Part shown: one piece after another, positions 1 to 64,000 of the stretch
How the letters are laid out: the number at the start of each line of letters is the position of its first letter
How positions within the stretch are numbered: position 1 is the stretch's first letter
DNA from: Psammoneis japonica
Lineage: Eukaryota
Assembly: GCA_008632985.1 (NCBI GenBank)
Contig: QPGO01000023.1
Location: 617,681 to 681,680, forward strand
DNA length: 64,000 nt
Direction of reading: 5' to 3'
Translations under genes and position numbers: made by a program
The notes under the pieces: model-generated
Databases searched by the model: none
Seen by the model: the letters and a program-made list of their open reading frames with translations, nothing else
Told to the model about the DNA's origin: nothing

Positions 1-911
1 TGTGAGGAACTTGGTGTTGAGACGGGTAGGATGGTTTTTGACGCGTCTCGTGGTTTGGATTCCGAGGAGGTGAAGGAAACAGCCGGGGCTCTGGTAAAGA
101 GCATTACAGCCTTCAAATCTTTCTCTCGCACACAGTTAATGTCGGAGGAGATTATCAAATGGATATCTTTGCTGGCGACAGATGTAATTTCTAGAGTCGA
201 ACAGGACTGTTCACGTAATGAACGGTACCCTTCGAGTCTGAGTGTGCAGTACACATTCTCCAAAGACGGTAAGGAGTTGGCACCGGACTGGATTCAAATC
301 TGAACCTGACCTTATGAACCATAGCCTCTTACACAGTCTGATGGAATGCCTGTAACCTCTGCATAATACCAGATCGCACGAATGATCGTGTAAGCCGTAG
401 CGTGAGAATACAATTCCCACGGTTTCACGAGGATAAAAAGAAGGAACTGTTGATGGAGCAAGTCCGTGCAGCTGTGAAAGCAAGAGAGGGGGTTGTTTTT
501 CTCTACCGGATCGGTTTGTGCGCCTGTGATTTTGAGCCAAGACTTCGAAATGGAATATCCTCGTATTTTCAAAAGGAGGGCGACATGAAAGGCAGGAATG
601 AACAGGACGTTAGCTCGGCTACTGCAACAACAACTCCGCAGAAGCCGCAGCACCAAAAAGCCTCGCCATCGCAACGTCCCTCAGAGCAAGTCGAGAGAAA
701 AAGACAGCCCGCAACAGAAGATAGAATAGGGAGCTCCAATATTGTCGATGAAGACATGGAGTACGCTCGGAAACTGCAACAGTCGTATGATCGGGAAAAC
801 ATGGTGTTGAGCGCGTTGGAAAGAAAATCAAAGTCAAAAAACAGGAGCACGACAAAGGGTGGTTCAAATAAAAAGAAGATGAAGCTGGACAGTTTCTTTC
901 GAAAGGTGTAG
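1..911 (+). CDS. POLH: Y-family DNA polymerase eta, C-terminal part (5' truncated); intron about 269-372
   Basis: Little-finger-like region KSITAFKSF...WISLLATDVISRVEQDCSRNERYP. A GTAAGG...CCAG intron joins the two ORFs in frame. Ends with a UIM-like EDMEYARKLQQSYD and a basic NLS plus PIP-like KKMKLDSFF. Confidence 0.75.
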
Positions 912-1471
912 GTAACAAAAAACCGTAAAGTCTATGAATCGAGGTGAAGTATTGACTCTGCTCTTTAAAAAGCCGGAAGGAACAGCATCGCAGTTCTCGT
1001 TTGTCTCGTCGTTGTTGTCGTCTGCATTCGCCGTGGCGATCTTCTCAACTGCTTATCAACCAGAACTTCGATTGCTGTCTCTCGGAATTAGCCGCGTCAC
1101 TTCATCGTCTTTCTTAAGTCTTGAGAAAGGCCAATCATAATGTCTACTACCTAATCTACTCTGTAGAGAGAAGCCGTCATCTTCCTTAGCTAGAGGTAGC
1201 TAATACTCTACTAGAGACTAGAGGGCACCAAATCCCCAAGATGGGAGCTCGCGAAGTGCAGGAATGATCAATTGCATATTTTCATCTAGAGAAGTGGACT
1301 ACAGTACCGTAACTGCAATGTGATCCAATATGCAGCATTCATTCCAGCGTACAAAATGTGGACACAGTTGCTGGACTTGTAGGAACGAATCCGTTTCAAT
1401 AACAAACACTAATTCTAACATAAATGACATATAAGTTCACAGCTCTAAGAACCCCTCTGGAAGAGCAAAAT

Positions 1472-2301
1472 CTAGCCACAGCATGATTTTGCAGAGGTTC
1501 TCGCAGCTTCTTCCTCAGCTTTGTTTTCTGAAAGAGAAATTACAGGCGCACCGGTTCCGTTTGGGATCTTTTGACCCGGCGACACCGCGGTCGGCATACT
1601 TTGTTGACAGACTTGAGTTGTTTCTTTGTTTGTGTTTTGTAGATCTCTTGCAGAATCTTTTGGAATGCCGTGTCAACACCCGTGGCATCCAACGCTGACG
1701 TTTCAATAAATGCGAGTCCATTCTTTCGTGCAAAGGACCGCCCGTCCCGAACAAAGACGGTGCGTTGATCCGACAAGTCTGTCTTGTTACCAACTAACAT
1801 GATGAGGCATTCCTTTTCCGCATTTTCCTCCACTTCCTTGAGCCACATGGGAACATGATTGAACGAATTCCGTTCCGTAACATCGTACACCAGCAGAGCA
1901 CCAACCGCACCACGATAGTATGACGACGCAATTGACCTATAGCGCTCTTGACCTGCAGTGTCCCAGATTTGCGCCTTTACCATCTTATTATCCTCAATCT
2001 GAACCGTTTTGGTGGCAAACTCGACTCCGATTGTACTTTTGGAATCCTTATTAAAATCATTCTTGGTGAAGCGGTACACGAGCTGCGACTTGCCCACACC
2101 CGAGTCACCCAACAAGACGATTTTGAAAATGAACTAGGTCCAGAAAGCCATAAAAAGCAGAAAAGTGAGGAACCATCAGAAAGACAACTTGCCGCACATT
2201 CACGGTACCTCAAAACAGTAGCAGCAGTCGCAAAAGATGAATGGCACGTTTCACTTTTCTCGGTTTCGATCAGAACTCACGTCGTAGCTTTCGTTCTCCA
2301 T
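1472..2301 (-). CDS. RAB11: Rab11-family small GTPase; intron 2134-2280; one apparent frameshift near 1600
   Basis: [51 protein letters not shown]. Adding one A in an A-run near 1600 gives a C-terminus ending SCCG* (prenylation motif). Confidence 0.92.
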
Positions 2302-2728
2302 GATTTCGATAAAATATATATCCTCGAGAGGTATGGGATATACTAAGTAGAAAATGAGATAACTTGCAACGCTTGTTCCCTCCAACGTTGGTGCAGAATA
2401 AATGACACAACGCTCGATAGACACCTCAACAGAAAAAGCGTTGAGAACCGGTGAAGACTGAAGACTGATGAACACAACAGCACAAAACGACCGCGACATT
2501 GACGAATGTTGTCGGGTTTCTCTCAATGACCCGAAATGACTATGACCTGTCTAAATAAAAATATTCATCAACGAAGGTTATTCGAACGAATCGATTTTGA
2601 AAATTTCAACTTTCATCCGTGCTTCGTCCGTCATGATGCCGGCGCCACAAACTTTCTCCATCCGACCGCTCTCGCTCTCCACAACATCATAGACAACAAC
2701 AGCAACTCTTTCCCATCCTCTTTGAATC

Positions 2729-4305
2729 ATGTCGAAGGATGCAAGATCATCTTCCGGCGCAGCCTTTGCTGGGTTTCTTGTTGGATCAGCCGCCACAGCG
2801 GCAATTTCATTCCTCTTGTTGAAAACACGTGAAGAACGAACCCAACGACGACGACATGTCGTCACGACCGAGTCGCCGAAACAACTGCCGACTGAACTTA
2901 GAGACGAACAATTGTCTCGGCACACGCTTTATTTCGAAAAAGAGGGAATGGATCGTTTGAAAAATGCGAATGTATTGGTTGTGGGTTTGGGGGGTGTTGG
3001 ATCGCACGCGGCACACATGTTGGCACGTGGCGGTGTTTCGTATTTGCGAATCATTGATTTTGATCAGGTGACGCTTTCGAGTTTGAATAGACATGCTTGT
3101 GCAACTCTTTCTCATGTCGGCACACCCAAGGCAACATGTCTCAAGGCTTTTCTAGAACAAATTTGTCCAGACAAACGATATTTTGAAGTTGAAGCGATTT
3201 CAGAAATGTACACTGCCGACAATGGCGAAAGTCTTTTCGCAGGAAGGGATTGGGATATCGTCATTGATGCCATTGATGATGTTCCAACCAAGGCAGCCTT
3301 GCTAGCTCAATGCATTCAAAAGAATATTCGTGTCATTTCCTGCATGGGCGCGGGTGGCAAGAGTGACTTTACTCGTCTTCACGTTTCGGATTTGAAAACG
3401 GCAAGTCGCGATCCCTGGCCAGCAAGTTGAGAACACAGCTCAAGCGATTACTTCCCGACACTCATGTTGATTATCTGGGTGACATGGATCTCGTGGCTGT
3501 CATTTATAGCTCTGAAAAGACAGTTATGAAGCTAGCAGACTTTACGCCCGAACAAAAGGAGGAGGGCGTGCATAAGTTCGGTGCCGTGGATAATATGCGC
3601 ATACGTGTTCTTCCGGTACTCGGAACAATGCCTGCGATTATGGGTCAGAGTTTGGCAGCTCTAGCTCTTTGTGAACTGGGGAACAAACCATTTTCGGTGA
3701 GTCATTATTGGGACTGCAGTATGTGCCACTCTTTCTTTCAGTGTCTCACTGAGTATTTGTCTCGTTTCTCCTACAGCCTGTTGCCGGGGAACGGGTTGGC
3801 AAGAATGTGCGACATCGGTACGTTATGAGAAGCAAGCTTTCGGTACTAACAGTTTCTTCAACGCTATCTAGATGACTTACGTGTTTTTCTTTCACCTATA
3901 TGTCGTCTCTCTCTCCATAGTTTGTTGCAACACTTGAAACGGCGAGAAAAGAAAATCAAAGATGATGTCGAGGCAGGGCTGGACACTACACCGGATCCCA
4001 CAGATGATGGTTGTATCATTGATGGCAAGTGGGTAGGACCTGTTCAAATTGACACTGATGATGTAGAGTACCTATTAGAGGTTTGGAGGAACCGTTGCGC
4101 TGTCACAGGTGATCGATTGGGAACTGTGCTTGAACTGGCTCGATGGGATGTATCCAAACCTTCCACCTGCGGCAATCTTGTGCTAATGAGCGCGAGAGCG
4201 ATTCAGCAGTTTGATTCCAAGGGCTTGGCAAGTATACCTCGACACGTCCAAATTAAAATTGAGACTCGCCTGGCATCGTTCAGAACTGACGCATATACCT
4301 ATTGA
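2729..4305 (+). CDS. ThiF/E1-like tRNA threonylcarbamoyladenosine dehydratase (TCD1/TcdA-like), spliced, frameshift near 3416
   Basis: N-terminal TM segment, VVGLGGVGS, DFDQVTLSSLNRH, DAIDD, SCMGAGGK, RVLPVLGTMPAIMG. Two GT-AG introns near 3697-3776 and 3818-3920. Confidence 0.85.
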
Positions 4306-4459
4306 CAAAACGCATTGGATGCCATGAGACGAGATCAGATCTTGGTATTGGTCACTCCCCGATAGAAAGCTAGCTTCGAATCATAAGCTTACCCCATGAG
4401 ATAAACAGGCACAAGCACAACGCTCTTCGAGTATTTTGCATCCACCTACTAGTCCTTTC

Positions 4460-5474
4460 TCAGGCGCCAAGATAGATTTCAGTGACAAGCATAATGGCAA
4501 TTCCAGCAACTGTACCGGCGAAGCCAGGAAACTTGTTTTCATTCTTCATGTAGCGGTAGGCTTCTGGAAAAAGATCTAGCAAGCCACCATCATCATGACG
4601 CCAGATACAAACGACAGCACATTTTCGAGTTCCAAGCCTCGACTGGGATCAAACACAGCCAGGGCCATTGCTGCACCCAGCGGCTCGGCAAGCCCCGACA
4701 AACTCGCCAAACAAAACGCCAAAATGGAAAATCAGGTCTTGCCGCGAGGCATGGAATAGCAATAGCAATGCCCTCGGGGATATTGTGAAAGGCAATTGCA
4801 AGTGCTGTAGTCCAACCCAGACGCATATTGTGCATGGTAGACACGGCGACAGCAAGGCCCTCTGGGAAGTTGTGCACCGCCAGTGACACAAACAGTACCA
4901 GCGATAGTCGCCAAGCGCGACGTGCTTCTGTATCTTGCAAGTCGTTTCCTCGTATGGATATGCCTTGGAACACGCCATTCGTTCGTTTCCGTTCTGTTTG
5001 TTCTTCTACATCTCCACCCGCATCGGTGGTGGCTGTTAATGGAAACGGCATTGGAAGTTGCGCAGTCACAGTCACATTGAAGTTCTGCGTCGTAGTCGGT
5101 GTAATGCGTGGCACAGCCCGCCGTGTTGTACTTTGGGAGTCCAAAGTGTGAGATGTTTCTTTCAAGCCGAGCGAAATTAAGTCTTCGGGTTGGGGAAATG
5201 CGAATTTAGATAGCCCAAGGTACATTGCGCATCCCACACAAAGTGACAGACATCGTTGGGACACTTGCATAGAATCAAGAGTTGAACCATCGAATTGAAA
5301 GACCTCTGGTAGTATCGACACGAGACAGACCGTCATCATGACTGAACCAGCTAGTGACAGTGAGAAAGCCATGTGTGAATGTCCGAGTTGTCTGTTTCGA
5401 AAGAGAAAAACCACGGCAGCTCCTAGGCACGTTGAAAGTCCAGCCATTGTAGACAATACCAGAGGCAGAGGCAT
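4460..5474 (-). CDS. ZIP (ZupT/GufA-like) metal transporter, with apparent frameshifts in the 3' part
   Basis: LSTMAGLSTCLGA, HNFPEGLAV, AIAFHNIPEGIAIA. The C-terminal TM segment AGIAIMLVTEIYLGA* lies in another frame. Confidence 0.85.
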
Positions 5475-6224
5475 ATCATGGGACTCTATTATCCTCATGA
5501 AACACAAATTATCAATCACAGTAGTTTCCAAATTCCAATTCGGGGCGAATGCAATCTGAGTGGACCATGTTGTCATGGGCAAAACTGCCTTTGTGACTGT
5601 CGGAACCAACATTTTGGGATCGCTCAGGGCTCCGGGTTGAGCTTGGAGGGCATGCCTTTGGGAGGAAATTGACCGCTCCCTCTATACTATAAAGCCCCTT
5701 GAGACCTGCTATCTGCCGTTAGAATAAGCTTTGGTGCGGTATTTTCTTTGAGCTTATTGGTTCGAGAAAATCTGCAGCAGCTCTTACTTTCTTATTATTG
5801 CGCCGAATTCAAACAATCTTACACCTATGATGAATTCACTGATTCGGTATAAACGTGACAATGAGAACAGTGCTTACTGCACGGTAAGTTTGACTTCGAC
5901 GGAGAGATGATGCGGTGCTGTGTTTTTACTTTGCGCCGCCAGCTGCGGTGTTAGCGTACTGAAAGGGTTTACGCGGTTATGAGACAATGATTCCGCAGTA
6001 GTACTCAACAAAAAATGATTGAAAGACGGACACTCTATTTTTGCTTTTCTGAGCTCTGCGACATGTTGGGCGTTCGCGAAGATATCCGTGAAGATCCATG
6101 CGGCATGCGGAGACATTCCCCTCATATCATACTTTCCACTTTTCAGCGCTGTGGGGTGTAAAGACAACAGTATTTTCTGAAAACATTCCACTGGAAGAGC
6201 TGCGTTACTCTAAAAGAAAAGAAT

Positions 6225-8042
6225 ATGTCGAACAATCTGTGTGCCACGCCGCTAGAAGACGCATGGCTAGAAAATTTGTTTTGCGCCGAGACTCTTCCGG
6301 TCAACGTTGGTGTTGCGCGAGGAATCATTGCGATCGGCACAAGCAATCTCTTGGTACTTGACCGTAGCAGTCCCCAGCAAGTACTGTGGCTTTATGATTC
6401 AGATGGAGATGATTTGGCGGATTCCAGTTTTAGAGTGGTGGAACAATTTCGCCTAAATCATGGTTTGGCGCTTGACAATGGCTACCTTTACGCATCCAGC
6501 AGCCCAACGGTCTATCGGTGGCCCTTTCAGGTTGAACAAGACGGAGACTTTACGGTCGGGGATCGAGAGGCTGTGATTGTAAACATGAATGCGGACGGCC
6601 AGGGCGGTGCTCCTCAAGGACACAGAACTCGAACTTTGATTTTTGATTCCCAGGGGTTGCTTTACGTATCGATTGGTTCGAATGGCAACGTGGATGCAGA
6701 TTCCTTTCGATCACGGATCCGTCGCTTCAGTTTGACTGAATCACCCTTGCCTATAGACTTTGCGTCCGGAGAAGTCTTTGCGGATGGATTGAGAAATACA
6801 GTTGGGCTAGCTTTCGATAAGTATGGAATTCTCTGGGGCGTAGAGAACGGTGCAGACCAACTCAACAGAGCCGACTTGGGTGGTGACATTCACAACGACA
6901 ACCCCGCAGAAGAACTAAATCGTTTTCCGAATGAATTGATCGGAAAGCATTGGGGATACCCTTTTTGTTGGTCCGAGTTTGAGCTTCATGTGGGCCTTGG
7001 CCGTGGTACTAGGTGGGCGTGGCCGTCCTTTCTCGACGATGGGATCACGGATGAGTATTGCCGGAATGAAACAATCGCCTCTGAGTTGTCAATGCAAGCC
7101 CACCATGCTCCTCTTGGAATTGTCTTTTATAATTACACGAGTGATCTTCCTGTTGGTTGTACAGGCACATTTCCCAAAGAAATGAATGGATATGCATTCA
7201 TTGCTAATCATGGATCTTGGAATCGCGATGTGCCTGTCGGGTACAGTGTCGTGTACGTTGCAATGGACGACAACGGACGAGTACCTCAAGGGGAGGTAGC
7301 GCATGATTTGCTACGACACAATGGTAATGGTGCCAAGTGGCCGGACGGATTTCGTCCAGTGGACGTGGACTTTGACGATTGTGGACGTCTCTTGGTTTCC
7401 TCAGATGGTAGTGGCGGAAACGGAGCCAAAGTGGTCCGCATTTCCTATCAAGGTATGGGTGTCACTACTGGAGAGTCAATGATTCCTTCGCTTGTACCAT
7501 CGGGTGCGCCATCGTCCGGCCCAACGATTGACCCTTCACTTAATCCTTCGTCAGCGCCATCAGGCGCGCTACCGACGGTCGACACTTCATCGAGTCCTTC
7601 GTCATCACCATCTGGCGCTCCAACATCTGGCACGACGGTCGACACTTCATCGAGTCCTTCGTCATCACCATCGGGCGCTCCAACATCTGGCACGAAAGTC
7701 GACACTTCACATAGTCCTTCATCATCACCATCAGGCGCTCCAACAACTAGCCCGACGGTCGACACTTCACCTGGCCCTTCGGCATCATTATCACCATCGG
7801 GCGAGCCAATGTCTTTTGCCCCAACCGACGCAAACTTGCCATCATCGGCCCCGTCCACTGCTCCGACATTTGACTCCTCTCCTCCAAGTCTTTCGCCCAC
7901 GACTAGCGTTGCCCTTGAATCGCAATTTCCTCCAAGTCTTTCGCCCACGACTAGCTTTGCCCTTGAATCGCAATTTCTTGCTCCGTTGGGACTCCAGCTG
8001 ATGCTACTTCTGCTCGTGACTCTGTTGCTAATACGTTCTTGA
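6225..8042 (+). CDS. Sorbosone/glucose dehydrogenase-like beta-propeller with a Pro/Ser/Thr stalk and hydrophobic C-terminus
   Basis: HRTRTL, LYVSIGS, FADGLRNTVG, ENGAD, DNPAEELN, GYPFC, HHAPLG, HGSWNR, RPVDV motifs. PSSAPS repeats follow, then a C-terminal hydrophobic tail. Confidence 0.8.
   Translation: MSNNLCATPLEDAWLENLFCAETLPVNVGVARGIIAIGTSNLLVLDRSSPQQVLWLYDSDGDDLADSSFRVVEQFRLNHGLALDNGYLYASSSPTVYRWPFQVEQDGDFTVGDREAVIVNMNADGQGGAPQGHRTRTLIFDSQGLLYVSIGSNGNVDADSFRSRIRRFSLTESPLPIDFASGEVFADGLRNTVGLAFDKYGILWGVENGADQLNRADLGGDIHNDNPAEELNRFPNELIGKHWGYPFCWSEFELHVGLGRGTRWAWPSFLDDGITDEYCRNETIASELSMQAHHAPLGIVFYNYTSDLPVGCTGTFPKEMNGYAFIANHGSWNRDVPVGYSVVYVAMDDNGRVPQGEVAHDLLRHNGNGAKWPDGFRPVDVDFDDCGRLLVSSDGSGGNGAKVVRISYQGMGVTTGESMIPSLVPSGAPSSGPTIDPSLNPSSAPSGALPTVDTSSSPSSSPSGAPTSGTTVDTSSSPSSSPSGAPTSGTKVDTSHSPSSSPSGAPTTSPTVDTSPGPSASLSPSGEPMSFAPTDANLPSSAPSTAPTFDSSPPSLSPTTSVALESQFPPSLSPTTSFALESQFLAPLGLQLMLLLLVTLLLIRS
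7575..7800 (+). repeat. About 3.7 copies of a 60-bp coding tandem repeat (20-aa TVDTSSSPSSSPSGAPTSGT)
   Basis: The unit GACACTTCATCGAGTCCTTCGTCATCACCATC... recurs at exactly 60-bp spacing. Confidence 0.9.
7881..7976 (+). repeat. Two copies of a 48-bp coding repeat (PPSLSPTTS[V/F]ALESQF)
   Basis: Direct tandem duplication visible in both DNA and protein. Confidence 0.9.
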
Positions 8043-8634
8043 AGGTGGAACGCAAGCGTTTCGAGACGATATCAAGTCGCTGCTTTAGTACGTTTCGCAT
8101 ATGTCGTGTTTCTCCGAATTCTCTTCGATTGGCGGCGCGTACGCTTGTCTTTCTGGAGGTCCGCAGTCCGACATGCTGACCCAACAACTGACTCACATTG
8201 TGTAAACATGTAGTATTCATCAGGTGTGAAGATTCAAAGAGGCTCGGACAATTCTCGAAGGTGTGAGTGTGCGTAGAAGACGGACCAAGAGGTCAGTAGA
8301 AGTCGAGGAGGACGAGTTCCATGGATAGTCCAGTGACGTACACGGAGGTCCAGTATCTTCAATTTATCAGGCGCCACTCATAAGCTCAACCGGGCCGCAG
8401 TATTCAAAGTTGTCGTCCGCGCTTCCTCATGATGGTATGCAGCAGGGCACGAATACAATGAAATAAAGCCATTACAATAGCAACTATCACTACCGGGCGG
8501 TTCATGTCAACAAATGTTTATGGGAAGTATGGATTAATGTACCATGCAATGCGAATGCTTTGGGTATTCATTTGAGAAATCTGTCGTTGCTGCATTCCTG
8601 AACTGGTCAAATGAAAGAAAATAGTCCATGTTTC

Positions 8635-11600
8635 TCAACGAGAATCAGAAGATGCAGGAGAAAGACCCGAAAGGGCGAGTTCCTTGTTCAGCGCATCGAT
8701 TTCCCTTGGGAGATACCCACAGAGTCTAACCTCTTTGAGTTCTTTGTATCCACTGTATTTTGAAATTGTATCGACAGCAATGTGAAGCGGTCTCGAGTAA
8801 TTTCCGCCCGCGCGCTTCCCAGCGCTGAGCATCGAGAATCCAATCGCCTCAAGCCGTGCGGCTTTCGCAAGGTCTAAGCTTGCTTGATATGCTGAGCGTA
8901 GTTGCGCATCTTTCTGCAGCACAGAGATGTTCCCGTCTCCAGCAGAGTATGTAGGTCCTACCGCAAATATCACGTAATCTGTTTGCAGATTCCCGCATTT
9001 GTGAGGACCAACGATTCGCGCATCTCCGGTTGGGCAACGAATGCCTCCCACTCATTTTCGCCCACCTTTGTAAGGCTCTTTACTTTATCCGTAAGTTGGG
9101 AACCCCCTGCCTCTACAACAGCTGCGTCCACGGACCCTTGGATGGGAACAACGCTTTCGTTCGTGGCACAGACAATGGCTGCCTTTCTATTCGAATACGA
9201 AAATTTTGACACACAGCCTAAGGATGCAACCAGCACAAAAGAGTCGGCGGTGCGGGGAGTCTGTGCTGGACAGATGTAGCGAATCTTACGGGGGCTGACG
9301 TCTCGACGGTTTGAGAATCGGCGTAACCAAGACAGCATTGACCTCGAAGATGGATTTCGAGGAGTGAGGGTGGTTGCGTGAGAAAATGCTCCGAGACCGA
9401 AATCTCCAGCAATCCTTGTCAGAGTCTTGAAGTGCAGAGACTCATAGGCACATAAATGAATCTCCTCCAGTTCATCGTACCCTTCGAAGCTGCAGATAGT
9501 GTCCAACCCGATACGCAACGGTCGCTCACTGTTCGTCCCTGCCCGAGAGCCAGCACTAACAAGCGAAAACGCGACAGCTTTTAACCGCCGATCTTTTGCC
9601 AAGGCGAGAGCTTCTTTATACGACGAACGAAGGAGCTCATCACTTTTCTGTAGCGTGTGAGCGGTTTCTTTGCCACCACCTTCGATGTCGACGTAGGCTG
9701 GGCCCACTTGAAAATCACATAGTCAACTTGAAGACTGTTGTACGAACCGGGTCCAACCAGTTTGGCTTCGCCAACCCGCATTTAGCCGTCCCCAAAGTAC
9801 TTTGGGAGACCGACGGTAGCTTGGCGAGGTCGTGCGCTAAGGACGTACCCCCAGCTTGTAACACAGCGCTGTTGGCTCCACCAGGAAGAGGGAACAAACT
9901 TTCATTGGTGCAGCAGACGATTGCTGCATCTGTTGTGTGATAGGAGAAGTCAACGATTGAGCCATGAGATATCGCCACAGAGAAGGACGCTCCATTGCCA
10001 AATTCGCCGCTTGAGGGGACTTTGTATTTAGCGGCACACCACAGAACCCCGGGGTCTTGACGCCAAGAAAGTGGGGCGTGCTCGTTCGGGGCGTGCTCGT
10101 TCTCTGACAATGCTGACTTTTTTGGCGGCTGCATGTTGGCTTTCTCTTCCCGCCTTATTTGATTCCGGACCTTCTCAACATTCTTGGAAATCTTGACAGC
10201 ACGTGAAAATTCTTGAGAGATTGAAGCGTGTCGAGCTCAATTGCCAGGCTGCCTCCTCAACTCTCAATTCTGCAAGCGACTTAAGATTCTGGCGCAATTT
10301 GTAAAGTTCTTGCAGCTGCGAATGATTTTCCTCAGCTTGACTGTAGTCTTTTCGACCGCGAGCTGAGGCCAGCTTCTTCTCATGCTTCTCACCTCTTGTT
10401 CAAGTACAACACGGGTTTCAATCTTCACCTCGAATTCAGCCCTCATTCCGATTTTCATAAGTGATTCAAAGCCCTCGGATGTCATATCTTCGGCGGCTTC
10501 ACCTATCCTCTCTGGGATTCCTTCTCCGATCATCGAAAATATTTCAGCACACCTCTTGACATTGAGCTGTTGATGCAAGTAGAATCAGCCTGGGATTTTG
10601 GAACGAGAAGATTCACGAATTCATCAAGCTTTCCTGGACCACTCTCTACAAACTCGGATTTCAGTGCGAACAGAGTTGCTGTCGTTTCCATAGTCAATGG
10701 ACCGAGATTGATGCTCAGATCAACGTAAACCTTTGTGCTGTGAAAGCGCCAGTTAGGAGGACACACCAAAACAACAGAAACATTCTCCGTCCCTCGGAGA
10801 ATTATTTCCACAAACATCTGTAGTTTGTCCATAGCATTTTCAAACTCCCTCCCTCCGGCGTCGATAAAAATCAGGGCTCTGGTTTTGCGGAAATGTGCAA
10901 TGAGGTTTCCACAGTACGCTTGCACATGCCTCGAAATCGTTCGCAGACGATTCCATCACTTCGCGAAAGCATGTTGACAACGGGTCTCCATCATAAGAGT
11001 GATCGAGTGGTGGGAGCCAAAACACATCGTCAAGTGAACGCGCGCATTTCCGGTTAAAGATGTAGTTGCATGCATACTTAGCGAGAGTCGACTTCCCGAT
11101 TCCACGACGCCCCATGATTTGTATCAGCGCAGGACGACTAGCAGCTTTCAAAATCTTGTGGGTTTCGATTTCTCGACCAATGCAAAATTGGGGCTCTGGT
11201 GGTAAATGGCTGCTGGAGTTCTGCTTTCGGACAGATGGAACCATTCCTTGCGGTTGAGGAAACCTATAGAAGATGTGGACGTCGTGATAGGCTTTATCTG
11301 AAGGATTTTCCGGTAGCAAAACAAACTTCCGGTTTTCTTCCTCAGGCAGCGAGACTGTAACTGCTGCTTGCGCAAGATCAAAAGCACGACGGAGGGTTCC
11401 ACGGCAGTGCTCCGTAGAAGTCTTCAATTCCAAGCGTCCATCAGGGATTCACTCTGATAGCAGCACAAAACGTGCTTGACGCCAGCCTTAACCAGGGCTT
11501 CCCCAAAACCACGCGAATAGCACGTGGAGATGAACACAAATTGCAACGTCCCAGGGCCGTTCGAAATGAGCTCTACCAGATCATTGGCCTGAACATAGTG

Positions 11601-12529
11601 TAGCTCACCTCCCGTCACTTCCATAGCAGCATCAATGCTACCAGGATAAGATTGACTGTCACCGCTGCAAAAGCACGACGTTTATGGTCGCGGGCTGAAA
11701 CTCCACGTCAATTTGAGCGTTTAGGTCTATCTGGCTGGCAGTTTTTACGGCGTCTCGGATGGCCTCTCGTTCATATCGGAAATCTGGATGACGTGTAAGG
11801 GCGTGGCATCTCATATCACGAATGTAAACTAACGGTTTTGCCTGGAAGATGATAAGTTTGTACCTTTTGTTAAGTGGTTCATGTCCTTCCTGTTCGCTGG
11901 TAGCATCATGTTTCTCGAACGAAATGCCGTCGTGAGTCTCGCTTCTTACTCGCATCATGTCTTTAGTGGACGCCTTGAGTCTAAACTCTTGATCGATTGG
12001 CAACGATTGAGTTCTTCGATGAGCTGGCTTCGTCTCCGAGTATTTGCCTCATCGCTTCGTTGTCCGAATGATTCGACAATGTGACTAACCGTTGATTCGA
12101 AGGATGACTGTTTGTGCCTATGGTGGTTGAAAGTGGCGGCAATTCCTGGTATGTGTCCTCGGTACATATTACGTCCGGGGTGCCCCTGTCTTTTTGTAGA
12201 GATTCTACGACCGTCTTTAGAGACTCTACGACAGCCTTGAGCTCGTTGACATGCTGCCGTAGATTATGTATTTCTTTCCTCATCCCCTCATCAGGATTGT
12301 TTCCGGCGGGAGGATTCACCATTGCTTGATATTCTGTATCAACAGAATTTCGCCAGTCATCTGTCTCTCGCCCCATCATTTTCTGGGAATGTACTTCCAT
12401 TCGTGCATCGCAGTATTCGACACACGAATGTGTCGTTGGATCTGCAGGTATATTCTTGCTTCGTTTGCCCCAAATCCTGTTTAGAACACTGGCGCACAAG
12501 GAGAATGCACTCATTTTGAAAGGATTCAC
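8635..12529 (-). CDS. Multidomain coiled-coil + CHAT-like + STAND-type P-loop NTPase + two macrodomains; broken into several ORFs (errors, introns or pseudogene)
   Basis: CHAT-like LIIFQAKPLV...EREAI...FQPAT and FVFISTCYS...AGVKHVLCC. NTPase IGRE...GRRGIGKS, Walker B ALIFID, GIP. Two macro folds: AAIVCxTNE...AGG, YVIFAVGP, LRSAY, AFSxxSAG. Confidence 0.7.
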
Positions 12530-13244
12530 GGGCTAATGCTCCAATGTAGTATCTCAGAGACGGTAACTACAACAAGAACAAAGCAATGCGTTGTGCAACT
12601 GCTTTGCGTGCACCTCTCTGTTGTGAGAATTTGTGAGAATTTTCGTTTGCTGGTGTCATCTGGTGTACAAATGCGTAGAAGATGTACTGCAGTACTGACG
12701 CCCTCGTTCCTTTCTACCGGTACGTAGTGGGCCGTGCCTACCCAATACACGACTGGCCCGGTACGTTTCGTCGTAGCTTTTCACATACGCGTTTTCACGC
12801 AGAGGCGAACGGATGGACCGCGGAACGAAACCGGTTTATTTCACCCTCTGAGACCTTTCGTCCCGCCCTCCAAACTCACTTTGATTCAAAACATATGTAC
12901 AAGTACAGTACTTCGATTCATACTCCCCCTGCGTACCACAGCGACAGCTAGTTCAAAGTAGGTGTGCGCATTGGATGCGACTAGCAAGATCCCAGAGCTC
13001 AGTCGTATTCGCAGTGTAGATGAACTTTGCTGGCAGCACTCTTATTTTGGCATGTATGTGCTTGAATCCCACCTGACATTTCGGAATCGACTTGACGATG
13101 GCGACCGGCAAATGCCCTCATTGAAAAAGAGCAGACATTCCCGTTTTTGTTGAGTCCGACTACCGTAGATTAGTTCAACCTCGCACGTGTCGATAAAAAA
13201 AGCCATCCATCATTGTACCAGTCAAAAGAAACCGCACTAGCTAG

Positions 13245-13649
13245 TCAGGAAAAAGTCCACAAGAATTCCAAGAACAGTGTCGTAGTATAGTACGTGACAA
13301 CTGCGAGCGTGCGACCAGTGTACCCATTGAACGGAGAATTGAGTGTGTTGCGAACCGCAACAATCATGCACAGCATGCACCCATTGTGTAAAGCTCCCAT
13401 TATGGAAAACAATCGTATATTGTCAAGATTTCGAGTGCGGACCTTACAGAGGTAGCAGGTCCAGCCAACCAACGCGAACGTAATACCCAGAACTCTTGTA
13501 AGGTGCAGCAACAGGACATCTTGATCTCGGCGCGAACGACCATAGAGTGCACCAAGGTGCCTGCCTGGCAGTATTACCATGTTGATCAAGCCCCACAGTG
13601 GCAACACAAAAGATAGTACGGCATTATTCCACCAAAAGAAGGTCTCCAT
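13245..13649 (-). CDS. Small multi-pass membrane protein of unknown function
   Basis: ATG-initiated 134-aa ORF with about four hydrophobic segments; no recognised motif. Confidence 0.45.
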   Translation of the reverse strand: METFFWWNNAVLSFVLPLWGLINMVILPGRHLGALYGRSRRDQDVLLLHLTRVLGITFALVGWTCYLCKVRTRNLDNIRLFSIMGALHNGCMLCMIVAVRNTLNSPFNGYTGRTLAVVTYYTTTLFLEFLWTFS

Positions 13650-13886
13650 TTTGCATCACAAAGCTTCGGGGCTGCGTATTGTTCTTTCCGATCCGTTCTC
13701 CGCCTTTGACCTTGCTTTGATGGCTTCCGTTGGATAGTCTAAATGATGCGCGTGTTGAGTGTGCGGCGCCTCGCGCACAACTCACAGACCGCCTTGCTCT
13801 TTGCAATACCGGTATGTATGTTTATTATTTGCAGAAGTGTTCAAGTTATTGCTGCTCCGTTGTTGTTCAGGTCTGAAGCTTATACC

Positions 13887-14987
13887 ATGTCGTCTCTTTC
13901 GGCAACTCAGGCCGACGGCTACTATGTCCCTCCGGAATACTTAGACAGCGGTCAATACAAGAAGCAGTCGCGCAACAAATTCGCCGGTTCCAAGGGGCAC
14001 AACCAGTATGTTCAGCGTGGAGTCGTTCGGTTCGAACTGCCTCACGACGGTTTTTGCGAGAGCTGTGGAAATGTTGTTGGCCGAGGTACTCGATACAATG
14101 CATCCAAACACAAAGCGGGAAGTTACTTTACGACAACAATTTATGAGTTTCGTATGAAATGTCGCAAGTGCGCCAACTGTACGTTTATCATTCGAACTAA
14201 TCCCAAAGAACGAGACTTTGATTATGTACAAGGTATTCATCGACAGGTGAAAGAATTTGATACCAACGAGGCAGGGACTCCGGGCTTTATAGAAACAAAT
14301 GAGGGTAATCGTATTGTGTCTTGTGATGGTACTGCTGATGGACATGATGGCCTGTCGCGATTAGAGAGAGTTGCGAGCGGAAAGAGAAAAACCATGACTG
14401 AGATCGAGGAGCTCCAGGCACTCGTTTCGGATTCAAATAAGAAACGTTATGATGACGCCACATCCAATGCATCTCTGCGCAAGACATTTCGAAAGGATAG
14501 GCGACTTAAAAAGGAGAGGTTGAGTCATGGTAGGGAAATGGGGTGGTCAGAGGGAATGGAGCTTATGGATTCAACGACCGAAGACACTGCAGCCGCACGA
14601 GATACTTGCTTTCGCGATTCCAAGCAAGAAGAGCGTTTAAAGTTCAAGAAACTTCGATCGGGCTCGATATTCTCGGGCCAGAGGAAACGAAAAAGACGAA
14701 GAACTGCATCCCTGAGTAAGCCTGTGCCCGATGCATGTAAGAGTGAAACAAACGTGAAGCACAGCGTTGCTGTCGAATCACCGAAACCGGACACCGTGCA
14801 GAGTAGTAGAGCAACAAGGTCTACACCCCACGGTGACAAAAAGTCAGGGCTCTCTAAGAAGGCCGCAAGCTCAAAGCATGCATTGAAGCGTAAGCGATGC
14901 AGTAAGCCAGTTGAAAAACAGACTCAGGCAGTTCTGCCATCATCCTTATCTGCGCTTGCATCATACGCATCGTCGGACAGCGATTAG
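13887..14987 (+). CDS. YJU2B: CCDC130/YJU2B (Saf4/Yju2 family) splicing factor
   Basis: MSSLSATQADGYYVPP, VRFELP, CxxC...GTRYNAxK, YFTTTIYEFRMKCxxC, IRTNPK. Confidence 0.88.
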   Translation: MSSLSATQADGYYVPPEYLDSGQYKKQSRNKFAGSKGHNQYVQRGVVRFELPHDGFCESCGNVVGRGTRYNASKHKAGSYFTTTIYEFRMKCRKCANCTFIIRTNPKERDFDYVQGIHRQVKEFDTNEAGTPGFIETNEGNRIVSCDGTADGHDGLSRLERVASGKRKTMTEIEELQALVSDSNKKRYDDATSNASLRKTFRKDRRLKKERLSHGREMGWSEGMELMDSTTEDTAAARDTCFRDSKQEERLKFKKLRSGSIFSGQRKRKRRRTASLSKPVPDACKSETNVKHSVAVESPKPDTVQSSRATRSTPHGDKKSGLSKKAASSKHALKRKRCSKPVEKQTQAVLPSSLSALASYASSDSD

Positions 14988-15245
14988 AATTGAGGATACA
15001 TCCACGAGGACGCCTGCGCTGGTGGCATGTAGGAGTGGGACCAAAAACGCTGGCGACATACACATACTTCAAGCCAAACTCAACGCCCTAGGAGAAAATC
15101 GAGAGCTCGAGCAGGGTATTGAAGCAAGTCGGACAGCGTCAATAGCCAAATCTCCTACAGTAGTATCCCTCGGCGCTAGCATCATATGACAAGTCGTCTG
15201 AAAGCGACTTGGTAGCAGTAGCAATAAACTTAAGTTTTATGTTTA

Positions 15246-16916
15246 CTATACGTTCGATGGTTTCCCTATCCCAGCATCCGGGGTTTCTTTGGTAGCGACG
15301 ATAGGCTGCTTGTCTACAGGCGAGTCATGTCTATTCCGAGACCGCGAGCTTGCATCCGATGTCGACGGTGACCTACGGCGTCGTCGTTTATGCCTTCGAC
15401 TCGATTTCTTGTGCTTTTTGTGGCTCTTCTTCTTGCCATGCTTGTGGTGTCTTCTGCGGTGTCTGGAACTCCGACGACGCCTGCTGGAAGAACAGTCCGA
15501 GTCACTATGTGACGGCGACCTATGCCTTCGACGACGACGGCTTCTGTGGTAGGACGAGGATGCAGATGGCGACCGACTGCCAACTTTTGTTGGGGTGCTG
15601 GCTTCGTTTTCCTCGACTTTTTCTCGTGACGGACCTTCCCCGTTGGTCTCGGGTGGAGCACTATCGATCGGTAATGACGCTACTACCGGTGACCTCATGC
15701 GGTCGGTGCGTGGTTGTTCAGCAGATCGAGGAGAACTCGCAAAGGACGGCGATCGGTGTCGTCGGCGCCTCGACCTGTTTCTGCTGTCAACACTGGTACT
15801 GTCAGAAAACGATGGCGACCGATGTCGTCGTCGGTGCGTACGCTTTCGTGACCTACCACGCTCGTAGCTTCGTCTATGGTGTTTGTGTCGCGTATGTTGT
15901 CTTTGACGTTCAGAGGAAGAATAGGAATCTCGGCTTGAATGACTCCTCGCATCCTCTACTGGAAGGCTTTGATTGTCTTTGCCAGTGTCTGCTTTTGATT
16001 CTTCGGGAACATTCTTATTCGGGCTCTCGTCCAGAAATGCTCGTTCTGCCATGGCATCACGTAGTGCAGTTTCAGCCGCAGTTGTTCTTACGGGAGGTGC
16101 TTTCGGTGCAGCACCGTTCGGATTACGAATGGCGTCGAGATACTGCTGCGCATTTGCCACGCCTGGAGAATTTTTAATGACCTTCTCAAGAATGCTAATG
16201 GCTTCCCGTTTTCGACCAGTATTGGCATACAGAGCCCCATATGCAACCTGTAACTCTGCGTGGTCTGGGACTAGATTGAGGCCTTCCTTATAGCAAGCCT
16301 CTGCTTGTCGCCACTTGGATTCCTTAGCGAGTTTCACCCCATCTCGAAGGCGTCGCGTCGCCCAGTTCATATTTTGCTTTGTTCTTAAATCCATATAGGA
16401 AAACTTTGGAAACGATGAAGTCGGTATATCATTTTCCTTTGCCACTTGTTTGCTTTCGCTTCCGTCAGCCACCAATGGCTTCTCAGCGTCTTTCTCGTTC
16501 TCACTAATAAGTTGAATGCACCACGGAATTTTTGTCAGGTCATTCTCGACCGACGTGCTTGGATTTATTCTCGATACCTCCACTAGTTTAGCGACAGTGG
16601 GATTATGCAATCTCTCTAATAACTCCAGTATCTGAACAGAGGAATCACCCTGCACCTCTGATGCTGTTTCTTTTGATTTGTTTCCTTCTTCTCGAGTTTT
16701 TGCTTTTCTTAGCTTGTTGCTTCCTCGCTCGTTTCTGGAATGTTTGCGCTCCTGTGAACGACGTCTTTTCTTCTTTTTGATATCAATAGAAATGCCGCGG
16801 CCATTTTCTTCTTTTCTGGAGCGACGACTTTTATGCTGCTTGCTGCTCATCTGGATCTTGTGACTTGTGCGTGACGATTTATGAGTCACCTCGAGATTTG
16901 TGTTTTCATTCGACAT
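15246..16916 (-). CDS. TPR protein with Arg/Ser/His-rich tail (TTC14-like)
   Basis: TPR helices WATRRLRDGV...AEACYKEGLNLVPDHAELQVAYGALYAN...NAQQYL, followed by RS-rich low complexity. Confidence 0.7.
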   Translation of the reverse strand: MSNENTNLEVTHKSSRTSHKIQMSSKQHKSRRSRKEENGRGISIDIKKKKRRRSQERKHSRNERGSNKLRKAKTREEGNKSKETASEVQGDSSVQILELLERLHNPTVAKLVEVSRINPSTSVENDLTKIPWCIQLISENEKDAEKPLVADGSESKQVAKENDIPTSSFPKFSYMDLRTKQNMNWATRRLRDGVKLAKESKWRQAEACYKEGLNLVPDHAELQVAYGALYANTGRKREAISILEKVIKNSPGVANAQQYLDAIRNPNGAAPKAPPVRTTAAETALRDAMAERAFLDESPNKNVPEESKADTGKDNQSLPVEDARSHSSRDSYSSSERQRQHTRHKHHRRSYERGRSRKRTHRRRHRSPSFSDSTSVDSRNRSRRRRHRSPSFASSPRSAEQPRTDRMRSPVVASLPIDSAPPETNGEGPSREKVEENEASTPTKVGSRSPSASSSYHRSRRRRRHRSPSHSDSDCSSSRRRRSSRHRRRHHKHGKKKSHKKHKKSSRRHKRRRRRSPSTSDASSRSRNRHDSPVDKQPIVATKETPDAGIGKPSNV

Positions 16917-17446
16917 GTTCTCAACACCAATCAGCTTTTTTCTTCAGCTAAATCTGTATACAGCACATGCCATTGTCATACAAGCTAAAATAGACAGCAA
17001 GAGATCAATGAGATTCGGTGTTGGACTACTTCGTACAGCAGTGTTGCGTTGACTTCGTCGTCATTGTGCATCTCAGCAAAAAAAGCGCAAACTATTTGAT
17101 GGCCGGCCAGACAGCTCATGAGTTGAGTCGGACGGGTCATTAAATCTAAGTATAGATTGTTACGGGATTGAATACCATACTGTACAAATGGCGATATATA
17201 CATTAAATCCCTGAAGGACGCACATTGAATTTTCAAATTTTGGCGACACAATATTTGCCGCCAACATTTTTTTTTGCGGTGTGATGTGTGATGCAGCAAC
17301 GCAGTTGTGGACGATTACACAGAAGTTGTAGTCATTAAAAAGACTGGCTTCAGCTTTTAAAAGTAGTGGCCTAGTCTTAGCTAGTCTTCCTAAACCTTTT
17401 GCAGCAGCATCTATTCTTCCTGTGTTTCTTGTGAGAAGTCTCTAGT

Positions 17447-18439
17447 ATGGGATTCTTTATCAGCAAGAAGAAGCTGTCGAAGCCCCAGTCGCCACCTGCT
17501 GAGCTTGATGACAAAGAATTTACTCAAGCGGAAGAACCGAAAAGCGAAGCGAAGCCCTCTGACGACTGGACAAACTTGGATGGTGAGCCTGCACAGACAA
17601 CCACAGTTGTTGAAGAAGAAAAGGCCTTCTCCTACAAAGGAGGAGTCATGAATGAGTTGGGCGATGCAGAAGAAGAGGACTCAAACGGCTCTATTCACAC
17701 GACGCAACTGAACAAGCTTAATCTACCCAGTCCCGAGGCCCTAGTAAAGGCAAATCTCATGCAGTGGAAAGCAGCAGCAGAAGATGGACCGTGTGTTATT
17801 CGTTTCTTTTTGGTTCTGAGCGCAGTTGGCGTGTTGATCACAAGCGTAGTTCCGTACGTCATGGATTTTCACGTCGCTACGGTAAGGCATGTAACCTTGT
17901 CTGTGTACACATTTGTCATATCAATTGTCTCCATCATTATGGATGGCCGCGGAGCATCGCTTGGTCGAAACCCCGTTGGAGTTAGAGCCAGAATTCGCAA
18001 GAGCCTTACCAAGCACATGAATGTGCTGGAGTACTTGTGGGGCAGAGGTCTGCTATCCATGTTTTCAGGATCGCTTCATGTCATCCACATCATGTGGAAG
18101 TGGATGGCTATATCAGCTGCCTTTGTTTTGGCTTCCGGTTTCTTGGCCTTTGCCTATGGATGCATGTCTTCTTTCCGTTGGAACAGGATGAAGCAGTCTT
18201 TGACCGATGATAGCTTCCTTGAGTGCATGTTTAAGGCACGTGATACCGACCATGATGAATATTTGGACGCAAATGAATTTTCTCTCTTCTTGGATGACAT
18301 CGGCGTGGATTTCGATGACATTTACACTTTGAAAGCCTTCAAGAGTATCCAGCACAGCCGAAAGGAACGCGTAAATTATGAAGAGTTTCTGAAATGGTGG
18401 GCACGTTGCAAACTGGATGAGGGTCACAATGCGGTCTAG
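17447..18439 (+). CDS. COPI-associated (TVP15-like) membrane protein with C-terminal EF-hands
   Basis: Four TM segments with LEYLWGRGLL; EF-hand DTDHDEYLDANEF and VNYEEFLKWW. Confidence 0.65.
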   Translation: MGFFISKKKLSKPQSPPAELDDKEFTQAEEPKSEAKPSDDWTNLDGEPAQTTTVVEEEKAFSYKGGVMNELGDAEEEDSNGSIHTTQLNKLNLPSPEALVKANLMQWKAAAEDGPCVIRFFLVLSAVGVLITSVVPYVMDFHVATVRHVTLSVYTFVISIVSIIMDGRGASLGRNPVGVRARIRKSLTKHMNVLEYLWGRGLLSMFSGSLHVIHIMWKWMAISAAFVLASGFLAFAYGCMSSFRWNRMKQSLTDDSFLECMFKARDTDHDEYLDANEFSLFLDDIGVDFDDIYTLKAFKSIQHSRKERVNYEEFLKWWARCKLDEGHNAV

Positions 18440-18637
18440 AGAGACAGACACTTTGCAGTTATGGAACCATGGCGAAATATAAGGGTACGCGTCGTATTGT
18501 TTCGGTTCAATCCACGTTAATTGGATGCGGACTCTACCCATTCACGTATAATGATAACCCATTGATCATAAATAATCATCACCGGTGGCATCAGCACAGT
18601 CAGTGAGAGCATACAACCGTTTTTTCTAGATGGATCT

Positions 18638-19768
18638 TTACGCTGCCTTACTCGGCAAGCATGTGTGGGTTTCCCATCCTTGACATGACCAACCTTTACC
18701 CTCTTCTCCCTTGCAAATATGATAATCCTCCATATACAAGTGACGCAAAGATTCCCACTTTGCCCACCCTGGTGTCAAATCTCCTTTCAACGGAAAATAA
18801 ATGTCATGAAGTCGCGAAAATGTCAGATCTGGTAGCTTTGCAAAAGCTCGTCCACTCTCAGCCCCTCCATGAAACAATATTGAGAGGTCTAGCATAACTT
18901 GGGGACAACCTTGAGCTAGGACTTGCGTAAGGTCCTGAAATCTCATCGAGTTCTTGAACGTAATATTCTTGTCCAAATCGCACACTCGAAGCGCAACGGC
19001 GTTATAGGTATCTTCATAGTCCCCACCATTATTCCAAAAAAGCTTTTTCGACCTGGAGCATGAATCCAATCCCTTCATCAGATCGTCGGACATGATGTAA
19101 CCCCATCCACGGATCCATGAGAGATGTGTTAGTAGTTCTCCAGTTCCAATATAATTTCGATCCACGTTTTGACCGAATCCACCAAGAAACCGGTTACGGG
19201 GCCATGTAATAGAATCTTCTAGTAGACGGTCGAGTAGAAGGTATGATTCATCATCGAGCTTCATGTGATAGTCAGCTTGGATATTCAAGGAAGCCCATTC
19301 ATACCACGCATTCATCTTGCCATTATTGTGGACGTCCGGACTGTTCAGCACTACGATGTCGCCAAAGTGATTCCGTTCTATCTCCAGTTCAGTCACCTTA
19401 TGCGTCGCATCCCGGGGATTTCCTTGTACGCCGCTTACTTGCTCATTTCCAATGAGAAAGTACACCAGCACTGTACCATTTATCACCGCGGGATGTTTCA
19501 TCCACGTATCTCGGTGCATTTGCCGACGCATAAAACTTGAACCACGTGGAGGTCTTTCTTCCCAGTCGAACGACGACACGATAGAAATGGCAATTTTGTA
19601 TTGTCTTGAATCCCCTGACGATGAAGTAACATTTCCGAAAACCTCGGCAGCTAACTTGGATTCTCGGTCAACCAAGTCAGTTCGGGAGAAGTAATTGTTG
19701 AACACGCCCGGGATTGCAACTCCAATCAGCACAAGCATCACAACCACTTCAACGATAAGCTTTTTCAT
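18638..19768 (-). CDS. GT31 beta-1,3-galactosyltransferase-like protein, copy 1
   Basis: Type II N-terminal TM anchor, RRQMHRDTW, E...GDIV, YHMKLDDESY, GWGYIMSDDL, YED. Confidence 0.8.
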   Translation of the reverse strand: MKKLIVEVVVMLVLIGVAIPGVFNNYFSRTDLVDRESKLAAEVFGNVTSSSGDSRQYKIAISIVSSFDWEERPPRGSSFMRRQMHRDTWMKHPAVINGTVLVYFLIGNEQVSGVQGNPRDATHKVTELEIERNHFGDIVVLNSPDVHNNGKMNAWYEWASLNIQADYHMKLDDESYLLLDRLLEDSITWPRNRFLGGFGQNVDRNYIGTGELLTHLSWIRGWGYIMSDDLMKGLDSCSRSKKLFWNNGGDYEDTYNAVALRVCDLDKNITFKNSMRFQDLTQVLAQGCPQVMLDLSILFHGGAESGRAFAKLPDLTFSRLHDIYFPLKGDLTPGWAKWESLRHLYMEDYHICKGEEGKGWSCQGWETHTCLPSKAA

Positions 19769-19864
19769 TGTATGATAACCTCTTTCAATATGGATCTTGA
19801 GGAAGTGGCTTTGGGAAAAAGCGATGAGAAGCGCGACTTAATTTTTGTGGGATCAACATCAATA

Positions 19865-22800
19865 AAAAAATTGTGACACGATGCGGTTTGACCGTCTGTC
19901 AGGTGGTGCCCAAAGTTTGCTGGCTGCGATGGCTGATGGCAGATGACAGTCGCAGCAAATTCACGATCCCAAACCTCCTCCACTTCCCGCTCCTGGCTTG
20001 CCTGCCCCCACTCTCAACCCTTGTGCCGAGGCACACCACGTGAGCACCAAGCGGAAATTCAATGCAGCACATGAAAGCCAACACGAAGCAACCCTCACAT
20101 CTGCCCTGAACGACGATGCCGGCATCTGCCTGATCCCCTTTGCCCCATCGATCACTCAGGAGCAACTCACCCGGCTGCTTTGCTCACTGTCTCCTTTTCA
20201 GAGCCAACCAAGAACACCCTGTCCCTGCTCCACCTGCCCCTCCTTGGACCACTGAATCCTCCTTCCAACATCCAGCCGCCCGCCCTGCATGCACGCCCAA
20301 CTGTCACCCTCACCACCACCCTCCCGGCCACCACTGCCACTGCCACTTGGCAAAACACCTCTGACGCACACTTCAGCCCAACCCATCACACCTGTGCCAC
20401 ATCACAATGGGGCCTTCAAAGCCTTGGCTTTGTGATCACCAAGTCCCTTGCTGACCAACTCTTGCTCGTCGTTGTTCTGTGCCAAGTTGCAGCAACAAGA
20501 ACTTGCTGACCCCCTTCAGACCCACACCTTCCCCACCTGCATGACCCAGTTCTTCCACCCTTGCTCCACATCTGTCTCTCCTCCCTCCGTGCCACTGGGT
20601 GACATTGCACATGAACTTCTCATGTGCTTGTGCCAGGCAGTTTCCCTGGCCAACAATCGAAAACTGCGCACCTTTGCTGGATGGCTGTGTCTCATGATTG
20701 TCTCCACAAACAAAGAAGATTGCTGCAATCAGCATCAAAACACAAAAACACGGGTGTCCACATCTGCCTTGCACTGTGGCTTGTCACCAGCAAAAGCCAA
20801 GAAAGTCACAGGGGCACAAGCATGGGCGGGCATCTTGAGTCAACTTGACAACCATCAGCTTGGCAGTCCACAAATGATCTGCTGATGCAACTGATGGACA
20901 GTGAACAAAGTGTTGCACTTCACATCATCATCACCAAAGCTGCACACTCAACCTTGAGTTCATTGGTTCCTTCTCTTGTTGTGGTCGGCTGTTTTCTCCT
21001 CTTTTGCTGTGCATGCTGCCCTGTGGTGCAAAAGCCCCACCAGATGTGTCTGTCAGCAGCATCTTTGTCCCTGATGATGGGAGACAAGTTCTTGCAGCAA
21101 GGCAGTTGCCTGAGCATGAGGACAAGGCAGACAGAGGAGGACACACTGCTCCAAAAAGAAAGAGACACATGATGCTGGCAGCTTTCCTGCTGTCCTCTCC
21201 CTGCAATGCTGGGCCTCACATGTTGGCATGGCAGAGCTGAACCATGAGTCAGCCAGAAGATGTGGATGAGCAAATTCCCAGTTTTGCACAATGGCACAAC
21301 AACTGTGCATGAGAGGACCACTAAAAATTGTCTTGTTGTCAATGGCTTCTGATGGCCCCGGCCACAAACATGTCAACAAGTGCCAGGTTTCTGTGGCTCT
21401 GTCCAGAGCATCCACAAAAGGGGCTTCACTGGCCACTTCAGGGGAGGGGGGAAGCTTGGTGGTGCCAGGGAAATGCACAGGGAACATTGCTGGAGCAAGC
21501 AAGTGTGAGTTGCTTTGTTTCTCTTTGGGTGTGCCAAAAGGAGAGGCTCTGTGATGAGAAAGTGACCCTCAGACTGCACTGCTGTTGCTGCAAATGGCGA
21601 ACAATGCAAGACAGTGCAAAACAAAAAAAGTTGAGATTTGCACCTGAATTTCAACAATTTGTTGGCACACTGGTGGAGAAATTTGTGTTTCTGTCATTTG
21701 GTTGTTTGGGTTGGGGGACCAGAAAATGACCAAGTTCTTTGCAAGCTCTGTGTGCATGACCCATTTTTCAAAATGTGAGCAAATTCCACATCATGGCTTG
21801 CACTCATTTAAAATGTGTTTGCCCACAAGTCCAGACATGAAAAAAAAAAAGACAACAAAGCTTGGTGGACTCTCAAAACAGCCAAAAAACAGAAAAACAG
21901 TGCATGGATGGGCCGGGAGTGGTCAACTGCTTCTCCACAAAAACGATGGGGGCTGCTGGACACTGGCATCATCATTGAGTTCATTTGCTTGCACAGATTT
22001 TTTTTTGTTCTTTGTTTTGCACACAGAGACTGCTTGCAAGCTCAGCCTTTGAAAAGTGACCAGCCCAAAAGCTGGCCATTGTTTGCCCTGTCTGTCTCCT
22101 GGTCAAAGGTGGAAAAGGAGACCAGAAGGCAGCACAGATGGACACAAGGGAACATTTGTTGTAAAGCTGCCTGTCGAGGGCAATCAAGGTGCCCCCTTTT
22201 TCTTTGACACTTTTGCATCTCAGCTTGGGGCACTCAAACAAGCCAGTTTCAGCTTGCTCAAATGGCCAAGGCATCACTTCTCTTTTCTTTTCTTTTCTTT
22301 TCAGGGAATTCTTGTTGAAAAAGCTTGTCATCCAATGAGAAACAACAAGATGATCATTGTTGCAAACAAAACTCAACTCCTTGAGTTGCCCTTGCAGAGC
22401 ATTTTTTGACCTGCTGGCCCTCATTAGATTTGCACTCAAGAGCACAGGGCATTGTGTGTTGAGCACATCACAAAAGCAGTGTGCAAGTCTTGAGTGAATG
22501 AATGTCACAAATTTGCTCCAAACAACAGCTCCACATCAAAGCTGCACGTTGGTCTCAATGTGATTCTTTTCAACATGTCATCATCTGCAGGCTCACAAAC
22601 CACCAAAGTCATGGCCATGAAACTGAACACTGCACTTGATTGAGTGGCTTTTTTGCTCACATTCTTGCAGTGCTGATTGAGTCCCTCTCTGGGTTTGGCA
22701 CCCTGCCACACTGAAGTGCTTGCTCATGCCTTTTGAAGAGCTTTGTGCAAAAGTCCATTTCTCCCTTGTGGGAAAGTGCTCTGATGCAGCAAACTTGCCC

Positions 22801-23780
22801 CCCCCCCAGTTAACAAACCAACCACTGCCATGACTGCAAAGGTCAAATGATGGACAACACAGGCTGACAAAGAAGAAACTTGGGGAAAGAGGAAGTTTTG
22901 CTGCAATTTTCAATTTTCCAGTGTGCCACACCTTTGTTTGGTGACATTTTTTGCATCACAGCATGAGCGACATGCATTTTTTCATTCTCAGGTCAGACTG
23001 CATCTCAGAGGGTCTTTCTTCAAGGTGTGTGCCTTGCTTGCCAGTTGACTTTGCACCATGGTGTGCTGTGCACATTGTCATGCTGGCTCTGTTGTTGCCA
23101 AAGCATTCACGAAAAACAGCAAATGGCTGGTGCAGTCCACTGAAAAAATGCAGAAATCCAGACAAATGTGCAGATTCTTTGCAATGGCTTCTTTTCAATT
23201 GTGAGGCAAGCACACCAACATGACATGGCCAGCTGAAAAGGTGTGTGACAAGATTGAAGTGGCCTGCATGGAGGACAATGTGTGCAGCATTGTGCAAAAT
23301 GAAACAACTGCTTTGGTGCCACCAACCCCATCCATGTTTCTTGCAACACAAGACGACTTAATTTTTTGCATTGTCTTGAGAGGATGGAGCAAAAATTCCC
23401 TGTTGGTCTGATTGCTTGTCAGGTTGTGTCAAGGGGTTTGTTCCTTTTGTTCTTTTGGCATTTTCCATGACACTCAGCTTCAGTTGCAATTCTTCTTTTG
23501 CAATTGTGACAAGAGAAGGTTGATTGTCATTTGCTCTGTTGTGGCATTTGTTCATCTTGAGACACAAGACCGGCAGAATGCACTTGTTGGGATGTGACAA
23601 TTTGTCCACTGCTCCTCAATCTCCCATCTCGTTTCCAAAGTCATGTCTTCCATCCGCAGTGCTGTGCCTGGCAGTGGGCCATGCAATGTAAACAATGCAA
23701 CCAGCAAACACCACATTTGTCAGCAGGTGTCTCCATGGTGTGTCGCCTGCTGGGTCTCCTTGCTTGCAATTCACATTGTA
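19865..23780. other. TpA- and CpG-depleted block of degenerate transposon-like DNA (block 1)
   Basis: No TA dinucleotide found between 19865 and 21321, and only a handful after that. Strong CA/TG excess. Overlapping Tyr-free ORFs appear in all frames. Confidence 0.9.
19900..20500 (+). mobile_element. Degenerate 3' end of a non-LTR retrotransposon (restriction-like endonuclease C-terminal region, CRE-like)
   Basis: AHHVSTKRKF...ALND..GICLIPFA/IDHSG and W...F.PTHHT..SQWGLQSLG resemble recalled C-termini of diatom RLE-type LINEs; not verified by search. Confidence 0.4.
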
Positions 23781-23949
23781 CCGTAGACAACCCATGTGAA
23801 TGGGTTTTGCGGACCTTTGCACTTCCCATTGACCGCATTCAGCAAGAGATTTGTGACCTTAGTTTTAGTTCTAGTTTCTCAAGCGGGGCTCGCTGAGTGA
23901 GTCATTTCTGCCTTCGCGATTCTTTTTTCACTTTGTTTTTTGATTCCTC

Positions 23950-25134
23950 TCAATTTTTCTTTTCTTCTCCTTTTCTTTTCCTTCCTCCCTTGTCAACTGG
24001 ACGACCCTTTCCATTTGATTGACTCTTTGGCAGGCATGTGGAATATTCCCAGCCTTGACATGACCAACCTTTACTCTCTTCTCCCTTGCAAATACGATAA
24101 TCCTCCATATACAAACGACGCAAGGACTCCCACTTTGACCAAGCAGGGGATAGATCTCCTTTCAACGGAAAGTAAATGTTGTGAAGTCGAGAAAATGTCA
24201 GATCGGGTAGCTTTGCAAATGTTTGACCGCTCACAGCCCCACCGTGAAACAACATAGAGAGGTCTTGCATAACTTGGGGGCACCCTTGAGTCAGGACTTG
24301 TGTAAGGTCTTGAAATCTCATCGAATTCTTGAACGTGATGTTGCTGTCCAAACCGCACACTCGAAGAGCTACGGCATTGTAGGTATCTTCGTGGTCACCA
24401 CCATCATTCCAAATCAGCATCTTCGATCTTGAGCAGGCACCTAGACCCTGAATCAGGTCATCTGACATGATATAACCCCATCCACGGATCCATGACAAGT
24501 CTTTCAGTAGTTCTCCGGTTCCAATATAGTTTCGATCCAAATGTTGGCCTTGTCCACCAAGAAATCGGTGACGGGGCCATGAATTAGAATCTTCTAGGAG
24601 ACGATCCAGCAAAAGATACGATTCATCATCGAGCTTCATGTGATAGTCAGCCTGGATATTCGACGATGCCCACTCGTACCAAGCATTCATCTTGCCATTG
24701 TTGTGAACGTCCGAACTGTTCAGCAGTACGATATCACCATAGTGATCCCGCTCTATCTCCAATTCAGTTATATTGTGTGTCGCATTCAGAGGATTCCCTT
24801 GTACGACAGGTATTTGCTCGTTTCCAATGAGAAAGTACACAAGGATTGTTCCATTTTTCACCGCGGGATGTTTCATCCACGTATCACGGTGCATTTGCCG
24901 ACGCATAAAACTTGAACCACGTGGAGGTCTTTCTTCCCAATCAAAGGCAGATGTGATTGCGATTGCAATTTTGTGTTCTATTGAAGTCTCCAATGAAGAA
25001 GGAACCGTCACAGAGTCAACTTCGGTAGCGACCTTGGATTGTCGAAGAAAGGATTGCGTTTGGGCGAAATTGACGCTCACCATAACCAAAGAAAACAAAA
25101 TAATCACACCCACTTGGACGACACCTTTCTTCAT
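23950..25134 (-). CDS. GT31 galactosyltransferase-like protein, copy 2
   Basis: Same motifs as copy 1, with an extended basic C-terminus. Confidence 0.8.
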   Translation of the reverse strand: MKKGVVQVGVIILFSLVMVSVNFAQTQSFLRQSKVATEVDSVTVPSSLETSIEHKIAIAITSAFDWEERPPRGSSFMRRQMHRDTWMKHPAVKNGTILVYFLIGNEQIPVVQGNPLNATHNITELEIERDHYGDIVLLNSSDVHNNGKMNAWYEWASSNIQADYHMKLDDESYLLLDRLLEDSNSWPRHRFLGGQGQHLDRNYIGTGELLKDLSWIRGWGYIMSDDLIQGLGACSRSKMLIWNDGGDHEDTYNAVALRVCGLDSNITFKNSMRFQDLTQVLTQGCPQVMQDLSMLFHGGAVSGQTFAKLPDLTFSRLHNIYFPLKGDLSPAWSKWESLRRLYMEDYRICKGEESKGWSCQGWEYSTCLPKSQSNGKGRPVDKGGRKRKGEEKKN

Positions 25135-25649
25135 TGTAGACCTTCAATGTGGACAAAGTAACACTTCGGTTGGACAATATCGTACAATTGTTGAGAATCA
25201 TTCTGTCGAGAAGTCGAGAAAACTGTCAACTGTCAACTGGCCAAGAACTCTAGCTAGCTAGTGAGCAAAGTAGAGGAAGGTATTTTGATAAAACAGAGTG
25301 TGTTTTGTGATCCCGCAGCAGCGGCAGAGGATGCGCAAGATCTCGCGCGGCCGCGAATGTCGAATGTGTTGAACGTTGAACACATTGAATGTCTCTGCGA
25401 TGGTGTCTGATGCTGACATGCATGCTGGTGTTTGGCGTTTGTTTCTAGAGGGGGGGGGGTTGACGGCAGCACCCATGAACTCAAGATCCTTGAAAATCTG
25501 GTGAACAAACAATGCAAGTTGGACATTTTCCCAATGCAGAAAACACATGGGAGCGGCTGGTCACTGCTGACCCCCTGGACAAAAACAACCTCCAGCCCCC
25601 CCNCCCCCCGCATCTCAGCAAAATGCCCGCGTGGCGCTGCTTTGGCAGA

Positions 25650-27600
25650 CTGTCTCACATCTCACCTGCCACAGCTGCGTTGTCATTCTCCAACCAGAAA
25701 AACTCTCCAATCGCTCCTGCGTCAGCTTAAAATTCATCCCCACACACGCCACGCTTCGCTTGCAAAACAGCAACAATCTCTCAAGGAGCTCAAAGAGTGC
25801 GCTGGCGCGCTGGCGCGCTGGGGCCACACAAGCAGGACCTCAACAAGTGCAACTTCTTTGCAAATTCACCCATCAATGATGACAACAACTGCAACCCAAA
25901 AATGTGTCTTTGACCCAACTGGGCACCAACTCCATGGGGGAAACGAGCCAACATCATCTGACACGCCACTGCGCCACACTGTCAAAAACAACAGACTCAC
26001 AAAGCTGTTTGTCAAGCACTGAGGAAGAGCCAACCTCCTGCCTCACCAATGTTGTGTGCAGTCTTGTCCACAAACAAAAGACCATTTCATTCTTGTCACC
26101 CAATGCAACAAGAACCTGGGGCCCGCCATTGTCAAAAAGACAGAAAATGTCAAAATGGCGCTCCATCCAGCACAACCAGCCATCTCTCAGCAATTTTTTA
26201 ACCACGGCAAATGTCAAAACTTGGGTGCACTCAAAGCCCATGTGCATGAACACCACATCAAGAAACTTCCCAATGGCTGGCCAAAAGAGAGCACAACAAA
26301 GCCATCTCACCACCATGGAGTGCAAGCACCTCAAATTGTGTCACAACACTGAAGCTGCCAACCAGAATCCATTCCCTGTCTTCTGCCTTGCACTGGGAGT
26401 GCACAAGCCTCAACCACTGTGACCCCAATCTCTGCCATTTCTGTGAAGGGTGGCCTCCTCTGTGGCCTGGTGCATCTGGGCAGACAACAAAGTGCAAAAG
26501 GTCACCCAAGCTCAGTGTGCTCCTGCTGCTTCAAGAGCTTGCCAGAGCTGAGAAACAAGCCAGTGCAAATGGGCGTCCCACTGAACTGCCTCCTCTTCAC
26601 ATCTGTCACCAAGGCTCACCACCCCAACACCCCAACAAGCAAAGCCCTTTGCAAGACTGCCTCCTGCCTCTGTTGCCATGAAAGCAACTGCCATGGTGTC
26701 CCAACAGAAGCCCTCCTCATTGATGCCCTCCAACATGCAATGAAAAATGACATCTTTGCATTTGGAGCACCATGTGGCACCAACTCCTCAATGGAGCTGC
26801 TGCCATGGGAACACCATCTGCCCCTGCATGTGTGCCACACTGCACCCTCTGTGAAGCCACACTCCTGGAGGAGTCTGGTGCCAACCTCCTCCAGCACAAG
26901 CAATTCACAGATGACAATGTCTTTGGCATCTGGCTCATCACCAACCACACCACCAATGTCACCTGTTGTTGGACTGCACTTGCCTCTGGCACTAATTGAT
27001 GGCTTTGATTTCACCTGGTGGCTGGGTTGTTGCAAGTCCCAGAGCCTGCCAAGCTCACATTGTGGACCTGATGACATCACTCCAAGAAGCCCCCCGCCCA
27101 CCTCCACACCACCCTCTGTAAAAAAAAACAAAGAACCTTTGCCTGTGCATCCCACAAAACACTTGGCTCACCTGCCAGCTGACTGGCCCAGCTGTGGTTG
27201 TGCTCTTCCAATTCTCAGACAATTTTGCTCCAACCCCAATGATGCCAAAGCAGAAATGAAGCCACTCTGCCATTGACTGCTTGCCCAAGGATGCAAACCT
27301 GGCAAGCTGCAACCCATTTTCCAAAAAGCATGCAACCATTTTTTGGCAACATGATCAAAACAGTGCAGAATCTCTGAGGAGCAACCCCATCTTCCTCCAC
27401 GCACTGCACCACCCAAGAAATGATCCACCATGATCCAGCGACCAAAGCAACTGTGGAAAGGAATGATGGCATGCTCTCCTTGCTCTCAACCACTTGCCAC
27501 CACTCACAATCATGCCAGCCAATGAACCAGCCTTGAGCAAATGACGGTTTGTTGCTGCCATTCACAAAACTTGGGCAATCTCTGTTTGTGCCAAATCCTC
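25650..27600 (+). mobile_element. Degenerate Penelope-like retroelement (RT ORF, many frameshifts)
   Basis: Ordered PLE-type motifs: SLKFIPT, NCNPKMCL*PNW, CNKNLGPAIV, MKNDIFAFG, GAAMGTPSAP, HKQFTDDNVFGIW (YxDD-equivalent), NLCLCIP, IFLHALHHPRND, QNLGNL. Confidence 0.8.
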
Positions 27601-27656
27601 CACACACACCAGTGCCCTCCCTGCTTCATCCCACTGGATTGCAAATTGAGAGGCCA

Positions 27657-27694
27657 GTGAGAGAAAGAGAGACAGAGAGACTCAAAAAGAGGAT

Positions 27695-27730
<36 letters not shown>
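27657..27730 (+). repeat. (GA)n microsatellite just downstream of the Penelope-like relic
   Basis: Imperfect, then perfect, GA run. Confidence 0.9.
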
Positions 27731-30073
27731 AGAAGAACAAGAGAGAGCAAGCAAGCTAGATTGAATTGGAGCCCCCCAAATCAACTCAACTCATCTGCCC
27801 CTCTCCACCCAGATCTTTCCAATGCAGCAGCCTCAACCACCTCAACAACAGCAACTGGCCGCTGATGAAGCTGCCGTGCAAAAGTCTTGCTTGTCCTGAC
27901 TTTGGCCAATGCAGCTGTGCCTTGCCATTGCCAAAATTCAGTTTGGATGAACATCAAATTAAGTGGTGCTGCCTCAGCTGCTTTCCATTCCGTCTTTGTC
28001 CCATTTGATGGAGAATCAGCTGCAACACTGGCTCATTTGTTCATTCAAGAGAGAGAACAAACTGCAAAAATGGAGTGTGTTTGCAGTGCCACATCACCAT
28101 CATGCTGAGCTGCAAGAAAGCACAGAAAAAGGGAAATGCTGCATTCTTGTGCAAAAGAGCAGGGGCACTGTTCTCCAGCTGTGCTGTTTTTTTTTGGGGG
28201 GGGGGGGGGGGGGGGTCATTTGAGCATGCTTGTGGCTTGCTGTGTTTTTGCCACAAAAACTTCTTCAAACAAAAAAAAAGCAGCAGCTGACTGCCCTCAA
28301 TGCTGCCACCAAGGACAAAAGTGTGCTGGAGGAGTGAAAAACCAATCCACCCTCCCAATGACAACCTCTTGGAATCACATCTCCTGATGGCAAGCCACGA
28401 AACCTTGCAAAATTGCTGGGAGCACATGTGGAAAAAGCACACAGGAAAATTGGCAATGTGCTCAGAGACAAAGAAGTGTGCAAGATTGGATGGCTGGAAG
28501 GCTGGCTCCTGTCTGCCCTCTTGTTGCCTGTTCTGAAAACTGGTGCAGGTTGAACACAGCCAGCGGCGTGTGCATTCATCAAGATGTGGGTGTGCTGCAC
28601 AAAACAAGGTTCTGAGAAAAACACTGTTGTTTGTCAGGAGGAGGTGGCTGCACTCCTCCAAACCACCACCCAAGGCACCAAGGGGGACCCTGACAACTTG
28701 ACAAAACAACCTGCTGTGAACTTTTCAACTCTGAAATCCTTTTGAAATCTCTGACAGTCAACTGCAAAATTGAAAACCTCCCAATGTTGGAAACATGGCT
28801 GGCTGACAACTGGCCCTCAGGCTCAACAGTGACAAAACAGTCAGTGGGCAGCTGGCACAAAAGCGCACAGTGCCACACCACCGTGCTGAGCAGCTGGGCT
28901 GCAAACAAGGTTTCAAGGCCATTTTACATCAGTGCTTGCTCACCCCCAAAGTGCTGAATCCTGGAGGAAAGCAGACCCAGCATTCCCAACCCCCCTTTCT
29001 GTCAAATGTCAGTGGGAGGGGGGCACTCTCTGCTGCTCCTCGTTCCCATGCTTTTGCTGTGGGAGCACCTCTTTGGGAACTCTGGCATTGGTGCCCACAC
29101 CCACAGCTGCAAGTTGACCTGCAAGCCTTGCAAGAAGACCAGCCCCAAAAGCCCCCAAGGTGGGTGCTGGCATGTGAAATGGCACAGGCCTCAAAGAAGA
29201 CACAAGCCATTCATTTGAAAAGATCAGCGGGACACTTCTGCTGTGCCAGCAGAACATCTGTCCCCAGTGCACTCATGAAGAAGGAAACATTGTCAAATTA
29301 GAGACAGCTCTTGGCAGCGCAAAAAAGTTGCTGTGGTTGCCACAGATGCTTTCACCAATGCTCGCTCCTGAAGGTGAGCAGTGATGAGGGACCCAGATGC
29401 ACCTGCTCATGGGGGGCACAGAGCCCTTGCTGCAAGGATGCACCAGCGTGCAACACTCTGTGTGCAACAAATTTCTGCTGATTTTTTCCATTTTACACTT
29501 GCCTTTCAGGGCAATGAACAACGACAATGAAGGTCCTTGAAGCAGTGGTTTCCAGCATTTTTGAAAGTCACTTCACAGGAGAGCACAAACAAACCCAAAT
29601 CTAAAGCTGAAATGGACCCCAAATCAAATGAGGCAACCCATGTGGAGCAGGGTGGTTGGCTGGTTAGATGCAGCAAAATCACCTGACCCTGGCAAATTAA
29701 GATCACACCTCAGGGTCTCTTTGGGTGGTTTTAAATGCCGTGCACATCTGGCATCATCACCATCCATGTAAAAAGCTGGGTGTTTTCATGGCACATGTGA
29801 TGTCGCAACTTGAACTTGCATCCAATGCAGTGCACAAAACGAAACAAAAAACAACAAAAAAGAGCATCTCCCACCACCATGGGGCTTGTTCGTTTGCATG
29901 TCAACGGCCACGTCATCTGTCATCTGTCATTGGAGCATTGTCACACACAACAACCAGGCAGTGCTTGATTTGATTGTCATGTTAAATTTGTTGTTGTTGT
30001 TTGCCATCATGCTGCACTTGGACATGCCAAAAAGCAGAGTGCTTGCTGACTTTTCCATTGTTCTCATGACCGC

Positions 30074-30074
<1 letters not shown>

Positions 30075-30103
<29 letters not shown>
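30075..30103 (+). repeat. (CA)n microsatellite
   Basis: Perfect AC run. Confidence 0.9.
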
Positions 30104-30104
<1 letters not shown>

Positions 30105-31104
30105 GTCCACAAGCACTGAGTTTGTTTCCAATTTAGATGGATCAATTTACATCCAGTGAATGTGTCCATCATGCCATTGGCATCATGGTTTTTTTCTCAT
30201 GAAAGGTGCAGAAAATGACATTTTGGTTTCCAAGCAAGGCAGCAACAGTTTTGTCGTCAACACACTTTTGGTGAGGAGTGATGACATGCCCCAGCCAACA
30301 CACATCTGAGATGGCAACAACATTGGATCCATCATGTTGAACTGGTCCATTGCACCATTGCTTGTCGCTTCAGAAGCCTTGTGCTTGTTGCTTTTTTAAC
30401 CAACACCACAGTTGAATTTTTGTTCCTTTGTCAACTGCGCGATGCAGTGAATGCAATGTGCTTTGTGCTTTGCCACTGGACAATCATGGGGGAAACCAAA
30501 CTGTGCAGTGGGCGGGAGCTCCAAACCATTGGCAACCAGATCTGTGAATGGCTCATCAAGCTCATTCCAAATCTGTGCTCAAATGGTTTGGAGCAGCTGC
30601 CCTTCATTGCGTCTGTGCATTGTCCACACTGGAGCTAAATTTGCCACCTGTGGACACTCTAACCGGCCAGCCACCCAGCATCCTTGGCTCTGCATCACCA
30701 TCCTTGGCTCTTTTTGCCCTTGCAAAAATGTGACAATCTTCCACAAACAAATGTGACAGTGAGATTCCCACCTTTGTCAAACAGGTTTTGGGTCTCCTTG
30801 GAATGGAAAGTGCACGTCAGCTCTGCAAACCTGCGAACCTTGCAACCCATGGTGCTCTTGATGTCAAAGACCATGTGACAACCCCTGTGCTTGCATCCCA
30901 CCAGTGCTGGACTGAATTGCAACCATTGCATTGCACATTTTCTTCTCAAAGAGCTTGAGCCAGAAATTAGCCCAATCTCGTCTGCTGCAACAGGCGCGTG
31001 TTGTCTTCTTGCTGACGGAACTTGTGAGAGGACTGCCATGGGCGGAGTTTTTCAGGGTAGCGGCAGTGAATGTGTGGATGACAACGAGTCACGTTTGACG
31101 CTAC

Positions 31105-31295
31105 CAGCCCCATCATGAAACCTGGCAGAACGGTCTAGCACAACTTGAGGATAATTATTTTGAGCTGTTACTTGTGTATGATCCTGAAATCTTAATGCTA
31201 TCCAAACCGCAAACTCGAAGAGCTGGAGGGAGGTGTCTTTCGTGGTCACCAACACTCCAAATGAACTGTTTCGATTTTGAGCAGGCACTTAGGCC
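31105..31295 (-). pseudogene. Degenerate internal fragment of a fourth GT31 copy
   Basis: Aligns by eye to about 31510-31720 (e.g. GATTTTGAGCAGGCACTTAG, CAAACTCGAAGAGCT, TCCTGAAATCT) and encodes GLSACSKSK. Confidence 0.8.
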
Positions 31296-31300
31296 CCCAC

Positions 31301-32419
31301 TCAGATGAGGCATGTGGCGTTTTCCCAGCCTGTACATGACCAACCTTTATTCGCTTCTCCCTCGCAAATACGATAATCCTCCATATACAAACGACGCAAG
31401 GACTCCCACTTTGACCAAGCAGCGGATAGATCTCCTTTCAACGGAAAGTAAATGTCGTGAAGTCGAGAAAATGTCAGATCAGGAAGCTTTGCAAATGGTT
31501 GACCGCTCGCCGCCCCACCATGAAACAAAATAGAGTGGTCTAGCATATCTTTCGGACAACCTTGAGCTAGGACTTGTGTAAGGTCCTGAAATCTCATCGA
31601 ATTCTTGAACGTAATGTTGCTGTCCAAACCACAAACTCGAAGAGCTACGGCATTGTAGCAATCTTCGTGGTCGCCTTTATTCCAAACAAGCTTCTTTGAT
31701 TTTGAGCAGGCACTTAGACCATGAATCAGATCATCTGACATGATATAACCCCACCCACGGATCCAAAACAAATTTTTTAGTAGCTCTCCGGTTCCAACAT
31801 ATTTGCGATCCAAAGGTTGGCCTTGCCCACCAAGAAATCGGTTACGGGGCCATGTCTTGGAATCTTCTAGGAGACGATCCAGCAAAAGATAAGATTCATC
31901 ATCGAGCTTCATGTGATAGTCAGCCTGAATATTCAACGAAGCCCATTCATACCACGCATTCATCTTGCCAGTGTTGTGAACGTCCGAACTGTTCAGCAGT
32001 GCGACATCGCCATAGTGATCCCGTTCGGCCTGCAATTCCGTTATATTGTGCGTCGCATCCAGAGGATTCCCTTGTACTCTGGGTTCTTGTATGTTTCCAA
32101 CGAGAAAGTACACAAGGACTGAGCCATCTTGAACCGCCGGATGTTTCATCCACGTATCTCGGTGCATTTGCCGACGCATAAAACTTGAACCACGTGGAGG
32201 CTTTTCTTCCCAATCAAAGGAAGAGGTGATTGCGATTGCAATTTTGTGTTTTCCTGAATTCTCCAAAGAAGAAGGAACCGTCACAGCGTCAACTTCGGCG
32301 GCGTCCTTGGATTGTCGAAGAAAGAACGATTGGAATTGGGTGAAATTGACGCTCACCATTAAGGAGACCAAAATAACCACAACCACTTGGACGACATGTC
32401 GCTTCATGGTAAAAACCAT
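31301..32419 (-). CDS. GT31 galactosyltransferase-like protein, copy 3
   Basis: Same motifs; C-terminus shortened to TCLI*. Confidence 0.8.
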   Translation of the reverse strand: MVFTMKRHVVQVVVVILVSLMVSVNFTQFQSFFLRQSKDAAEVDAVTVPSSLENSGKHKIAIAITSSFDWEEKPPRGSSFMRRQMHRDTWMKHPAVQDGSVLVYFLVGNIQEPRVQGNPLDATHNITELQAERDHYGDVALLNSSDVHNTGKMNAWYEWASLNIQADYHMKLDDESYLLLDRLLEDSKTWPRNRFLGGQGQPLDRKYVGTGELLKNLFWIRGWGYIMSDDLIHGLSACSKSKKLVWNKGDHEDCYNAVALRVCGLDSNITFKNSMRFQDLTQVLAQGCPKDMLDHSILFHGGAASGQPFAKLPDLTFSRLHDIYFPLKGDLSAAWSKWESLRRLYMEDYRICEGEANKGWSCTGWENATCLI

Positions 32420-32913
32420 TAGACCTTCAATGTGGACAAATCAACGTAGCGTGATCGTTATTGTTGCAGTGGAAAGCTTTTTTGATGTGCGCCTTTTAAG
32501 ACCCACAAAGGCGACAGCGACACGCTGCAGAACACTCCCAAACCGCGCGAGACTCGCGCAGGGTCTGGAAAAAAGCGCGGGAAAATCAATAATGTATCTA
32601 CTGATTTTAAGATCAGCATACTCGTACGCACGACTCATAGATAGACGGTCTAGACAGTCTGTCCTCGCTCCCCACCCCGCTCCCATTCACATCTCGCGCG
32701 CTCGCATCGCTAACACCCATCGCCATCGCTCTCACCATCACCGCACCATGAATACTTCTACTTTGGTGCTTGTCTGCGATTCGTTTCTGATTCCTCGTAT
32801 TATATCAGTCGGATAAACGACACCTTAGCTCTTATTGGGCAAACTGCATCATACTCTTGACTATCCAAGTAGTTTCTATTTTCTCTACAAACTCAAATAA
32901 AAAGAAACACAAC

Positions 32914-35295
32914 ATGGGAAAGAACAAAAAGAAGGATCCAGAAAAGCGTGCTGCTCTGCAGGCGAAAAAGGAAGCCAAGGCCAACAAGGCGGCCAAGAAG
33001 CGCTTACAGAAAGAAACAAAAAATCAAGAGGGTGGAGAGGAAGAAAATGTGGATGAACTTTTGGAGGCATACCGTCAGCAAGACGCCAAAGTAGAAACGA
33101 CAGTTTTGGAGCCCCTGGAAGATGGATCATTCCCTCTTCCCAGAGCAAATGCGACATTGACCTTGGCGCCCGATAAGAATGACTACCTGTATATGTTTGG
33201 GGGGGAGTACTATGATGGAGTGGAGAATGTCGTTTTGGATGAAATGCTTCGGTGGGACACGAAAAAAGGAGAGTGGAAACGCATAATTACCCCGGCTCCA
33301 CGTCCTCCACCTCGCTGTGCTCATTCGACTGTGTACTACCGCAACGCACTCTATGTGTTTGGTGGAGAAATGGCTACAGCAGATCACTATCAACACTATC
33401 GCGATCTCTGGAGATTCGATTTGGCAACCTTGACTTGGGAAGAAATTAAGCCTACAACAAAGGGCACAGCCCCTTCGGCGAGGAGTGGGCACATGACTTT
33501 AACGTGGAAACAATACATGATTGTGTTTGGAGGTTTCTACGAGGCGTTGAGAGATACTCGATGGCATAACGATGTGTGCGTCATGGACTTGCAGACTCAT
33601 ACATGGTTGGATATACCTCACTCGAAGCTAGCCACTCGACCTGAGCCGCGGAGTGCTTGCAATGTCGGCTTGTTTGGAGATGTGGCGTTTATCCACGGTG
33701 GCTTTTGTAAATTGAAGAACCCATCGACAAAGGCTGAGAGCAAAACTCATACAGACTGCTGGATGCTACATCTCAGACCCATTCTTCAGGGACGCCAGCC
33801 AACGTGGGAGCGAGTTTCCATCAGAAGCAACAACAAAACGAGCACCGTCTTTACACCAAATTCACGATCGGGCACAGCGTCCGTGCCTTACAAGAACCGA
33901 CTTTTGGTCTTTGGCGGTGTCATTGACAAGGAAGAATATCACCATCGTATTGACAGCGTCTTTTACAATGACTTATTTGCCTTCGATGTGGAGAGGCGAA
34001 AATGGTTTCCCCTTCGAGTCAAACCACAGTCTGGTGACGGAAAATCACGCCGCCGACGAAAGAAACAAAACGATTTAGATGTAGAAGATGCCGAAAAAGA
34101 AGACGAGGAGCCCGATAACGAGGAGGAGAGTGATGAGAGCAGTGATTTGGAGGAAGACGAAGAAGTTGATGACGGAGGTCCATCCGGTTGGGATCTTGAT
34201 AAGTTGAGATCTAACATGTTTGCATTTGTTGACGGAGATGGCAATGTTGTTTATGAGAAGATAGAGGAGGAGGAGGAGGAGGAGAAAGACGAAGCCAAAG
34301 CTAGTGCAAGTGATGGATATGAAACGGACACTGGAGAAGTTAGCCAAGCGGTAGCTCAGGAGGAAGAGTCTGAGGAGGAGAAGGAGGAGGAAAAAGAAGA
34401 CGAGAGTGACAACGAACCATCGGAGACCCCAACGGCTGCCTCGGAAAAGCCAAACAAAGCTATAGATCATGCAGACGTCACGAAATATACGGTGGCTTCT
34501 TCGTCAGTCATGACGATGAACAAGGAGACCGGGGTGCCCGAAGCTGTGGCAAGAAGTGAGCCTCTGCCTCGCATCAATGCTGGCATGGTAGTCCAAGGCA
34601 ACACTCTTATTATCTACGGTGGCGTGCTAGAAGTAGGAGACCGTGAGATTACTCTTAATGACTGCTGGACATTCGACTTGCGTAAGCGAGACAAATGGGT
34701 ATGTGTTAACGAGGGAACCATGCACCAGCAAGTCTGGAGAGGCGCTACTTTCGACGACGATGATAGTTATGTAAGCACAGGTGCCGGGGAAGATTTTGAT
34801 GATACAGACGAGGAAATGAGCGACGCAGAGCCTTTTGGCGCCGGTGGTGAGGAAGGCGGAGAGGATGGAAAGGAGAGTCAGAAAGCACAAGCTAAGAAAG
34901 AGAGGAAAAGCAAAAGGTCAGGGTTGAAGCAAGAAATCAAGGAACTCAAGGAAAAGCTTGACCTCGACGATGTGAATAGTACGCCGCAGGTTGCCGAGGC
35001 TATGGCCGACTTCTACGCGAGAACGTCGGAGTATTGGAACCAACAAGCTGTTAAGGAAATAAAAGAAAAGCAGGAGGGCTCGGGCGAAGGAGAAAAGTTG
35101 TCGAGCAAGGAATTAAAGCGGGAAGGATTCAATCTCGCCCGAGCGAGATACGATGAACTTCGCCCACTTCTTGATCGACTGAATGAATTAGACCTTCAGC
35201 AGCAACAAGCTGAGAAGGAGAGGAAAATTAGAAAGTCGGATAAAGAAAAGAAGAAGAAGGACAAAGAGAGAAAGAAGGAACGGCGAAATCGGTAA
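32914..35295 (+). CDS. KLHDC4: Kelch domain-containing protein 4 (KLHDC4/Kel3-like)
   Basis: MGKNKKK start, kelch repeats (FGGEYYDG, PPPRCAH, PSARSGH, FGGF), acidic linkers, C-terminal DFYARTSEYW...KELKREGF. Confidence 0.88.
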   Translation: MGKNKKKDPEKRAALQAKKEAKANKAAKKRLQKETKNQEGGEEENVDELLEAYRQQDAKVETTVLEPLEDGSFPLPRANATLTLAPDKNDYLYMFGGEYYDGVENVVLDEMLRWDTKKGEWKRIITPAPRPPPRCAHSTVYYRNALYVFGGEMATADHYQHYRDLWRFDLATLTWEEIKPTTKGTAPSARSGHMTLTWKQYMIVFGGFYEALRDTRWHNDVCVMDLQTHTWLDIPHSKLATRPEPRSACNVGLFGDVAFIHGGFCKLKNPSTKAESKTHTDCWMLHLRPILQGRQPTWERVSIRSNNKTSTVFTPNSRSGTASVPYKNRLLVFGGVIDKEEYHHRIDSVFYNDLFAFDVERRKWFPLRVKPQSGDGKSRRRRKKQNDLDVEDAEKEDEEPDNEEESDESSDLEEDEEVDDGGPSGWDLDKLRSNMFAFVDGDGNVVYEKIEEEEEEEKDEAKASASDGYETDTGEVSQAVAQEEESEEEKEEEKEDESDNEPSETPTAASEKPNKAIDHADVTKYTVASSSVMTMNKETGVPEAVARSEPLPRINAGMVVQGNTLIIYGGVLEVGDREITLNDCWTFDLRKRDKWVCVNEGTMHQQVWRGATFDDDDSYVSTGAGEDFDDTDEEMSDAEPFGAGGEEGGEDGKESQKAQAKKERKSKRSGLKQEIKELKEKLDLDDVNSTPQVAEAMADFYARTSEYWNQQAVKEIKEKQEGSGEGEKLSSKELKREGFNLARARYDELRPLLDRLNELDLQQQQAEKERKIRKSDKEKKKKDKERKKERRNR

Positions 35296-35382
35296 GGAAT
35301 CTGCAGCCGGCTCTCTAGAGCATTTGGTAGACGCATACGGTATAATTTCATTTTTAGAACGTTTCTCTTCACTATGGATTGA

Positions 35383-37494
35383 TTACGGTGTGCATCGATT
35401 GGGGTCTCTAGGAAACATGGACGCCTTTCTAACATTGTCCAGCCCCAAGTACAAAAAGACAACGCGTTCCAATCCAATGCCAGCGCCAGCATGGGGCGAG
35501 ACACCGTGACGGAATGAATCAACGTATGTTTTCAACCCTTCCCCGGCTTCCACATCCTTCTCCTCCAATATCTTCATTACGAGTTCAGGGTCATGGCAAC
35601 GTTGTGCACCCGAGCAGATCTCTTGACCACGGATGAATATATCGTATGAGTTAGAGAAACGGCCGTCCTCAGGGTCTGGCATGGTGTAGAACGGTCTGAT
35701 CACCGCAGGGTACTTATCCAGCATGAAGAAATCAGTGCCATACTTTTCCTTTACAGCTTCGCCAAGCGACAGTTCCTAACGAACAGAAACAATAATCAAA
35801 GTCAGGGCAAACGCATTGTTAAATCCATCTCCGTGGAGACGACACGACACTGCGTATTGGACTTACCATTGCCCCCGTCAGATCGCCCATACCGTCGCCA
35901 ATATCAAAGCCTCTCTCTTTCAAAATATCCATCGCTTCAGGCCAGTGTAACACGCAAGGATCATCCGTAAAGGTTACAGGCTCTGACTCATACTGCTCTC
36001 GAATAATGCTGAGTTCCTTGCCCCAGCGAGACTCGAGGCCCGTAAAGATATGTTTGAACATGTTGTGAATGACCTCAAGCGTCTCCATGTAGTGATCGTT
36101 GATGGCCATTTCTAAATCCAAACCCGTAAATTCGCACAAGTGACGACGCGTATGAGAGTTCTCGGCACGAAAGACAGGTCCAATCTCGAACACTCTGTCC
36201 AAGTCGGAGGAAATCGCCATTTGTTTGTAGAGTTGCGGAGATTGCGCCAAGCATGCAGTAGTTCCAAAGTAATCCGTTGTAAACACTCCTGCTCCACTTT
36301 CACTCTCACCCGCAATTAGTTTGGGTGTGTGGATCTCAACAAAGCCCTGAGAATAGAGAGACTCCCGGAAGAGCTGACAAATAGCGGATTGGACTCTCAT
36401 GATTGCGTTGTTGGCCGGAGCACGCAAGTCCATCCACCTGTTATCCAATCTCAACTCCTATGTCGACCGAAAACCATTTATAATTGAATGAGCAATGCGC
36501 GAAGATATTGCATAGCGAACCGGCGGAAGTACACTAACTAGACATACCTGTCCAAGACGCGGAAACGGACGGTCGGTGCCTTGAGACTCTTCAACCTCCT
36601 TTTCACTTCTTGCAGCATCTTCCACCAAAAACGGTAGTTGAGCGTCTGCTTTTGATACAGAGTGAATCCTTTTGATGTTGAGTTCCACGTCTTGAATAGA
36701 ACATGACCGCACTTCAGCATCAGCAAGCGTTCCTTCTATGTCAATGATACTCTCTTCCGTCAGAGTCTTGAGGTATCGAATCATTTTCTGCGAAGCCTCT
36801 GGGTTCTCCTTATCCTTAAAGAAACAAGCCTGGACTGTGTCAAACGAATTTTGACGCAACACAATAAAGCAAGATCCACCTTTGACACGAATCGATTGCA
36901 GTCGTCCTCGAAGCCAAACTGTGTCGCCGGCTTTATGCTCTGTTCCTAAATCGGACACCTTGGCAAAGTTGCGTCCCGTACGACTTCGAGACATGACACG
37001 GCTAAAATCACCCATTGGCTCATACTCGTTTTGCTCTTCTACAGTTAAATAAGTAACGTCATGAATTCTTAAAGCCTCTTCACGAGCTGCTTTTTCTGCT
37101 GCCTTTTTCGCCTTCTTTTCTGCCTTTTTGCGCTCCTTCTCAGCTCTAACACGCATACACCAGGACCACGTAAGCAAAAGCAACTTGAACACACCAGAAT
37201 ACTGTCACAGCTATCTCCTAATACTTACTTTCGGGCTTCACGCTGAGCCTTGATTCGAGCTTTTTCTTCTTCCGACCTTTCCTCTGGAGGGGCAACAGCA
37301 GATGCTTGCGAGTCGTCGGGTTTGGACATCCATCGTTGGATGTAAAATGTAGATATTGAGGGATTTTTTGTTGTGCGCCAAACACGACCTGAACTAGGAA
37401 TAAAAGCAGCAGCGACTCGTCTGAATCCTAACGAATGCATGTCACCAACAGCCAAGGCGACAACTATCAAGAAAGAAGTGGGCAACGATGGCAT
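35383..37494 (-). CDS. DARS: Aspartyl-tRNA synthetase, eukaryotic type, spliced, with N-terminal extension
   Basis: OB-fold [70 protein letters not shown]. Three GT-AG introns. Confidence 0.93.
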
Positions 37495-38054
37495 CGGATT
37501 GGTGGTTTGAACGAGAAAAAATGAGGGAAAAGTTGTTCCTCTTTTGATGTTCTTGTCACTGGAAAGAGCCCAAAAATTCGTTCGAGAGTCACAAATTACT
37601 GCCGGAACCGCTTTGCTCTATTGAATAGGGAACTGAACCTCGATGCGATGAAAACATCAATAATTATCGCAGGATGAACGACACAACATCATCGATCATC
37701 GCCGTCGCGCTTTGCATCCGAGGTGCGATGAGCAGGATACGTCACTATGTCTCATAACCTAAATTCCATTCGACTAACTCGAGTTGAATGGTAGGACTAG
37801 CTCGACTAAGAACCCTGCCTGGGCATGGATGGAATTTTTGATCCTCACAAAATCGTTCGACGATGATCTTCGACGCTCATTTGCGACACTGACTTCAACG
37901 GCGAACGGTTCTATGATCATCATGGATGATCAGATTCCTCATGAAATCTACCCTCTACTACTGTATATGCTGTAGACTCTCCAGCGGATCAGAACTTGAA
38001 TGACAAACGTCTCATTTTATTTTCAAATCTGTTTTTTCAGCATCCTCATTCATC

Positions 38055-39002
38055 ATGCATTTCAACCGCGTCCTCATCACCGGTGCCAACGTAGGCCTTG
38101 GATTTGAAGCTGCTCATCAGCTAGCTAACAAGGGAATCCCCAAGGTCGTTCTAGGTTGTCGCTCGCAGAAAAAGGCTGACACGGCCAAAGCCCAGCTGGA
38201 AGAACTCACAGGTAAACGCAACGTGTTCGAGACCCTTGTTGTCGATGTTTCGAGTCTATCAAGCGTCCGCCAAGCTGTCTCTACCTTTGATGGATCTTTT
38301 GACGGATTGATCCTCAATGCTGGAGGAGCTGGTGGGGCGGACGTTGCTCGAATGACAGAGGATGGAGTTCCAATCATTGTCGCCGCAAATGTCCTCGGCC
38401 ATGTCTTGCTTGTCGATCTTCTCCTGAAAGAGGGAAAGCTAAACAAGGATGGAGGTAGCGTAGTCTACTCTGGAAGTGAAGCTGCGCGAGGCGTACCCAT
38501 GTTCAGCATGAAGAAGCCAAACCTCGAGTCAGGATCTGTTTCTGAGATGACCGCCATTACGAATGGTTCGTACTACTCAAAGAAAGACCAAACAATGGAA
38601 GGAATGTATGGGCTTACGAAACTTCTCGGAACGCTGTGGATGTCCAGTATGGCGCACCACTACCCTCAGATGCGTTTTGTTACAATCTCTCCCGGGGGTA
38701 GCACAGGAACTACGTTTGCGCGCGACATGCCGAAGCACAAGCAAGCCATGTTCAAGACGGTGATGCCCATTATGAAGTTTTTTGGCCAGATGCACTCTGT
38801 CCAAGTTGGAGCCAAGCGTTACGTCGACGCGCTCTTGGATGACAAGAGCTACGAGAGTGGCGTCTTCTATGCCTCCAAGAAGGGCACCTCCGGCAAAGTT
38901 GTTGACCAAGTCAGGCATCTCGAGATTCTACACGACATTGACTATCAGGAACACGCAAACAAGGCTATTCACACCTTCATTCCTGTGGAGGCCAGTGCGT
39001 GA
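38055..39002 (+). CDS. Short-chain dehydrogenase/reductase
   Basis: ITGANVGLG, LNAGG, NVLGH, YGLTK (YxxxK). Confidence 0.85.
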   Translation: MHFNRVLITGANVGLGFEAAHQLANKGIPKVVLGCRSQKKADTAKAQLEELTGKRNVFETLVVDVSSLSSVRQAVSTFDGSFDGLILNAGGAGGADVARMTEDGVPIIVAANVLGHVLLVDLLLKEGKLNKDGGSVVYSGSEAARGVPMFSMKKPNLESGSVSEMTAITNGSYYSKKDQTMEGMYGLTKLLGTLWMSSMAHHYPQMRFVTISPGGSTGTTFARDMPKHKQAMFKTVMPIMKFFGQMHSVQVGAKRYVDALLDDKSYESGVFYASKKGTSGKVVDQVRHLEILHDIDYQEHANKAIHTFIPVEASA

Positions 39003-39193
39003 ATTAGCCACTCCTACTTTCTTTTGCGGCGAAGGGGCAGAAAAGTATGAGGCAGATGCCTGTGCGACTTTCTTGACAAGATGCGACTCAGCGAACTTAC
39101 TCTCTCTAGCTGACTACATTCATTAGATGTCCTATTTCTGTTCGACTCCTCTTCATTTTCTTAAACCACCCAAGCGTTGGGCCAATGAGTGGG

Positions 39194-41719
39194 TCAGTTA
39201 TTCCATCTTTCCGCCTCCGACATGGTTGCTTTTCGACCTTTCAACTCATATTTTCCGTACTTCTTCCATTTCTCTCGCTTCGCCTTTTCCTTTGGCTCCG
39301 CAATTCGATGCCATATGTTCATATCTGGCAGCTGCTTGGGGCGACCTAGAAACGCACAAGGAATGATATAATGTCAGAAGATGATGGTGCTGACACAGAA
39401 GAGGAACTGCCACTCATTGCATATGGTGTCTCACCAGCAACCTCATCAGCATCGGTTTGTTCAATTTCTCGAATTCCATCGTCGTCTCCGTGTGTTCCAA
39501 CTCCTCCGCACTGGTGGATAGTCCCATCTAATCCAACAATTATTGAATGAACGTAACCGCACTCAACGTCGACAGCTTTCACAAACGGCTCATCCCCGAC
39601 TTTCTGGCTGCCTGTTAAAACGACTCGGCGAGGAATACAAACGTTTCCACTACTAATGCCCAAACCAATTCGGCCGGCATCGGACTTGCCCCAGGAGAAC
39701 ACATCCCCGGTGGTCGTTACAGCCATGCTCATGTCCACTCCAGCGCTCATGTTGAGAATTTTGATGCCTTGATCATCTGTACATACACATAGAAAAGCCG
39801 AATTTATAAGTGTCCATCCGCTTACGGTACAAAATTTCAGTAAGATGACATACCAAACTCCATAACTTTCATCGGAAATGCCTCCGAGGTAAAATCACCA
39901 TGTCCTAAGGCCCCAGAAACACCGGAGCCAAATGTATAAAGAGAACCTGTGTCGTCGAGAAGCATACTGTCGAAACAGACCCAATTGCAGTCAGGTTTGA
40001 GTAAGCTGCAGCGACGACGGCGAAGGAAGGCAAACGAAGAATCAGAAACAATCGACTTACCTGTGACGATGACCAGCGCTCGCACCGACAATATTGATTC
40101 CTTTCAAGTGATCAATAATCATTGGAATACATTGATCACTGGAGTCATCTAGGGTAAGATTTGCAAGCAATCAATATGCGCCAAGGTTTCTTCAGACATT
40201 CCACCACCGTCTTCGTCACATTTTCTCCTTCGCCGACGGTAGCTGCCAAAGCAGCTACAGCAGGTGCCGGTGGCTGCTCGTCTTCGCCCATGGCAAGGGC
40301 ATTTTCAGCTGCAGCCAGTGCATCTCCACCGTCGCCGCCATTATCCAGAGCAGGAGGTGGTAGCGCCACACCCTCCACGCCACCAAGTGCAACAACTGCA
40401 GCATCGGCATCATATTCAAAGGGAGTAAAGTTTCGTCCAAGGACACCAAAGTACCCAAGACCAAACGAGAACACTTCTCCTCTTCCGTGACACAGAGCGT
40501 GTGTCGGCTACCACACGCTACACTGGCGACGCACTCGTCTTCCAACCCGCCACATTCCACTTGCTTTGGCAAAATTGAGGACGCTTGTCGCCCAATCCCA
40601 ATTGACCACAGAATCCATCTCCCCAGGTGTACACATCTCCATCAGAAGTGACAGCAGCGCTGTGTAGCTCACCCGCCGAAACACAAATGCATCGAACATT
40701 GGCCAACGCATCAATATACCGGGGGCGCAATTCATCAGAAAGTTGCTTCCCCGAGCTATAGCCATGCCCAAGTTGTCCATACTGTGCTGTTCCAAACGAC
40801 AAGACGCGACCCATTGACGTTAACAAGAGGGAATGAGCGACTCGCACCAAGCCTCCACCTGCAGATATCTATATGAAAGAATAAAAGATCAGTATATAAT
40901 ATTTTCACCAGGAATTTCAAGGCTTACATTCCAACCATACCTGAACAATTCGAATTCCATATCCGATCCACCAACCAACATTTTGGGAGTAGCTTGGTCT
41001 TCTCGTTTGCCATGTCCAAGCTGTCCTCGTTTACCGACACCCCAGGAAGCAACGCCCGATCCTCCTGCTCCACACTTTTCCCCGTCTCCGCCAATACGAA
41101 CGAGGGAATGTTCCGGAGAAACCGATGCGAATCGTCCTTCACAACCGTTGGTGTCATGACCGGGCTTTTCTTACTTCCACAACCAGAGGCGCAAATCCAT
41201 TCACGGCTTCTTGAAGAAATCGTGCATACGACACAAACTCATCGGCATAGTTCTCAGAATCGAAATTTTTTGTTTTTCGTTTTGTAACAAGACGACCTGT
41301 ATCGCCTCCTCCATAGGACTGTTCAATAATTGCACGTGCCTCTGCCTCGTCACGACACATGTCGATACACCCTACACCACCACGTGTTTTCAACCGAGGT
41401 CGGTTCAGTCTCGACATGATGTAGGGGGCTCGGCAAGAATACAACATGGCACGTAGCGATCGACACGTCATGGAGAATGCTCCCAGTTCTCGGGCAGGTA
41501 AACAAGAAAAAATCTGATGCATGGAATCCTCCGATATCTTTTCTAGCAATAGCATGGTTCATCAGCAGACTTTGGTGGGCCTTTGACTTCCGTAGCTGTC
41601 TCTGCTGTGTAACTCGCCTTTGGTTTGGAGGCATCTTTTTCTCGAGCGAGTCGCCGTGCTTCCTGTTTTTCTTGACGAACACGTTTGCGTTCCTCCCGTT
41701 CTTCCTTACTACGAGGCAT
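39194..41719 (-). CDS. F-box-like + RCC1-repeat protein, spliced, several apparent frameshifts
   Basis: MPRSKEER start, F-box-like [29 protein letters not shown]1 repeats ([45 protein letters not shown]). Confidence 0.8.
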
Positions 41720-41950
41720 GGTTCCAAGTGCTAAAGAGATGAACGGATAGAGTCGTCAGGTGTTGTTGTGCTGAGTTAGCTGCTACTTTGATTCCTTTGA
41801 TGGCATGTGCGTGCCCGCCGCCATTGTGCTCGACGTTCTGACTGTGACGTTTGACGGACTGCGGACAGATCGAGCTAATGCGTGAGACTCCGCGCGGGAA
41901 CGTGCGGCGTTTATCTTGGCAAAAAAGATTCGGGAGAGACATCATGAACC

Positions 41951-42714
41951 ATGACGACCCTGAAACTGTATGGCATTCCTCTGTCTCAGCCATTTAGATC
42001 CGTGGCATGGACGTTGCTTCAAGGAAGAGCGAAATTCGATATTGAAATTGTAGTTCCGGGAGCAACGTCACGGATAGGAAGCCTAAACGAAACATACCTA
42101 CGCAAGACACAACATCACACCGGTAGGATACCAATTTTACAGGATGGAGAGTTTGTGCTTTCAGAGAGTCCAGCTATTCTGTCCTATCTATGTGAACGTA
42201 TGGATGGAATCACTTGTACGGACCTCCAGGTTCCGAGAAGAAGGCAAAGATTGATTCATACATGCACTGGCACCACACGGGCACGAGGAATCTAGCACGA
42301 TTGTCTTTTCCGATTTTCAGGCCAGAAAAACATGCGACTCTACGAGATAAAGACAAACGTTTGGTTGAAGAAGCTCTTGATTCCTTGGAGAATGGTTGGT
42401 TGTCAGGTCAAAGCTATATCGCTGGTGAAAACAGTCCATCGATTGCAGACATCCTAGCGTACGAAGAGGTGATTGGCATAATGATGACTGGTCTGTTTTC
42501 GACCAAATCACATCCAAATATACAAGCATGGGTAGAGCGGATGCACAAGTTGCCCTTTCATACGGAAGCTCATGCGGCTCTCGAAATTCTAGGAAATTTA
42601 TCTGAGCCATCAGAAGTAACAATTGGCAAGCGCCTTTCTGCCGCCAACAAGAAGGGCATACAGGCACTCATGACGGCGCAGCAACAGTTTGAAAACCCCA
42701 CGTCGAGTCTATGA
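41951..42714 (+). CDS. Glutathione S-transferase, theta-like; frameshift near 42205
   Basis: LSQPFRSV, GRIP, LSESPAILSYL, KIDSYMHWHH, SIADI. Confidence 0.85.
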
Positions 42715-43888
42715 AGTTGATGCTTTACGACACTTGTTCAGTACCAGAAAATGTGGGCCCCTGTGAAATTGGAGGACATGTCTGAAAAAAATGGTTTGTC
42801 GGCTAACACTGGGTTGCACCATCTTCTTTAGCTTGGAAAAGGTTAAACCACAGTATTCCTACTTACCGACGGAGTCGTATGGGTGACGTAGTGCTGTACC
42901 ATCTGCCATGAAACAATAAGATTGAGTGACGTGCTGTTGCGTATTGACGCACTTCAACGATCGGCGACTGACTAGATTGGAAGCGTCATTTCATCAGGGA
43001 GAGGTTCAACTAACTGTCAGCTCTATGGATATTTATCGAGACGCTCATGTCGCATGACGCAAGCGTTGCACCGCCTACTCCGACAAAGGTATTGGGTGCA
43101 TCACTCGACGAGTTGACACCTCCAAGTCACGGAAATCACAAATTGTGGCGATGCCGATGGATCCGATCGCGAATGTGATGGAGTGAGTCCGGCGGGTCGT
43201 TTATCAAATGCTCGTAATGTATATTTTTCATTATAATTTGCATCATATGATTGGTGTATGACCTTATTTTACTGAAAAAGATTCGAAATCTAATACTATC
43301 ATATATTGCTTAATAATTGTACAATGTTATAATATATTGATACTTGAATGGTTTATACAGTTCACATACGACTGTTAGTTATGCTGGCGTGTGGCGAAGC
43401 TCACAAAAAACAGGAATCGCAAAATGAGAAGCATTTCAAATCCCGCATCGTCTGAACAAAACAAACACCATCGAAAGTCAATCGTAGACAATTGAAACAT
43501 CTGAATTTCACAAGGAATAGAGTAAGTTTTGTACGCGGAATGCATTGTGCATTAAAAACGGTGTGCTGTCGTTAGCGTGATACAAGCATACCATGCGTTG
43601 ATTCTATGCATCACCCGAAAAAACGAGTATTGTTGCACATCCTCCGTAACAAGAGCTCGATTGAAGCTATGTGGAGTAGACTGAATGTTCGTTCCCGCAT
43701 GTTTCCGCATAGGAGAATAAAACTGTTGTTGGAGATGCAATCGTCTCACTTTTTTCCCAGTCGGAGGAAGTTCACTTACAAAAAACGTCCCACAAAACTA
43801 ACATACAACTCATCTCCGGCTTGCTTGTTCTTTCGGTTGCCTCTACCTGCCTGACAAGTCACCTTGACACTTTGTGAAGAACTTCATT

Positions 43889-44677
43889 ATGAAAATCTTC
43901 AACCAAACCAAGAAGAACAACGTTCCCGATGAAGTCTTTCATCTAGGCGAGAACAATTCCCATCAAAGTGCTTTATCGCATTCACTTCGAAAGGTAGCCT
44001 CCCGACATTCATCGTCGAAGCAAGAAGGGCCCGACGAAGCGCCTGGCATATACCGATCCAGAACCACTGGCGACTCGTATGAAGACGACTTTGAAATCAA
44101 AAGGACTGGATCCGGAGGGCTTTTCATGATGAAGAAAAAGGGATTCCACGAGAAGATGGAGATTAGCCGCGCAAAGGCGATTCAGATGAGCGCTGTGCTG
44201 GAGCTTTCCGATGTCCGCGACACGGACTTGAACAAGAATGTAAAGCTCAAGCGTAAGCCTAGAGAGATCACTGCAGCTCCTTCCTTGAGGACAATGACTG
44301 CGGCCCAGGCTGTGGAAGCTTACAAGAAACAGGAAAAGATTGCTGAGCAAAACAAAAAGCCCGATCCTCTTTTGTCTGAGAGGGAACTAGAAGCTGAAAA
44401 GAGAACAGAGGAGCACAAGAAATGGAAGGAAGATAAACTCAAGAAACGTGACGTTCTTCGTCAGAAGCACAGTTCCGCCGTTAGACCCAGAATGCCCCTG
44501 TCGCATCGACAGGAGAATATCGTCGTCGCTGTCTCAGCAACCCACAAACCAAAAAGAAACGGTGGGTCACACTCTGATTTGCCGGTGGAAGAATCCATCG
44601 AGGTTGTCTTGCCCTCTGTTTCAAACAAAAGCCGCCAACAAACGACTCTGCTTCATGATCTTCCCGCCATCTGCTAG
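43889..44677 (+). CDS. Hypothetical charged protein
   Basis: Long ORF with a plausible ATG (MKIFNQ) and coiled-coil-like composition. Confidence 0.5.
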   Translation: MKIFNQTKKNNVPDEVFHLGENNSHQSALSHSLRKVASRHSSSKQEGPDEAPGIYRSRTTGDSYEDDFEIKRTGSGGLFMMKKKGFHEKMEISRAKAIQMSAVLELSDVRDTDLNKNVKLKRKPREITAAPSLRTMTAAQAVEAYKKQEKIAEQNKKPDPLLSERELEAEKRTEEHKKWKEDKLKKRDVLRQKHSSAVRPRMPLSHRQENIVVAVSATHKPKRNGGSHSDLPVEESIEVVLPSVSNKSRQQTTLLHDLPAIC

Positions 44678-45488
44678 ATTAGCTGGTCTTTTGTCGTCTA
44701 GCGTAGTCGCTGCATGCATGCATAGCTAGATACCGAAGAAACGTCTCGATGTTAAGATGCGTTTATTAGTTTCATACTATATCCTTGATTCATGGATTTC
44801 GGTAGGATAGCGTCTTGTCCATTTCCAATTTTGTGTGTTGCGCACGCCTTGACAACTGCAGACAGCGTCAGTGACACCGGTATGAGAGCTGGATACTGCA
44901 GAACACATGATGCACGACGTTTGCTGCGTAACTGTTCTCTCTAGTGTTGTTCGTTATCACGTTTTAATGCAATTCTTGGGGATAGCAGAAGCAACTAGAT
45001 TGATGTATGGGTCTGCCGGTATTCAATTTGTCTTTGAATATTTCCCCGTTACACAACTCGTTGCGGTGAGCGGAAACTCAGCTTGATCTGGTATGCGGTC
45101 GATAGTTTGATTCATGACATTAGCTGCGCAATTATTCTCTATTGCAGTTTCATTATCTATTGATATAAAATGTGCGTTAATGATGAAAGCGACTCGTTGA
45201 TGTGTATGTGTCTATTGCAAGAGCCGTTTCTTGGAGAGTGTAGTAAGACATGCAATCATAAAATAAAAGGAGGAAACCGTAAAGACGTGATGCTTCTTCG
45301 CCAACGACATGCAGCAGATACATTCATGTAGGTTAACCAAAAGATGGGCATTGACCTTCCCCCCTCTGCCGACGCATCTCTCATCCGATTCCAAAAACTT
45401 GTGGTACTTTCTTACCGCTCGAAAACTCGTGATGCAGCCCCCCAGGCCACGCAAGTAGCTTCACTAGCCATGGTAGCATACAAGCCTG

Positions 45489-46615
45489 TTAGCTACGCGA
45501 CTTGAGGTAGCCAAATAGGTGCGCGGCCTCTTCCAGGCTGGGTAGACCCTCGTCAAAGCAGGTGGACGCCTCATGGCAGGCTTCCCTCCATAGAGTGGGG
45601 CTCTCACGAAGATACTTGGATCGACGTTCAGCTGGAGATTGTTCCTCCGCGCGACGCTTGCGGTTTCCTTGAGCAGACTGGGCCTGCTCCTTGAGGAATA
45701 CCCTGAGGTATCGGTTCTTGAGACGCAACACCTCGGCACTGCGGCGGCTCTGAACTTTCTTGCGGTCGCTGGCAATCTCACTCACAAACTGATATGAAAA
45801 CTGACAGTCCTTGAAAGTACGTAGTATCCGTCCAGAGACACGTTGGTAGAAACGCTCACATCTTCAATCGTCGGCGCTTGCTTCCCATGAGGGCGAAGGA
45901 CGTGCACATCAATGGTTTCAGTGCGGCTTACTACACCACTGTGCTTGTTAACCTCACACGTCGTGGAGTTGAAATCGTCGTCCGAAGTCGAGAGACTGTC
46001 TGTATCTGAACCTGAGCTGGAAGCTTCGCTCACAGCATGAACATCCGGAACAAAAGACGAAACATCGTCACTCCCGACCACCGATACTTTCCTCCCTAAC
46101 GGAGATGATGTATGCGGACCATCCATCGAAACGACGCGTTGACGAGTCGGAGTCGAGGCTGGCTTGGTCATGTCGAGAGCAAGGTAGGGAGCATTCTGCG
46201 ATTGGTTTCCAGAGGTGCGAGTGTTGACCGCCTGAGCAGCAGCGGCGGCGGCAGCGGCTGCAGCTGCGGCCTGGACTTGAGCTTGCTGTTGGAGCCTTGC
46301 TTCGACTCTGGGTTTCCAGTAGCGTTTTCGGTTGTTGACAAACCAGTTGGTTAGCTGCTTGAGCTCGATACCAGTGTCTTCCATGATTTGGGCCTTCTCT
46401 TGCTCAGTCGGGTACGGATGAGCAATGTGCTCAGGACTCATCATCCAAGCCTTGAGGTACTCTACGGTCTCGGATGGAAGACTTGAGGATTTTCGGACAG
46501 AACTCTTGCTTTGCTTGAGGGTCGCCGAAGAGACTGAAACAGAAGAGGAAGAGCGACTTCTTCTCGGGCTGGGTGATTCGGGGACCACGGAAACGTTGCC
46601 TTTAGGAGACATCAT
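45489..46615 (-). CDS. TALE-class homeodomain (Homeobox_KN) transcription factor; frameshift near 45830
   Basis: LPSETVEYLKAWMMSPEHIAHPYPTEQEK...QLTNWFVNNRKRYW, with the PYP loop. Confidence 0.88.
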
Positions 46616-48977
46616 GATGGTTCGTTCTTACTTTTGATGGCTTTCGTGTGAAAATGACGATCAGTGATCTGTGATGGATCAAAACAAGTTGGATTTTTGC
46701 GTTCCGATGGTCGTACGTGACCTGTAGTACAGTGACGCAAGCACAGCGGGTGAGAAGCGATTCGATTGGCTGGCAAGTCAGTGATGATGTGCTGAGTTTG
46801 TCCTGCGGACAGCGGCAATATCGATGAAACGTCGTCAATTCCAGAAATAACCCGGAGAGTTGAACACGTCTCTGCAACTTTCGAAAAATTTAGCTCTCTA
46901 TGTTTGATAGTCATTGTCGGAGGGAGAATTGGCGGCTGGTGCATTCCACCGTGGAAACAATGCCACATCATTGAAGATGTTTGTGTACGACCATGAAGAT
47001 TACATTTAATTTCCGAGCGAGAAAGCGCGCGCAAACAAGTTGAAGCGAGGATTTATCTCCTCCGACGTCACCATGACAAATGCTAATGCCCCGAATGAAT
47101 GACGTCGAAAACATTGTGTAGAACCCACGGGAAACCTCTGGTATCAATGATGGATCCCATCAAAGTAATTCAAACGAGAAACATCAAACACACGTAGATT
47201 TTGTACTGTGAAACGCGTAGACGCTCGGATGCAATGAGAAAGCACGAACAAACATCATGGCGACGGAATCGCCCTTTGCGACTTGCGACCCCTTTCAAAG
47301 ACGCCAGTCGTTGTCGTTGCATCAACAAAGCTAATATCGTATCAGTAGATACAGGTAAGTGGACAGAGTGGATCGAACGGACCTTGATACGATGATCGTG
47401 CCAGTCACAGTCGTGATGGGACGAATGCTGTCGGAGTGAGAAAATGGAAAAATTGGCATTCCCACGAATGCGCGACCCGCGCGCCAAAGAATCACGAAAA
47501 AACCGAGGGAACATCAATTGGCAATCATTGTCCGCAATGGCGCGATTGTTGTACGCAACGCATGGATGAAAGCGGCAAGTCAATAGCAAATGGAAATGTA
47601 GAGAGAGATACGCTCGAGAGTTTGTGTATAAAACGGGATGCGAGCGTAGGTTCAACAGGAAGGCTTTGTCGCAGTCAGTGGTCAGTCACGCATACCTTAC
47701 AACGGATCAACACGAGGGAACAACGGGTTCAAAGTGACACTTGAGTCGAACCGCAGGAATGGACGCAGATGTGACGTCGCAATCAAAAATATGGCAGTAG
47801 AAGGCGGTTTCGATGAGGATTGAGCGTCGTGGAACGCAGACTTTCTTACCTTGACGAATGTCGAGTGATGGCTCGATAAAATGCTGTCAAGACGAACAGA
47901 GTTTGTGTGAGATTTTGAACAGAAACGTTGGTCGCGGCATTCGATTGGCCGGCTCTCGAATTTCGCAAAGCTTTCCCGCGTAAAATCTCCCACTTATGCG
48001 AACACGATGACGTCGTAGGCCCAATGAAAACAGCTGAATAAATAAAAATGTCTGACGTTTGTGAGAAAAATGGCGGGAAAATCCTCCGTAGAAAGTGTAT
48101 TGGGTTCCACGGGGGCTTTAGTCATTTGAGCGCCACATCAGTGGAATTCGCTTCGAGATGTCAATCTCGCGATCACATTTTGATGTCCCATCCGATCGTT
48201 CGCTGATTGGAACTTGGCACGATCGATGCATTCCTATTGGATGCAAACCATTTGACGTTCTCGTACGCACTTGGCGGTGCCTTCGCATTATGGCGCGGTT
48301 CCGTTACCTTTGCCCAATACGGTGTACGAGTGAGGCAAATCGAATTCAACGTTAGCAATGCTGGACATGGTAATACACATTTTTGATCGGTGGATTGGTA
48401 ACGAGGTGATGGGACGTCTCAGCTGATGGCGCCAAGAAGGGCTAGCTGAGGGAATCGAGAAAGCACTGCAGCAAGTGCATCGAAAGGCTTTGATGCTTCT
48501 GCTTTCATCATCTCATGGCGATGAGATCCTCGATGCCTTATCGGAGTCGACGGCACGAGATAACAATGGCTTTCGTAGAATTTTTGTCAGTTGACTAATG
48601 CTTAAAATAATAAAACAGTACCTCCTTCTGCCCACTGTTAGTCACGGACAAGAACCTTCGGCTCTGTCAACCAACAAGCTTCCCATGCTCTACCGTATGT
48701 GCTTGCAAGTTGCAAATAATTTATCCATTGGAACTGCAGCGCAGCAAAGACTACTCTATGCATAACATATACGAGTACTTAAATACACTAGAACAGTATG
48801 CTCCATACGTCTTTAATTTGTGGAGTGTGAGTAGAGCGGTATTCACGTCTCTCTCTACTTCTATTATATAGAGAGCGACCGTAAGTTCTGAGAAGCCACA
48901 CGGTCAACGCCATTCCCGACAGTCTTATCGATTGCGCACCCAGAGAAAAGACAATAACAACGGCTCAATCATTTCCT

Positions 48978-49913
48978 TCACTTCTTACTGCTCCCAAAAC
49001 CAGAAAACCCCATCATGGCTGCCATTGCAGGATCCATGGCTTCCGCCTCCACTTCCTCTTCCTCTTGTTGCTCTTCTTTCATTCGTTTCTTTCGTTCTGC
49101 ACGCTTTCGAGCCCGTTCTTCTTTTCGTTTCTTCTCTTCATCATCCTTAGCCATTACCATATCCTCTAGACTCGTTTCGATTTCAGGCTCTTGTGTTACT
49201 TTTTCTTGGTTCTTTTTGGCAAGCTCTGCCAATTTTGCCACAACCTCATCCTTTGTGCTTTGCTCTACACGCATTGAGTATCCCAAATTCCGTTGATGTT
49301 TGCGTCCATTGATATGATCCAAGTATGTCAGAGAGTCTTTCAAGAAGCAGTCGCACACCTTACAGTGCCATCCTACACCCAACTTTGTCACCCCATCCTG
49401 TGATGAGATACGAGATGCAAATGGAAAACGAAACATTAAGACACGAGATGTAACGAGATGTGCGCATGTGCTGGAAAACGAGATCAGTAGGAAGCTCTTG
49501 GGACCCAGAGCGCAAAAATATCTCTGCCTTTCAACAAAACACACCTTTGGAGAGACCTCGTCAGTTGCGGTAGAAGTTGTTGCCACGGCTTCAGCTGACA
49601 CTATTTCCGTTTTTCCCACCATGGATTCGAGGTCAACCTTGTTACTCCGTGCTTTGAGAAACGCTCGTTCCGATTTGTAGGGCTTTGCTGCTCCCTCGGC
49701 AGCCGGTGTAAATTCTTCCTTGAGAGGCTCCCCGTCATCATTTTCGTTTTGTAAAGGACGCTTGGGACCTCCCTTTTTTGGAGCATCGGACGAACCGCCA
49801 GCTTTCTCGGCTTCGGCTCGGGCCTTGGCACGAGCTTCATACGTCTCGAGATCCCACGTACGACGCTCTACATTGACTGCCTGTTTGTAATTCAGATTCG
49901 ATGCCATTTTCAA
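48978..49913 (-). CDS. ZMAT2: ZMAT2/Snu23 spliceosomal zinc finger; in-frame intron about 49399-49545
   Basis: RRTWD, CKVCDCFLKDSLTYLDHINGRKHQRNLG, MAAMMGFSGFG. Confidence 0.9.
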   Translation of the reverse strand: MKMASNLNYKQAVNVERRTWDLETYEARAKARAEAEKAGGSSDAPKKGGPKRPLQNENDDGEPLKEEFTPAAEGAAKPYKSERAFLKARSNKVDLESMVGKTEIVSAEAVATTSTATDEVSPKVCFVERQRYFCALGPKSFLLISFSSTCAHLVTSRVLMFRFPFASRISSQDGVTKLGVGWHCKVCDCFLKDSLTYLDHINGRKHQRNLGYSMRVEQSTKDEVVAKLAELAKKNQEKVTQEPEIETSLEDMVMAKDDEEKKRKEERARKRAERKKRMKEEQQEEEEVEAEAMDPAMAAMMGFSGFGSSKK

Positions 49914-50531
49914 TTGTTATGACGATTCTGGCGTCTCAATGGAATACGGAGATAGCAAGAGAGAAGAGAGACGTTATTGTCAGTTTGTTGTCGTCGCGTT
50001 CACAACATTTGGAGACGAGACGTCTGCGTTCTGCGTTGCGTCCCTTTTTGTTGACGAGATGCCGTGCGAAGTGCAAATCTCGAAGCTCGAGCCTCGAGCT
50101 CTATGGTGGTTGCGGTTATGAGTGCAAACTCTATCTGGATATCCTTGATGATTGTTTTGAGATGGATGCCAATGACGGAGCACAACGATAATTGATTTCA
50201 TTCATTCTCTCACGTGGACGAATCGACTGATGTGCATAACGTGGCATCCACTAATATGTGAACGTTATACCAGCGCCATTGAAGAAATCAAATGATTTCT
50301 TCTCGCTTGTCGGAACAAGGTCAAAAGAACCATAGGTGGACCGGTCGTGTGCGGCTTCAACAAACTCATTTCTGTGCTAGAGTGGCAAAAAAAGAAACAT
50401 GCCGAAAAAGAGGTATGTCGTAGGAGGATTGTATACATGCATGTAGCGTCAGAGACTTTCTAACTCTTACAGATACTGGATTCGCCCTGTCGCTCGTTCA
50501 TGTAGGTCACAAGGTATGAGTATTATGGAAA

Positions 50532-51146
50532 CTACTTGGCAGACAGTTCTGCGAGCTTGGCCTGCAACTCTTCGACACCTTTACCCTCAGGGATCTCTAC
50601 CGCTCCTTCAATCGCCACCTCGTCGGCGGTGACACTCTTTCCGTAAAAGGCTTCGTTGTACTCAGGCACGGCGCTGATAAAGTTATCGCTGATCCCAACG
50701 TTAACGTAGATGCCGTCTTCAAACATGTAGGAAAACGTGGCACCAACACCGTGGCCTCCAGCATCGAGATTTAGAGACGCTTCGCGACCATAAGGACCGG
50801 CAGCAAGCCCCAGTTGGGCGCCGAGCTGAAACTTGTTGTTGGCCGTGAGCATCTTCAAGCCATAGTTAGTCATGGGGAAGACGACAAGCTTCTTGTCTGC
50901 TTTGCCAGCGACAGCGCCGGCGCCAGCGCTAGTGTACATCAAGGCGGAGGGAGCACCCCACGAACCATCGTCGTTTCTCTTGATCAGAACTCCGTCGCCT
51001 TCGCCAAGCGAGAAGATAAATCCTACCTCCGTAATGTTGATGATGGCTGCTCCGGCGCAGTTCTTCCAAAGTCCCTTGGGAATTTCCTGCTTAGAGACAA
51101 AGTCTACCGTCTCCGTAGCGCGTCTGATGATCTCTTCCATGGTCAT
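50532..51146 (-). CDS. SYLF/Ysc84 lipid- and actin-binding domain protein, copy 1
   Basis: IPKGLWKNCAG, GEGDGVLIKRNDDGSWGAPS, LAAGPYGR, NEAFYGK. Confidence 0.82.
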   Translation of the reverse strand: MTMEEIIRRATETVDFVSKQEIPKGLWKNCAGAAIINITEVGFIFSLGEGDGVLIKRNDDGSWGAPSALMYTSAGAGAVAGKADKKLVVFPMTNYGLKMLTANNKFQLGAQLGLAAGPYGREASLNLDAGGHGVGATFSYMFEDGIYVNVGISDNFISAVPEYNEAFYGKSVTADEVAIEGAVEIPEGKGVEELQAKLAELSAK

Positions 51147-51794
51147 GGTGAAAGGCAATACCGGTAACGATTTGATTGATGATGATGTGTGGTGTCACCT
51201 GGCGAACACGGGAAGAGTTTGGAGTTCTGTTCTTTGACCTTTTAGACTTTTAGATCTTGCGCGACCAACGATTGGATCTGTCCGTTCCACTGCAATCAAT
51301 ATATTCATAGAGCACCTACGTAGGATCGATGGATCGCTACGCGCGACTGAAACTGCGAACGCGATTGACACGCTTGCTTTTGAACACACCGCTCCACATC
51401 GATGACGCGTACCCAGGGTCTCTAGCTAGTTACAGTAGTAGAAGTGGTAAAACTAGGCTGGAGAAGGCCCTTGCTTATGGCGGTGCTGAGGCGAGATGTT
51501 GCTTGGCATGTGAGAAGCTGTTTCGAAATTCCTGCCTACCTGTACTTGGCTCAAAAGATGAAGATGAGGTAGTACCTTACACATGTCTGATATTGCTAAG
51601 TAGTGGCTGCTCATTTTCACCTTCTATGATCATGCGGTAAGCACGAATTCCTACTGATAGTGTCATTAATGCTTGGAAAAAGAATACATCAAACCTCGTG
51701 GGGACGTCGAACAACTCGATTTGTCCCGATAGTCCCGACTTTCATGACTTCGAAATTGAAAGTGCACCTATTTAAAAACACAAGTCTTACAAAT

Positions 51795-52403
51795 CTACTG
51801 AGAAGACAGCTCTGCGAGCTTGGCCTGCAACTCTTCGACGCCTTTCCCCATTGGGATGTCCACGTTTCCATCAATAACGACCTCCTCAGCGGTGACACTC
51901 TTTCCGTAAAAGGCTTCATTATACTCAGGAATAGGGCTGATAGAGTTATCGTTAATACCAACACTGACATAGGTGCCGTTTTCAAACATGTAGGAAAACG
52001 TAGCTCCGACGCCATGACCTCCAGCATCGATATCGAATGACGCTTCGCGACCGTAAGGACCTACAGCTAGACCAATTTGAGCGCCGAGTTGAAACTTGTT
52101 CTTTGCTGTGAACATGTTCAAGCCATACTTGGTCATGGGGAAGAGGACAAGCTTTTTTTCTGCTTTGCCAGCGACAATGCCGGCACCGGCTCCAGCGTAC
52201 ATCAATGCGGCTGGAGCGCCCCACGAACCATCGTCGTTTCGCTTGATCAGAACTCCATCGCCTTCGCCGAGCGAAAATCCTAATCCCACCTCCGAAATGT
52301 TGATGATGGCCACTCCGGCGCAGTTCTTCCAAAGTCGCTTAGGGATTTCCTGCGTAGCGACAAAGTCAACGGTCTCCGTAGCGCGTCTGATGGTCTCCTC
52401 CAT
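51795..52403 (-). CDS. SYLF/Ysc84 domain protein, copy 2
   Basis: Close paralog with the same motifs. Confidence 0.82.
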   Translation of the reverse strand: MEETIRRATETVDFVATQEIPKRLWKNCAGVAIINISEVGLGFSLGEGDGVLIKRNDDGSWGAPAALMYAGAGAGIVAGKAEKKLVLFPMTKYGLNMFTAKNKFQLGAQIGLAVGPYGREASFDIDAGGHGVGATFSYMFENGTYVSVGINDNSISPIPEYNEAFYGKSVTAEEVVIDGNVDIPMGKGVEELQAKLAELSSQ

Positions 52404-52910
52404 GGTGACAGTTCTTTGTTCTTTATCTACTCTTTACGTTCTCTTGGATCGGTTGAATCTGTCCATTTCACAGCGATCAACGGTATGTCTTCGACGTAGA
52501 GTCAATGAACCGATCAGTAGTGGGCGCATGTACAGGCACGACGATACAGTCGAGTTAGTTAGTAGAGTCGAGTATTAGTAGAGCTACGAACTAGAGAGAC
52601 ACAAGACAGTCAAGCAGTTCACAGCTGAAAGCTGCATTGCAGCATGAAGCAACAAAGGTTTAGATCTTCTCTAAACGTCTAACGTTCGTCATGAAAGAAC
52701 ATCGGTGGATCTGAAACAGTGTGTAATCAAAACTTTATATGGTGCGGGGCTACACTTGCACCAGTGTTCCTGAAACTCATCTTTCTTAATGGTTTCTGTT
52801 TAGCAACACGAGGGTGTCCATGTGCAAGTGTCTTCCACGATTTCTCACCCATGAAAGCAATAGCGAAGTGCCGCTCGCTAATGCATCGATTTGTTTCCAG
52901 TGTTGGAAAT

Positions 52911-53543
52911 CTACTGAGAAGACAGCTCTGCCAGCTTGGCATGCAACTCTTCAACGCCTTTGCCTTCCGGAATCTCGACCACTCCGTCAAGAACAATCTC
53001 GTCAGGCGTGGCACTCTTTCCGTAAAAGGCTTCGTTGTGCTCAGGCACCGAGCGGATAAAGTTGTTGGCAATTCCAATGTTGACAAACATGCCGTCGTCA
53101 AACACGTACGAGAACGTGGCACCGACGCCATGGCCTCCAGCATCAACATCAAATGAAGCTTCGCGACCGAAAGGACCGGCAGCCAGACCAATTTGGGCGC
53201 CGAGTTGAAACTTGTTCTGTGCCGTAAGCATCTTTAAGCCGTGCTTAGTCATGGGGAAGAGAACAAGCTTCTTGTCTGCTTTCCCAGCGACAGCGCCGGC
53301 ACTGGACCCCGAGTATATCAAGGCTGAGGGAGCGCCCCACGAGCCATCGTCGTTTCGCTTGATTAAAACCCCATCGCCCTCGCCGAGCGAAAACAAAAGT
53401 CCCTCCTCCTTGTAGGTAATGATGGCCACTCCCGCGCAGTTCTTCCAGAGTCCCTTGGGGATTTCCTGCTTAGAGACAAAGTCTACGGTCTCCGTAGCGC
53501 GTCTGATGGTCTCTTCCATTTTCATTGTGAATTCGTGTTGCAT
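52911..53543 (-). CDS. SYLF/Ysc84 domain protein, copy 3
   Basis: Close paralog; start codon uncertain (MQHEFTMKMEETIRR). Confidence 0.82.
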   Translation of the reverse strand: MQHEFTMKMEETIRRATETVDFVSKQEIPKGLWKNCAGVAIITYKEEGLLFSLGEGDGVLIKRNDDGSWGAPSALIYSGSSAGAVAGKADKKLVLFPMTKHGLKMLTAQNKFQLGAQIGLAAGPFGREASFDVDAGGHGVGATFSYVFDDGMFVNIGIANNFIRSVPEHNEAFYGKSATPDEIVLDGVVEIPEGKGVEELHAKLAELSSQ

Positions 53544-54106
53544 CTTTCTGTAAAACGCCGAAACAATCTCTGTACAAGGGTCATATGAATACCGTACACA
53601 ACAGGCTTCGATGTGGAGAGGAAAAAAAGAGGAGTCGCGCAAAATAAGGTTGGAATCAGGATGGATCATAGGTTGGATCTGTCCATTCCACGATGATCAA
53701 CACTGAATCCTACAGTACGAGGGTTAGATCGGCGCGCCACACGGCCGCGGATGCGTGCGCGACATGCTACAGTGAGAGCTCACTCGGCCAACGGCGGGAT
53801 GTGGATATTCCTATGCCAAGGACGTTGGTCTCTAGGCCCTACTAACTATTGCATTGCCCCGTTGCTTTTCATTCGTTGAGCTGGTATGTCTCTCTTCGTT
53901 TCTCTATCTAGAGTAACGCTTCAGTACTGTATAATGACACTCTCGTCGGCCGCGAAACTTTTTCCATGAAAGGCATGATCACTTAGAAAGTAAAGTTGAT
54001 TCAGACGTTGGAAACGAGTGCATGATCACATGGCATTCATATTCCTGGTCTCTAGCGTTGGCTTGCTAAAGATAACCAAACAAAACAACTCCTTCGTAGT
54101 CCAAGT

Positions 54107-57100
54107 TCACAGCAACTCCAACGCCTTGCAAAGCTCAATTGCTTCCATTTCGGTTTCACGGAGCCGGTGGCGTTCAAATGTGTGCGGACAATCTATGCAT
54201 GAACAGTTTGCAAGCGGAGTGACAACCCCTGGAGCTTTGTTGTGCGAAGCCTCTGAACGACGTGTGCCTCTAGTGTCATTGCATTGGCGGAGAGAGGCAA
54301 ACGTCTCCGGGCTTTCAAAGCATCCATTGCATCTGCTGCATATACCTGCAACCTTATGAGCCTCCTGCTGGGCATTGTTCAGGCGCAACATGGCGGTGTG
54401 AGCTGCCTGAATACCATCTTTTCGGCAATCTGCACAAACGACCGCTTTTGCTTTTCCGTTCGCTCTACATTTCGCACCACATAGACTGCACATGTCACTG
54501 CCAAAGTAAGATGAAATCATTTGATTGCTTCCAGTCTTGGTGATGGGCCAGAAGTGAATGCGAGTTCGTACTTTCGGACATGCCTCATACCAGGAATTAA
54601 TGTTCACATTGAATGGTGCTAGTCCAAGGCATCGCTGGAGCGCTGCATTGACGTGTTTCGTTATGTAGTATCCAGCATGGAGAGAGTAAGCATCCCACTG
54701 TTCAAGCAACTCCATCGGCGTGAGCACACAGTCACGCAAGCGCCAGTTGGACCCTGGCGTTGAAACAATTACATATGCGAGACGCTCTTTGTGACGAACA
54801 ATTCGTCCAGGGTCGGCTTCAGAGAGGCGACGTGCAAGCGCAGCCTGTACTGGGCCAATTCTCCCGCCTCTATATTTGCTCCTCACCCTACCCGTCAAGA
54901 TGAAGTCAGACACTGGCAGTCGTCCAGCACGAATAAGTGACCATTGACGACACAGATATGCATTGACTGCATCTAAGCCACTCTTAAACAGGGTGATGAG
55001 CGCATTTCGAAGTACCTTTTGTGTCAAAGCACATTGATCTCGACGAACTGTTTCGATCCCTTTTGCCTCAAAGGTCGGCTTTCTTTGATGGGCCGAATCA
55101 TACTTCATTCCGCAGTATTTCTTTTTCTGGGATAAGTAGAGCGGAATGGGTGGTGCGTGAGTGGCTGCTCTGCAGTACGCGAAGAAAAAGCTATCACGTA
55201 CCGTCTGCATCATTGACGCTCCATACACTTTTTCAAGCTTTAGTTGAACCGGTGGTGGATTCGAAGCTGTAACGGCCTTGCATAAAGCCTCGCCAAACTC
55301 AAAGGCTTCTTTCACTGATCGGCGAGGAAGCTTGATAAAGAGAGAATCGGTATCACCATAAATGACGTTCGCGCCGCTCCACTTTCCATTCTTCTCCCTT
55401 CCCCATGTATTTGCAAGGTCAATGGCATTTCGAAGAGTCTTTCTACCGCATTCAACGATTGCATCGGCGACAAGAGGCATCGCGCATCTTCCGGAAAAGG
55501 TCGCGGAGGTGTCTAGAGAAAAAACGAGTGAGCATCGAAAATCGAATTACAGCGGTAAATAAATTGCTGCACAATTCTGACTCACATCCATACGTGACAT
55601 TTGCGACATATTTCAGTGCCAACTGACGAGCTTCAAGCTGCCTCTGTACAGAGGGGGCAAGATCGGGAACAAGGCGTTTGTATTCTTTCAGAGCCTTTTT
55701 CAACATTGCACGTGTACTTAGTAACTCATCCAACACCTGTGGAAGAACTCCTTTCAAAACAGACTCGGCAACAAATATGGTGCCAGTTGGAACAGCATAG
55801 GCACGATCGTTGAGTCGTCGTTTGTTTGCTGCCGCCTTTGAAGATACACACGAAGAAAGGGACTTCATGTGGTGAGCAAGAACCGTTGCGGTGCGACTTT
55901 CTGGGTAGGCAAAAGGACCTAGCCGCTTTGTAGTCTGCCCCAAACGATGCATCTCTCTTCGCGTGCTGTGATACTCTAGACGACCGGCACATGTTGCGTA
56001 ACAAAGATTGTATGCGATGACCAGCGACGGATAAAGAGCTGTGAAATCACACACGACCACCGGATCGTGGTAAACACCGGACTCGGGCTCGAGAGTAAGT
56101 GCTTGGCACTCAAGTGCTTCTTGTCGCCCTGTGTCTTCCCCAGAGGGCGAGAAGAAAAAGTAACATCTGTCTTCTTCTTTTCTAACGTCACTCTTGTTAC
56201 ACGTAGCATTGCGTATTTCGGCTGCAAGCTTTCTTCTGAGCTTCCACGGGCTTTGTGTCTGCGATACACTCTCGCTACTCAAACTGGAACCAGGATCAGT
56301 TCCTGTGCTTTCGTTCTTGTCGGAGAACGGATTGATCTGTTCACCTTTTTTCGACCCTCTTTCATCTGACTGTATACTTTGTAAAGCTCGAAGTAGAACG
56401 CCTTCAACTTTGTACTGACTGCCACGAATACCCGGGAAACTTTGTGAAAATTCGACTCCACTCAGCCTGGCAGCCTCGCCAGCTCTACCAACAACATCCA
56501 ACGCGTCAAAAAGAAGAAGGCACGCAACTCCTTGGCAAAGTCGATGCTGCAGAACTCTCCACCTGTCTCTTCCATTGTTGCCACCGTACCACGCCGAGAG
56601 GACCAAATCATCGTGGTACGGGATTCGTTTGTTCAGAACAGTAGCGACCATCGCCGGTAAGTAGGAAGCATTGGGATGTTTAACTTCCTCGGCAACAATT
56701 TTCCATCCACAAAACACCAGCCTTCCTGAAATGGAAGCTGCGGCAGCACCCGGGCCGACTCTATCGTCCCATTCCCTTCCAAGGCCACTGCCGGCCCACT
56801 GATGATCCCATTTGGTTGATTCGTCCTTTGACACCGTTGCACTGGGCTGGTCATCTTTAGAAACATCTTTCCAGGCGGCGCTTGGTTTTGCTCGTGGAGT
56901 TCGACCCAGGAGACGTACCATATCCACTTCGGAAGAGTTAGTGGCCGTCGTGTCGCTTCTCACCAAGGAATCGTTCCCTTGTTTCCCTAGTAATGCGCCA
57001 CGTTCAATTATATATCCCAAACCCGCACCTTGAGTATCCCAAGAAAGGAGCATATCAGGATCTTTCAATCTGACGATTGAAGCGAGCCTCAGGAGAAGAT

Positions 57101-60100
57101 GACGTTCATTACGAACAGGCTCCACATTAACATCCGAAGCTATTCCAAATGACTTCTGGAGCATGCTTGTTACCATTCTCTTTTCGTCACTATAGAGTGG
57201 TTCTTTCTCAACAGGAACAAAGATGCATCCGCGTTCTGCAATGTCAATGGCCTCTCCTCCTCCGGGATCTTCCCCAAAAACGTATACCACTGCAAATATC
57301 CTGTCTTTCTCCGAGTTTGGTTTCATTGCGATCTCCTTCGAGTCGTTGATTCCTGCCTTACCGGTGCGACACTGAACATGGATTTCAATGGACATTATGG
57401 AGAGAGGCATCGGGAGATCGTAGGAAGATGATAGCTTTTTCACTTCAGAACAGGCCGAAAGTTGAGCTCGATCACCGTTCAGACCAGTGTTCAAGCGCGT
57501 TGCAGCTTTCAATCCTCCGCCACCTTCGACGTAAATGCGTCCACCAATCTGGCCTATGCCATCTAACGCCTGCGGTGTCTCTGTGACATCCAATTGGGAC
57601 CTGGTAAGGTTTTCAGATCGTCCAGCTGGAGACTCGCTTAGAAAATCGCCGTGTCCATTTTGTCGGTTTCCGGCGATATTACATGCTGAGGATGCTCTCA
57701 TTGAGGGAGACAACTCTTTCTCTGAAACCGCATTTTCACTTGGTGACAGGGAGAGGGAAAGCTGTTGGCTTTGACTTTGACTCGGAATATCATCGCGGGC
57801 TGTCCACTCAACCTCTTCTATTTCTTGAACGCCAAGGACCTCCTGGTGATCTTGACGCCCGGATGCCGGCAGGGCGGTGAGTTTCCTTGAGTTCTCATCT
57901 ATTCTCAAGTTCATCGGCCCTTTAGCTGTTCTCCGGTTAGGATTATCTGACACATTCTTGTGTCGTTTCGATTCTCCACAGATATTTTCCCCTCGCTTTC
58001 TCTTCTTTCTTATCCACGTCTCAACAAGTCTTCTAGTTGGCGGCGCATCGACTGTTTCCAAATACCCACCACGAACTTGCAATCCGTTTGGGCGCAGCAT
58101 TGCTTCTGGTGGCGTTGGTGTCTCTGTTCGTTGACGGTTGACGACAGAATCTAAGCCAACTAAGGCTGGTGCTGTCGTGTAAGATGAGGGATGAATGTGT
58201 TCAGCTGGGCTTTCGAGACCTTCCGTATCCCTGCGTGTTTCCAAAAGACGTTCACTTCCATCTGGATTCCTAGAAGAAAGCAATGTATCATTTAGTGCAA
58301 CATGTGGTTCTTCGATGCTTTCAGAGCTTGCTCCAACGTCATCGGACGGAGACATGACTCCAGAGTCAGCAGAAGAATTTGAGAAATGACTTTGCTGTTC
58401 AAGTACTTGGGTCAGTAAGCCGCAGCTTGACTGTGGGGATGCGACAGACTCATCATCCATCGTACTGCTCTCTCCGTCATCGTCCGTTTCAATGCCTTCA
58501 TTCACCCTTGCTTGGATTCCACCGCCTTCGTAAGACGATATATCACTCTCTAGAGACTGGCGCGCATCATCGTTTTCCATCGCCGTCGCCGACAATGTCT
58601 GCCTAAAATCTTCTTCGTCCATGTGATTATCATCTACAAGAAAGCCGTCGTCTTCGATATCTTCTGGGTCTTCGTACGGGGTCAGTGTGTGCGGGTTGAT
58701 AAATTCTTCTACATGATAGACGGCGGAGCCTTCCTGCGTTATCAATTCAGCAACACTGTCTCCCCGGTCTAATCTCTGACTCAATTCCAATTCATCTTCA
58801 ATACTCAGTTGGGGGTCATCGCTCAATGAATGCTGCACGTCATCTGAGTTTTGAGTCAACGGGGGCGATCTCTCGTCTCGTGCTAGTCTTGGAGGCGACT
58901 GCGCATCATTTCGATTTGAAAAGGTCATTTTTGGAACATCTTGCGCTGACTCGAACTGAGCTTCAAGAGCTCCAAGTGCATTCAGCGCTTCGTCCTCAGT
59001 TGGTGTCAAGTTCAAGCCGTTTTTGGTGGATGCTTCAACATTCGTCGTTGTCTTCGAGGAGCGTTTCCGTAGTCTGGCGTCAGCAACGGATACAGATCTT
59101 GAATGCTTCTCGACAATGTCCTTCATTGCTCTACGGAAATCTTCCTCCGTACCTCTTACCGTCTGAAAGAGCCTACTCATTCCGGCGACCGCAAGCTTGG
59201 TACCAGGAACCGACGCGCCTTTCTTCACGTTGAGCGTGAATGGAGGCGTTGTTTGTGCAGCACTTTCGGGTGTTTGCTTGCTGAGAAAATCATCCTTTGG
59301 CTGTAGCAATGATGCCATGCGTTGTCGTTCCTGTCTCCAAATTTCCCTTAGACTTGGCACGGCTCTCCAATGAATTTTTTGCCTTTCCGTTGGGCTATCC
59401 GGCAAATGTGTCATTACACTCCGAACGTTCAGAATATGTTGGACGCTTGTGTCGATTTCCAAATCGCAACTAGTTTCCTTTCTTTGACAATGGCTGGTCT
59501 CCGCATTGCCATGATTATTCTGAAATCTGTCATGGTTAGATCGAGACGCATATGGAGTATTGCCGTGTCCTGAGTATGCGGAGTTTTCCCACAGCAACTC
59601 GGCCGGAACGTTGCTCGCAACAAAGGTTTTTTCATCCAACCGTGAATGCTCCGGTATTCTAGATTTGTTTGGTCGTCGAGCTGACTTTGGCATTGGTGAA
59701 CGGAAACGACCGTCTGAAACTTGGATATAAGCCATACCAGAGAGATTGTAATCCTTGAAAAACTGCATTGTGTAGGGAATATGAGCTTCGTAGCAGTGAA
59801 ACTTCAAAACGTCAGCGTCGCTCTGGATATGTTCTTGCGGCTGTGCATGGACTGACGGCACCAATTCGGCGTCATACTGCTGCGGGTCAGGATGGTAGGA
59901 CATTGGCACCTCGAGCCCTTTTTCCAAAGTTCGTTTGACCAGCCACTTGAGTTTTGGATTGTAGTATTCTACTCTAAGAAACGGAGCGGGAGGTCCGGGA
60001 CAGTACGTGTAAAAGCCACGTCCACACACTATTGTAATCTTCCGAATAAAGCGTGGTGCTTTTCTCAGTTCGGTGTTTTGCTTCGCATTCCTGCCATCGT

Positions 60101-60713
60101 CTCTGTTTGTCATGTTGAGCTCGTAGGCTTGCAAAGACGTCTCTAGAATGGATTGCAGATCCGGAACAATACGATTCACCGACTCGGCGTCATCCCAATC
60201 CACATACCCCGACGAAGATAGTTGCGAAGGCAAGTGAGACGCATGATGAAGAGATCCGTCCGGTCCTGCCACGACAGGTCGTGCCAACAAGTAGGGGAAG
60301 GCTCCATGGATGTAGAGACATGCCGATTGAATAGGTCTTTCCGTGTCACCACCACGAATCAGTGGTCCAAAGACACGCAGAACGGGTACTAGTAGTTCAG
60401 AATTCGCCTTTTCAGCCTGCTGCGAGACCTCTTGAAATTCTTCTGGTTCCATGGGAGATGGAGGTACCATGTCATGATCCACAACCACATTGAGAACAGA
60501 CAACAACGGCGTACTATCGTTTGAAGTCGATGATGTCTGGGAAGAAAGTTGACTCTCCTCAGCGGAAGTTTCGTACAGTCCAATCTGACGCCTATCTCGT
60601 AGCTCATTCAACAGTCGAGAGGGTGTGTCATCTGGGCTAAAATCTGGTTGTGTAAAGGGGACTGGCGAATCCACACGCTCATCTAGAGAGGAATCATCAT
60701 CGATTGTGTCCAT
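54107..60713 (-). CDS. REV3: DNA polymerase zeta catalytic subunit; introns about 55514-55585 and 55128-55201
   Basis: HGAFPY, YEAHIPYTMQFFKDYNL, RGSQYKVE, DFTALYPS, RQLALKYVANVTYG/YTSATFSGR, YGDTDS, KGIETVRRD, C-terminal Cys clusters. Confidence 0.93.
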
Positions 60714-61378
60714 GACGCAATTTATCTTTATTCGTCGCTTACAGGTTTCTGAGGCTCTCTGACTGAACACTATACGCTCATTCGATCTATTGGGGAGCAC
60801 GAGAGCATATCAATAGGTTGCTGGTGGTGTTGGCGCTGGCGCCATTGTCAACGCAGCGGCGGAGGGAAGTTTGAGAGAAAGGAGAAAGTCGATCAACTTT
60901 TGATGTTATTGTGGTCTGTCAATCTGCCCGAAAATTACGAGCTCCCATTAGCTCGAAATGCAAGAACGGTCGTCTGCGTGCATGGCTGGCGCGGAGACGT
61001 CAGCAAAAAATGGCGGGAAACGACGTCAGATCGACGTGTGTGACTGCGGCGCCATAATTTCGAACGGAAAAGCCCCGCGTTCCAAGCAGCGGCACGTAGG
61101 GTTTGTACCAATATCTACGTACAATTCCTTCGGATCACGGCGCTTCAACAGCAACAGAAAACGAAAGGTTGGCCGAGGCGTCAACAAAGCAGCGGCAGCT
61201 GTTGCAGTCGCAAGTTGTTAGCTGTTGACATCGTGTCGCGGTGAATGCTTTCAGCTGTCGGTGGCACCTGAGAAGTTGCAAATCAGTTTTTTTAACTGTG
61301 ACGTGAAAAACTTGCTCAGTTCACATAGCATCGTAAGCTTCACATTTTTCGGCGAACAGAGCGTGTCAGAAAAGAAAA

Positions 61379-62461
61379 ATGAGGTCAGCAACTGTTCTTT
61401 CCGCGGCTTTATGCATAAGTAGCGCTGCCGCCTTTGCTCCTGGAGCTCCTTTTAATGTTGTTCATAATGTCATGCCTTATCCCAATACCCTGATATCATC
61501 CACGGGACACGGTAAAATGTATATTTCAAGATCGGTTTCTTGCGCGAGTGCAGTGGCGCCCGGGTCTGTTGTGGAAGAAATTGTGAATGACGAGCCAATA
61601 GCGTTCGAGGCGGAACTAGAACAAGCGGTCCAACCTCAAGAAGTGGTTGCCACTGAAGCTGAACCAGATATGCAAACCAAGCTTATAAATGCGAGTCTGT
61701 TGATTGTATGTTTTGGCTATGCTCTGTATACAATTCTAAACATTGATCACGGTATGACAAGAGGCTGGTCTCAGTCGGAAATCGCTATGCGTATTCCGCT
61801 GGACAATTGGAACGTGTACGAATCTGCTCTCTCGGAAAAGCCCGTCGAGACAAAGACGGCCATTAATGTGATTATTTACCTACTTGGAGATTGGCTCAGT
61901 CAAACCATCTTTGCCAAGAAGAACGCATTGGACTTTGATGCCAAACGGACGTTGCGAAATGGCTTTATTGGGTTGTGCTTTGGACCATTGGTGGCATTGT
62001 ATTATGAATGGAGTGACTATATACTACCCGTTGAAGCTGGCTTGTGGAATCGTGTACAAAAGATCTTTATGGATCAAACGCTGTACTTGAGTGTCAAGTG
62101 CAGTTTGTATATAATGGCTGTTGGACTTTTGGGAGGTGATGACGTTGAGACGGTAAAGGGTAATGTGAAGGAGCGAATTGTACCAATCATGTTTACTGCG
62201 TGGAAGTTCTGGCCTCTTGTTCATTGTATTACATATGGAGTTATTCCTGCGAGGCATCGAATCCTCTGGGTGAATTCGGTTGATTTGGTTTGGAACGCCA
62301 TTTTAGCAAGCGCCGCTCGGGGTGACACACCAGGAGAAGACGAAGTAGACCAAGAAATACCGGTTCAGAAGTTCATCGCGTCCGATGAAGAAGAAGTTTC
62401 TCATGCGGAAACAACAGAATCGTTTTCTCCCGTCGCCGTAGTGGAAGGAGACACCCTCTGA
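61379..62461 (+). CDS. Mpv17/PMP22 family membrane protein with bipartite plastid-targeting presequence
   Basis: Signal peptide ending SSAAA-FAP; GDWLSQ, KIFMDQT, WKFWPLVH, WVNSVDLVWNAIL. Confidence 0.85.
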   Translation: MRSATVLSAALCISSAAAFAPGAPFNVVHNVMPYPNTLISSTGHGKMYISRSVSCASAVAPGSVVEEIVNDEPIAFEAELEQAVQPQEVVATEAEPDMQTKLINASLLIVCFGYALYTILNIDHGMTRGWSQSEIAMRIPLDNWNVYESALSEKPVETKTAINVIIYLLGDWLSQTIFAKKNALDFDAKRTLRNGFIGLCFGPLVALYYEWSDYILPVEAGLWNRVQKIFMDQTLYLSVKCSLYIMAVGLLGGDDVETVKGNVKERIVPIMFTAWKFWPLVHCITYGVIPARHRILWVNSVDLVWNAILASAARGDTPGEDEVDQEIPVQKFIASDEEEVSHAETTESFSPVAVVEGDTL

Positions 62462-63028
62462 AGAGGTAGCAGCTTGCTGCTCTTCTTCAGATGAAGTCCT
62501 CAATACTCTGAAAGTCCGGACACTTTGAATGCGATGGTAAGGCTCACGGGAAGCAAGGTTAAGGCTATGGCATGCTAAGCGAACCCATCATCGAATTCTC
62601 TGTACCCGGCAACAGCTACCAAATTATATGTTTTCTACATAACAAGTTACTCATTTTTGTTCACACACTACACCACATTAGCTATTTGATCGAGTAAAAG
62701 ATGAAGTAAACGATAGTTGGATTACAGATCTGTGAGGCTCTCTACTAGCTAGCTTGAGTGAGACCCTTCTTCATCGTCGAGATCCGAGATTGCTAAACGG
62801 GCTGAAGACGGCTGGCTGACGGACGTAGGCGCAAACCCCGCCCGCCCATCCATGATAGCCCATGATAGCCCATGATGACGACAACCGCGACGCAAACAGG
62901 CAGCGCATGAGAAGTGAGAAGTAACCTTAGTAAAACGGTGATACCGGTACTTTCCCTTTCTCTCGCAGCTCACGATTTCCCTATGGATACTGTTGTTATT
63001 GGAAGTTCATTCTGAAAGCTGAAAGAAG

Positions 63029-63760
63029 ATGAGCCAGAGCAGCGATGATGAATTTAGCAGTGGGAGCAGTGTCGACCCATCCACGCTCGTGATGGACTGG
63101 AGACCATCTACGGCGACCAATCTCGAACCCGCAAGTAAAGGGCAAAAGGAAGACAAAGAAGTTAACGTGACTCAAAGAGAAAATGAAAAAGAAACAATTG
63201 ATGAGCATGCCAACAAACAGGATCGATCAGAAATAATTGCTGAAGGGCATTGCTCAACTCATACAGAGGGGAAAGGTTCTAGCGCCGGCGCTAAGAATGA
63301 CTCCAATCACTTAGAAGAGGAGCCAGCAACAGCACGAGAAAACAATGAGATACGACTTATTTTTGGAAAGAGCATCCTTGATTGGCAGAAGGAATTAAAA
63401 GGAGAAGCTCGAAAACAAAAGTCAACGGAATGTATAACGCTAAGACATGGACACTATGAACCGCTACCAAGTGGCTCGAAACTAGTGGTCAAGTCGTCCA
63501 ACGCTTCCTTAGTTGTTGCTACGGAGCACGGTGTACAAGAATACAATGGCCAGAGAACTTCCTCGACGGGTGCCTGGTTAGACTGCATTGCTGTTTATGA
63601 TGAAACCCGAGAGGCATACGTCTTGTCCAAGGTTGACTGGTCCGCACACCTAAAGCTCGAGAAGACGAAGACTGGCGATACCGCCCAACATCCACGGAAA
63701 AGACACTCCGCCACCACAAACCCACATTCCAGTCGGAGTTCCAAGCGCCATTGTGCGTAG
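63029..63760 (+). CDS. ELL-associated factor (EAF)-like domain protein
   Basis: LIFGKS...TLR...YNG...DCIAVYDETREAYVLSKV resembles the EAF domain pattern. Confidence 0.5.
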   Translation: MSQSSDDEFSSGSSVDPSTLVMDWRPSTATNLEPASKGQKEDKEVNVTQRENEKETIDEHANKQDRSEIIAEGHCSTHTEGKGSSAGAKNDSNHLEEEPATARENNEIRLIFGKSILDWQKELKGEARKQKSTECITLRHGHYEPLPSGSKLVVKSSNASLVVATEHGVQEYNGQRTSSTGAWLDCIAVYDETREAYVLSKVDWSAHLKLEKTKTGDTAQHPRKRHSATTNPHSSRSSKRHCA

Positions 63761-63839
63761 TAGGGATACAAGCACCTTCAGGCCCACATTAGCATAACAT
63801 CTATGCTACTAAAGGAGATATTATATCCCTGGCCGCGGG

Positions 63840-64000
63840 TTAGACCAGACCTCGGCCGCTGCGGCCTCTACCCCCACCCCTTCCTCCTCGGCCGCCTCTG
63901 CCGCTTCGACCACGACCACTCGAGCTTGGGTGTGAACGGGGTCTGTCAGAGGACCCTTGACGCGATTTCGCAGCATTGTCACTTGAACTTGTTCCAAAAT
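63840..64000 (-). CDS. 3' end of a gene with an RGG-rich C-terminus (truncated by the window edge)
   Basis: Open frame ...SGRGRSGRGGRGGRGGGRGRSGRGLV*. Confidence 0.6.
   Translation of the reverse strand, partial: FGTSSSDNAAKSRQGSSDRPRSHPSSSGRGRSGRGGRGGRGGGRGRSGRGLV

Follow-up and report, generated by a model that had tools for sequence, protein, structure and literature searches.

Two nearly TA-free blocks on a diatom chromosome: separable transition processes acting in place, one probably akin to the TpA hypermutation of Bigelowiella natans

Two blocks of DNA on a diatom chromosome, at positions 19865 to about 23870 (block 1) and about 25290 to 31050 (block 2) of the 64,000-nucleotide stretch analysed here (the window), have lost almost all of their TA and most of their CG dinucleotides, and they sit among three intact tandem GT31 genes that both processes have spared. 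As a whole, this is best explained, with a probability of roughly 0.7, by two transition processes that acted in place on dead diatom DNA, the one at TA being akin to that described in Bigelowiella natans. Under this explanation the blocks would be non-functional DNA, comprising a dead retroelement, other DNA of no assigned origin and a piece of a host gene that had been duplicated, all rewritten in place within one chromosomal domain. The first process would convert TpA to TpG or CpA (A:T to G:C), near saturation and with a strong neighbour preference, and the second would convert CpG to TpG or CpA with little preference for context. A targeted, TA-erasing footprint has previously been reported just once, in the unrelated alga B. 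natans; new here are its occurrence in a diatom, its near saturation and its presence alongside CpG decay.

Strand-symmetric observed/expected (o/e) ratios for TA were 0.04 in block 1 and 0.06 in block 2 versus 0.58 in the flanks, those for CG were 0.19 and 0.18 versus 1.0, and CA/TG stood at 1.78 versus 1.13–1.15, the strong excess that a first-pass annotation of this DNA had noticed. The same annotation had found no TA from 19865 to 21321 and only a few dozen in about 9.5 kb, and both statements held. The TA-free run (19864–21321) is bordered by TAs at 19863 and 21322, a spacing of 1459 nt compared to a longest gap of 209 nt outside the blocks in the window, and by our own arithmetic such a gap has a chance of about e^-58 at the flank TA frequency of ~3.9%. 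Across 19865–23700 and 25300–31050 (~9.6 kb) 29 TAs remain, versus 39–40 per kb in the flanks; successive 1-kb windows contain 0, 2, 3 and 7 (20001–24000) and 2, 3, 1, 8 and 6 (26001–31000), and flank windows contain 22–58 per kb. Pyrimidine-purine (YR) steps are equally frequent inside and outside, at 236.6 and 236.9 per kb in the two blocks versus 241.2 and 238.3 per kb flanking them, TA and CG together being down by ~83 per kb and CA and TG together up by ~80 per kb, and therefore only transitions at YR steps occurred. The depletion of CG is nearly as strong as that of TA, and had been given little weight in the title and reasoning of the first-pass annotation.

The edges of the blocks are sharp, as first described, block 1 starting on its left between 19863 and 19865 and block 2 at ~25290; on the right, block 2 ends at ~30980 for CG and at ~31058 for TA. 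The losses of TA and of CG are separable, because two sub-blocks of ~700 bp that lack or are poor in TA still keep their CG: 19865–20600 has 0 TA and 32.6 CG per kb, and 25300–25980, which spans the retroelement relic's 5′ end and adjoins the start of the second GT31 paralog, has 2.9 TA and 47 CG per kb, while the block cores have 2.0–2.3 TA and 5.3–5.5 CG per kb. This separation bears on the possibility that repair produces the TA changes as a side effect, with T:G mismatches from 5-methylcytosine deamination leading to mismatch repair and Pol eta-like gap filling at WA motifs. In antibody hypermutation no WA motif is hotter than TA, and the two losses are co-located; however, TA is entirely lost where CG persists, AA/TT is not depleted (o/e 1.29–1.31 in the blocks versus 1.13–1.14 in the flanks), and the TA changes are transitions, both at Tyr codons (13 of 16, see below) and in the conserved number of YR steps, whereas Pol eta yields transversions too. 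The Pol eta candidate of the first-pass annotation thus fits poorly, and we regard this explanation as very unlikely.

The same sub-blocks weigh against one deaminase acting on A and C after a 5′ T (T-A* to T-G and T-C*-G to T-T-G), without 5-methylcytosine. In its favour, the two depletions share one domain with right edges within ~80 nt of each other, surviving CGs show a weak deficit of TCG (22 of 60 versus 0.52, p 0.02), N-CG-A contexts mostly finish as N-CA-A, and ADAT2 enzymes are said to deaminate A and C in DNA (cited in bioRxiv 10.64898/2026.01.13.699255). Such an enzyme is nevertheless improbable, as each block has on its left ~700 bp that lost TA and retain 33–47 CG per kb, the neighbouring bases matter very strongly for TA and weakly for CG, and the B. 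natans text describes no CpG effect, with 0 occurrences of 'CpG' (bioRxiv 10.64898/2026.01.13.699255). With two processes, the second would be missing from ~700 bp in each block, at the end closest to a gene, and would fit deamination of 5-methylcytosine in silent, CpG-methylated DNA; diatom DNA methylation is found mainly at CpG (PMC5124317).

The direction of the TA changes could be read from a reverse-transcriptase gene relic on the + strand of block 2 (25623–27624, family residues ~1–634), which carries at least two frameshifts and TGA stops and has no Tyr codon. This region gave the sole matches of 141 family proteins in tblastn, a profile built from 113 family members matched 25815–25958, 25966–26766, 26769–26999 and 27217–27621, and the frame 25417–27273 contains 2 stops versus 13–23 in each of the other five frames; in phmmer against 1.84 billion representatives, the best E-value of the relic was 1.7e-15. 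Compared to 113 intact relatives, whose 25–32% identity to the relic makes them distant sources of ancestral states, none of the 16 conserved Tyr columns is kept: TAY codons became TGY (Cys) 10 times and CAY (His) 3 times, with Asn, Leu and Thr once each. Since 13 of 16 now read TGY or CAY, the direction is TA to TG or CA, the excess that the earlier annotation had proposed to look for among polarised substitutions. Conserved Arg columns were likewise kept in 0 of 13 cases (5 Gln, 2 His, 1 Cys, 1 TGA stop, 2 Lys, 1 Thr and 1 Glu), 9 of them now being CAN or TGN codons, as compared with 104 of 234 for all conserved columns. In a control of 19 relatives outside the profile, 114 of 143 such columns held Tyr and, summed, 5 of 143 held Cys or His, and Tyr content averages 4.2% in the family versus 0% in the relic.

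All three intact GT31 galactosyltransferase genes lie on the − strand: paralog 1 at 18638–19768 (376-aa ORF; Pfam PF01762, E 1.1e-8; 53 TA, 57 CG), paralog 2, between the blocks, at 23950–25134 (394 aa; E 5.4e-10; 42 TA, 50 CG; o/e 0.50 for TA and 0.81 for CG) and paralog 3 at 31301–32419 (372 aa; E 2.5e-8; 40 TA, 57 CG). With 40–53 TA and 50–57 CG per ~1.15 kb each, they use TA normally, as had been claimed for the flanking genes and the copy between the blocks. A truncated fourth copy, a pseudogene also on the − strand, is hypermutated only in its portion within block 2 (30671–30835, residues ~307–365, by tblastn), where its purine/pyrimidine alignment scores 67–75 versus at most 45 for shuffles; the portion outside (31075–31304, residues ~227–305, tblastn identity 60–68%) has normal TA and CG. 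With ancestral states taken from the three paralogs and no outgroup, the in-block part, a small count of 11 sites, keeps 0 of 7 TAs and 0 of 4 CGs, versus 3 of 10 and 4 of 5 outside, a noisy polarisation because 6 of the 10 'ancestral' TAs outside the block also read TG or CA.

A second genotype was available from a public DNA run, X1, which is not fully independent of the assembly because it may be its source or a close genotype. Few differences separate its contigs from the blocks that they cover, such as 5 over 1259 nt and 5 over 2279 nt. Among the 40 listed of 83 differences between X1 and the window, which fall mainly at these YR steps, the blocks account for 30 positions (27 events): 11 events are CG<->TG/CA, 2 are TA<->TG/CA, 3 are double CA<->TG changes and 11 are others, the double changes being as would be expected from one ancestral TA or CG mutated independently in two lineages. 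The pseudogene, mutated inside the block, and these differences show that the process acts in place, and together with the relic they bear out the earlier claim that something other than 5-methylcytosine deamination converts TA to TG or CA.

We therefore consider it extremely unlikely that the element was edited before integration, either at the RNA stage by ADAR-like A-to-I editing or at the cDNA stage, even though block 2 contains a retroelement, hence an RNA stage, and ADAR prefers U/T 5′ of the edited A (bioRxiv 10.64898/2026.01.13.699255). The mutated zone includes a host pseudogene fragment and DNA flanking the relic on both sides, the CA and TG products in block 1 are near-symmetric (112.6 versus 110.1 per kb), and at this one locus the differences between the two genotypes involve these steps. 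TAG is also present among the surviving contexts, contrary to the 3′ G preference of ADAR. More broadly, ADAR hyper-editing and APOBEC3 hypermutation in animals share with the diatom blocks deaminase-type transitions, a 5′ neighbour preference and an aim at mobile or viral nucleic acid, but they work before integration, on RNA or single-stranded cDNA, and leave their mark on one strand, whereas the blocks are marked on both strands of resident chromosomal DNA, host-derived DNA included. That nothing mutated at all, the DNA being natively free of TA and CG (foreign, for example) or an artefact of assembly or sequencing, is barely credible: no copy of precisely these sequences was seen in an unmutated state, and a multi-copy segment in block 1, described below, could mean that TA-free sequence spreads as such, yet the relatives conserve Tyr and Arg where the relic carries TGY/CAY and CAN/TGN, the host GT31 fragment is affected as well, and X1 short-read contigs reproduce the blocks.

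Loss of TA follows a context order of ATA/TAT > GTA/TAC >> others, a rule that is strong for the TA process only. Measured against contexts in the flanking host DNA, most of it coding, rather than in the unmutated element, the 29 surviving TAs include none in ATA/TAT (flank share 0.48, p 7e-9), 7 in GTA/TAC (0.50, p 0.005) and 27 in TTA/TAA (0.38, p 9e-10). The tetranucleotides ACAA/TTGT and GCAA/TTGC are approximately doubled and NTGA is hardly increased, in agreement with this rule. In pyrimidine notation, the first process acts on A[T>C]A before G[T>C]A and mostly spares Y[T>C]A; in adenine notation this is TA*T > TA*C >> TA*R. Both notations describe the data equally well, as an A>G change in one strand and a T>C change in its complement look the same in sequence alone, and a start at thymine could be envisaged, in which a base modification or lesion at R-T-A, such as TET/JBP-type hydroxylation to 5hmU, leads through mispairing or faulty repair to T>C. 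Modified thymines of some protists are located at TpA; however, no strong mutagenicity is known for 5hmU opposite A, nothing in this analysis favours thymine modification, and the products, nearly all transitions, fit a one-base coding change better than error-prone repair, making a thymine start unlikely. The TA process most likely begins with deamination of adenine in DNA, a tentative assignment to which we give somewhat less than even odds. In the natural tRNAs that ADAT2/3 edits, the base 3′ of the edited A is mostly a purine, which does not fit TA*Y.

The first-pass annotation knew of no matching system, and one has since been described: in B. natans, integrated giant-virus and virophage DNA undergoes TpA hypermutation (Mettrop et al., April 2026, bioRxiv 10.64898/2026.01.13.699255), where, of 231 single-nucleotide mutations found across two viral regions, 230 were A>G or T>C, all of these at TpA according to the text, at ~1000x the background rate; ADAT2 is proposed there as the enzyme. 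The diatom TA process appears to match it, in that TpA goes to TpG or CpA only, across many-kb domains of foreign or integrated DNA, leaving a long-term footprint in which TpA is low and CpA+TpG is high in runs of 1-kb windows, and the TpA-poor genes of B. natans are enriched in TE domains (RT, DDE). They differ in that the host there is a chlorarachniophyte (Rhizaria) and here a diatom (Stramenopila), the target here is a retroelement relic and a host pseudogene fragment, TA o/e is 0.04–0.06 here versus a Rho of 0.45 in the NCLDV region of B. natans, CpG decay accompanies TA loss here and is not mentioned in the preprint's text, the neighbour rule TAT > TAC >> TAR was derived here and is absent from its main text, and the mutation rate was measured there, while the diatom process is known from sequence. 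We infer that the TA process is probably enzymatic, chromatin-targeted and of the same kind as in B. natans. It may serve as genome defence because all Tyr codons go, those of polymerase and recombinase active sites included, along with TA-containing signals.

Whether the target is specifically transposon DNA, as first proposed, is answered differently for the two blocks. A link to mobile DNA holds for block 2, with its relic, and there is no more than a hint of one in block 1; the process also covers the GT31 fragment of host origin, so it is regional and not strictly transposon-specific. Block 1 gave no Pfam match in six frames, no match to the profile of the reverse-transcriptase family, and no similarity to block 2 even in a purine/pyrimidine alphabet. 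Its hint of mobile DNA comes from 19835–20968, which in X1 is multi-copy at >=90% identity, with word depths of 398 and 159 (bins) versus ~61 for single-copy sequence and many alternative joints; judging by depth, the genome contains further copies of the sub-block 19865–20600. A weak test, over 72 metagenome loci (567 kb in total, ~190 kb of it around diatom-like orthologues of a neighbouring gene), showed no TA-free block.

The reverse-transcriptase family of the relic is left unclassified. It gave only a sub-threshold RVT_1 match in Pfam, its sequence profile had no match in the PDB, and the fold of one relative (P0125) was nearest to telomerase reverse transcriptase (7trd_A, E 4.7e-8, TM 0.40). 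The family resembles Penelope-like retroelements as single-ORF elements of ~3.5–4.4 kb (the size of their contigs) but differs in that searches for a GIY-YIG nuclease domain and a hammerhead ribozyme found neither; these comparisons concern the gene family only.

Repeat-induced point mutation (RIP) consists of C>T changes, mostly at CpA, and hence creates TpA and many stop codons. As a comparison system from Neurospora and other fungi (PMC3318451), it shares with the diatom blocks transition hypermutation that is dense, extends over whole domains and inactivates mobile DNA, with sharp edges and possible spill into adjacent sequence; by contrast, the TpA that RIP makes is destroyed in the blocks, TAA and TAG are removed rather than stops added, and dependence on duplication is not evident, the three GT31 paralogs being untouched at 81–89% nucleotide identity. 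The loss of CG resembles CpG decay through 5-methylcytosine deamination, which gives TG/CA with little context dependence, in silent DNA only and not beside gene starts, but which is unable to remove TA; the loss is also deeper (5 versus 57 per kb) than such decay usually produces where the genes of a genome have a CpG o/e of 1.0. In Phaeodactylum, DNMT5a maintains TE methylation, and the diatom DNMT4 enzymes, which are related to the fungal RID protein (PMC9998398), are a candidate alternative driver of the CG loss.

Dinucleotide counts across the 64 kb confirmed two blocks with almost no TA and an excess of CA/TG, as described in the first-pass annotation: block 1, from 19865 to about 23870, and block 2, from about 25290 to 31050. 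Outside the blocks, in a window of 48% G+C whose genes are mostly long uninterrupted ORFs, we counted 22–58 TA and 39–85 CG per kb, compared to 0–8 TA, 3–22 CG and 92–133 CA and TG per kb inside them. The longest TA-free stretch spans 1459 nt, between TAs at 19863 and 21322, and the eight longest TA-free gaps all lie inside the blocks, the longest elsewhere being 209 nt. The strand-symmetric observed/expected ratio (o/e) of TA is 0.04 and 0.06 in the two blocks and 0.58 in the flanks; CG, at 0.19 and 0.18 versus 1.00–1.01, is almost as depleted, so the annotation's stress on TA captured a real loss and only part of the signature. CA/TG is raised (1.78 versus 1.13–1.15), as is AA/TT (1.3 versus 1.14). 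Pyrimidine-purine steps are unchanged, at 236.6 and 236.9 per kb in the blocks and 241.2 and 238.3 in the flanks, and the gain of CA plus TG equals the loss of TA plus CG, so that the blocks look ordinary in a purine/pyrimidine alphabet. This composition is the outcome expected of transitions confined to TA and CG steps.

Read data support these sequences. Contigs of X1, a public DNA sequencing run that we compared with the window, cover 20593–24117, 26100–27331, 28271–30066 and other parts at a single-copy depth of about 50–65 and reproduce the blocks with a handful of differences each; an assembly artefact is very unlikely, although X1 may not be independent of the reads behind the assembly. 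Single-copy depth in X1 extends over most of both blocks. In the bins 19835–20968, depth reaches 398 and 159 with many alternative joints, so the X1 genome carries repeated copies of the left portion of block 1.

The blocks fill the space between three intact GT31 galactosyltransferase genes (PF01762; 18638–19768, 23950–25134 and 31301–32419, all on the minus strand), paralogs that share 81–89% nucleotide identity over 300-nt stretches. Together with a truncated fourth copy, these genes, 73–83% identical in protein, make up a tandem array at 18638–32419, split by 9.7 kb or more of DNA that was inserted or has decayed, with open frames retained in all three. The left edge of block 1 lies 97 nt upstream of the gene 1 start codon and its right edge about 80–250 nt downstream of the gene 2 stop; for block 2, the left edge is about 155 nt upstream of the gene 2 start codon. 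Each intact gene contains 40–53 TA and 50–57 CG, bearing out the earlier statement that the flanking genes and the GT31 gene between the blocks use TA normally, and a check of the intact genes for leakage revealed no excess of lineage-specific TA or CG loss.

The two losses differ in extent. There are 0 TA and 32.6 CG per kb at 19865–20600, and 2.9 TA and 47 CG per kb at 25300–25980, compared to 2.0–2.3 TA and 5.3–5.5 CG in the block cores and 6.8 TA and 13.2 CG at 29001–31050. Segment 25300–25980 covers the 5′ end of a retroelement that has lost its CG everywhere else, and because CG-keeping and CG-poor parts thus occur in one element, age cannot explain the CG difference. Both CG-keeping sub-blocks adjoin the 5′ ends of intact GT31 genes. 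Most simply, CpG decay would depend on methylation that ends short of gene starts, and the TA process would have no such need. TA loss where CG is retained also argues against Pol eta-type repair errors at WA motifs, an error-prone gap filling that the first-pass annotation had offered as a candidate cause. We disfavour this candidate, since in addition AA is not depleted in the blocks, and the changes are transitions only, with transversions absent and pyrimidine-purine steps kept.

As to what the blocks contain, Pfam found no family in the 12 translations of both blocks (six read-through frames each), and neither blastn nor 36-mers in the purine/pyrimidine alphabet revealed LTRs, TIRs or block-to-block similarity other than a polypurine low-complexity match. 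A coding scan in that alphabet, with 17 ORFs of the window as its training set, had little discriminating power and left the frame described below unflagged. Since loss of TA removes TAA and TAG, only TGA can close a reading frame, and we looked for frames with too few TGAs. The plus-strand frame 25417–27273 has 2 stops in 619 codons, compared to 13–23 in the other five frames. Its read-through translation (P0121, with X at the stops) matched 23 proteins at E ≤ 1e-3 in a phmmer search of 1.84 billion representatives, the only search that detected it; the best matches are about 620–670 aa long (E 1.7e-15 for the relative P0122). A search of the ESM Atlas with the 307-aa stop-free part of the frame returned no usable match. 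Tblastn of 141 family members placed their sole match region in the window at 25623–27624 on the plus strand, and a profile of 113 full-length members aligned positions 55–631 to 25815–25958, 25966–26766, 26769–26999 and 27217–27621, with at least two frameshifts. Block 2 therefore holds a nearly full-length dead retroelement gene, referred to here as the RT relic.

The family of the relic comprises at least 1181 proteins of about 620–690 aa at E ≤ 1e-10, nearly all on contigs of 2.5–4.4 kb, annotated nowhere beyond 'hypothetical protein' and carrying the precomputed Pfam accessions PF28514 and PF26215; these features suggest a compact retroelement with a single ORF, frequent in sequence data from marine eukaryotes. 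Its alignment shows the reverse-transcriptase-like motifs FTADAVSMYTNIPT, GTAMGTPPAP and R[YF]IDD, one member has a sub-threshold RVT_1 match and a truncated member is precomputed as PF00078, so this is apparently a large reverse-transcriptase family without a name. The AlphaFold model of the relative P0125 (mean pLDDT 66.6) is nearest to telomerase reverse transcriptases in Foldseek (7trd_A, E 4.7e-8), the TERT chains leading at a TM of only 0.26–0.40, with viral RdRps close behind, followed by group-II-like, LINE-1, retron and DGR reverse transcriptases. Element size and a fold resembling telomerase offer a lead towards a possible Penelope-like affiliation. Of the features expected of such elements, a GIY-YIG endonuclease was not found in 13 relatives, which gave no Pfam domain beyond a weak RVT_1 match, Rfam found no hammerhead or other ribozyme in 19500–31500 (two matches far below threshold), where heavy mutation could mask one, and the family profile had no match at E ≤ 1 among PDB sequences. 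NCBIfam gave nothing meaningful, and none of 113 pattern matches in IMG/VR was a relative. In block 1, the RT-family profile reached a best E of 2.7, GT31 genes aligned in the purine/pyrimidine alphabet gave nothing above shuffles, and no protein matched; the multi-copy depth at 19835–20968 is the sole hint of mobile DNA there. Origin is assigned in block 2 to the RT relic and a GT31 fragment only, and block 1 and 27625–30650 carry no assignment.

The RT relic allowed the direction of change to be read. Of 234 alignment columns with a residue common to 60% or more of the 113 relatives, 104 are unchanged in the relic, yet it retains none of the 16 conserved tyrosines, which have become Cys (10, TGT/TGC), His (3, CAC), Asn, Leu and Thr (1 each). 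Likewise, none of the 13 conserved arginines is kept: 5 are Gln (CAA/CAG), 2 His (CAT), 1 Cys (TGT), 1 a TGA stop, 2 Lys, 1 Thr and 1 Glu, so that 9 of 13 are now CAN or TGN codons. Further Ile>Val and Asp>Asn changes lie at codon boundaries where they give T|A>T|G or C|G>C|A. Among 19 control relatives outside the profile, 114 of the 143 residues at such columns are Tyr and 5 are Cys or His, and family proteins average 4.2% Tyr (2.8–5.3), compared to none in the relic, where Cys plus His make up 12.8%. Since Tyr requires TA in its gene, intact relatives containing it cannot be TA-free, and, as far as distant relatives can show at one locus in one 64-kb window, the TA poverty is therefore not a property of intact copies; to that extent the idea has withstood the refuting condition set in the first-pass annotation, namely intact copies that are equally TA-poor.

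Three fragmentary relatives that are Tyr-poor and Cys/His-rich (P0127, P0135 and P0139) were considered as further TA-hit copies and rejected, as they show no Tyr>Cys/His at conserved columns. One of them, P0135, retains Tyr at 4 of 5 conserved columns, but 5 of its 9 Arg columns read Trp, Cys, Gln or His; this pattern resembles CpG decay by itself, in a copy that belongs to another organism.

A host-derived sequence shows the same direction. The truncated fourth GT31 copy lies partly outside block 2 (31304–31075, minus strand, residues about 227–305) and partly inside its right end (30835–30671, minus strand, residues about 307–365), the two parts being separated by about 210 extra bases. Taking agreement of at least two of the three intact copies as the ancestral state, in small numbers of sites and with no outgroup, the inside part keeps 0 of 7 TA (now 3 CA, 2 TG, 1 TT and 1 CC) and 0 of 4 CG (3 CA, 1 TC), and the outside part keeps 3 of 10 TA and 4 of 5 CG. 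Other sites changed similarly (28 of 107 inside versus 44 of 182 outside), indicating that both parts are equally old. With 13 of the 16 conserved Tyr codons of the relic now TGY or CAY and 5 of the 7 ancestral TAs of the pseudogene now CA or TG, the proposed conversion of TA to TG/CA is upheld; its proposed restriction to transposons holds for the RT relic and fails for the host pseudogene fragment.

The TAs that survive in the blocks (n = 29) occur in a restricted set of contexts, with effect sizes that are approximate because the baseline is host flank DNA rather than the unmutated element: ATA/TAT accounts for 0 of 29 (flank share 0.48, p 7e-9), GTA/TAC for 7 (0.50, p 0.005) and TTA/TAA for 27 (0.38, p 9e-10), 10 of the 27 being TTAA. 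By the same comparison, surviving CGs in the cores (n = 60) show only a mild TCG deficit (0.37 versus 0.52, p 0.02). The TA process thus follows a neighbour rule, which, read on the adenine, is TAT > TAC >> TAR and, read on the thymine, ATA > GTA >> YTA. In agreement with this, Tyr codons (TAY) became TGY ten times and CAY three times, steps before A end as CAA, with ACAA and GCAA about doubled, and steps before T end as TGT, with NTGA scarcely increased.

Comparison with X1 showed that change has continued at the locus. There are 83 differences between X1 and the window, and our analysis covers the 40 displayed; at each of those listed, X1 has only the other letter, which makes it another genotype, or another haplotype, of this organism. 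X1 differs in ordinary genes as well (for example at 17370, 17378 and 18885). Thirty of the 40 positions lie in the blocks and represent 27 events: 11 between CG and TG/CA, 2 between TA and TG/CA, 3 adjacent double changes between CA and TG (21295–6, 22333–4 and 27877–8) and 11 others (6 transitions and 5 transversions). Among these displayed differences, 13 single and 3 double changes thus fall on about 150 TA/CG sites, compared to 11 on the other ~9.3 kb of the blocks, so that about half of the events affect the ~3% of positions that are present or recent TA or CG. In the flanks (about 7.2 kb), five differences stand alone and one cluster lies where a contig ends. If a single ancestral TA or CG mutates independently in each of two lineages, on opposite strands, CA comes to face TG; the process therefore continued after the genotypes separated. 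Differences arising at the locus itself speak against ADAR-type RNA editing before integration, which we disfavour; the mutated DNA also includes a host pseudogene, the products are strand-symmetric (112.6 CA and 110.1 TG per kb), and TTAG and CTAG are among the surviving contexts, whereas the ADAR type favours a 3′ G.

Taken together, we observe transition-only, in-place and domain-limited change of TA and CG to TG/CA, in which functional genes are spared and the two changes have separable extents and contexts. The CG process would be deamination of 5-methylcytosine, consistent with a CG o/e of 0.18–0.19, the complete loss of conserved Arg and the 11 CG-type genotype differences. Diatom methylation is mainly at CpG (PMC5124317), and in Phaeodactylum loss of DNMT5a leads to demethylation and activation of young TEs (PMC9998398). 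RID-related DNMT4 enzymes, encoded by 31 of 60 diatom species with no function assigned (PMC9998398), are candidate contributors to the CG loss.

The TA process would be enzymatic and chromatin-directed, of the same kind as that described in the chlorarachniophyte Bigelowiella natans. There, an integrated giant virus and a virophage acquired 231 new single-nucleotide mutations, 230 of them A>G or T>C and every one of these 230 at TpA. The rate was about 6e-7 per site per generation versus 3.5e-10 elsewhere (~1000-fold), with the process active in 11 of 15 mutation-accumulation lines; the authors propose an ADAT2-type adenine deaminase (bioRxiv 10.64898/2026.01.13.699255). The same preprint delimits footprints as runs of three or more 1-kb windows in which TpA Rho is ≤ 0.43 and CpA+TpG Rho is ≥ 1.52 (bioRxiv 10.64898/2026.01.13.699255). 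Our windows 20001–24000 and 26001–31000, with TA o/e of 0.00–0.12 and CA and TG o/e of 1.34–2.46, carry such a footprint, our ratios being taken per dinucleotide and those of the preprint as summed Rho, and the RT relic, the pseudogene and the kept pyrimidine-purine steps all indicate A:T>G:C transitions at TpA. Accordingly, the earlier view that no described system matches has been overtaken, this preprint being the only match, and no report from a diatom appearing, in full-text literature that excluded most subscription journals. The diatom process thus matches at the level of its sequence footprint, and the concentration of the displayed X1 differences on TA/CG sites gives an indirect hint of a raised rate. 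Among its targets are the RT relic and a host GT31 fragment, with block 1 multi-copy in part. Relative to the main text of the preprint, the host lineage, the near-complete saturation, the retroelement and host pseudogene substrates, the accompanying yet separable CpG decay and the neighbour rule are new. As for the chemistry, adenine deamination is the most likely first step, at slightly less than even odds; a thymine-directed lesion, or a dual A/C deaminase making both changes, are the alternatives.

Fungal RIP has the opposite chemistry, as the first-pass annotation recognised: it changes C to T at CpA and so makes TpA and stop codons, whereas here TpA is removed, CA/TG is in excess and the TA process makes no stops. 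RIP is also triggered by duplication; the tandem GT31 genes are unmutated, and most of the length of both blocks is single-copy today, which may differ from the copy number when the mutations arose. A role in genome defence is a plausible candidate function, as the process would erase all Tyr codons, including that of the RT YxDD box, together with TA-containing signals.

Until now, a single report, the 2026 preprint, has described hypermutation directed at TpA in resident foreign DNA. A saturated footprint in a diatom indicates that the process is no curiosity of one alga and may be widespread in marine protists, and it puts the end state on view, with TA at 4–6% of expectation and a relic gene devoid of Tyr. 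It also shows that the process is separable from CpG methylation decay, and it supplies a trinucleotide preference that any candidate enzyme has to reproduce; as some diatoms have CRISPR tools and methylation mutants, genetic tests are possible if those species have the process. For annotation, TA-free blocks will mislead gene finders, since long ORFs arise where TAA and TAG are absent, and will hide transposons from homology searches. The boldest reading, to which we assign a probability of roughly 0.3, is that diatoms and chlorarachniophytes share an enzyme-driven DNA TpA editor, targeted to chromatin domains, saturating, independent of cytosine methylation and preferring A[T>C]A > G[T>C]A >> Y[T>C]A. 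If so, it would be a second, mechanistically distinct eukaryotic 'RIP', disabling invaders through loss of Tyr codons (RT YxDD, tyrosine recombinases), TATA-type signals and two of three stop codons rather than through newly made stops; its neighbour rule would be a direct handle on the enzyme, and common descent in both lineages would place its origin early within the SAR supergroup.

The surroundings of the array are those of a diatom genome and not of Bigelowiella: for a neighbouring Kelch/DUF4110 protein, the closest named relatives come from pennate and centric diatoms at 45–53% identity (including Pseudo-nitzschia, Nitzschia, Phaeodactylum, Fragilariopsis, Fistulifera, Thalassiosira and Cyclotella), with unnamed relatives reaching 59–61%, so that the collection searched contains no closely related sequenced diatom. 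No TA-free block was present in 72 metagenome loci carrying this Kelch gene (567 kb, of which L001–L026, ~190 kb, are diatom-like), short gene-dense contigs that give little power. At 54107–60800 on the minus strand, 23 kb from the blocks, adjoining ORFs of 457 and 1782 aa with DNA_pol_B, exonuclease and REV3_N domains resemble the catalytic subunit REV3 of the error-prone translesion DNA polymerase zeta; we take this proximity as coincidence, no link having been found. Block 2 also contains G11 (25448–25458), a C-run (25594–25610) around the single N of the window (25603), (GA)35 (27659–27729), G20 (28196–28215) and (AC)14 (30075–30103), and X1 contigs end at several such runs. The left edges of both blocks are preceded by an A-rich word, AATAAAAAAA (19861–19880) and GATAAAAC (25286–25310), with TGTGA within ~20 nt after each edge, which may be chance or a common insertion or boundary feature.

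Follow-up and report, generated by a model that had tools for sequence, protein, structure and literature searches.

The described systems closest to the pattern reported here act on mobile or silenced nucleic acids and leave transitions behind. RIP, which is found in Neurospora crassa and other Ascomycota and depends on RID and DIM-2, is regional and near-saturating, introduces only transitions within a dinucleotide context, and strikes mobile or dead DNA, sparing adjacent genes while leaking into neighbouring sequence. RIP requires a sexual phase, targets duplicates that exceed a threshold of length and identity, and converts C to T mainly at CpA, which makes TpA and lowers GC. In the decay of methylated CpG in vertebrates, plants and, by way of DNMT5a, diatom elements, individual CG sites on either strand of silenced elements turn into TG or CA, and TpA is left alone. 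Diatoms methylate transposable elements. Among adenine deaminases, TadA, ADAT2/3 and the TadA base editors target an A that follows U or T, as in U33-A34 of the anticodon loop; their natural substrates are tRNA loops, although besides A in tRNA, Trypanosoma brucei ADAT2/3 reportedly deaminates C in single-stranded DNA. To our knowledge, no natural enzyme deaminates adenine in double-stranded chromosomal DNA. ADAR, which hyper-edits dsRNA, and APOBEC3, which acts on retroviral cDNA, prefer a 5' U or T, direct deamination-type transitions against mobile elements and leave strand-coordinated clusters. In Phaeodactylum, loss of DNMT5a depletes methylation and de-represses young transposable elements, and a RID-related methyltransferase, DNMT4, is present in 31 of 60 diatom species and is described in that source as having an unknown function (PMC9998398).

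Here, we present an analysis of a single locus within a 64-kb stretch of DNA (the window), which is diatom nuclear DNA. At this locus, two blocks are interspersed with three tandem GT31 galactosyltransferase (GalT) genes (Table 1), and strongly context-dependent mutation has replaced almost all of their TA and CG with TG or CA. These blocks are referred to below as A and B. The blocks share with RIP its regional and near-saturating character, the restriction to transitions in a dinucleotide context, and the striking of mobile and dead DNA with adjacent genes spared and leakage into neighbouring sequence. However, TpA is destroyed rather than made, the change runs from A:T to G:C with GC unchanged, and the host is a diatom and not an ascomycete. 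Moreover, the three GalT paralogs, which are 81-89% identical to each other in 300-nt segments, are untouched, and blocks A and B are not mutual repeats; a link to repeats may nevertheless exist, as part of block A is multi-copy. The blocks also resemble methylated-CpG decay in the site-by-site loss of CG to TG or CA on either strand of apparently silenced elements. However, TA, which such decay would leave alone, is the more thoroughly lost of the two dinucleotides, across a zone wider than that of CG loss, ruling out methylated-CpG decay as the whole explanation.

Table 1. Features of the locus, with positions given in window coordinates
Feature	Position	Strand	Description
GalT1, GT31-type galactosyltransferase	18638..19768	-	ORF of 376 aa; Pfam PF01762, E = 1.1e-8; normal TA/CG throughout
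Block A, TA-free zone	19864..23778	.	Left part 19864-20830 (967 bp) and core 20831-23778
GalT2, paralog separating blocks A and B	23950..25134	-	ORF of 394 aa; PF01762, E = 5.4e-10; TA/CG normal
Block B, TA-free zone	25290..31057	.	25290-25445, 25447-26205 and core 26206-30978
Decayed reverse-transcriptase-like retroelement gene	25611..27714	+	phmmer, tblastn; inside block B
GalT pseudogene (fourth copy), extreme 3' part	30690..30815	-	blastn to GalT1 and GalT2; inside block B
GalT pseudogene, continuation	31091..31308	-	Just outside block B; repeats D4, D5, D7; TA/CG partly kept
GalT3, third paralog	31301..32419	-	ORF of 372 aa; PF01762, E = 2.5e-8; TA/CG normal

The block edges end approximately 100-250 bp from the functional genes. 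Using blastn and blastp, we detected no similarity between blocks A and B or between the blocks and the rest of the window except for the GalT fragment. No tRNA genes were found, Rfam returned no matches at the gathering score for 19500-31500, and none of 27 block ORFs had a Pfam match above family cut-offs. The ORF at 21981-22535 in block A had no match in a large protein collection, and for the ORF at 28041-28724 in block B, the top score in the Atlas was an uninformative 0.79. For block A and for the part of block B between 27.7 and 31 kb, Pfam, blastn/blastp, tblastx and protein searches found no ancestor.

To describe the composition, we compared the block cores (20200-23850 and 25450-31050; 9251 nt) with the 53950 nt outside. 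The cores contain only 30 TA (O/E 0.05) and 92 CG (O/E 0.17 vs 1.00 outside), while TG (O/E 1.97) and CA (O/E 1.64) are nearly doubled. The fraction of pyrimidine-purine steps is unchanged (0.237 in the blocks vs 0.239 outside) and, because this total is conserved, the missing TA and CG correspond to the extra TG and CA. GC content is 0.49 in the blocks vs 0.479 outside, AA (O/E 1.33) and TT (O/E 1.26) are both raised, and the changes in composition are confined to pyrimidine-purine steps. The erasure of TA claimed by an earlier sequence-only reading is, therefore, real and larger than first reported, since that reading missed the loss of CG; it was correct that AA and TT remain abundant and that generic GC-biased conversion is excluded, there being no general weak-to-strong shift and CG being lost simultaneously.

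Along the window, TA and CG depletion largely coincide; however, TA loss is the more complete and extends over the wider zone. In block A, the C-rich left part has 0 TA and 28 CG (O/E 0.41), whereas the core has 7 TA (O/E 0.03) and 14 CG (O/E 0.09). In block B, the three parts from left to right have 0 TA and 12 CG, 2 TA and 22 CG (O/E 0.46), and 19 TA (O/E 0.06) and 35 CG (O/E 0.12), respectively. In several foreign copies of the retroelement family found in block B, from other organisms, CG is decayed (O/E 0.42), with TA at O/E 0.43-0.70 and TG/CA at O/E 1.3-1.5. Thus, the erasure of TA and the erasure of CG are separable.

The fourth GalT copy, parts of which lie inside and just outside block B, allows a comparison with a known host sequence. 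Inside the block, 79 of 115 positions are identical to GalT2 (31% diverged), and none of nine GalT2 TA/CG sites is kept; seven of these became TG or CA by one transition, while the other sites show 23 transitions vs 13 transversions. Outside the block, 162 of 214 positions are identical (24% diverged) and, among gap-free GalT2 sites, five of seven CG and two of seven TA are kept (7 of 14 together). As judged from the nine sites of this alignment, the depletion arose in place. Of the five TA lost outside the block, four changed to TG or CA; because the continuation lost five of seven TA, TA may be mutable beyond the blocks.

The sequence-only reading had proposed that TAY/RTA is erased while YTAR survives. 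All 13 positions that it named are TA sites with the flanks it gave, and it correctly observed that the cores lack ATA and TAT: A on the 5' side or T on the 3' side occurs at 0 of the 30 residual TAs, compared with 1013 of 2117 outside (Fisher P = 4e-9). YTAR makes up 21 of the 30 (TTAA 10, CTAA 5, TTAG 5 and CTAG 1) vs 373 of 2117 outside (P = 6e-10); the remainder comprises the GTAA (4) and TTAC (3) already listed by that reading and, additionally, one GTAC and one GTAG. If the residual TAs had been newly made by transitions from the NCAN and NTGN words of the blocks, 41.5% would be expected to have such a flank, giving P = 1e-7 for 0 of 30. A four-parameter flank model also outperforms uniform loss (2dlnL = 78.4, 3 df). 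Within the window, uniform depletion of NTAN words is thus rejected by the inside/outside counts, by the transition null and by the flank model. The fitted loss rate by 3' flank, which is equivalent to the complement of the 5' flank, is unbounded for T, 2.0 for C, 1.4 for G and about 0 for A. Because G protects about as badly as C (one CTAG observed vs 23 expected ancestral sites, and one GTAC vs 39), the axis is not Y vs R. The proposed rule therefore holds as strong context dependence and is better worded as a loss that is far higher at TAT than at TAC and TAG and lowest at TAA. At ATA/TAT, the loss is complete: about 171 ancestral sites are expected, and 0 are left.

When new TAs are modelled as products of C>T in T[C]A on either strand, 27 of the 30 residual TAs and their distribution are recovered; however, the model predicts 7.2 ATAA and TTAT where 0 are observed (P = 2e-4). 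TTA/TAA sites may, accordingly, be partly re-created rather than surviving, and the very fast loss of ATA/TAT is the sole robust part of the flank pattern. The suggestion that the substrate is the A of 5'-TAY-3' on either strand is similarly upheld for its context dependence and not for its Y/R axis. These losses are all at TA, where a target A would directly follow T, as it follows U or T for TadA and ADAT2/3, here in chromosomal double-stranded DNA rather than tRNA loops; in double-stranded sequence, the A and its paired T are indistinguishable as the chemical target. The share of CA depends on the baseline (0.90 or 0.69 for A..A flanks, 0.66 or 0.47 for A..C flanks), and by our reading, the Tyr codons that bear on the position of the altered base pair with respect to the flank split three for and two against.

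On balance, we consider it probable, with some reserve, that silenced dead DNA was rewritten in place by independent transitions, through CpG decay together with a separate agent acting on TA. The blocks would then be silenced non-functional DNA that includes at least one dead retroelement and adjoining host pseudogene DNA, with both self-complementary pyrimidine-purine dinucleotides as the targets of many independent transitions. CG would have become TG or CA by dense CpG methylation and subsequent deamination. Because CG is also erased, an enzyme directed only at TA is not the whole story; because TA became TG or CA as well, a second, separate agent would have to turn the T:A pair of 5'-TA-3' into C:G. 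This agent, for which an enzyme is plausible, would be extremely efficient at ATA/TAT and of intermediate efficiency where C or G flanks the TA, and it would have little or no effect at TTAA. Chemically, it would most likely act either by enzymatic deamination, on either chromosomal strand, of the adenine in 5'-T-A-(T>C,G)-3' or by modifying the paired thymine in a mutagenic way. Its action would be limited to the silenced domain, spread slightly into nearby dead DNA and stop about 100-250 bp short of functional genes.

An alternative that we regard as unlikely, although it merits serious attention, dispenses with a dedicated TA agent. Here, the blocks would be old, heavily CpG-methylated DNA in which TA loss is collateral to error-prone repair of 5-methylcytosine deamination, e.g. 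by polymerase eta at WA, or to a local transition bias, with both dinucleotides driven to a low equilibrium over a long time. This alternative would fit the preference of polymerase eta for WA, with TA above AA, the largely coinciding depletion of TA and CG, the site independence of events on both strands, and the GalT fragment, which is old as judged from its divergence inside and just outside the block and in which transitions also prevail at other sites. However, the TA-free zone takes in 967 bp with CG depleted by only half, and CG-decayed family copies elsewhere keep TA at O/E 0.43-0.70. The WA signature of polymerase eta would comprise mutations of A:T at TA and AA alike; in the blocks, AA is enriched rather than depleted, and we therefore rejected this signature. 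Importantly, for ATA/TAT to vanish from every one of the roughly 171 ancestral sites expected, the rate must exceed the general divergence (0.25-0.3 per site) by well over tenfold, and we know of no collateral effect that comes near such a rate.

The retroelement-derived sequence in block B bears on the origin of the depletion. Using phmmer against 1.84 billion proteins, we obtained two matches to the relic (E = 5.6e-8 and 5.6e-5) and, using tblastn, 25 of 27 family proteins matched it (best E = 8e-25), covering family residues from about 23 to 669. The relic derives from a gene of ~650 aa, lies in frames +1 and +3, has in-frame TGA stops and frame changes, and retains no Tyr codon. The 12 positions of conserved Tyr in the family are occupied in the relic by Cys (6), His (4), Asn (1) or Leu (1), and the 13 of conserved Arg by His (4), Gln (4), Lys (2), Arg (1), Leu (1) or Thr (1). 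Over all aligned pairs, which are not independent (n = 342), Tyr is replaced by Cys in 36% and by His in 20% and is retained in 0%. Judging from this comparison with its family, the TA/CG depletion is mutational in origin; because of the stops, the frame changes and the lack of Tyr at all 12 conserved positions, the conversion is also incompatible with a working element. Precomputed annotation assigns the family PF28514 (DUF8422) and PF26215 (HTH_animal). By Pfam, RVT_1 was found in one of 21 members (E = 0.17), and 16-63% of the members of look-alike clusters in the Atlas have RVT_1; sequences in the PDB gave no matches, whether the query was one family member or the profile of the family. 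By our reading, the family has apparent Y/F-x-D-D and Penelope-like motifs and is possibly Penelope-like.

As to a second alternative, it is quite improbable that the composition was inherited, i.e. that mobile or foreign DNA of a lineage avoiding TA and CG, for instance because of host nucleases, methylation or CpG/UpA RNA restriction, was inserted already depleted. That block B is retroelement-derived would agree with such an origin, as would the copy number of the left part of block A. In Logan contigs (31-letter words) of a sequencing run, X1, the summed depth is 818 at 19901-20367 and 252 at 20368-20834, compared with about 60-70 elsewhere, arguing that this part is multi-copy in the reads, and among the loose-end consensus sequences listed for its other copies, five of six lack TA. 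Also, joint suppression of CpG and UpA is well known for RNA viruses and cytoplasmic RNA, as outlined in PMC3829696. However, host GalT-derived sequence within the block was converted as well, and the conversion of the relic is, as described above, incompatible with a working element. Moreover, all 77 related retroelement loci from metagenomes, which were fetched with search motifs favouring intact copies, have ordinary TA (O/E 0.43-0.95, median 0.64), and no stretch among them that lacks TA and CG alike exceeds 185 bp, the length of the longest. In tblastx, the blocks matched these loci in the reverse-transcriptase region only, plus two very short, weak extra matches. The O/E values of 0.05 and 0.17 are also far below the values known from viruses.

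TG and CA are raised about equally in the blocks and are randomly mixed. Runs tests on their order gave z values of -0.73 and -0.91, the absolute autocorrelation was at most 0.05 at every lag, and the dispersion was 0.68-1.29 times binomial. Thus, sites became TG or CA at random and independently of one another, and the changes were not made in one strand-coordinated burst. This observation bears on the third alternative, hypermutation of a single-stranded intermediate by ADAR-like and APOBEC-like editing of element RNA or cDNA before integration. In its favour, a retroelement was the substrate of two kinds of change that are transitions of the deamination type, as directed by ADAR and APOBEC3 against mobile elements, and editing of one strand could erase both TA and CG because both are palindromic. 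However, such editing predicts TG on one strand throughout, in contrast to the random mixture observed, and adjoining host DNA that is not part of an element is also changed. The preference of ADAR for a 3' G likewise does not match an order in which T is far above C and G, and these above A. We therefore consider this explanation very improbable.

The X1 contigs reproduce the blocks at a depth of ~37-65 vs 60-70 in the flanks and differ from the window at 39 of about 8025 block bases (about 0.5%). Among the differences listed, 40 entries of 189 and too few to polarise, at least two are CA/TG double swaps (22333-4 and 27877-8). Because X1 may be the sample from which the window was assembled, it does not independently exclude an artefact at the level of the library. 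A second run of the same sample, X2, covers parts of the GalT genes and no part of the blocks, which has no bearing on expression. A sequencing or assembly artefact, such as miscalls at heavily modified bases, is the least probable explanation: some basecallers could be misled by blocks of densely modified bases, no sequencing platform is recorded for X1 or for the assembly and a single N lies in a poly-C tract at 25603, but the X1 contigs span the blocks, the relic reads as a coherent protein in which Tyr became Cys/His and Arg became Gln/His, as expected, and flank dependence with a conserved pyrimidine-purine total is hard to obtain by miscalls.

A literature search returned no description of the joint erasure of TA and CG in diatom or other eukaryotic DNA. 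If dead DNA was rewritten by CpG decay and a separate TA agent, we tentatively suggest, as a possibility to which we give less weight than to the rewriting itself, that this lineage, or diatoms in general, may have a genome-defence or heterochromatin-linked activity that turns T:A of 5'-TA-3' into C:G in chromosomal dsDNA, most strongly at ATA/TAT. Such an activity would be a counterpart of RIP directed at adenine or at thymine modification and, together with CpG decay, would erase TA and CG from transposable elements and adjoining dead DNA. A natural TA-recognising activity with a sharp flank rule would, if true, be of interest for base editors and mutational signatures. For diatom genomes, the blocks conceal element relics from homology searches, as illustrated by the 27 ORFs without Pfam matches, and because TAA and TAG vanish, long spurious ORFs arise in all six frames (71 six-frame ORFs of at least 80 aa overlap 19800-31100); gene prediction and repeat annotation can go astray through either effect. 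If the process is real genome-wide, it would be the first of the regional mutation processes directed at mobile elements to proceed from A:T to G:C, and point-mutation defence of the RIP type would be neither confined to fungi nor confined to cytosine.

At this one locus, regional, in-place, site-independent, and flank-dependent transitions remove TA and CG from two blocks of DNA in the spacers of a tandem array of galactosyltransferase genes (GalT1, GalT2, and GalT3), with block A and block B on either side of GalT2. The interval singled out by a sequence-only reading comprises both spacers and the middle gene. Based on counts per kb, the blocks hold 0-8 TA and 3-22 CG versus 22-58 and 39-85, respectively, elsewhere in the window, and TG plus CA is raised to an observed/expected ratio (O/E) of 1.72-1.99. 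The block cores (20200-23850 and 25450-31050; 9,251 nt) retain 30 TA (O/E 0.05) and 92 CG (O/E 0.17), compared with O/E values of 0.58 and 1.00 outside, while TG and CA reach 1.97 and 1.64 versus 1.14 for both outside. The fraction of pyrimidine-purine steps is 0.237 in the cores and 0.239 outside, and the missing TA and CG are balanced by the extra TG and CA, as transitions at pyrimidine-purine steps would give. Each block stops ~100-250 bp short of the start or stop codons of its neighbouring genes. Loss of TA and loss of CG are separable: the leftmost 967 bp of block A lack TA, yet contain 28 CG (O/E 0.41), and the first 156 bp of block B lack TA at a CG O/E of 1.23. In the absence of TAA and TAG, the blocks contain many long ORFs (71 stop-to-stop ORFs of at least 80 aa in all six frames of 19800-31100, the longest of 307 aa), and these spurious ORFs may be called genes by gene finders.

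The window is gene-dense eukaryotic DNA with a GC content of 0.41-0.54, and no tRNA genes were found in its 64 kb. The top matches of a Saf4/Yju2 ORF (13743-14987) are 50-59% identical, and its best named relatives are from the diatoms Odontella, Thalassiosira, Cyclotella, and Skeletonema; therefore, we treat the window as nuclear diatom DNA, apparently without a close sequenced relative in the protein collection searched. The three GalT genes match their Pfam domain with E = 1e-8 to 5e-10 and share 81-89% identity across 300-nt segments. A REV3 (DNA polymerase zeta)-like gene (54107-60800, minus strand) is split into two ORFs (55452-60800 and 54107-55480) with a 29-nt overlap, which implies an intron, a frameshift, or an assembly error at ~55.46 kb; in this region, at 54-55 kb, the O/E of TG plus CA is 1.44.

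Features of the galactosyltransferase array and its spacers
Feature	Position	Strand	Basis or remark
GalT1, GT31-type galactosyltransferase	18638-19768	-	Pfam PF01762
GalT2, GT31-type galactosyltransferase	23950-25134	-	Pfam PF01762
GalT3, GT31-type galactosyltransferase	31301-32419	-	Pfam PF01762
Remnant of a fourth GalT copy	30690-31308	-	3' ~430 nt of the gene, broken by ~275 nt of unrelated sequence
TA-free zones (blocks A and B)	19864-23778; 25290-31057		Every TA and CG listed; zone statistics
CG-depleted cores	20831-23778; 26206-30978		Zone statistics
Homopolymer and dinucleotide tracts, block B	25451-25460; 25585-25609; 27659-27729; 28187-28215; 30075-30103		Poly-G; poly-C with the window's only N, at 25603; (GA)35; T9 then G20; (AC)14

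Three lines of evidence, from a retroelement relic, a host pseudogene, and relatives elsewhere, argue that pre-existing sequence was mutated in place. A search of 1.84 billion proteins with the longest ORF in the blocks (26353-27276) gave two relatives (E = 5.6e-8 and 5.6e-5); through one of these, 25 longer proteins (405-704 aa) with precomputed PF28514 and PF26215 matches were reached, two of them named as from the diatom Cyclotella atomus. Using tblastn, 25 of 27 family proteins match 25611-27714 on the plus strand; this relic covers family residues ~23-669 in frames +1 and +3 and is interrupted by several TGA stops. The family is probably, although not proven to be, of the reverse transcriptase class: an (F/Y)-I-D-D motif and Penelope-like motifs were read by eye, and Atlas look-alike clusters, commonest in rotifers, have RVT_1 in 16-63% of their members. 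Pfam gave only RVT_1 (E = 0.17) in 1 of 21 members, and sequence searches of the PDB with the family gave no match. Where the family conserves Tyr (12 positions), the block encodes Cys at six, His at four, and Asn and Leu at one each; where the family conserves Arg (13 positions), the block encodes His at four, Gln at four, Lys at two, and Arg, Leu, and Thr at one each. Such replacements are what single transitions make of TAY and CGN.

The host pseudogene is the remnant of the fourth GalT copy, which adjoins the stop-codon end of GalT3 and suggests unequal crossing-over in the tandem array. Its piece inside block B (30690-30815) is identical to GalT2 at 79 of 115 positions and keeps none of nine GalT2 TA/CG sites, the TA sites having become TG (2), CA (2), GG (1), and AA (1) and the CG sites TG (2) and CA (1). 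The piece just outside (31091-31308; 162 of 214 identical) keeps five of seven CG and two of seven TA.

The retroelement family is abundant in aquatic metagenomes, with 434 confirmed related stretches; its members there have a single ORF of ~640-700 aa, often on short contigs (3-4 kb) in which 1-2 kb precede the ORF. Among 77 loci fetched from metagenome contigs with search motifs that favour intact copies, the TA O/E is 0.43-0.95 (median 0.64), and no run lacking both TA and CG is longer than 185 bp, which shows no more than that a lack of TA is not inherent to the family. Several foreign copies (L004, L005, and L049 among them) have a CG O/E of 0.42 and a TA O/E of 0.43-0.70, which amounts to CpG decay without comparable TA loss. 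Neither block A nor the rightmost 3.3 kb of block B could be traced to an ancestor using Pfam, comparison within the window, the 77 loci, or the protein collections.

The loss of TA depends strongly on its flanks. The 30 residual sites are TTAA (10), CTAA (5), TTAG (5), GTAA (4), TTAC (3), and one each of CTAG, GTAC, and GTAG. All 13 positions named in the sequence-only reading are TA sites with the flanks it gave, and, as it had claimed, no ATA or TAT is left: a 5' A or 3' T occurs at 0 of 30 residual sites versus 1,013 of 2,117 outside (P = 4e-9), while YTAR accounts for 21 of 30 versus 373 of 2,117 (P = 6e-10). If transitions at NCAN/NTGN words of the blocks had newly created the residual sites, the probability of 0 of 30 would be 1e-7, and 1.7 TTAA would be expected. 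We modelled loss from an ancestral expectation based on the blocks' own flank composition (~365 TA and 519 CG sites), with one rate per 3' flank (the complement of the 5' flank). This model fits all 16 TA words, and uniform depletion of NTAN words was rejected (2ΔlnL = 78.4, 3 df). The fitted TA rates are unbounded for a 3' T (0 observed of ~171 expected), 2.0 for C, 1.4 for G, and about 0 for A (TTAA, 10 observed versus 9.1 expected). For CG, the rate is 1.45 with a 3' A (TCG/CGA) and 0.56-0.88 with other flanks (2ΔlnL = 18.7). Thus, ATA/TAT is removed extremely efficiently and C- or G-flanked TA efficiently. The proposed rule that TAY/RTA is erased and YTAR survives captured the flank dependence; however, C and G flanks behave alike, so Y/R is not the right axis.

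TTA/TAA sites may be immune or else re-created. Under the latter alternative, the residual sites would not be survivors but would have arisen anew through C>T in T[C]A, on one strand or the other. Such an origin accounts for 27 of the 30 and for how they are distributed (7.9 TTAA expected), but predicts 7.2 ATAA plus TTAT where none is observed (P = 2e-4). Products with 3' A flanks lean to NCAA, with an effect size that varies with the baseline, and this lean fits A being changed unless A follows and C being changed best after T. As to the base pair that is altered, seen from the promoting flank, the few informative Tyr codons split 3 to 2.

Both TG and CA are raised in nearly every 250-bp window of the blocks, and the TG-or-CA label is unclustered (runs-test z of -0.73 and -0.91; autocorrelation at most 0.05 in absolute value; dispersion 0.68-1.29 times binomial versus 1.2-2.3 in the more clustered coding flanks). 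Therefore, events were independent and on either strand, which counts against a single burst of editing on single-stranded RNA or cDNA and favours changes that accumulated on chromosomal DNA, like CpG decay. This lack of strand coordination, together with the conversion of host DNA, speaks against ADAR- or APOBEC-type editing of an intermediate. A polymerase-eta-type WA process is likewise disfavoured, because AA is enriched in the blocks. GC-biased conversion, already doubted in the sequence-only reading, is ruled out by block composition.

In the public run X1, 81% of sampled words of 21500-31499 are present, and Logan contigs cover the blocks at a depth of ~37-65, close to that of the flanking genes (60-70), with 39 other letters in ~8,025 bases of seven listed records. 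The block sequence is thus faithful to the reads; this support for a finding that rests on one locus is perhaps not independent of the library, as X1 could be the source sample. Of the 189 differences, 40 were listed; several of these turn CG or TA into TG or CA or the reverse, and CA/TG double swaps occur at 22333-4 and 27877-8, the trace that an ancestral TA or CG would bear after being hit twice independently. These listed differences are too few to carry weight. At its left, block A begins with a C-rich part (19901-20834; 0 TA, GC skew about -0.3) that is multi-copy in X1, with summed contig depths of 818 and 252 versus about 60-70 elsewhere; many contigs join across its internal pieces, which marks it as a dispersed or internally repetitive family.

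We suggest that CG would be lost by methylation followed by deamination, and TA by a second agent, either adenine deamination in 5'-TA followed by T in preference to C or G, or mutagenic modification of the paired thymine. In TadA/ADAT substrates, the target A comes after U33, and trypanosome ADAT2/3 is reportedly active on both A and C; the likeness may serve as a lead only. Loss of DNMT5a in Phaeodactylum is reported to deplete methylation and de-repress young elements, and, of 60 species, 8 pennate and 23 centric ones carry DNMT4, which is related to RID and of unknown function (PMC9998398). Full-text literature searches, which reached few subscription journals, gave no account of TA and CG being erased together from the DNA of diatoms or other eukaryotes. 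We rate the erasure as a process akin to RIP and CpG decay, and there is a substantial chance that its TA-directed component is something not yet known.
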